A stretch of 30,486 bases of DNA from a virus (lineage: Duplodnaviria; Caudoviricetes), in IMG/VR virus record IMGVR_UViG_3300010362_000073, positions 1 through 30,486 of that record; one strand, given 5' to 3'. Position numbers and translations under genes: made by a program. Shown here piece by piece: positions 1 through 30,486 of this stretch (its first letter is position 1; every line of letters starts with the position of its first letter). The notes below the pieces were generated by a model. The model saw only the letters and a program-made list of their open reading frames with translations, was not told where the DNA came from and made no database searches.

Positions 1-41
1 GAGTCGTGCGGGTTTTCGATGAAAACGGAATAGCGGACCTA

Positions 42-524
42 ATGGGCAATTGGAATTCGGGACGACGACCGGCACCCACGGCGATGAAGGTTTTGCGCGG
101 CAAGATGAAGCCCGGAGCTCGACCTAACGAGCCGCAGCCCTCGCCAGCAGATGCGAGCTTCGATGAACCGCCTGCGGAGCTCGTCGACGATGCGACGGCA
201 GCGGCCGAGTGGCGACGTGTGGCACCCACGCTGCGCCTCTGCGGTCTCGTCTCTGAGGCCGACCGAGCGGCCCTCGTGGCGTGTTGTCAGATGTGGTCGC
301 AATACCTCGATGCCCAACGACAAGTACGGAAGCTCGGCATGATCGTGAAGCGACCGGACGGCGTGCCGGTGACGAACCCATACCTTTACGTGGCCGATAG
401 AGCCCTGAAAGCGTGCCATCGGCTATGGTCCGATCTCGGGCTCACACCGGGAGGCCGTTCGAGAATTTCATCGTTGCCGATGGCCGAGCCGAGGAAGGCC
501 TCGAAGTGGGAGGGCTTGTTGTGA
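42..524 (+). CDS. terS: Terminase small subunit, P27 family
   Basis: GRRPAPTAMKVLRG N-terminus, 'EWRRVAPTL', 'NPYL', 'LGLTPGGRSRI' are typical P27-family motifs. ATG at 42 is preferred over GTG at 6. Confidence 0.92.
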   Translation: MGNWNSGRRPAPTAMKVLRGKMKPGARPNEPQPSPADASFDEPPAELVDDATAAAEWRRVAPTLRLCGLVSEADRAALVACCQMWSQYLDAQRQVRKLGMIVKRPDGVPVTNPYLYVADRALKACHRLWSDLGLTPGGRSRISSLPMAEPRKASKWEGLL

Positions 525-742
525 AGAAGTTCATCGTCACTGTGCGGCAAACGACCACCGCGACTCGTGAGTATCAAGTGCTCGTCGATGCTGACCGGGC
601 CGAGTCGGCCGGGCGTGCCGTCGTGGCCGACTTCGACGCCGTGGGCTTCGATCATCACGACGTGCCGAAAGTGATCTCGGAGGGTGCCAGCGTGCCCGAA
701 GTCGTGGACATTCGGGAACGGCCTCGCATGGTGAAGCCATGA
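521..742 (+). CDS. Small hypothetical protein (VKKFIVTVRQ...)
   Basis: GTG start overlaps the terS stop (GTGA); its stop overlaps the next ATG (ATGA), suggesting translational coupling. Confidence 0.7.
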   Translation: MKKFIVTVRQTTTATREYQVLVDADRAESAGRAVVADFDAVGFDHHDVPKVISEGASVPEVVDIRERPRMVKP

Positions 743-1473
743 TCTGCGAACCCGAGCTCGTGCCGCTCGTCGAATTGAAGCCGCACCCGAGGAACTACCG
801 CACGCACACCGACGATCAACTCGTGCACTTGTGCGCGAGCATTCGAGAGCACGGCCTGTATCGCAACATCGTCACGGCACGTGACCTGACGATCCTCGCG
901 GGTCACGGCGTCGTGTTGGCCTGCCAACGACTCGATCTTGAGACGGTGCCGGTGGTCCGCATGGACATCGACGCCGAAGACCCTCGGGCGTTGAAGCTCC
1001 TGATCGGTGACAACCAGATCGCGCATCTCGCCTCGATTGATGATCGAGAGCTCACGGAGATGTTGAAGTCGATTCACGATTCGGAGTTTGCCGAGCTCGT
1101 CGGCACCGGTTTCGATGCCGAACAACTCGCGGCCCTCGTGATGGTCACGAGACCGGCCTCGGAGATTCGCGATCACAACGCCGCGGCCGAGTGGGTCGGG
1201 ATGCCGGAGTACGAGCAGGCCGAGAAGCCGCTCACCGTCGTCGTGCACTGCGCGAACGAGAACGACCGTGATGCGTTCCTCGCGTTTGTCGGAGCCGGGC
1301 CGAAAAATATCACCGGGAGCGTACGCACAACCTGCTCGATGTGGTGGCCGCTGCGCGTGCGTCGGCCGTCGGAAGTCTTCGAAGAGGAAGCCGATGATTC
1401 TGCCGAAGTATCCGATCTTCATTCCGTCGAAGGGCCGGACGACAAGCCAAACGGCGCGATATCTGGATCGTGA
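739..1473 (+). CDS. ParB/Srx-like N-terminal domain protein
   Basis: 'LKPHPRNYRTH...SIREHG...ILAGHGVVLA...DNQ' ParB-N motifs (canonical GHxR Arg not seen); acidic C-terminal extension. Confidence 0.85.
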   Translation: MICEPELVPLVELKPHPRNYRTHTDDQLVHLCASIREHGLYRNIVTARDLTILAGHGVVLACQRLDLETVPVVRMDIDAEDPRALKLLIGDNQIAHLASIDDRELTEMLKSIHDSEFAELVGTGFDAEQLAALVMVTRPASEIRDHNAAAEWVGMPEYEQAEKPLTVVVHCANENDRDAFLAFVGAGPKNITGSVRTTCSMWWPLRVRRPSEVFEEEADDSAEVSDLHSVEGPDDKPNGAISGS

Positions 1474-2236
1474 GGGCACGCCGTTTCGTCTCGTAGTGGA
1501 GCCCGGCGAGGCCGAGGCCTATCGTGCCGTGTTCGGAGCCGAGCGCGTGCTCGTGCTCCCGTTCTCGAATCAAGGTCTGCACGTCACGCGGAACTGGATC
1601 AAGGCTCGCAGCATTGATGAGGGCCACGTGCGACACTGGCAACTCGATGACAACCTCCAACGAGCGCAGCGGGTGTATCGAGGCCGTCGAACCACGTGCC
1701 GCATGGGGCTTGCCCTCGCGGTCTGCGAAGACTTCACCGACCGATACGAGAACATTGCGATCTCGGGGCTCAATTACGAAATGTTCGTGATTCCCACCGA
1801 GTGCCCGCCGCCGTACTTCCTCAACGCGCACGTCTACAGTTGCACGCTCGTGCTGAACGCGGCCCCGTTCTCGTGGCGGCACCGCTACAACGACGACACC
1901 GACCTATGCCTGCAGGCCCTCGCGGCCGGATGGTGCACCGTGCTCCTGAATGCCTTCTGCGTAAAAAAGCTGCAGACGATGAAGTTGAAGGGCGGCAACA
2001 CGCCGATCTATCAACGAGACGGACGCCTCGAAATGGCGCGGAGCCTTGAACGTCGATGGCCCGGCGTCGTCTCGGTGTCGCGCCGATTCGAGCGGCCACA
2101 ACACGTCGTGCGCGACAGTTGGCGCAAGTTCGACACGCCCCTGAAACGGAGGGCCGATATCGATTGGAACAACCTGCAGCCGAACGAGTACGGCATGGTG
2201 TTACGCTCCGCCCCAAGAAAGGAAACCCTCACATGA
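1394..2236 (+). CDS. GREB1-like / TET-associated (TAGT) GT-A glycosyltransferase
   Basis: 'YPIFIPSKGR', 'RNWI', 'HWQLDDN', 'RYNDDTDLCLQAL', 'MKLKGGNT' match this family as I recall it. ATG at 1394 overlaps the ParB ORF by 80 nt. Confidence 0.8.
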   Translation: MILPKYPIFIPSKGRTTSQTARYLDREGTPFRLVVEPGEAEAYRAVFGAERVLVLPFSNQGLHVTRNWIKARSIDEGHVRHWQLDDNLQRAQRVYRGRRTTCRMGLALAVCEDFTDRYENIAISGLNYEMFVIPTECPPPYFLNAHVYSCTLVLNAAPFSWRHRYNDDTDLCLQALAAGWCTVLLNAFCVKKLQTMKLKGGNTPIYQRDGRLEMARSLERRWPGVVSVSRRFERPQHVVRDSWRKFDTPLKRRADIDWNNLQPNEYGMVLRSAPRKETLT

Positions 2237-2925
2237 CACCGCGAGACTTTCCGTTGCGTCCCGAGCTCGGCACGTTGCCGATGCGCCTGCGCGGCCTGCC
2301 GATTGATCGTCGTGGATTCCCTGTGCCGTGGTTCGTTCAGTGGATCGATGGCGAGCCCGAATTCCGGGCGATGGACCCGCAGAAATTCGCCATCGCCCAC
2401 CGGCAAAAAAAGTGCTGGGTGTGCGGTGACGGCCTCGGTGCGTATCTCGCCTTCGTGATCGGGCCGATGTGTGCCGTGAACGGCACGAGTGCTGAACCAC
2501 CGTGCCACTACGAATGCGCGGAATGGTCGGCCCGCCATTGTCCGTTCCTCTCGCGGCCGAAGATGGTGCGCCGGGAGAACGACTTGCCCGACGAGATCGA
2601 AGTCGGTGAAGGAGCCCTGCTCCGGAATCCCGGCTGCGCGGGCGTGTGGGTCACCAAGTGCGGATATGAGCTCGTGACGGCTCCGGGGCAGTCGGCCACC
2701 GGGTATGTGCTTCGCATGGGTCCGCCGCTTCGCATCGAGTGGTATGCCGAAGGTCGACCGGCCACACGTGCCGAGGTCGAGGCCTCGATTAACTCCGGGA
2801 TGCCGTTCCTGTTCGATGCGTGCGAGAAGGAGCGGACGCCGCTGGATCGTCGTGACGCGAAGAGGGCTCTTATGGATGCCCGGAAGGCCGTCGAGCAGTG
2901 GTTGCCAGTGGCGGTGCAACCGTGA
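2233..2925 (+). CDS. Cys/His-rich conserved hypothetical protein (probable metal binding)
   Basis: ATGA-coupled to the GT. Motifs PVPWF, CWVCG, GPMC, EPPCHYECAEWSARHCPFL. Confidence 0.75.
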   Translation: MTPRDFPLRPELGTLPMRLRGLPIDRRGFPVPWFVQWIDGEPEFRAMDPQKFAIAHRQKKCWVCGDGLGAYLAFVIGPMCAVNGTSAEPPCHYECAEWSARHCPFLSRPKMVRRENDLPDEIEVGEGALLRNPGCAGVWVTKCGYELVTAPGQSATGYVLRMGPPLRIEWYAEGRPATRAEVEASINSGMPFLFDACEKERTPLDRRDAKRALMDARKAVEQWLPVAVQP

Positions 2926-3239
2926 AGCCCGAGCTCGGGTACGACAAGTGGACGCGAAAGCGGCGCAAGGACGCACTGGCGCGTGGATGGTGGAAAGCGG
3001 TGCGTGCCATCGACCGGCACCGGGCCACGTTGCGGCGGCTCTCGCGCATGGAGAACCCGCCCGAGCACTACGAGCTCGACACACCCGGAAGTTCGAGCTC
3101 GTTGCGCGGGGCCGCGCCACCGTGGATGTGGTGTTGGACGGATCGACCGTTCGCGCCCTCCGAGCTCGAAGCCGATGACTTCGTGACGCCGCGTAACTGT
3201 TTTCTCGAAGAAGGCCAGTCGGTCGGCTCGGTGCCCTGA
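2922..3239 (+). CDS. Hypothetical protein
   Basis: GTG start overlaps the upstream stop (GTGA). Confidence 0.55.
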   Translation: MKPELGYDKWTRKRRKDALARGWWKAVRAIDRHRATLRRLSRMENPPEHYELDTPGSSSSLRGAAPPWMWCWTDRPFAPSELEADDFVTPRNCFLEEGQSVGSVP

Positions 3240-3258
3240 ACGGAGCTACACTCGCACC

Positions 3259-3307
3259 TGTCAAGCGGGTAATTGATCCGGCTCCCGATCAATTACCCCC
3301 GTTGACA
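3259..3307. repeat. Long imperfect inverted repeat (hairpin) upstream of terL
   Basis: TGTCAAGCGGGTAATTGATC-cggctccc-GATCAATTACCCCCGTTGACA; arms of about 20 bp. Confidence 0.85.
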
Positions 3308-3322
3308 TTTCCGAAAACCTGA

Positions 3323-3340
3323 TTGCCCTGCGTTGCGGGC
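3323..3340 (+). promoter_or_regulatory. 18-bp motif, copy 1 (TTGCCCTGCGTTGCGGGC)
   Basis: Identical to 5602-5619; ends 19 nt before the terL TTG start. Confidence 0.6.
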
Positions 3341-3359
3341 GTGACCAACGGAGACGCCG

Positions 3360-4913
3360 TTGCCACGTACCGTCTCGCAGGCCTCGCAAAAAGTTTCGAT
3401 CATCAATCGGCTGACGCACACGAAGGGCGTCTTCGCCGGGCAGTCGTTCGAGCTCCGACCGTGGCAGGAAAAGCAGATCATCCGCCCGCTCTTCAAGACC
3501 GACCGGCGCGGCCGTCGCGTGTACCGGACGTGCCTGTTGATGATGCCGCGCAAGAATGGGAAGACCGAGCTTGCGGCGGCACTGGCCATCGATGGCCTGC
3601 TCTTCGATGCCGAGCAGGGCGCGGAAGTCTACAGCGCAGCCGCCGACAAGGACCAAGCGGCGCTCGTCTTCAACGTTGCGGCGCAGATGATCCGCAACGA
3701 CGCCGAGCTTTACGCCCAATGCGAGATCCTCGATTCTCAAAAACGGATCGTGCACCGCAAGTCGGGCTCGTTCTATCGGGCCATCTCGGCCGAGGCCTAC
3801 TCGAAGCACGGCTTCAACGCCTCGCGGGTGATTTACGACGAGCTCCACGCCGCACCCTCGCGGGAACTGTTCGACGTGCTCTCGTCGTCGCAGGGCGCAC
3901 GCGATCAGCCGTTGCTGATTGCCATCTCGACGGCCGGATACGACCGGCATTCGATCTTGTGGGAGCTCTATCAGCACGCGAAGAAGGTCGCAGAAAATCC
4001 GTCGCTCGATCCGTCGTTCCTGCCGATTCTGTTCGAGGCTCCCATCGATGCCGATTGGACCGACGAGCGCGTGTGGCAAAAGGCGAACCCGGCCCTCGGA
4101 GATTTTCGTTCACTCGAAGAGATGCGGGTCGCCTGTGCACGCGCGAAGGAAATCCCGGCGCAGGAGAACACGTTTCGACGGTTGTATCTGAACCAGTGGA
4201 CCGAGCAGGCCTCGCGCTGGATCGCGCTCGATGCGTGGGACGCCTGCCGCGACGAAACGATCTCGTTGTCGACGTTGAAGGGTCGGCCGTGTTACGTCGG
4301 TATGGACCTGAGCTCGACGCACGATCTCACGAGCCTCTGCGCCGTGTTTCCGAACGGCCCGGACTTCGATGTGCTGTGGGCGAATTTCATACCGGCCGAG
4401 AACATCCGACAGCGCGTGCACCGCGATCACGTGCCATACGACCAGTGGCAACGAGACGGCCACATCATCGCCACGCCGGGCAACGTCGTCGATTACGAGG
4501 CCGTGCGCAAGACGTTGCACGAGTGGTCGGAGCTCTTCGATCTGAAAGAGATTGCCTTCGATCCGTGGAACGCCGTGGACCTGACGACACGCCTACAGGA
4601 GCAGGACGGCTTCACGTGCGTGGCCGTGCGGCAAGGGTTCGCGTCGTTGTCGGCTCCCACGAAGGCGCTGGAAAAAGCGATCCTGTCGAAGACGCTGCAA
4701 CACGACGGCAATCCGGTCGCGCGGTGGGCCGTGAGCAACGTCTCGGTTGAACATGACCCGGCAGGCAACATCAAGATTTCGAAGAAGGTCTCGACGGAGC
4801 GGATCGATCCAGTGGCCGCGCTCGTGATGGCCGTAGATCGCATGACGCGCAATCAGGGCACGACGCCGCCGAAGTATCAGATATTCGTGTTCGGAGGCCG
4901 CACGCATGTGTGA
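3360..4913 (+). CDS. terL: Terminase large subunit (Terminase_1 type)
   Basis: Walker A PRKNGKT, Walker B IYDELH, nuclease motifs GMDLSSTHDLT and IDPVAA. GGAGA RBS before TTG. Confidence 0.97.
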   Translation: MPRTVSQASQKVSIINRLTHTKGVFAGQSFELRPWQEKQIIRPLFKTDRRGRRVYRTCLLMMPRKNGKTELAAALAIDGLLFDAEQGAEVYSAAADKDQAALVFNVAAQMIRNDAELYAQCEILDSQKRIVHRKSGSFYRAISAEAYSKHGFNASRVIYDELHAAPSRELFDVLSSSQGARDQPLLIAISTAGYDRHSILWELYQHAKKVAENPSLDPSFLPILFEAPIDADWTDERVWQKANPALGDFRSLEEMRVACARAKEIPAQENTFRRLYLNQWTEQASRWIALDAWDACRDETISLSTLKGRPCYVGMDLSSTHDLTSLCAVFPNGPDFDVLWANFIPAENIRQRVHRDHVPYDQWQRDGHIIATPGNVVDYEAVRKTLHEWSELFDLKEIAFDPWNAVDLTTRLQEQDGFTCVAVRQGFASLSAPTKALEKAILSKTLQHDGNPVARWAVSNVSVEHDPAGNIKISKKVSTERIDPVAALVMAVDRMTRNQGTTPPKYQIFVFGGRTHV

Positions 4914-5103
4914 CCCGCGACGGCGTGGCCGTCCGGCGCTCGATGCGTCGACGCCTTCGGTTCGCGTGTGCCTGACCGTCACGGCCAAGCAGTACGACCA
5001 GTTTTACCAACGAGCTCGCGACGAACGCACGAGCGTGCCCGAGGCCATCCGACGCAGTTTGGCTGCGAATAAAAATCTAAAAAATCGACACGCGACGGGC
5101 TGA
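4906..5103 (+). CDS. Small ribbon-helix-helix-like DNA-binding protein
   Basis: 'RRGRP' followed by a beta strand VRVCLTV and two predicted helices (QYDQFYQRAR / VPEAIRRSL). Confidence 0.6.
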   Translation: MCDPRRRGRPALDASTPSVRVCLTVTAKQYDQFYQRARDERTSVPEAIRRSLAANKNLKNRHATG

Positions 5104-5114
5104 GCTCGCACACT
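5085..5114 (+). promoter_or_regulatory. Putative sigma70-like promoter for head genes (possibly leaderless)
   Basis: TCGACA-N18-CACACT preceded by A-rich AATAAAAATCTAAAAA. GTG start 7 nt downstream with no SD. Confidence 0.4.
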
Positions 5115-5121
5115 CGGCCTC

Positions 5122-6996
5122 GTGCAACTCGAACGGGCGTACACACTGCTCCACGTGAAGGCCCTCGATGCACCGAGCCGGAAGTTCAGCGGGATTGCCT
5201 CCACGCCCGAACTGGATCGGCAAGGCCACGTGATCGACATGGCCGGGGCACGGTTCTCGAATCCGTTGCCGTTGCTGCTCTTTCACGATCAGGCCTCGCC
5301 CATCGGGACCGTGCGATTGAAGCGCGGCCCGGACGGCATCGAATTCGAGGCCACGCTTCCGAACATCGACACGCCGGGCCGCGTGAAGGACCGGATCGAC
5401 GAGGCGTGGGATTCGATCACGGCCGGTCTCATTACCGGCGTGTCGATTGGGTTCCGAGCCGTGGGCGATGCCGTCGAAGTCGTGAAGGGCGGGCTCAAAT
5501 TTCTGAAGACCGAAATTTTGGAGCTTTCGCTCGTGACGATTCCGGCGAATGCCTCGGCCTCGATTCTCACCGTGAAGTCATTGGCCGCGTCCGGCCCTTA
5601 CTTGCCCTGCGTTGCGGGCTCTGCTCCGAGAACTGTCATGAAGCAGACCACCGCAGAACACATTGCGAGCCTCCGGGCCACGCACCACACGAAAACGGGC
5701 CGGATGGCCGAACTACTCGACAAGGCCTCGGAAGATGGCACCACGCTCGACGATGTCGCCGCGAAGGAATACGACGGGCTCGCCCTCGATGTGAAGAGCC
5801 TCGAATCTGACATCGAGCGGCTGCGGACGTTGCAGGCCGCGCAGGCGGCTGCCGCTGCGCCCATCGTCCTGCACGGTGGCGCACCGGCAACGGTGCCGCT
5901 CGTGCAAGTCGTGAAGAAGGAGCTCCCGAAGGGCACCGCGTTTATTCGTGGCGTGATGGCCATTGCGGCCTCGAAGGGCAACAAGCTACAGGCCGTCGAG
6001 ATCGCCAAGCAGTGGAAGGACACGCCCGAGGTCGAACTGTGGATGAAAGCGGCCGTTGCGCCGGGCACAACCACCGACCCGCAGTGGGCCGGTGCGCTCG
6101 TGCAGATCCAGAACCTGACGAACGAATTCATCGAACTGCTGCGACCCGCCACGATCCTCGGGAAGATTCCCGGCTTTCGTCGCGTCCCGTTCAACGTCCA
6201 AGTCCCGATCCAGACGGCAGGCGGCACGTACGGGTGGGTCGGGCAGGGCGCACCGAAGCCGGTGACGAAACTCACCTTCGGCACCGATCAACTGCTCGTC
6301 GCCAAAGCGGCCGGGATCATCGTGCTCACGCAGGAGCTCGTGCGCTTGTCCGATCCGAGCGCCGAGGCCATCGTGCGGGCCGACATGGTTGCCGGAATCG
6401 CGCAGTTCCTCGATCAGCAGTTCATTGACCCGGCTGTCGTGGCAACGGCCGTGAATCCGGCCAGCGTGACCAACGGCACCGTGGCAATTCCCACGACCAA
6501 CGATCCATTGAAGGACATTCACGCCCTGATGTCGTGGTTCGCAGCCGCGAACATTCCGCTAACCGGCGTGACGTTGATCATGTCGGAAACGAATGCGTTC
6601 ACGCTCGGTATGCAGCGTGACCCACTCGGCAACCGTCGATTCCCGAACATGGGCGTCAACGGTGGATCGGTCGACGGGATCACGATCATCACGAGCAACA
6701 CGGCAGGCACGAACGTGATCGCGATGGTGCCCTCGTTCATCCTTTACGCGGACGACGGCGGCGTGACCATCGACGTGTCGACCGAGGCCTCGGTGCAGAT
6801 GGACAGTGCCCCGATGAACCCGGCCGACGCGACCACCGTGTATCGGTCGTTCTGGCAAGACAATCTCGTGGGCCTGCGAGCCGAGCGGTACATCAACTGG
6901 AAGCGCGTGAAGCTCGAAGCCGTGAAGTACGTCAGCGGTGCGACGTACGTGCCCACGGTCAGTGGCGTCACTCCGGCCGAACAACCTGCCGCATAG
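5122..6996 (+). CDS. Prohead protease (HK97/U35) - major capsid protein fusion
   Basis: Protease motifs PLLLFHD, GVSIGF, ELSLVTIPAN; then a coiled-coil delta-like region and HK97-type capsid (WVGQGAPKP, FWQDNLVGLRAERYINW). Confidence 0.93.
   Translation: MQLERAYTLLHVKALDAPSRKFSGIASTPELDRQGHVIDMAGARFSNPLPLLLFHDQASPIGTVRLKRGPDGIEFEATLPNIDTPGRVKDRIDEAWDSITAGLITGVSIGFRAVGDAVEVVKGGLKFLKTEILELSLVTIPANASASILTVKSLAASGPYLPCVAGSAPRTVMKQTTAEHIASLRATHHTKTGRMAELLDKASEDGTTLDDVAAKEYDGLALDVKSLESDIERLRTLQAAQAAAAAPIVLHGGAPATVPLVQVVKKELPKGTAFIRGVMAIAASKGNKLQAVEIAKQWKDTPEVELWMKAAVAPGTTTDPQWAGALVQIQNLTNEFIELLRPATILGKIPGFRRVPFNVQVPIQTAGGTYGWVGQGAPKPVTKLTFGTDQLLVAKAAGIIVLTQELVRLSDPSAEAIVRADMVAGIAQFLDQQFIDPAVVATAVNPASVTNGTVAIPTTNDPLKDIHALMSWFAAANIPLTGVTLIMSETNAFTLGMQRDPLGNRRFPNMGVNGGSVDGITIITSNTAGTNVIAMVPSFILYADDGGVTIDVSTEASVQMDSAPMNPADATTVYRSFWQDNLVGLRAERYINWKRVKLEAVKYVSGATYVPTVSGVTPAEQPAA
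5602..5619 (+). promoter_or_regulatory. 18-bp motif, copy 2, in the protease-capsid linker
   Basis: Identical to 3323-3340; ends 18 nt before an in-frame ATG at 5638. Confidence 0.6.
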
Positions 6997-7004
6997 GTTC
7001 CTCG

Positions 7005-8384
7005 ATGGACCTGTTCGGCCTGACCATCACACGACGAACGAAAGCAGCGGGAGCCTCGCCACGTGCGGGGCTCTCGCCTGTTACGGCCAGTCGTGGATCG
7101 GGCGGGTGGTATCCCGTCGTGCGAGAGCCCTACCTCGGAGCATGGCAGCGCAACGAGGAAGTGCGCCCGGCCTCGGTCCTGTCGTACGGGCCGGTGTGGG
7201 CCTGCGCGTCTCTCATCTCGCAGGACATTGGGAAGATGCGGCTCCGGCTCGTCGCGCAGGACGACGACGGCATATGGACTGAGACCACGAGCGCCGCCTT
7301 CTCACCGGTCCTGCGAAAGCCGAACCGGTATCAGAACATCATCAAATTTCTTGAACAGTGGATTCTCTCGAAGCTCCTGCACGGCAATGCGTACGCCCTA
7401 AAGCAACGCGATGACCGCAACGTCGTCGTGGCGCTCTACCTGCTCGACCCGACGCGCGTGTGGCCGCTCGTCGCGCCGGATGGCTCTGTCTATTACCAGT
7501 TGTACCAGTCGGATCTCGCGCAGGTTGAACCGGCCGAACGTGTGGCCGTCCCGGCTTCCGAGATCATCCACGACCTGATGATCGCGCCGTGGCACCCGCT
7601 CTGCGGCGTGTCACCGATCTACGCCTGCGGCCTCGCGGCCCTGCAGGGCCTGAAAATTCAGAACAACTCGACGGCCTTCTTCGCCAACGGCTCGGCACCG
7701 GGCGGGATCATCTCCGTGCCCGGAGCCATCGACGACGACACCGCGAAGCGCATCCACGACGAGTGGAACGCGAACTATACCGGCGAGAACGTCGGCAAGG
7801 TCGGCGTGCTCGGCGACGGCATGAAGTACGAGCCGGTCACGATCACCGCCGTTGATTCCCAACTCGTCGAGCAGTTGCGATGGACCGCCGAGACGGTGTG
7901 CTCGTGCTTCCACGTGCCGCCGATCCTGATCGGTGTTGGCCCGTATCCGCCGTGGGGCTCGTTGGAGCCACTGCTTCAGCAGTACTACGCGCAGTGTCTC
8001 CAATCGCTCGTGGTGTCGCTCGAAAAGTGTCTCGACGAAGGCCTCGAACTACCGACGCCGTTTGGCACCGAGCTCGACATCGACGATCTGATTTGGATGG
8101 ACACGCCGACGCGCACGAAAGCGGCCAGTGATGCCATCGGCTCGGGCGGGATGTCGCCCGACGAGGCCCGTAAGAAATATTTCGGGCTCGGCCCCGTCGA
8201 AGGCGGCAACACGCCGTACATGCAACAGCAGAACTATTCGCTCCGGGCGCTGGCCGAACGAGACGCGCCCTCATCCACGCCACCGCAGCAGAACACGCCG
8301 CCACCGGACGACACCGATCCTGAGCTCGACGACGCACAGATCGAGGCGTGGGTCGGTGCACTCATGCGGAGTGCAACGCCATGA
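7005..8384 (+). CDS. Portal protein, HK97 family
   Basis: VWACASLISQDIGK, KPNRYQ, LLHGNAY, GVSPI, FFANGSAPGGII, FHVPP motifs. Confidence 0.96.
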   Translation: MDLFGLTITRRTKAAGASPRAGLSPVTASRGSGGWYPVVREPYLGAWQRNEEVRPASVLSYGPVWACASLISQDIGKMRLRLVAQDDDGIWTETTSAAFSPVLRKPNRYQNIIKFLEQWILSKLLHGNAYALKQRDDRNVVVALYLLDPTRVWPLVAPDGSVYYQLYQSDLAQVEPAERVAVPASEIIHDLMIAPWHPLCGVSPIYACGLAALQGLKIQNNSTAFFANGSAPGGIISVPGAIDDDTAKRIHDEWNANYTGENVGKVGVLGDGMKYEPVTITAVDSQLVEQLRWTAETVCSCFHVPPILIGVGPYPPWGSLEPLLQQYYAQCLQSLVVSLEKCLDEGLELPTPFGTELDIDDLIWMDTPTRTKAASDAIGSGGMSPDEARKKYFGLGPVEGGNTPYMQQQNYSLRALAERDAPSSTPPQQNTPPPDDTDPELDDAQIEAWVGALMRSATP

Positions 8385-8887
8385 CAGAAACCGAAGTCGC
8401 GGCCGTGGTTCGAGGGCTCGCGCCCGTCGTGCGCGAGATGGTCACGAAAGCCACCGAGTCACACGCCACGGCCCTGCACGACCGATTGATCACGCTCGAA
8501 CGGAAGGCCGTCGACGACACGATCACGACGCGGCTCGCAGCCCTCGAAGCCCGAGCGCCGATACCGGGGCCACCGGGCGCAGCCGGGGCCAACGGCAAGG
8601 ACGGCAGCGACGGCCTCGGATTCGATGAATTGCAAGTCGTGCAGACCGACGAGCGCACATTCGAAGTGATTGCCCGCCGAGGTGACATCACGAAAAGCAT
8701 CGGCGTCGTTCACGTGCCCGTCGATCTCTATTGCGGGGTTTACGTCGATGGCAAGCAGTACGCCCGAGGCGACAACGTGACGTATCAGGGCTCGGTGTGG
8801 CACTGCAACGAAGAGACACGCGAACGGCCGAACGGTGGCAAGGCGTGGACGTTGAAGGTCAAGCGCGGAAGGGATGGCAAGCAGTAA
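8381..8887 (+). CDS. Head-associated protein with short collagen-like repeat and CBM-like C-terminus
   Basis: GPPGAAGANGKDGSDG; 'YARGDNVTYQGSVWHC', 'WTLKVKRGRDG'. ATGA-coupled to portal. Confidence 0.7.
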   Translation: MTETEVAAVVRGLAPVVREMVTKATESHATALHDRLITLERKAVDDTITTRLAALEARAPIPGPPGAAGANGKDGSDGLGFDELQVVQTDERTFEVIARRGDITKSIGVVHVPVDLYCGVYVDGKQYARGDNVTYQGSVWHCNEETRERPNGGKAWTLKVKRGRDGKQ

Positions 8888-9204
8888 TGGCCGATCCGAA
8901 AGGCCCGCCGCTCGTGACGCTCGACGAGGCAAAGGCCCACTTGTATCAGGAGTGGACGACGGACAACGACGCCGACATACAGCGCAAGCTCGAAGAGGCC
9001 TCGGCCATCATCCGCGACTACCTGAAAAAGCGGAACGACGAAACGTGGACCGCCGAGACGGTGCCGCTACCGCTGAAGTCGGCAACCCTCGTAATGCTCG
9101 ATCACTTGTGGGAGGACCGAGGCGGCGATTCATCGAGAGACGAGGACGTGTGGAACGCGATCAACCGGCTTGTGATCCGGTTTCGTGATCCGGCGTTTGC
9201 CTGA
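8887..9204 (+). CDS. Head-tail connector (HK97 gp6-like)
   Basis: 'LVTLDEAKAHL...ASAIIRDYL...ATLVMLDHLWEDR'; position in operon. Confidence 0.88.
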   Translation: MADPKGPPLVTLDEAKAHLYQEWTTDNDADIQRKLEEASAIIRDYLKKRNDETWTAETVPLPLKSATLVMLDHLWEDRGGDSSRDEDVWNAINRLVIRFRDPAFA

Positions 9205-9566
9205 TGTCCGTTGCGAACCCGCCGAACACCGTGCCGACCGCATCCATGCGGATGCTCGTCGAGGTCTTCGGCCCCGGCTCGCTGCAGCCGGACGGCGCAG
9301 GCGGATGGATCGAGGCTCCAACGCCACTGACGCCGCCGACGTGGCGCTGTGAAATGCACCCGGCCTCGGTGCGCGATCTCGAACGGAAGACGGCCGGGGC
9401 CGTCGTGACAACGGCGACGTTCGTGTTGACCGGGAGATATCACCCGCAGATCGACACGCAAACCACGATTCGATTTCAGGGCCGCACCCTTTACGTGAAC
9501 GGCGTGCAGACGCCCGACGAACGACGGATCGAAACGATTGCCTTTTGTTCGGAACAGGCAGGATGA
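9204..9566 (+). CDS. Head-closure / head-tail adaptor
   Basis: 'PDGAGGW', 'RYHPQIDTQTTIRFQGRTLYV'; position. Confidence 0.82.
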   Translation: MSVANPPNTVPTASMRMLVEVFGPGSLQPDGAGGWIEAPTPLTPPTWRCEMHPASVRDLERKTAGAVVTTATFVLTGRYHPQIDTQTTIRFQGRTLYVNGVQTPDERRIETIAFCSEQAG

Positions 9567-10021
9567 GCGCACAACAGGGCCTTGCCATCGAGCTTCACGG
9601 CTTCGAGGAATTTCGAGCCGAGCTCCGAAAACTGCCGCGCGATCTGGCGCTCGGGGCCGGAGTGATCGTGCATCAGACCGGGGACATCGCCGCGAATTCA
9701 ATCCGGTCGGCGTATCTGCAACTCCCCTACGCCGCAGCCGGTGAGGCCTTTGCGAAGGCCACCGTCGTTGAACCGATGGACACCGGCAACGTGCTTGCGG
9801 CCGGAGTGCGCGTGCGGAACAAGTCGAAGCTCGCGGACATCTTCGAGATCGGCGCGGCCTCTCGACGCACGGCTGCGGGAGCCGCACGCGGCAGCATCAC
9901 GCCGGGTCACGTGTTCGTGCCTCGGGCCGTCCTTGCGCGTCGTCGCATGTGGGGCTCGCTCGTTGGCCTCTTGGAGTCACACGGTTTCGTCGTGAAGGGC
10001 GTACTCGATGACACCGCCTAG
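9563..10021 (+). CDS. Putative tail completion protein (HK97 gp10-like)
   Basis: 'IELHGFEEFRAELRKL', 'IFEIG', 'HVFVP'; position. Confidence 0.65.
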   Translation: MSAQQGLAIELHGFEEFRAELRKLPRDLALGAGVIVHQTGDIAANSIRSAYLQLPYAAAGEAFAKATVVEPMDTGNVLAAGVRVRNKSKLADIFEIGAASRRTAAGAARGSITPGHVFVPRAVLARRRMWGSLVGLLESHGFVVKGVLDDTA

Positions 10022-10451
10022 CCATCAGATCACGATTGCGATTTACAACGCACTGGCGAACGACGCCAACCTGAAAGCGTTGTTGCCCGATGGCATCTGG
10101 ATCGGATACGCCCTGCCGATCTCGGCCACGACGCCGCGCACGAAGTTCGGCATTCTCGATCTCGTGCCGCTCGTCGGGCAGGACATTGCGGAGTTTGGCC
10201 ACCGTGCGTACGAGACGCGCCAGTACATCGTGAAGGCCGTGACTCGTGACCTGTCACCGGTCAATGCGAACAACGCCGCGCAGCGCATGAACGACATTCT
10301 CGAAGACGTGCCGATACCGGCCACCGGCTACCGGTGGGCGAGCTCGTATCGCATGTGGCCGATTGAAGCCGTGGAAGCCGATGAAGTTGATCCGAAACTC
10401 GCGTGGCAACACCGGGGCGGGTACTACCGGGTGCAGTACGCAGTTGCGTAA
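10008..10451 (+). CDS. Putative tail terminator
   Basis: 'AIYNALANDANLKALLPDGIW', 'WQHRGGYYRV'; immediately before the tube gene. Confidence 0.65.
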   Translation: MTPPSHQITIAIYNALANDANLKALLPDGIWIGYALPISATTPRTKFGILDLVPLVGQDIAEFGHRAYETRQYIVKAVTRDLSPVNANNAAQRMNDILEDVPIPATGYRWASSYRMWPIEAVEADEVDPKLAWQHRGGYYRVQYAVA

Positions 10452-10463
10452 GGAGAACAAGCG

Positions 10464-10877
10464 ATGGCGATTCTGACAGGACGTTACGGACAGGTTCTCT
10501 ACGATCCGGCCGGTGTGGCTCCGGGCACGCCTGTCGAGATCATCTCGCTCAACGCATGGGCGGCGAGCTTCAAAACAGATCGGATCGAGGTCACGTGCTT
10601 CGGTGACGTGAACAAGGTCTATATACCCGGCATGAAAGACGTGTCTGGCACCCTCGGCGGGTTCTGGAATTCGAGCGAGACCACATTGTTCGACGCCGCC
10701 GATCAGGACACGCCGGGCCTGCTTAAGCTCGTGCCGAACAAAAACGAGGCGACGTTCTTTTGGTCGGGCCTCGCCTACATGGACGCGGATATCGATTGCG
10801 GCGTGAATGACGCGCCTGCGGTCTCGGGCACGTGGAGCGCGGCCGGGCCGTGGACACGTGAGCCGGTCACGCCGTAG
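10464..10877 (+). CDS. Major tail tube protein
   Basis: Strong AAGGAG RBS; 'EVTCFGDVNKVYIPGMKDVSGTLGGFW' tube motif. Confidence 0.85.
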   Translation: MAILTGRYGQVLYDPAGVAPGTPVEIISLNAWAASFKTDRIEVTCFGDVNKVYIPGMKDVSGTLGGFWNSSETTLFDAADQDTPGLLKLVPNKNEATFFWSGLAYMDADIDCGVNDAPAVSGTWSAAGPWTREPVTP

Positions 10878-10881
10878 TCGG

Positions 10882-11190
10882 ATGTTTCAACGCATCACGC
10901 TCCGAGGGCCGCAGGCCTCGATCTCGTGGAATGGTCGCGAGGCCGTGAAGCTCGGGGCGTGGAGCTTGAAAAAGCCCGAGCGCATCGAAGGAGAAGGCCC
11001 GCAGCCGTTCGAGCTCCGGGCCTCGATTGCCGGGCACGTCGATTCGTTCTCGATCACGCAGCGCCCGCTTCTGTTCACGGCACCGAGACGAGGCGGGCGG
11101 CTTGCCGGGTTTTTCTGCTTCCCCGTTCAGGCCCTGCACGTGACCGGTGACAACCAGATCATCGCCACGCTCGGGCCACCGGAGTACTGA
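10882..11190 (+). CDS. Hypothetical tail protein, possible tube paralogue
   Basis: N-terminus LRGPQASISW...KLGAWSL parallels the tube's LTGRYGQVLY...SLNAWAA. Confidence 0.55.
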   Translation: MFQRITLRGPQASISWNGREAVKLGAWSLKKPERIEGEGPQPFELRASIAGHVDSFSITQRPLLFTAPRRGGRLAGFFCFPVQALHVTGDNQIIATLGPPEY

Positions 11191-11191
11191 C

Positions 11192-11587
11192 ATGGGACGC
11201 AATCGATTCGTCACACCGAGAACGGTGCGACTCACTCTCAGCGACGGCGACTGGATCGACGTGAAGGAACGGCTCAGCGTCGGTGAGGCGCGGTATGCCT
11301 CGTCGAGTTTCATCGGCGCGTACAAGACCGATGGCTCTCGATTGCCGAACCTTGAAACCCTCGGTATGGGCAACGTGCTCGCGTATCTCGTGCGGTGGTC
11401 GTTCCGGGACGCGAACGATCTGCCGGTCTCGGTGTCGCTCGATTCGTTGAAGGCGCTCGATCTCGACACGTATCGAGAGATCGAAGATGCCATCGAGGCC
11501 CACGAGCAACGTGTGGCGATGGCCGCATCCGAGCAGGAAAAAAAAGTCCCGGAGACTTCCGCGCCCGATGCATCTCCGACTTCGTGA
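11192..11587 (+). CDS. Tail assembly chaperone (gpG-like)
   Basis: Upstream of the TMP; 'WSFRDAND' motif; contains a slippery A-run. Confidence 0.8.
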   Translation: MGRNRFVTPRTVRLTLSDGDWIDVKERLSVGEARYASSSFIGAYKTDGSRLPNLETLGMGNVLAYLVRWSFRDANDLPVSVSLDSLKALDLDTYREIEDAIEAHEQRVAMAASEQEKKVPETSAPDASPTS

Positions 11588-11700
11588 TCTGCCGCGAAAT
11601 GCATTGGACGGTTGCCGACATTGAGGCGTTGACCGTCGATCAGTACGACGTGTTGATCGACTGGCTCACCGAGCAGTGGAAGGTTCGCAGCGGGAAATAA
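11536..11700 (+). other. Programmed -1 frameshift site and gpGT-like extension
   Basis: GGAAAAAAAAG at 11536-11546 (A AAA AAA in frame). The -1 frame stays open to TAA at 11700 and encodes 'ICREMHWTVADIEALT...', ending 3 nt before the TMP start. Confidence 0.8.
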
Positions 11701-11703
11701 CCG

Positions 11704-14700
11704 ATGGCCCTCTCCGCTACATTCGTTGCCGACTTCTCGTCGTTCCTTGCTGCCGTCGACAAGGCCGACGCGAAGCTGAAAACCTTCGAGCAGGATGCCT
11801 CGAAGGTCAATAGCACTCTGTCTCGATTCGGCAATCAGTTCAGCGGCCAGAAGGTCATACAGGACGCCGTGTTGATGGCGAAGGCCATCGAAGAGATCGG
11901 CGGCGTGTCGAAGCTCACCGAGGACGAACTGAAGCGCGTCGGCGTCGAGATCGAACGAGCCATCGAAAAGATGGGCAAGATGGGCATCGAGGTTCCGCCG
12001 CAACTGCAGAAGTTGGCCGACTCGATCAAGCCCATCGAAGACGATCTGAAAAACGTCGCCACGCAGAGTGACAAAGCGGCCTCGGCGGCAACGACCGACG
12101 CCGAGAAAATGTCGAAGGGCTTCAGCGGCGTGCACAGCGTCACCGAAGCCCTCGGCAGTCAGTGGGGCAAGTTGGTCTCGGCCTTCTCCGCGTCGAGCCT
12201 CATTGATCGGGCCGTGGGGTCCGTCGTCGACTTCGGACGCGCCGCCGTCGAGACGGCCTCGAAGTTGTCGGACCTATCCGCAAAGACCGGCCTTAGCGTC
12301 GAGCAACTGCAGCGCATGGAGTACGTCGCGAAGACGAGCGGCAGCACGCTCGACGCATGGGTCGAAGGCGCTCAGAAATTCGGGATCAACATCTCGAAGG
12401 GCACGAAGGACACCGCCGACGCGCTCGACCTGTTGGGCCTCTCGTTGACGAAGGTTCGCAACATGTCGGACGACATGCGGCTTACAACCGTGCTCGATGC
12501 CCTCGGCAACGTGCAGGATGCGAGCACGCGCCTGCGACTCGGTACCGAACTGCTCGGAAAAAGCATGGGCGAGATGGCGACGGGCATCAGTGACGGCTAC
12601 AGCGATGCCGCGAAGGATGCCACGGTCTCGACCGACGAACAGATCCGGCAGATCAAACGACTAGCCGACGAGTGGGACCGCGAGAAGGCCCGGATGGCGA
12701 CCGGCTTTACCTCATTGATGGGCGAGGCCATCAGCAAATTCCGCGCGAGCCCGTACGTGAGCGGGGCTCGGGCGCTGCATGAATTCATCGGGCCGACGTT
12801 GGGTCTCGCTCCGTTGCCGAAGGAGACGACTGCCGCCGAGGACGAGGCCGCGAATGCCAAGCGGGCCGAAGCGGCACGTCAACAGGCCCGGCAGATCGAA
12901 GAGCAGGAACGGCAAAAGCAGGAACGGGAACGCATCGAGAAGGAGAACGCCATCGCCGCGAAACGCGCCGCCGAGCAACGAAAGCAACAGGCCGAGGAAG
13001 ATCAGAAGCTCGTCGATCAGTACACCGGTATGGGCCAAGTGAAGGACGTGCAACACACGATGGCCCTGCTACAAAAGGCCGGATCGAAACCGGTCGGTGA
13101 CGCGCTGAACAAATTTCTCGATGATGCCGTCGAGGCCTCGGCCACGTTGAAGAATGCCGGGTACGACAAGGCCGCAGCCGAGATCGATGCGTACGTGAAG
13201 TCGCTGCGGTTGGCCGATACGAGCAATCGATCATTTCTGCAGGGCCTCGAAGTGACGAACCACGCCCTTGCGAATCAGAACAAGGAGCTCCACCCGCTGA
13301 TCGAGGGCCTGTCACAACAGAGTGACCGATACAAGTCGATCATTGCCGGGCTCGGGCAACCGGGCGGCGTGGCCGACACGGTGAAGAAGGCGCAGGAGGG
13401 TTTGAACCCACCAAAGACCGGATTTCTCAGTGGCGTCACCGGCGCATTCGACGATTTCATGGGCGGCATGACCGGCGGCAAGGGCCTCGGCGGCTTCATG
13501 TCGAAGATGGGCGGGCAGATCACGAAGGGCTTTGGCGATGCGCTGAGCGGCGGTCTCAACTCCGCGATCTCGGTGGGCGTGAGCCTTGCCACGCAGGGTG
13601 TGAAAAAAATCTGGGGCTCGCTCACGAATGCCGAGTCTCGGGCCACGAACGATGCCCGCGACAAACTGATCAAGGCCACGTACGGCACCGAGGACGCGCT
13701 TCGCAAGTTGGCATTTCAGGCCGGGGCCACCGACCTTGAAGTGCGCCGCGTGTTCGGGGCACACACGCAGGAGGCCTTTCAAAAATCCCTCGCGGCCGTT
13801 GAGAAGCTGATCGACCGACAGAAGCAACTCGATTCGATCACGAAGTCGTACGGCGGCGTCGACAAGTTCAAGGAACTGGCGCTGCAGGCCGGACTGACCG
13901 AGGAAGCCGTTGCGGGCATCTTCGATCCGAAGAATGTCGATCACTTCACCGATGCAGTCGGCGAGGCGCAGGACGCCATCGAGGAACTACAGGCCGAGCA
14001 GGAAGCCGACGCGAAGCGGCTCGATGAAGCGATTCAAAAATACGGCTTCTCGTTCGACGAGCTCGGGCGGACGCTGCAGAACAAGAAATCGCAGGAGCAA
14101 GCGAAGGAACTGATCGAGGACTGGCGCGTGCTACTCGACGCGGGCATCGACGTGAACAAGGTCAACGAGAAGATGACCGACTCAATCGAGGACTTCGTGA
14201 AGCAGGCGCGGCGCACCGGAGCCGAGGTGCCTGCCGCGATGCGCCCGATGATTCAGTCGATGATCGATCAGGGCCGACTGACCGACGAGGCCGGAAACAA
14301 ATTCCCCGATCTCGAACACGTGGGCCTCAACTTCACCGATGCGATGATTCAGGGATTCGACAAGATCTTGAAAAAGCTCGATGCCCTGCTCGACCGCCTC
14401 GGCCTCGTGCCGAAGGCCATCGATGCGATCCCTGACGAGAAGACGATCACGTTCACGTACGTGTCGGACGATCAGACCACCGAGCCGCGATTCAGTATTG
14501 CCCCGCCCGGTGGGAGCCCGTCACCGGGCACCGGAGGAATTCCGGCCGGGCCGAACCCATCGACAGGCATCGACCCGCCGATCATCACGAGATCGTTTGC
14601 ACGTGGGACGCGCGGGCGGTATCTCGACTTCGGCAGCGGCACGCCCGCGATGCTGCACGGCAAGGAGCGTGTTGTTCCCGAGGGCGAGCTCTCGGCACAG

Positions 14701-14817
14701 GCCGCAGGCGTTCAGGCCATCGTCGATGCCGTGCAGGCCCTGCACTTCTCGGTCTTGCGGTCGATGCGCGACAACGCCATCATGACCCGCGACCAGATCC
14801 AACTTGCCCGCGCGTGA
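11704..14817 (+). CDS. Tape measure protein
   Basis: 1037 aa, Ala/Gly/Glu/Lys-rich and helical; 'LSAKTGLSVEQLQ'; C-terminal 'AMLHGKERVVP'; position. Confidence 0.93.
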   Translation: MALSATFVADFSSFLAAVDKADAKLKTFEQDASKVNSTLSRFGNQFSGQKVIQDAVLMAKAIEEIGGVSKLTEDELKRVGVEIERAIEKMGKMGIEVPPQLQKLADSIKPIEDDLKNVATQSDKAASAATTDAEKMSKGFSGVHSVTEALGSQWGKLVSAFSASSLIDRAVGSVVDFGRAAVETASKLSDLSAKTGLSVEQLQRMEYVAKTSGSTLDAWVEGAQKFGINISKGTKDTADALDLLGLSLTKVRNMSDDMRLTTVLDALGNVQDASTRLRLGTELLGKSMGEMATGISDGYSDAAKDATVSTDEQIRQIKRLADEWDREKARMATGFTSLMGEAISKFRASPYVSGARALHEFIGPTLGLAPLPKETTAAEDEAANAKRAEAARQQARQIEEQERQKQERERIEKENAIAAKRAAEQRKQQAEEDQKLVDQYTGMGQVKDVQHTMALLQKAGSKPVGDALNKFLDDAVEASATLKNAGYDKAAAEIDAYVKSLRLADTSNRSFLQGLEVTNHALANQNKELHPLIEGLSQQSDRYKSIIAGLGQPGGVADTVKKAQEGLNPPKTGFLSGVTGAFDDFMGGMTGGKGLGGFMSKMGGQITKGFGDALSGGLNSAISVGVSLATQGVKKIWGSLTNAESRATNDARDKLIKATYGTEDALRKLAFQAGATDLEVRRVFGAHTQEAFQKSLAAVEKLIDRQKQLDSITKSYGGVDKFKELALQAGLTEEAVAGIFDPKNVDHFTDAVGEAQDAIEELQAEQEADAKRLDEAIQKYGFSFDELGRTLQNKKSQEQAKELIEDWRVLLDAGIDVNKVNEKMTDSIEDFVKQARRTGAEVPAAMRPMIQSMIDQGRLTDEAGNKFPDLEHVGLNFTDAMIQGFDKILKKLDALLDRLGLVPKAIDAIPDEKTITFTYVSDDQTTEPRFSIAPPGGSPSPGTGGIPAGPNPSTGIDPPIITRSFARGTRGRYLDFGSGTPAMLHGKERVVPEGELSAQAAGVQAIVDAVQALHFSVLRSMRDNAIMTRDQIQLARA

Positions 14818-14828
14818 CAGGAGGCCAC

Positions 14829-14963
14829 ATGATCACGGTCCTTACACTGCTGATGCTGATTGCGCTCGGGCTCGTCGTGGGCTCGATCTACGGACGGGTT
14901 CCACTGTGGTCCGCCGTCTTCGTCGTCGTCGTGGCCAACCTGCTTTTCTTGTGGGGCAGGTAA
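14829..14963 (+). CDS. 44-aa two-TM membrane protein (holin-like); not in ORF track
   Basis: CAGGAGG RBS; MITVLTLLMLIALGLVVGSIYGRVPLWSAVFVVVVANLLFLWGR. Confidence 0.7.
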   Translation: MITVLTLLMLIALGLVVGSIYGRVPLWSAVFVVVVANLLFLWGR

Positions 14964-14970
14964 CCGCGTG

Positions 14971-15074
14971 CGGGTGAATGACCGCAGAGCCGCCTGTTCC
15001 TCGTGGAACGTGGCGGGGTTCGGCAGGGCCTGCACTGCCCGGACGACCGAGAAAACGTCACTGCGGCCATCCTG
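14971..15074 (+). ncRNA. Candidate structured RNA (four-way junction)
   Basis: Closing stem ATGACCGCAG/CTGCGGCCAT encloses three hairpins; folded by eye. Confidence 0.4.
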
Positions 15075-15081
15075 ACAAGCC

Positions 15082-17373
15082 ATGACCGGCAATCCGCTCA
15101 GTACGGCGGCTGCACTCGAAGTCGCCATCGTGCGGCCGAGCTTCAAACTTGAGGCGGGCCTCGGTGGCAGCTTCCGCAACAACCTCATCAACGAGTCGTA
15201 CAACGTGGCGACGTGGCCATCGGCTGACTTCACGGCCTTTGGCGGCGTGCCCATGCGGGACATCAGCGGGAACGGGTTCCACGGCACGTGGAACGGCTCC
15301 GGCGTGACACCCGGCGTGCCGTTCGATGTGCCCGAGGGCCTGCTCGGCGGCAACTTCACCGGCTTCGGGTATGGGCAAGTGCCGACCGAGGCGTCACCCG
15401 ATCCGCATTTCAATTTGTCGTTGGCCGGTGGCGACGTGGACATCGCCTGCATTGTGAAAGACGTGCAGAGCACGCCGACCGAGATGTGCATCGTGGCCAA
15501 GCAGCAAGGCAACTCGGTGAGTACCGGCTATCACGTGGCGGTCCAAAACGGGCACGTGAAATTTTTCGTCTCCGTCGCGAACATTCAGCAGGTCAACTTC
15601 GAGTCGCCCGGCTCGATTGCCGACGGCCATCAGCACATCATCACGTGCCACTACCTGATCGGCCCGAAGATCGCCTACATCTTCATCGACGGCGTGCAGG
15701 TCGCCTCGCAGGCGCACACCGGCTTAGAGCTCGGGCTCACAACCGGCCCGCTGCGCGTCGGCCTCTTCTCTGCCGATGCCGTGGGCGACAACTCGGGATT
15801 TAAGGGCACGCTCGGGTATGTGTCGATTGGTCGCGAAGGCGACATCACACTCAATGCGCGACTCATGGCCACGCTCGTGTGGTCGGACCTGACCGACGAC
15901 GTACGCATCGGGCCGAACCCGATGCAATCGCGGATCGGGATCTCCGGCACCGGGCCAAACGATCACGTGGCCACGAGCGGGACGTTCAATTTCACACTCG
16001 ACAACTCGGCGCGGAAGCACGTGAACGGGTTTTACACGCCCGGTCACGCAGGCGTGCGGACTGGGTGGGAGCTCGGCGTTCCGATCCGGTGGACGACGAC
16101 GTTTGCGGGCACGAGCTACCACCAATTCCGAGGACGGCTCGCAACGGTGACGCCGTTGCCCGGCATTCGAGCGGGCAAGTACGTCGACTGCCAAGCAACC
16201 GATTGGCTCGATGTGGCGGCGGGCTCCCCACTCTCGGCCATGCCGCCGCAGGTCAACCAACGGAGCGACAAGGTTCTCCTTGCGGCGATTGCGATGTCGC
16301 AGGGTCGCACGCCCATCGATGCCCTCTCGATTCATGAAGGGCAGGGCGTGTTCTCGTTCGCGGCTGATGTGGCCGATGGCGAGGGCGACACGATCCTCAC
16401 CGAGATCGGCCGGGTGACGACGAGTGAAGACGGCTTCACGTACATCCGCAGTGACGGCACGCTCGTGTTCGAGTCGCACGGTGAACGACCGACCCGCGCG
16501 ATCTCGGCCTCGTTCAACGAGAATATGTCGGGCCTCGAAATCACGTTTAGCCTGCAGCAGTTTTACAACGTCGTTCGTGTGTTCTACACGCCGCGTGCCC
16601 TCGGTGTCTCGGGCATCCTCTACACGCTCGACATTTCGCAGCAGCCGCAACAGATACTTGCGGGAGAGACGCGCATTATCGAGGGCGGGTACGTGGACCC
16701 GAACAACAAGGCCGAGCGCGTCGGCGGGGCCAACATTGCCCCGTTCACACCGAACACCGATTACAAGTTCACGCAGAACAGTGACGGAAGCGGATCGGAT
16801 CTCACGTTGAACCTTGATGTTCAGGCCGATCTCGGGGGCAACTCGTTTCGACTGACGTTGACAAATCCGAGCTCGGTTGATGGGTTTCTTCATCTCACGT
16901 CCACAGTGGGCCTGCAGATTCGAGGCACGCCGATCCTGTTCTACTCGCAGGCCCTCGAAGAGCGGCGCAACTCGCAGAGTGTGCGCGAGCGCGGGCCGCG
17001 CACCCTCTCGATCACGTTGCCGTACGAATCGAGGCCGAGCCGTGTTGCCCAGATCGCGGACGACTATGCGGCCCTGTACGGTCGCGAGGCTCCGAGGCCA
17101 ACGTCGATGACCGTGCACGGCAACCGCAACGCCACGATGCTGACGCAGGTGTTGAAGCTGCAGCCGGGCGACAAGATTACCGTTGCCGAGACGATGACCG
17201 GCGTGACCACGCTCGACGGCTTCATCATTCACGAGAAGTCCCTCACGTATCAGGGCGGGCACATCGTGTCGGGCACGTTCAGTTTGGCCCCGGCCTCGGC
17301 CGGGCAAAATCTGTTGAAGGCGCGGCTCAACGTGATGCGCCTCGGGATCTCGCGCCTGAACTACGTCGGGTAA
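15082..17373 (+). CDS. Tail tip / baseplate protein with N-terminal LamG (ConA-like) domain
   Basis: 'DISGNGFHGT', 'IADGHQHII', 'IFIDGVQVA' LamG motifs; 'FTLDNS', 'YIRSDGTLVF' tail-hub-like motifs. Confidence 0.75.
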   Translation: MTGNPLSTAAALEVAIVRPSFKLEAGLGGSFRNNLINESYNVATWPSADFTAFGGVPMRDISGNGFHGTWNGSGVTPGVPFDVPEGLLGGNFTGFGYGQVPTEASPDPHFNLSLAGGDVDIACIVKDVQSTPTEMCIVAKQQGNSVSTGYHVAVQNGHVKFFVSVANIQQVNFESPGSIADGHQHIITCHYLIGPKIAYIFIDGVQVASQAHTGLELGLTTGPLRVGLFSADAVGDNSGFKGTLGYVSIGREGDITLNARLMATLVWSDLTDDVRIGPNPMQSRIGISGTGPNDHVATSGTFNFTLDNSARKHVNGFYTPGHAGVRTGWELGVPIRWTTTFAGTSYHQFRGRLATVTPLPGIRAGKYVDCQATDWLDVAAGSPLSAMPPQVNQRSDKVLLAAIAMSQGRTPIDALSIHEGQGVFSFAADVADGEGDTILTEIGRVTTSEDGFTYIRSDGTLVFESHGERPTRAISASFNENMSGLEITFSLQQFYNVVRVFYTPRALGVSGILYTLDISQQPQQILAGETRIIEGGYVDPNNKAERVGGANIAPFTPNTDYKFTQNSDGSGSDLTLNLDVQADLGGNSFRLTLTNPSSVDGFLHLTSTVGLQIRGTPILFYSQALEERRNSQSVRERGPRTLSITLPYESRPSRVAQIADDYAALYGREAPRPTSMTVHGNRNATMLTQVLKLQPGDKITVAETMTGVTTLDGFIIHEKSLTYQGGHIVSGTFSLAPASAGQNLLKARLNVMRLGISRLNYVG

Positions 17374-17385
17374 GGAGCTTCTGCG

Positions 17386-18915
17386 ATGCCACTAAATCGC
17401 ACATGGTCGAACGGCCTCGTTGACGACGACGGCAGCGGCACCCTCGGCACGATCTGGAACAAGTCGCAGATCAACCAGTTCGAGGACGTGATCGATGCGG
17501 CCCTTGCCCCGCTCGAATCACCGACGCGGCCGGTGCCGGTCCATCACGCCACGCATCTGCAGGGCGGCTCCGATCCGATCTCGAATGTGTCGTCCACGAC
17601 GAACGGTCTTGCACCGCAGGGCTCGGGCGACCTGAATGCATTTCTCCGTGCCGATGGCCAATGGGCCTACCTGTCGGCCACGGCCGTCGCCCCGCACGCA
17701 TCGAGACACTACAGCGCAGGCGTTGACCCGCTCGATGTGAAGTTGTTGGCCGGGTTCCCCGGAGGCACGGCCACGTTCCTGCGCTCCGATGGTTCGTTTG
17801 CCGTCCCGCCCGGTGGCGGCGGTGGCGGTGGAAATGTCACCGGCCCCGGTTCGGCCGTTGACAACGCCGTGACGCGATTCGACGGGGCCTCGGGCACGTT
17901 GATCCAATCCTCGAACGTGACTATCGACGACGCGGGCATCCTCGTCGCGGCCGGTCTCGGCGGCACGCCGCTGAACGCCTCTCAACTCACATCGGGCTCG
18001 ATGCCCGATGCACGGCTCTCCGCCAACGTGCTGAAAGTGACGGGCGGATATCCCGGAGGTACGACGGCCTTCCTGCGGGCCGATGGCACGTTCGCGGTGC
18101 CTGCCGGTGGCGGCGGCGGAGCTCCGGCCGCACATGCGACGACGCATCAGGTCGGCGGCTCCGATGTGGTGAGCGTGTTGTTACTCGGTGGCTTCAATGG
18201 TCTGAGCCGGATGTTCCTGCGCGGCGACGGCGTGTGGTCCGACACGTTGACGGCCAACGCCGCGATTCAGGGCGACCTGTACCTCGGGGGCTCGGCTGCG
18301 AACATCTTCTTCAACGCGAACGCCGTCATTCAACGAAGCACGGCAGACGGGGCCGATAACGGGTTCGTTCACATCACAGGGGGCGGCGGGTTCGGCCCAT
18401 CACGCGGGGCCGGGTTCACGATGTGGGGTAACGAGAGCTCGTTGCCGGGCGTGCTGCAGGTCTTCGCCGGGGCCGTGTCGGCCTCGCGGATCGACTTCGT
18501 AAAAAACGACGGCTCAACCGTCATGCTCACACTCGGTGGCGATGGCGTGATCAAAAGCACGGCACTCTATGCCGACACGACAACATCGGCGGCAAACGTC
18601 TTTGTGCAGAGCGACGGACGGCTGCAGCGGTCCACATCGTCACTGCGCTATAAAACGAACGTGGCCCCGCTCGACGCGGACGACTGGCGGTGGCTCTTCT
18701 CGGCCCGGCCGATCAAGTTCAACGAGAAGAAAGACCCGCAGGGCCGTCCACATGCCGGGCTCGCGGCCGAGCACGTGGCCGCAGCGGCTCCAATGTTCGT
18801 CGTGTTGAACGCCGAGGGCCTACCGGATGAAGTCGCATACGGCCATCTCACGGCCCCGATCATCTCGGCCCTGCAGTCACTCGACGCGCGAATTAGATCG
18901 TTGGAGGCTCGATGA
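17386..18915 (+). CDS. Tail fibre with C-terminal intramolecular chaperone (peptidase S74)
   Basis: 'SSLRYKTNV', 'GLAAEHV', 'VAYGHL' and terminal coiled coil; internal HxxxH and FLRxDG repeats; AAGGAG RBS. Confidence 0.88.
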   Translation: MPLNRTWSNGLVDDDGSGTLGTIWNKSQINQFEDVIDAALAPLESPTRPVPVHHATHLQGGSDPISNVSSTTNGLAPQGSGDLNAFLRADGQWAYLSATAVAPHASRHYSAGVDPLDVKLLAGFPGGTATFLRSDGSFAVPPGGGGGGGNVTGPGSAVDNAVTRFDGASGTLIQSSNVTIDDAGILVAAGLGGTPLNASQLTSGSMPDARLSANVLKVTGGYPGGTTAFLRADGTFAVPAGGGGGAPAAHATTHQVGGSDVVSVLLLGGFNGLSRMFLRGDGVWSDTLTANAAIQGDLYLGGSAANIFFNANAVIQRSTADGADNGFVHITGGGGFGPSRGAGFTMWGNESSLPGVLQVFAGAVSASRIDFVKNDGSTVMLTLGGDGVIKSTALYADTTTSAANVFVQSDGRLQRSTSSLRYKTNVAPLDADDWRWLFSARPIKFNEKKDPQGRPHAGLAAEHVAAAAPMFVVLNAEGLPDEVAYGHLTAPIISALQSLDARIRSLEAR

Positions 18916-19316
18916 TCGAGACCACGCTCGGGGCCTGCATCGACGCGGAGCCGTGCTTGTCACGGTTGGCCGCGCAGGCATGGCCGGTGAAGACGGCCTA
19001 CCATCTCGCAAAGCTGACGCGACTCGTGCGGGTCGAGGTTGCCGCCTTCGAGGAACAACGATCCGTGCTCGTGCAAAAGTTCGGCGCGGCCCGGCCACCG
19101 ACCGAGGCCGAACGTGCACGCGGGGCCGCTGATGAAGTCTTCGAGGTTGGCGCGGACAACCTCACGGCCTACCTGCAGCAGTTTCGAGAGCTCCGCTCGG
19201 CCTCGGCCACGATTGCGTGGCAGCCGCTGACGTTGACCGAGCTCGACGACGCAGGCGTCAGCGTGATGGGCACCGACCTGATCGGCCTCGGCCCGTTCCT
19301 CGATGGCGAGGGCTAG
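18912..19316 (+). CDS. Fibre-associated hypothetical protein (DUF1617-like)
   Basis: ATGA coupling; 'PVKTAYHLAKL...LVQKFG'. Confidence 0.65.
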   Translation: MIETTLGACIDAEPCLSRLAAQAWPVKTAYHLAKLTRLVRVEVAAFEEQRSVLVQKFGAARPPTEAERARGAADEVFEVGADNLTAYLQQFRELRSASATIAWQPLTLTELDDAGVSVMGTDLIGLGPFLDGEG

Positions 19317-19323
19317 AGCTTCG

Positions 19324-19354
19324 AGCCGGGGCTCGGTGGCGTGGTGCCCCGGCT
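19324..19354. terminator. GC-rich hairpin at the end of the late operon
   Basis: AGCCGGGGC-N13-GCCCCGGCT; no U-tract. Confidence 0.4.
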
Positions 19355-19415
19355 GGGGACGGCAAGGCGCGGGCAGGGCTTCCGTGAGGGTTGGCCGCTG
19401 CCCGCGCGGCGTCGT

Positions 19416-19838
19416 TTACTGCACGTCGTCAGTTGTTTCGCTGGCGCGGCGGTGTGATTCCTTATGTTCTGGATCGTCCTGTTGGCTGTCGTGCTCGTCG
19501 TGATCGCGTTGCTGCACGTGATCGCCCACTGGCCGAGTGACGATTAACTTCCGATACGCCTCGTCGCAGGCGTTGCACATCACGTCTATTGCGGCCTGAT
19601 GCAGCGCGGCAAGCCGCGCGTTCTCCTGCCCAAGCTCCGCAACCTTCGCCGCCAGCGTCGAACACTGAATGTGAAGCTCGTCGAAGTTTTCCTGCGTGAG
19701 ATGCATCGGTGGGCAGTGGCAGGCCTCGTGCTCGGCCGGGAACCGCTCTTGAAATTCGAGATCGATCAGGCGGCGCACGGATTCGAGCCGGTCGAGAACC
19801 TGCATGAAGGCTCTGGCGTCGGTCTCGGAGTCGTTCAT
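19416..19838 (-). CDS. Hypothetical coiled-coil protein
   Basis: ATG at 19838 overlaps the upstream stop (ATGA); true C-terminus uncertain. Confidence 0.6.
   Translation of the reverse strand: MNDSETDARAFMQVLDRLESVRRLIDLEFQERFPAEHEACHCPPMHLTQENFDELHIQCSTLAAKVAELGQENARLAALHQAAIDVMCNACDEAYRKLIVTRPVGDHVQQRDHDEHDSQQDDPEHKESHRRASETTDDVQ
19464..19547 (+). CDS. Possible 27-aa hydrophobic peptide
   Basis: MFWIVLLAVVLVVIALLHVIAHWPSDD; weak RBS; antisense to the 3' part of 19416-19838. Confidence 0.4.
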   Translation: MFWIVLLAVVLVVIALLHVIAHWPSDD

Positions 19839-19957
19839 GGCGGGTATCCCTTCTTCGTCAGCACGAGCAGGACGACGAACCCAACGGCCACGAGATACAG
19901 GCCCGCCAGCAACGACAGGACCATCGCGATCACGCAGGCCGCGCGAAAGACTTTCAT
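19835..19957 (-). CDS. 40-aa single-TM protein; not in ORF track
   Basis: MKVFRAACVIAMVLSLLAGLYLVAVGFVVLLVLTKKGYPP; stop overlaps the next ATG. Confidence 0.55.
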   Translation of the reverse strand: MKVFRAACVIAMVLSLLAGLYLVAVGFVVLLVLTKKGYPP

Positions 19958-19961
19958 CGGA

Positions 19962-19993
19962 GAAAAAAGGAAGCCCGTTGTCAGCGGGCTTCC
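19962..19993 (-). terminator. Rho-independent terminator
   Basis: Minus strand GGAAGCCCGCTGACAACGGGCTTCC followed by TTTTTT, just after the 20002 stop. Confidence 0.85.
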
Positions 19994-20001
19994 GACTTGC
20001 G

Positions 20002-20457
20002 TTACTCCTTTGGAGCCGGGTATGGTTTTGCCGTTCGAACGTACCCCTCGCCCTGCTTCCGTAGGTAACCGTGATTGATGAACGGCGTTGTTCTCGGTCC
20101 TTTCGAAGCTCGCGGCTCGTCGGCGTCGAACAGGGCAAGGAATTTCACGCCCTGTTCCTCTCTCTGCTGACGCTGTGATTTAGACCCACGCGAAGAGGCG
20201 GCAACCTTCTTCGCGTGGCCCTTTGTTTTCGGCTTCGGCCCCGGCTTGAGTCTCGGCCTCCCCGGTGGTCGGCCCTTCCGTCGAGCCGCGTCAAGTTGCA
20301 CGGCCTCGAACAACTGATCGTGCTGATCGCGTTTGCGCTCCGTGTCGTGCCCGTTCACGAGGTCGAGTGTTCGCTTAATCGCATCCGCGTTGGCTCGGTA
20401 TTCCCGTTCGAGCCTCCGGAGTTTTTCGGCCATGCCGCCGTGTGGGTGACTCGCCAT
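20002..20457 (-). CDS. Basic putative DNA-binding protein with AT-hook-like motifs
   Basis: GAGAGG RBS; N-terminal coiled coil; RRKGRPPGRPRLKPGPKPK. Confidence 0.7.
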   Translation of the reverse strand: MASHPHGGMAEKLRRLEREYRANADAIKRTLDLVNGHDTERKRDQHDQLFEAVQLDAARRKGRPPGRPRLKPGPKPKTKGHAKKVAASSRGSKSQRQQREEQGVKFLALFDADEPRASKGPRTTPFINHGYLRKQGEGYVRTAKPYPAPKE

Positions 20458-20483
20458 TTAACCTCTCAGGTGGTTGTCGGCTC

Positions 20484-20978
20484 TCAGTGCGCGTGCGCCG
20501 CAGCCGGGAGGGCCGACGATGGCCGTCTGCGGTAACGTCGTCGAATCGTGGGCCGAGACCGTGGCCGTTCGTCCTTCTCTTCATCGCGTCGTTGTTTTGA
20601 CTTCAGCGATCCGAACGTGGCCACGTGATCGCCCTGCTCGTCGGCAAGGTGGAATTTCATCCACGCTTCGAGGGGGGCCTCACCGCCGATGCCCTTGATC
20701 TCAAAGGCCGCGCCGAGCACGGCCAGCGATACCGCCCCGAGCTTCGGCAATAGAAGCTCGGTCGGTGGCAGTCGCTCGAACAGGTCGAGAAGATTTTTAA
20801 CGCGGAGGTTTTTAAGGATTCGATTCAGGTTGGCTGCGGCCGTGAAGTTGAAGCAGTCGATCTGCGAGAAGTCGTGTCGGTAAAACACATCGGAACCGAC
20901 CTGTAGCAACGGGGCCTTTGCCTTCCCGGCGATGGCCTCGACCACGTAGGCTCCGAGGACGCGGCGCGACAAGTTCAT
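20484..20978 (-). CDS. Hypothetical protein with RNAP alpha-CTD-like HhH region
   Basis: AGGAGA RBS; 'NRILKNLRVKNLLDLFERLPPTELLLPKLGAVSL'. Confidence 0.6.
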   Translation of the reverse strand: MNLSRRVLGAYVVEAIAGKAKAPLLQVGSDVFYRHDFSQIDCFNFTAAANLNRILKNLRVKNLLDLFERLPPTELLLPKLGAVSLAVLGAAFEIKGIGGEAPLEAWMKFHLADEQGDHVATFGSLKSKQRRDEEKDERPRSRPTIRRRYRRRPSSALPAAAHAH

Positions 20979-21021
20979 TGAACGATCTCCTTAATAGGGT
21001 TTACATCGGGAGCACGGCCGC

Positions 21022-21049
21022 ATCTTAAGCGTTGCGGATCTCCTGTCAA
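21022..21049 (-). promoter_or_regulatory. Sigma70-like promoter for the leftward accessory operon
   Basis: Minus strand TTGACA-N16-TAAGAT; CCGCA-N10-TGCGG inverted repeat spans the -10 box. Confidence 0.7.
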
Positions 21050-21153
21050 GCCGTGTAAGACTAAGCTCGACTTGCGGAGCCGCCCGGCCGATTAGACACC
21101 GATTGCCGATTGTTAAGAAGCGTCGGGGGCGGGTCGGGAAGGGCTCCCGGCTC

Positions 21154-21402
21154 GTGGGCTAGTGCGCGGGGCTAGTTTGATGAAAAACACCAATGAAGAC
21201 GGGCCGAAACGATGGGCAACTCCTACTCCCCAAGAAGGAATGGTGGAGTAGGGCCACCGCTCGATTCTCGGCGATTTCCTGAGCAAACTCGCAGATTATG
21301 CCGCGATGGCCCGGCGTCGCGCAATCGGCAACCGTCGGCAACCGTTTGCGAAATGCTTGGGAATATCCGCAACGGTTGGCCTCGGGGCTATGCGGTGGGC
21401 TA
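21154..21402. other. Putative attP
   Basis: Paired GGGCTA arm-like repeats at 21154-21174 and 21383-21402; central inverted repeat with 8-nt spacer at 21222-21252; lies downstream of the integrase. Confidence 0.55.
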
Positions 21403-21464
21403 ACGGGCTGATTTGACGGGGAGTGGTTGAGGAACGAGGTTCCCCAACCACTGACAGGCGAGTG

Positions 21465-21737
21465 CTACCGGGAGCCTTCCGGCTTCCGATACAGGATGCC
21501 GCCGAAGAGGCACGAGACGGCCACGAGCCCGGCGTTCAGCGTGATGGCCCCACTGAGCAACGGCCATCCGCCTGCGGCAACCACGGCCGACACTGAGAGG
21601 CCCACGAGAGGCACGAGCAACGTCAGGGCGAAATACACGCCCCGGTAAGCCTTCCCGCTCGTGGCCAGTGCAACGGGCACCGACAACGAGAGGAAGGCCG
21701 AGAGGAACACGAGGCCGACGCCGAGCTCGTGGCCCAT
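21465..21737 (-). CDS. 90-aa three-TM membrane protein
   Basis: GGAGG RBS; start overlaps the integrase stop (TAATG); three hydrophobic segments and a basic C-terminus. Confidence 0.7.
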   Translation of the reverse strand: MGHELGVGLVFLSAFLSLSVPVALATSGKAYRGVYFALTLLVPLVGLSVSAVVAAGGWPLLSGAITLNAGLVAVSCLFGGILYRKPEGSR

Positions 21738-23188
21738 TACGCAACCTCCCGGTTCTCGCTCTTCACGAGTCGCAGGCCGCTCGGGGCCGAGCCGTCGTTG
21801 ATGCCCATTAGAGACTCGGTGCGGATCTGCTCGGTGGCTCCGACTGCGTATACCTCTCGGGCCATCCGTGAATTCGTGTGTTGGGCGGCAGCCGCTGCCG
21901 CTTCGAATCCGCGTTGCCTTGCAACCCTCGTGATGAATGTGTGCCGGAGTAGGTAGGCGTGCGCCTCTTTGGTTCGTTTCAGGAATTCGGCCTGCTTCAC
22001 CGGATCGTCGATCTTCTTCGCGGCTCGTTTGATGGCCGACTTCAACATCGAATTGATCGCCGAATTGTTGAAGTCCCAACCAAAGAGATCGAGGGCCGCA
22101 AAGTCAGTGAATGCCGCGACACCGCCCGGCAACTGCCATTGCCACTGCGCCGGGGCCGTCTTTCCTTTGAGCCGTTTCGGATAGAGCACATACGGGCCGA
22201 CGTGTTCCGCGCCGCGCAGCGCCGCCTGTCGGCCGTCGAGATCCATCGAGTCGGGAAGTAGTCGCTTGATGCCGATCTGCGGGAGCCCGGCATACAACAG
22301 GATTCGAATGATGATCTTCCCGAGGTTCACTCGTTCTCCGTTGGCCGCGATTCGGAGCGGCGTGCCCTTCGCCAGTTTGTGAGCCCTTTTCAGCATCGGA
22401 ACCGTGTCGCGAATCTCGGGGACGATCCGTTCGATGTCAATGTCGAGGAAGTGCTTGGGCGTCGGCTTCGCGGGCCGTGCAAGTTGCAGTCTCTCAATCG
22501 AGACCGGATTCGGAATGTCGAGGCGCTTGCACATCATCGAGAGGGCCGAGAACCGAGCCCGGATGGTTGCCGCTGACGCAGGTTGGCCAGTGGCGCAGGG
22601 CTCGACTTCCATCCGCCGCGCAATCTGCGCCAGTAGTTCAACGTCGAAATGCTTCATCGGCTTGTCACCGTACGTGCCGAGCTCGGGCCGCTTCGGGTCA
22701 ACCGGCATGTTGCGGAAAGCATCGAGTTTGCTTTTGTAGTCGTCCCGCTTTGCCTGCCGTGACCGGCCAGCGGTCTTCGTGGTCGGTGTGTCGGTCGTTG
22801 TCGTCGTTGGAACGTCGGCCGCTTCCATCTTGAGAAAACGATCCATGTGGTCACCGAGCGAGCCCTTCTCGGCCTTCTGCGTCTGCGGGTGGTCGTTTTC
22901 GAGAACCTTCTTCGTGTCGCGCTGCCACGTTTGGCACCGGTCGAGAAACTGCTTCCACGTCTCGTCCTGCTCCCACGTGAAGCGCAGAGCCTTTTGAGGC
23001 CTCGAAATGCCGAGGGCCTTGTAGATGCGAGAGTCGCCCGCCGCAACGTAAACCTGAAACTCACGCGGAAGTTTCGAATGCACCCGAATGCCGGTGTACT
23101 TCGTGGCCTTCCACGTTGCCGCTTTCTTCATCGACGTTCGAACCTTCGGAGCTTCCAAAGATTCAGGTGTGAGGGTTTCGATGTTCAT
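21737..23188 (-). CDS. int: Tyrosine recombinase / integrase (atypical)
   Basis: 'SAATIRARFSALS' core-binding motif, 'YLLRHTF', 'QHTNSRMAREVY'; box I reads YAGLP rather than TGxR. Confidence 0.8.
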   Translation of the reverse strand: MNIETLTPESLEAPKVRTSMKKAATWKATKYTGIRVHSKLPREFQVYVAAGDSRIYKALGISRPQKALRFTWEQDETWKQFLDRCQTWQRDTKKVLENDHPQTQKAEKGSLGDHMDRFLKMEAADVPTTTTTDTPTTKTAGRSRQAKRDDYKSKLDAFRNMPVDPKRPELGTYGDKPMKHFDVELLAQIARRMEVEPCATGQPASAATIRARFSALSMMCKRLDIPNPVSIERLQLARPAKPTPKHFLDIDIERIVPEIRDTVPMLKRAHKLAKGTPLRIAANGERVNLGKIIIRILLYAGLPQIGIKRLLPDSMDLDGRQAALRGAEHVGPYVLYPKRLKGKTAPAQWQWQLPGGVAAFTDFAALDLFGWDFNNSAINSMLKSAIKRAAKKIDDPVKQAEFLKRTKEAHAYLLRHTFITRVARQRGFEAAAAAAQHTNSRMAREVYAVGATEQIRTESLMGINDGSAPSGLRLVKSENREVA

Positions 23189-23454
23189 CTCTCGTGCCTT
23201 TCCTGCTTGGCGTGTTTTTCTGCGAGCTCTTCCGAGAGCTTGTGAACGTAGGTCTTGATCAGCGTCTGGCGCGGAATGCCGATGTTCTCGGCCTCGCGGT
23301 CGAGAATCGCAACGGTCTTTGACGGAAGATCGATGTTCACTCGATGCACGCGCGTGCTCGTGGGGTCGGCCTTTCGTCGTGCGGGTTGGTCGGTCTTTGG
23401 TTTCATCGTTCGGGCCTTTCGTGTCTTGCGAGTCTTGCGGGGAGAGCTCGCCAT
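23185..23454 (-). CDS. RHH (CopG/BrnA-like) DNA-binding protein
   Basis: 'RVNIDLP...LDREAENIGIPRQTLIK'; AAGGAG RBS. Confidence 0.75.
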   Translation of the reverse strand: MASSPRKTRKTRKARTMKPKTDQPARRKADPTSTRVHRVNIDLPSKTVAILDREAENIGIPRQTLIKTYVHKLSEELAEKHAKQERHER

Positions 23455-23468
23455 CGGGTCGGACTCCT

Positions 23469-23768
23469 TCACGGTTTCATCGGGGGCACCACGCCCGCGA
23501 GTTTTCGAAGATGTTGCATCGCTTCCGGGTGACGGAATGGTTCGCCGCAGTTCCAATCTTTCGATTGGTAGTCATAAACGAGCATCACGCATTCACGTGT
23601 GAGCTCGAAGTCTTCGCCGAGCTTGTCGTGCGCGACGAAGCCCTCGATGCCTCGGTCGATATCGACGAAGAGCAGGCCACCGTTATCCGCAATGAGTGCC
23701 GCGATGCGCTGCCCTGCCGACGTATAGAGTCGGCCGGTGTTGAACGCTACGGTCTTTGGAGTGGTCAC
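23469..23768 (-). CDS. Hypothetical protein
   Basis: GTG start with AGGGAG RBS; first gene of the leftward int operon. Confidence 0.7.
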   Translation of the reverse strand: MTTPKTVAFNTGRLYTSAGQRIAALIADNGGLLFVDIDRGIEGFVAHDKLGEDFELTRECVMLVYDYQSKDWNCGEPFRHPEAMQHLRKLAGVVPPMKP

Positions 23769-23830
23769 GATTCAAAGCTCCCTAAAAAGTCGTTTGTTTG
23801 CCGCCGCCGAACGAACACAACCGGAGCAAA

Positions 23831-23838
23831 ATTATACC
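23831..23838 (-). promoter_or_regulatory. Perfect -10 box (GGTATAAT) for the int operon
   Basis: ATTATACC on the plus strand, about 60 nt upstream of 23768; -35 box is poor. Confidence 0.5.
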
Positions 23839-24015
23839 TTCTCGGTAAAGCCGCTTAGATTGCTAAGAGATCGCAGCGATACGGGTCGGGGCCGTAACCG
23901 CTTGGTTCGACGGCCGGATCGGTCGAATGAGATAGGTGTTAGGAAACTAGCACGTAGGAACCCTCGCGGCCGATTTCGATTGCGTTCCGATCCGTGGCGG
24001 TACAGGCCTCCCTTC

Positions 24016-24088
24016 GCAACCGTCGGCAACCGTTCGCGAGCCTCGGCAACCGTGAGTACGGCGAAGCTCGGCCGCAGTCGGCAACCCT
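24016..24088 (+). repeat. GCAACCG direct-repeat array in the divergent control region
   Basis: Copies at 24016, 24026, 24046 and (degenerate) 24081, followed by TTGACA at 24105. Confidence 0.85.
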
Positions 24089-24159
24089 TCTGTAACGTTG
24101 TCTATTGACACCATGAATTACTGAGGGCAATTATGCGGCCTCCAATGAGGGCCGATTAC

Positions 24160-24489
24160 ATGGCGAAAAAGTCGAGGAAGCGCGGCGCGACGAGAACACC
24201 CGAGCGGCATCAGCGTGACCGCTCGGCTTACACGCCGAGGGCGCACCGGGCCGGGGCCGTCGAGCCGGTGAAGTTCGATCAGTTCGGCGAGATGATGACC
24301 GACCGCAACGTGGCGGACATCTACATCTGCGCCGTCACGACGATCCACGCGCGGGTGCGCCGGGGCGAGCTCCCGCCACCGATTTCCAAGCGTCCATACA
24401 TCTGGCCAACGGCCGTGATCCGGGCGGCATGGGAACGGGAGTGTAGGGAGAAGTACGGCCGAAACGCCCTCGTGACCGAGATGCGATAA
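24160..24489 (+). CDS. AlpA/Xis-like winged-HTH protein
   Basis: 'VADIYICAVTTIHARVRRGELPPPI...YIW'; first gene of the rightward operon. Confidence 0.7.
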   Translation: MAKKSRKRGATRTPERHQRDRSAYTPRAHRAGAVEPVKFDQFGEMMTDRNVADIYICAVTTIHARVRRGELPPPISKRPYIWPTAVIRAAWERECREKYGRNALVTEMR

Positions 24490-24538
24490 GGCGGCGATTC
24501 GCCACTTTTTCACGACAACCGAAAACGGAGGCCGACCG

Positions 24539-25414
24539 ATGGACAGCACAAAATCGGATGTGGTCGAAGACCATGCCGACGATCTCGAACCGGGAGACGC
24601 CGAGCTCGTGTCGCCGCAGGGCCTGCAGCTTGTAGGACCGTTGACGACAATCGGCGGGTTGTCGGCACCGGACGCTGCCACCGAGATCATCCTCGGCAAG
24701 CGCAAGATCGTGGCCGAGATGCTACGCACGTTCTCGTTGCAGATGTTGAGCCCGGCCGATGTGGTTCTGTTCAAGGCCCGCGACGAAGACGGCGGGCTCG
24801 TCGTGGCGTACATACAGGAATGCGGGTGCCAGCGGTATGCGCCGCTGTGGGGCGTCCGGTCGTACAACATCAGTAGGCCCGAGAAGATCGCGGGCGACGA
24901 GCCGGGCGAGTTTTACTACGTGATCACCGGGGACGGGGAGTGCTCGATCACCGGCCAACGGGTCGAGGGCATCGAGGGCGGCAGATCGAGCCTTGATGAT
25001 TTCTGCCGGGGCAAGCGCGGGGCCGAGCTCGAAATGCTCGTGCGAAAAGCGGCGCGGGCCAACTTCGAGAGCAACCTCACGCGACGACTCACCGGCACGC
25101 AGTCGGTGCCCGTCGAAGAGCTCGAACGGGCGTGGAAAGGGACGCACAAAAAGATTTCCGATTGCCGTCTCGGCCGTGGGTTCGGCACGAGGGCCGAACG
25201 CGTCGGTGCACCGGCCCCGGCTCCCGACGTGCCTGCGCCGTCCTGTGGCGTGTGCGGGAAGCCGGGGCGGTATTACCCCGCCACGAGGACGCGCGGAGCC
25301 TTCTACGGGTGCCCTGATTACGCCAAACACCCATCGCAGAAGTGGTCGCAGGATGCCGAGAAGTGGATCGCCGCGCACCCACCGGCCCCGCGTGAAGTCG
25401 GGCAGGAGGGATGA
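24539..25414 (+). CDS. Putative ssDNA-annealing/recombination protein with C-terminal Zn ribbon
   Basis: GGAGG RBS; C-terminal CGVCG...GAFYGCPDY; adjacent to an exonuclease. Function is inferred. Confidence 0.5.
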   Translation: MDSTKSDVVEDHADDLEPGDAELVSPQGLQLVGPLTTIGGLSAPDAATEIILGKRKIVAEMLRTFSLQMLSPADVVLFKARDEDGGLVVAYIQECGCQRYAPLWGVRSYNISRPEKIAGDEPGEFYYVITGDGECSITGQRVEGIEGGRSSLDDFCRGKRGAELEMLVRKAARANFESNLTRRLTGTQSVPVEELERAWKGTHKKISDCRLGRGFGTRAERVGAPAPAPDVPAPSCGVCGKPGRYYPATRTRGAFYGCPDYAKHPSQKWSQDAEKWIAAHPPAPREVGQEG

Positions 25415-25418
25415 CCCA

Positions 25419-25649
25419 ATGGCGTGCCCGATCTGCGGTGCGAACTGTAAATGTAAAAACCGAGGGCCGGGCGGCCTCTGCTGCGGGTGCCATAGGCACA
25501 AGGGCCAACGCGGCTACTCCCGAAGGGCCATCGACCGGTGGCGGGTCGATCATCGGCTCCCGCCGATCTCCGATGAGCAGTTCACGCGCCAGTACGAAAA
25601 ACCGAGTCTCGCCTCGTTGCCCTTTGATGGAACGGAGCCGGGCTTATGA
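25419..25649 (+). CDS. Small Cys-rich protein
   Basis: AGGAGG RBS; MACPICGANCKCK...LCCGCHRH. Confidence 0.65.
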   Translation: MACPICGANCKCKNRGPGGLCCGCHRHKGQRGYSRRAIDRWRVDHRLPPISDEQFTRQYEKPSLASLPFDGTEPGL

Positions 25650-26647
25650 CACCGACCGAATACGCGCAGCACATCTTGAGCTCGTGGGCCGTCTGGCTCG
25701 AACGTGATCAGCGGCCGACCGTCCCGCACCCGTATGCATACGCCTCGAACGCGTATCCGTGCCTGCGCCGCATCGTGTACGACATGCGCGGCACGCCCCG
25801 GCCACCGTGGGAGCCCGAGCGATTGGCCCGAATGAGAACCGGCAACGACAAGGAGCGCGACACGAAGGCCGACATGAACCAGATCGGGCGCGATGCCGAC
25901 CCACCGTTCCGCATTGTGGGCGATCAGCAACGCTTCACGGTCAACGGCCACGAGCGCAACAACGCCAGCCGGTTGATCGTCGTGGGCAAGATCGACGGGT
26001 TCATCGAGTGCAACGGCCTGCGGGCTCCGCTGGAAATAAAAAATTGGGCCTCGCACATCGTCTCGAAGATCGACACGTTCCCGGACCTGTATCTGCAGCC
26101 GTGGACGCGCAGCGGCGCGATCCAGCTACTGACCTACATGTACGCGAGTGATTCTCCGGTCGGCTTCATGGTCCTCACGCAAGCGGGCCTGCCGAAGATT
26201 CTGCCGGTGTCGCTCGAAGACCATCTCGATCACATCGAGGCCTTCCTCGTGATGGCCGAGCGTGCCCTCGATCACTTCGAGGCCGGAACGCTACCGCCGT
26301 ATCTCGAAGACGATCCGAACGAGTGCGCCCGGTGCCCATTCTTCGGCAGCGAATGCAACCCGCCACTTGTGCACGAGGCCGCAACCGTGCTCGACGACCC
26401 GGCCCTTGAAGCGGCCCTGAAACGACGCGACGAGCTCGCCTCGGCCGCGAAGGAATTCGAGGCGTGGGATACGGACATCAAGAAGCGCCTGCGTGGCGTC
26501 GAGGCCGGGGTCTGCGGTGAATTTCTGATTCGTGGGAAATGGTCGGCCTCGTCTCGGGTCGAGCTCCCGCCCGATCTGAAAAAGCAGTTCACGGTCAAGG
26601 ACGCGAAGGCCCGCTTCACGTTGGAGATCACGAGGGTTACGCCATGA
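25646..26647 (+). CDS. Cas4-like PD-(D/E)XK exonuclease
   Basis: N-terminal Cys (PCLRR), GKIDG, LEIK, QLLTY, CARCPFFGSEC (Fe-S staple pattern). Confidence 0.82.
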   Translation: MTPTEYAQHILSSWAVWLERDQRPTVPHPYAYASNAYPCLRRIVYDMRGTPRPPWEPERLARMRTGNDKERDTKADMNQIGRDADPPFRIVGDQQRFTVNGHERNNASRLIVVGKIDGFIECNGLRAPLEIKNWASHIVSKIDTFPDLYLQPWTRSGAIQLLTYMYASDSPVGFMVLTQAGLPKILPVSLEDHLDHIEAFLVMAERALDHFEAGTLPPYLEDDPNECARCPFFGSECNPPLVHEAATVLDDPALEAALKRRDELASAAKEFEAWDTDIKKRLRGVEAGVCGEFLIRGKWSASSRVELPPDLKKQFTVKDAKARFTLEITRVTP

Positions 26648-27078
26648 CCACGGCCCGTCGATATGCCGAGGCCACGCGGGTGCCGGTCTCGCAATCGCGG
26701 GCCGAGATCGAGCGGCTGCTCGAACGTCACAAGGCCGTGCAATACGGCACCGCCGTCGACTACATCGAGCGCAAGGCCCGCGTGCAGTTCCGTCTACACG
26801 ACCGCATCGTGCGATTCGTGATCAACCTGCCCGACTCGAATCGGCTGCGCGGGGCCAAGTTGGAACAGGCCGAGCGCCAGCGGTGGCGGGCGTTGCTACT
26901 GGTGTTGAAGGCCAAGCTCGAATCGGTGGAGAACCAGATCGAAACCTTCGAGCAGGCGTTCATGGCGAACGTCGTGCTCCCAAATGATCGAACCGTGGCC
27001 GACGTGATGTCGCCGCTGATTGCCACGGCTTACAAAGAGAACCGGCTTCCGCAGGGCCTGCTGACATCGGGTGATTGA
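26644..27078 (+). CDS. Conserved phage hypothetical protein
   Basis: 'YAEATRVPVSQSRAEIERLL...QRWRALLLVLKAKLE' is a motif I recognise from phage early regions. Confidence 0.75.
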   Translation: MTTARRYAEATRVPVSQSRAEIERLLERHKAVQYGTAVDYIERKARVQFRLHDRIVRFVINLPDSNRLRGAKLEQAERQRWRALLLVLKAKLESVENQIETFEQAFMANVVLPNDRTVADVMSPLIATAYKENRLPQGLLTSGD

Positions 27079-27080
27079 CG

Positions 27081-27599
27081 ATGATCCGATTGCGTGTCGA
27101 GCTCTCGTGGTTCGAAACCGAGTGGGCCGGGCTCGTCGGCATGAACCGCCGCATCGAGAGCTTGCGCGACCACCGGCAGGCGGGCCACGGCTTGCGCGAC
27201 GACGACGATCCGTGGACGAAAGATATCGAGGGCGCGGCCGGGGAACTGGCCGTCGCGAAGGCCATCGACCGGTTTTACTCGGGCTCGATCAACACGTTCC
27301 GCGAGGGCGGCGACGTGGGCCGGTTGCAGGTCCGCACGGCCCGCAACGAATCCGACCGGTTGATCATCCGCCCGGCTGATCGCGACGATGACCTGTTCGT
27401 GTTCGTGATCGGCCGCATTCCCGTCTTCGAGGTTGTCGGATGGATCTACGGTCGCGAGGGCAAGCGATCTCGGTACCTGTTCAATCGTGACCACAATCGG
27501 CCCCCGGCGTACTTCGTCCCGCAGATCGATCTCCGGTCACTCGATGACCCGGCCTTTCGAAAGGCGATTCGACTCGATGCGATGGTTCAACGGCATTGA
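27081..27599 (+). CDS. Putative restriction-endonuclease-fold protein
   Basis: 'EGAAGELAVAK...DVGRLQVRT' E...D-(Q)xR pattern. Confidence 0.55.
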   Translation: MIRLRVELSWFETEWAGLVGMNRRIESLRDHRQAGHGLRDDDDPWTKDIEGAAGELAVAKAIDRFYSGSINTFREGGDVGRLQVRTARNESDRLIIRPADRDDDLFVFVIGRIPVFEVVGWIYGREGKRSRYLFNRDHNRPPAYFVPQIDLRSLDDPAFRKAIRLDAMVQRH

Positions 27600-27618
27600 T
27601 CACGGAGTGGAGGCGGTC

Positions 27619-27915
27619 ATGACAACCGGCGCGTACTTCATTCGGCCCGATGGGCAACCGTACTTGCGTCTCTCGCTCGGTGGATTGCCGCTCTGTTACC
27701 GAGAGCCGATGTCGCACCCATACCTTGCCGACCTGCGGGGGCTGAATCCCGAGGTCACGCACCTTGAATTCAGGAAGACGCAGCCGGAATTCTACGGAGC
27801 GCCGCACGCCTCCGGCCGCATGTGGGTTGTGTACGTCTTTTCTCGTGCGCTGAAGATGATCGGCCCGCAGATCGATGAGACGTTCGAAGAGGTCTCGATT
27901 CAGGTGCAACGATGA
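27619..27915 (+). CDS. Hypothetical protein
   Basis: GGAGG RBS; ATGA coupling to the next gene. Confidence 0.65.
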   Translation: MTTGAYFIRPDGQPYLRLSLGGLPLCYREPMSHPYLADLRGLNPEVTHLEFRKTQPEFYGAPHASGRMWVVYVFSRALKMIGPQIDETFEEVSIQVQR

Positions 27916-28121
27916 ATGCCGAGGCCGAGGCGTTCGTGAAGGACTTCGATGCGCTCTGCCAGCGGCACGGCCTCGGGTTCGACGATGCGCTCGAAGTGCT
28001 CGCCACGTCCACGTGGGAAGACGGAGATCGGCAAGTCGTGGGCATCGTGCGCGATCTCCTGCATCTCGCAGCCGAGCAACTGCGGACGGCCGCGTTCAAC
28101 ATTTATGCGAGCTACAAGTGA
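27912..28121 (+). CDS. Hypothetical protein
   Basis: Coupled overlaps at both ends. Confidence 0.65.
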   Translation: MNAEAEAFVKDFDALCQRHGLGFDDALEVLATSTWEDGDRQVVGIVRDLLHLAAEQLRTAAFNIYASYK

Positions 28122-28342
28122 TCATCCGGTTCGGCTCCGAGTTTCTCGACTGCCGGTGGGACGACGACGATCTCGTCGTGTCGGATCTCCACAATCGCGA
28201 GCGCATCCGCGTGCGCTTCGATGTCCGCCACTTGCCGACGCGACCCGAGAGATTGGCTGCACTGATCGAGCTCGTCGACTCACGCGCGGTCTGCGGCGGC
28301 AAGCCGGAACCGATCAACCTCGATGGGAGCCCGGCCCGATGA
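28118..28342 (+). CDS. Hypothetical protein
   Basis: GTGA and ATGA coupling. Confidence 0.55.
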   Translation: MIIRFGSEFLDCRWDDDDLVVSDLHNRERIRVRFDVRHLPTRPERLAALIELVDSRAVCGGKPEPINLDGSPAR

Positions 28343-28452
28343 AGATCCGCTCGTCGTGTTGCAACGCCCCGATGGGCACCAAGCAGATCACCGCGAACGG
28401 CATCACGCGTGTGTGTTCCAAATGCGGCAAGGAATGGGTGCAGGTTCGATGA
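28339..28452 (+). CDS. 37-aa zinc-ribbon peptide
   Basis: SCCNAPM...CSKCGKE; ATGA coupling on both sides. Confidence 0.6.
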   Translation: MKIRSSCCNAPMGTKQITANGITRVCSKCGKEWVQVR

Positions 28453-28847
28453 AGCGACAACAACCAGCAGCGTTCCTCTTCTACGTCAACGACTTCCTTG
28501 CGGCCACGGAAGGGCTAACGGCTGAACAGGTCGGCGTCTATGTCCTGATGCTCGCAAACGAATGGCGAAACGGTGGTCCGTTCGACCTGTTGAAAACCTG
28601 TGGATGGTTAACGGCAAGGCTCCGAAGTAAACCGATCAGGACTAGGACCACGGTGGCCGCACTGCACGAGAAGTTCGCCCAGAACGATGAAGGCCTCTTT
28701 TTCAGTGAACGTCTCGAAGCTGAGCGGGAACGCACATCGGCGCGACGGGCTCGAAACCGACTCGGCGGCTTGGGACGCGCGGCAACGGCGGGCCGCGATC
28801 AGGGCAAATTCACACCAGCCAAACGCCAGCCGGGAGGCACCAGCTAA
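28449..28847 (+). CDS. DUF1376/YdaU-like replication initiator (short)
   Basis: 'FLFYVNDFLAATEGLTAEQVGVYVLML...W', 'SERLEAE'. Confidence 0.8.
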   Translation: MKRQQPAAFLFYVNDFLAATEGLTAEQVGVYVLMLANEWRNGGPFDLLKTCGWLTARLRSKPIRTRTTVAALHEKFAQNDEGLFFSERLEAERERTSARRARNRLGGLGRAATAGRDQGKFTPAKRQPGGTS

Positions 28848-28913
28848 TTAGGTTAGTACGTACCGTACAGAAGGGAACAACAAGCTATTTGGATGCTGTG
28901 GAAATGTGGAAAA
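28813..28913 (+). other. Candidate replication origin
   Basis: Three C(A/G)CCAGC repeats at 28813, 28824 and 28838; an AT-richer tract; tandem TGTGGAAAT/TGTGGAAAA DnaA-box-like sites at 28897-28913. Confidence 0.4.
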
Positions 28914-29172
28914 GTCGGGCGACTACCGGGGAGTAACACGGCGCGTATCAACTTCTGGACGAGCTCTCGAATCGAATCGAAAAACCGGAAGCACGATGGA
29001 GAACCCACGCGAGCAGGCACACTCAACGAGGTTGAAGCCGAGGCGGAAGCGAAAACGATCCGCGCAACTCGATCTCCCGCTCGACGAGTTTCAACAGGCC
29101 CGAGCCGAGGCACGAGAGCAGATCGAGAAACCGATTTCGGAGAAGGCCGATGAACGCAAACCTACTCGATGA
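28906..29172 (+). CDS. Hypothetical protein (frame and start uncertain)
   Basis: Plausible C-terminal helix; competes with overlapping ORF 28893-29153. Confidence 0.35.
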   Translation: MEKSGDYRGVTRRVSTSGRALESNRKTGSTMENPREQAHSTRLKPRRKRKRSAQLDLPLDEFQQARAEAREQIEKPISEKADERKPTR

Positions 29173-29410
29173 AGTGATCGACTTCTTGAATGCCAGCAAC
29201 GAGGCCGCGCTCGACGCCAGCGATCGCCATCCGGGCACCAACGTCGGCGTGGTGTTCACGAGTACGACCGTGTTCCTGCTCGCGCAGAGCCTCGAACAAC
29301 ATCGCGTCCATGAACGCGCCCATCTTCGGGCGTGTCGTCGATTGGCCGGGCTCGCGTTCCTCGTGGCCGTCGTGGCCCTCGTGCTCTCGCTCGTGAGGTT
29401 GCAGTTATGA
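29150..29410 (+). CDS. Hypothetical protein with C-terminal TM
   Basis: GGAGAAGG RBS; LAGLAFLVAVVALVLSLV. Confidence 0.65.
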   Translation: MNANLLDEVIDFLNASNEAALDASDRHPGTNVGVVFTSTTVFLLAQSLEQHRVHERAHLRACRRLAGLAFLVAVVALVLSLVRLQL

Positions 29411-29700
29411 GCACGCCGTTCGACCGCGTGCGTCGGCTCTTCGAAGGGCTCGAATCGGCGCGGCAGTCACACAAGGTCACGAACGGGGAAACGGTGGTCG
29501 CGTTGGCGTTCATGCTCGCGGCCGTTGTCCGGTCGGCCCCGACGAAAGAGAAGCGCGAGGAAGTATCGAATCTGATCGCCGCCGTCGTGCGCGATCCGTA
29601 CGGTGTGGCCTCGGCCACGTTGACCGGTTACTGCGGCGTCGATCTCGGAGACAACATTCTCGAAAGTTGGACCGATGAAGGAACAGGCCGAACGCATTGA
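29407..29700 (+). CDS. Hypothetical protein
   Basis: ATGA coupling; GAGG RBS. Confidence 0.65.
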   Translation: MSTPFDRVRRLFEGLESARQSHKVTNGETVVALAFMLAAVVRSAPTKEKREEVSNLIAAVVRDPYGVASATLTGYCGVDLGDNILESWTDEGTGRTH

Positions 29701-29872
29701 CGCGCTGATCGTGAAGCTGGATCGGCAGGGCGACAAGGTTGCCGCCGTCTTCAACGAACTGTATCGAGTCACTGACTTGATGTACGCCACGGCCGCAGAG
29801 CTCCGGCGTTCCTCGGGTGCGCTCGTCACCATCGGCACTGCGGCTCGAAGGAAACGACGTGCCCGTCGCTGA
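29675..29872 (+). CDS. Hypothetical protein
   Basis: Helical 65 aa in operon context. Confidence 0.55.
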   Translation: MKEQAERIDALIVKLDRQGDKVAAVFNELYRVTDLMYATAAELRRSSGALVTIGTAARRKRRARR

Positions 29873-30077
29873 TGACCGGGGGCCGAATGCCGGGGCCGAC
29901 ATGGCCGGGGCGATGTGCTACATCTGCCACGCCACCCTCGAAGAAGTCGGCACCCTCTTCGGCTGCTTCCATTGTGGCCGGGTCATGATGTGCCGACCGC
30001 ATATCGGCGGGCTGATTACCGTGGACGGCCACGTGCGGGCGGTGTGTTGCGTGTGCCTGCGGTTACCGGAGCACTGA
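29859..30077 (+). CDS. Small Cys-rich (Zn-finger-like) protein
   Basis: CYIC, CFHC, CRPH, CCVC; start uncertain. Confidence 0.55.
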   Translation: MPVADDRGPNAGADMAGAMCYICHATLEEVGTLFGCFHCGRVMMCRPHIGGLITVDGHVRAVCCVCLRLPEH

Positions 30078-30082
30078 CGCCG

Positions 30083-30486
30083 ATGCCGCACTCCGCTTCA
30101 CGTGCCTGCGTTCATCCCGGTTGCCGGGAGCTCGTCCGCACCGGCTCTCGATGCCCGGCTCACACGACGGCACGCCCGTTCACGGCAGGTCGGAAGTTGT
30201 ATTACACGGCCCGGTGGCGACGGCTCCGACTCGTCGTGATCGCCGAGGCCAACCACACGTGCGCGATCTGTCGTCATGTGTTCGTCGAGCTCGAAGTCGA
30301 TCACATCGATCCGCACGAAGGCGATGAAGGAAAATTTTGGCGGCGGTCGAACCTGCAGGCGTTGTGTGCCGGGTGCCATTCGGAGAAAACGCAACGAGAG
30401 CAACAGCGATCACCCGGTGCCGGTCAGGGGGGGACGGGCCTGCGTGGGGGGGGCGTTTCGTCTCAATCGGAGGACGCCTCGCAAAC
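30083..30486 (+). CDS. HNH endonuclease (HK97 gp74-like); open at window end, not in ORF track
   Basis: MPHSASRACVHPGC...RCPAH...YYTARWRRLR...CAIC...EVDHIDPH...NLQALCAGCHSEKT; no stop before 30486. Confidence 0.92.
   Translation, partial: MPHSASRACVHPGCRELVRTGSRCPAHTTARPFTAGRKLYYTARWRRLRLVVIAEANHTCAICRHVFVELEVDHIDPHEGDEGKFWRRSNLQALCAGCHSEKTQREQQRSPGAGQGGTGLRGGGVSSQSEDASQ

What the first reader, a model, noticed from the sequence alone, without database searches (positions are those of the whole stretch)
521..3239. Orphan ParB + TAGT glycosyltransferase cassette between terS and terL
Seen: five overlapping or coupled ORFs split the terminase pair, including a ParB-N protein and a GREB1/TAGT-type glycosyltransferase. 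Known: such GTs glycosylate hydroxymethyl-pyrimidines made by TET/JBP dioxygenases or hydroxymethylases, and ParB fusions or neighbours near terminases are thought to target modifiers to phage DNA around packaging. I see no TET/JBP, C5-methylase or thymidylate-synthase-like gene anywhere in this apparently complete genome. Inference: the GT acts on a different acceptor (a host-made base, a base made by a novel neighbour, or virion protein), which would be an undescribed packaging-coupled modification route.
Basis: partly seen in the sequence, partly recalled or inferred. Interest (0 to 1): 0.82.

Follow-up and report, generated by a model that had tools for sequence, protein, structure and literature searches.

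The report
Split orphan phage sugar-transferase beside terminase
This phage carries, between its two DNA-packaging genes, a sugar-transferase gene and a ParB-like gene whose tail matches the front end of one-piece versions of the same enzyme in other phages; the pair almost never comes with the enzymes that normally prepare DNA for sugar attachment, so it likely sugars an untested target, most likely phage DNA itself.

Summary
Five coupled ORFs lie between terS and terL. They include a ParB-like protein and a TAGT (PF20691) glycosyltransferase. No TET/JBP, thymidylate-synthase-like or C5-methylase gene was found in the record (CheckV 91%).

Only two of the five belong together. A family-less domain of about 80 aa at the end of the ParB protein (here 'GTN') lies next to or within the GT in 67 of 72 viral and 32 of 34 prokaryote-contig loci. 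It is the N-terminus of one-piece enzymes in Aeh1, POP12 and other cultured phages, and one protein fuses ParB, GTN and TAGT. The pair is therefore likely a split enzyme.

The orphan state is the norm. Among records at least 90% complete, TET was found in 0 of 14 and thymidylate synthase in 0 of 15. ORF4 shows no sign of being a dioxygenase and travels without the GT; ORF1 and ORF5 are passengers.

The acceptor is unproven. DNA is favoured (fusions to PolA, replication-gene contexts); virion protein is the main rival. Earlier scan notes found similar orphan pairs on other DNA. Verdict: new variant of a known kind, directly testable.

The parts
42..524 (+). terminase small subunit (flank; start could also be at 6 or 84)
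   Evidence: PF05119 E 2.4e-22, phrog_83 E 3e-31
521..742 (+). ORF1, 73 aa, no family; passenger
   Evidence: no Pfam, PHROG or NCBIfam hit; no homologue in the 72 GT loci
739..1473 (+). ParB-like protein: ParB N-terminal domain (about residues 5-135) fused to the GTN domain; P-motif Arg replaced by Val
   Evidence: PF02195 E 5e-5, phrog_620 E 5e-27; motif GHGV, Arg in 0 of 47 aligned rows
1147..1398 (+). GTN domain (ParB residues about 137-220; conserved W, G, P, F, P); the N-terminal domain of one-piece TAGT enzymes in other phages
1394..2236 (+). TAGT-family GT-A glycosyltransferase, 280 aa; D85/D86 and D168/D170 invariant, D167 98%; conserved basic C-terminal residues
   Evidence: PF20691 E 1.8e-39; alignment; model pLDDT 94.7; fold matches
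2233..2925 (+). ORF4, 230 aa, large unnamed phage family with invariant C61, C64, H92, C95 (metal site inferred); passenger, no sign of a 2OG-Fe dioxygenase
   Evidence: 4,900 homologues; invariant residues; no fold match; GT in 0 of 80 ORF4 loci
2922..3239 (+). ORF5, 105 aa, ORFan; passenger
   Evidence: only an identical sequence found; no family
3360..4913 (+). terminase large subunit (flank)
   Evidence: PF20441 E 1e-49, phrog_9 E 2e-165

Best explanation
The ParB-like gene and the TAGT gene are likely the two halves of one glycosyltransferase, which is predicted to add a sugar directly to phage DNA at a limited set of sites late in infection, without a hydroxymethyl-base step. Shown: the GTN domain at the end of the ParB protein is the N-terminal domain of one-piece TAGT enzymes elsewhere and accompanies this GT in nearly all intact loci; the subfamily mostly lacks TET/JBP and thymidylate-synthase-like genes; the ParB-fused form sits by terminase genes. 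Inferred: GTN binds the GT and completes it; the ParB domain, lacking its NTP-binding Arg, acts as a dimerising or DNA-tethering scaffold rather than a CTP switch; the donor is a host nucleotide-sugar; the acceptor is an ordinary or host-methylated base in concatemer DNA; the purpose is partial defence evasion or a mark for packaging. ORF1, ORF4 and ORF5 are unrelated insertions.
For: Split enzyme. GTN lies within two genes of, or is fused to, the GT in 67 of 72 viral loci; the 5 misses have the GT within 227 bases of a contig end. It does so in 32 of 34 prokaryote-contig loci. It is the N-terminus of 7 of 7 examined proteins from 6 cultured phages: Aeh1, POP12, Kuja (two), PTm1, GD1 and Vibrio 1.124.O. 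One ParB-GTN-TAGT triple fusion exists, P0393. An Atlas structure row links ParB residues 149-218 to a 399-aa TAGT cluster, TM 0.49, a weak lead. GTN is absent from two control loci with a known handle-maker, TET-linked P12024L and T6 ggt. The closest relative has terS-ParB-GT-terL with no inserts (L001). Orphan state. PF12851 in 1 of 50 records and 0 of 14 near-complete ones; PF00303 in 2 of 50 and 0 of 15; PF13640 and PF13759 in 0 of 50. Aeh1 and phage 65 are not among the gene 42 carriers in PMC2993671 Table 4. DNA as target. GTN-GT is fused to a family A DNA polymerase domain in L069 and L111. ParB-less forms sit among helicase, polymerase, clamp, recombination and DNA-methylase genes. PF20691's characterised T2/T6 member acts on DNA (PMC13216743). 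A ParB-like partner activates phage T-dioxygenases on dsDNA (PMC13229309). The GT is basic: pI above 9 in 89 of 116, with conserved C-terminal Arg/Lys.
Against: No activity or acceptor was measured. The characterised DNA glycosyltransferases in the papers read transfer to hydroxyls (5hmC or a sugar), which unmodified bases lack. The genome strongly avoids 11 of 29 testable 6-bp palindromes, unlike fully 5mC-substituted Xp12 (0 of 33); this argues against blanket protection, although T-hypermodified M6 also avoids 16 of 30. The two DNA-linked control TAGTs are not basic (pI 7.1 and 7.6), so the basicity may only reflect binding to the acidic GTN (pI 4.8). Some GTN-GT carriers may have a normal handle-maker: a thymidylate synthase two genes upstream in L050/L053, a hydroxymethylase-like gene about 29 kb away in PTm1, a weak 2OG-Fe hit next to the GT in L108 and a TET cluster in L030. 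Accessory neighbours look like surface-glycan enzymes. The two PolA fusions come from related contigs and may be one event. The triple fusion is a single predicted protein.
Confidence: 0.45

Rival explanations
1. The same split enzyme glycosylates virion or packaging proteins (Ser/Thr hydroxyls) during late infection, building a surface glycan.
For: It lies in the late operon next to the head genes. Neighbours or fusion partners include sugar epimerase, UDP-glucose dehydrogenase, UDP-galactopyranose mutase, sulfotransferases, SAM methyltransferases and other GTs. Hydroxyl chemistry fits. GREB1 O-GlcNAcylates a protein (PMC7968844, abstract start only). Restriction sites are strongly avoided. 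Mycobacteriophage virion glycosylation is cited in PMC12582341. The top Foldseek rows are protein O-glycosyltransferases, but at TM 0.41-0.52, a generic GT-A level.
Against: ParB and PolA fusions and the replication-gene contexts of ParB-less forms point to DNA. No actinophage record is among the 25 tblastn matches. Epimerases also occur in DNA-hypermodification clusters (Pyle et al.).
Confidence: 0.25
2. It is a conventional hydroxymethyl-pyrimidine (or second-sugar) GT whose acceptor is supplied in trans by the host, a co-resident phage, oxidative damage, or a gene missing from the record.
For: Family precedent. A minority of carriers have TS-like, TET or 2OG-Fe genes. The record is estimated 91% complete.
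Against: 0 of 14-15 near-complete records carry TET, TS or two other 2OG-Fe families. Catalytic residues are invariant across more than 100 homologues, so the enzyme is not a decaying relic.
Confidence: 0.14
3. The GT modifies a host molecule (envelope receptor, defence protein, RNA or small metabolite) rather than any phage component.
For: The accessory sugar enzymes and the soluble GT-A fold are compatible with many acceptors.
Against: A late-operon position suits assembly, not lysogenic conversion. No membrane-protein partner recurs in the neighbourhoods.
Confidence: 0.1
4. A neighbouring or distant unannotated gene is a highly divergent oxidase or hydroxymethylase that makes the handle.
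For: Profile searches use a loose first look and can miss divergent families. Many genes in the record are unannotated.
Against: No gene other than the GTN carrier and terminase or head genes recurs widely with the GT. ORF4 has one invariant His in a Cys cluster and travels without the GT. ORF1 and ORF5 are shorter than the 164-position TET/JBP profile.
Confidence: 0.06

Closest known systems
TAGT family (Pfam PF20691), including T2/T6 beta-glucosyl-HMC-alpha-glucosyltransferase and the TET-linked GT of Nonlabens phage P12024L
   Same: Profile match over the cut-off, GT-A fold, conserved DD motif.
   Different: No TET, dCMP hydroxymethylase or alpha-GT in the genome. It comes with an extra domain (GTN) that the T6 and P12024L loci lack.
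ParB-dependent phage T-dioxygenase pathways (5mYOX clade C1; PMC13229309)
   Same: A ParB-like partner without an obvious DNA-binding domain is encoded beside a modifying enzyme; terminases are frequent neighbours; in that system the NTP-binding residues are dispensable.
   Different: The partner here is a GT, not a dioxygenase. No kinase or amino acid:DNA transferase. The ParB tail is a piece of the enzyme itself; the TET-adjacent ParB in L030 does not carry it.
Phage ParB-DNA methyltransferase fusions (phrog_498; PMC12704722)
   Same: ParB N-terminal domain fused to part of a modifying enzyme; phrog_498 is the best PHROG match of the ParB region.
   Different: The cargo is a GT subunit, and the GxxR Arg is replaced in all 45 non-gapped rows of 47.
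Mycobacteriophage virion-glycosylating GTs (Freeman et al. 2023; recalled, paper not held)
   Same: Phage GT without a base-hydroxymethylation pathway.
   Different: No sequence match to actinophage records at E 1e-5; a ParB partner is not known to me for those.

Membership tests
TAGT (PF20691) | Profile score above the curated cut-off | tested here: met
   136.2 bits against 27.5, profile positions 1-205 of 205
TAGT (PF20691) | GT-A fold with acidic metal/donor motifs | tested here: met
   VIA Z 13.8 (rmsd 5.7, 212 aligned) and Z 13.5 (rmsd 3.4, 186 aligned) to GT-A enzymes; D85, D86, D168, D170 invariant in 116 rows
TAGT (PF20691) | Genomic association with TET/JBP or a pyrimidine hydroxymethylase | tested here: not met
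   None in the record; 1 of 50 and 2 of 50 related records
TAGT (PF20691) | Sugar transfer to hydroxymethyl-pyrimidine or glucosyl-hmC in DNA | not testable with these tools
   needs an enzyme assay
ParB-dependent T-dioxygenase pathway (clade C1) | 5mYOX/TET gene | tested here: not met
ParB-dependent T-dioxygenase pathway (clade C1) | P-loop kinase, amino acid:DNA transferase or amidotransferase neighbours | tested here: not met
   no such Pfam hit among the window's genes
ParB-dependent T-dioxygenase pathway (clade C1) | ParB partner required for enzyme activity | not testable with these tools
   co-occurrence and fusion only
Canonical ParB CTPase (partition) | GxxR P-motif arginine | tested here: not met
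   GHGV; Val 38, Ile 5, Leu 2, gap 2 of 47 rows; Arg needed for NTP binding per PMC12704722
Canonical ParB CTPase (partition) | HTH DNA-binding domain and a ParA partner | tested here: not met
   no HTH hit in the protein and no ParA hit among the window's genes
T2/T6 second-sugar pathway | dCMP hydroxymethylase and alpha-glucosyltransferase in the genome | tested here: not met
   T6 ggt scores only E 7e-6 against the profile of this subfamily
2OG-Fe dioxygenase (for ORF4) | Double-stranded beta-helix fold | tested here: inconclusive
   confident model (pLDDT 93); no Foldseek match at E 0.001 and the listed VIA rows cover only the C-terminal helices
2OG-Fe dioxygenase (for ORF4) | Conserved HxD/E...H iron triad | tested here: not met
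   only one conserved His (H92), within a C61/C64/H92/C95 cluster, in 120 rows
Virion-protein glycosyltransferases of mycobacteriophages | Glycan on capsid or tail proteins | not testable with these tools
   needs virion glycoproteomics; source paper not held

The most novel reading that the evidence does not exclude
A widespread two-subunit phage glycosyltransferase (more than 3,000 GTN clusters at 50% identity) attaches sugar directly to an unmodified DNA base with no TET or hydroxymethylase step, steered by a catalytically dead ParB domain to DNA being packaged: a one-step route to DNA hypermodification with a new base-sugar linkage.
Probability: 0.35. Interest if true: 0.88.

Novelty: new variant of a known kind. 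Interest (0 to 1): 0.66.

Why it matters
The phage DNA glycosylation described in the papers read here starts from a hydroxylated base. This subfamily has thousands of members and mostly lacks any enzyme to make one, so it must use a different acceptor. Either main answer is new: direct sugar attachment to ordinary bases, or protein glycosylation by a DNA-GT family. Recognising GTN as the missing N-terminal domain gives the construct to test (GT plus ParB-GTN, or a natural one-piece enzyme) and predicts that the GT alone would look inactive. It also points to cultured phages such as Aeh1, annotated as beta-glucosyl-HMC-alpha-glucosyltransferase carriers despite lacking gene 42, as ready test material.

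Tried and rejected
Complex prediction of the GT with GTN was not available, so no structural test of binding exists.

ORF4 as a hidden dioxygenase: no Foldseek match at E 0.001; VIA best Z 6.0, on the terminal helices; no named Atlas family; no co-occurrence with the GT. Its fold is unassigned, not shown to be new.

A five-gene cassette: rejected.

Palindrome avoidance as a test of DNA modification: inconclusive, because the M6 control avoids as strongly as the window (merged stretches of some relatives overlap).

Basic pI as proof of DNA binding: weakened by the controls.

Sequence search of solved structures: nothing below E 0.3. ADDT and TET searches in five cultured phages rang nowhere, including the controls, so they show little.

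End-capping of terminase-cut DNA: considered and ranked low, since a cos-type temperate genome must religate its ends (cos type inferred from the HNH-terS ends and terminase family).

The tree is the quick one; the careful search did not finish.

Iyer et al. 2013 and Freeman et al. 2023 were not held. Iyer 2013 and its supplements may already list TET-free ParB-GT neighbourhoods.
Full report
Observation. The window is a whole 30,486-bp phage record, linear, CheckV 91%. It carries head, tail, integrase-like and HNH genes. Five coupled ORFs lie between terS and terL at 521-742, 739-1473, 1394-2236, 2233-2925 and 2922-3239. The second is ParB-like and the third a full-length TAGT match, PF20691 E 1.8e-39. 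Its model (pLDDT 94.7) matches GT-A enzymes and, more closely, viral TAGT models. TET/JBP, thymidylate synthase, C5 methylase and two other 2OG-Fe profiles find nothing in the record.

What belongs together. The GT has 2,709 homologues and gave 72 viral loci. ORF1 and ORF5 have no homologue in them, and ORF4 appears in one, 4 kb away. In 80 ORF4 loci the GT and GTN profiles hit none. ORF5 is an ORFan. The nearest relative, L001, reads terS-ParB-GT-terL without inserts. ORF4 has no conserved iron triad and no fold match.

The GTN domain. A profile of the ParB protein's last about 80 residues also finds small stand-alone genes upstream of the GT and the N-termini of longer GTs. Among the 72 viral loci it is fused to ParB in 48, stand-alone in 16, fused to the GT in 2, on another N-terminus in 1, and missing in 5, where the GT starts within 227 bases of a contig end (near-identical contigs are counted separately). 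Among 34 prokaryote-contig loci it is present in 32; one is cut at the edge and one had no GT gene call. Of 25 cultured-phage records with a GT match I examined six phages closely: all seven of their GT proteins start with GTN, E 2e-15 to 2e-6 in a nine-sequence search. A search of 1.84 billion representatives gives 3,462 GTN proteins; of the best 150, one is a ParB-GTN-TAGT triple fusion. GTN has no Pfam family. It is absent from two control loci with a known handle-maker, P12024L (TET) and T6 (gene 42). On a quick tree of 88 GT domains, with redundant loci left out, the window's GT falls in a 47-row group (SH-aLRT 100) of 45 ParB-type loci, the triple fusion and one stand-alone form. I infer a split enzyme; physical binding was not tested.

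The orphan state. I searched 50 of the 72 whole records, mostly the longer ones. TET/JBP rang in 1 of 50 and in 0 of 14 that are at least 90% complete; the one hit belongs to a separate thymine cluster. In a set of 49 of these plus the window, thymidylate synthase rang in 2 (0 of 15 near-complete), C5 methylase in 6 (3 of 15), and PF13640 and PF13759 in none. Aeh1 has one strong thymidylate synthase match; its weak second hit lies antisense to gene 47. Against this: L050/L053 have a thymidylate synthase two genes upstream, PTm1 has a hydroxymethylase-like gene elsewhere, and L108 has a weak 2OG-Fe hit beside the GT. These are all ParB-less forms.

Packaging link and ParB. A TerL-like gene lies within 4 kb in 38 of 48 ParB-type loci (window included) and 3 of 20 others. 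The profiles came from the same loci, one cluster is called TerL by inference, and flanks are sometimes short. The terminases are of several types, so the module moves between phages. The P-motif reads GHGV, with no Arg in 47 rows; that Arg is needed for NTP binding in PMC12704722. A CTP-driven clamp is therefore unlikely and a scaffold role likelier, as with the T-dioxygenase activator whose NTP residues are dispensable.

Acceptor. For DNA: PolA fusions in L069 and L111; ParB-less forms among replication, recombination and methylase genes; family precedent; conserved basic residues. For protein: late-operon position, glycan-tailoring neighbours and fusions, hydroxyl chemistry, and strong restriction-site avoidance, though the M6 control blunts the last. 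PMC4276943 also reports that phiJL001, with a T6-like GT, has normally digestible DNA; that phage was not among my hits. I put sparse, direct DNA glycosylation at 0.45 and virion protein at 0.25. The split-enzyme part alone I put at about 0.85.

Literature seen. PMC13229309: abstract, parts 1-2 of 7, passages. bioRxiv 10.1101/2023.12.21.572611: parts 1-2 of 10, passages. Passages only: PMC2993671, PMC4276943, PMC9599517, PMC7824862, PMC12704722, PMC8256090, PMC12582341, PMC13390438, PMC13216743. PMC7968844: listing and abstract start (17). Iyer 2013 and Freeman 2023: not held, known from citations and recall. No supplements were read. Ten searches showed no paper describing a TET-free ParB-TAGT pair or the GTN domain; the library lacks most subscription papers, and Iyer 2013 may cover part of this. 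ParB steering DNA modifiers during packaging is a published hypothesis.

Earlier scan notes. e1-250670 and e1-6054101 report similar orphan pairs in other genomes, and e1-6054114 notes an added sugar module beside a TET cluster. They agree with my reading, which I had formed before looking; they are not independent evidence. Their summaries do not mention the fused or split domain, and a word search for it found nothing.

Verdict. The feature is real. It is a two-gene module rather than five, belongs to TAGT by sequence and fold, fails the TET-association feature, and adds an undescribed domain that ties the ParB gene to the enzyme. New variant of a known kind; interest 0.66. If direct glycosylation of ordinary bases is shown, 0.88.

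Noticed in passing
window 1-30486: Extreme avoidance of restriction-type words: 11 of 29 testable 6-bp palindromes strongly depleted (CGATCG 1 against 43 expected; CTCGAG, GCCGGC, GCGCGC, CCCGGG absent), and CCWGG absent.
   Followed up: partly
window 2233-2925: ORF4 belongs to a large unnamed phage family (4,900 homologues; 515 viral loci) with a confident model, no fold match and a probable metal site; worth its own study.
   Followed up: partly
L069:3912-7736; L111:665-3463: GTN-TAGT fused to a family A DNA polymerase domain.
   Followed up: partly
L034:4750-5577 and related loci; P0258: A class I SAM methyltransferase recurs next to or between the GTN carrier and the GT (11 loci in the cluster) and is fused to ParB-GTN in P0258. 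Radical SAM/SPASM genes also recur.
   Followed up: partly
P0385, P0360: ParB-GTN fused at its C-terminus to a sulfotransferase or to another GT domain; 48 of the best 150 GTN proteins show two ParB-profile stretches.
   Followed up: no
L030:9330-14227: ParB-GTN plus GT stacked directly before a kinase-ParB-TET-ADDT thymine-modification cluster.
   Followed up: no
L076:3842-7269: Phage Kuja has two tandem GTN-TAGT genes right after its DNA end protector gene.
   Followed up: no
window 5122-8887: Prohead protease and major capsid are one ORF, placed before the portal gene; the next ORF matches portal C-terminal PHROGs and weakly a CBM5/12 module.
   Followed up: no
window 14829-30486: No recognisable endolysin or holin by Pfam, PHROG or NCBIfam; the integrase-like gene (21737-23188, minus) and the ribbon-helix-helix regulator (23185-23556, minus) are divergent.
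   Followed up: no
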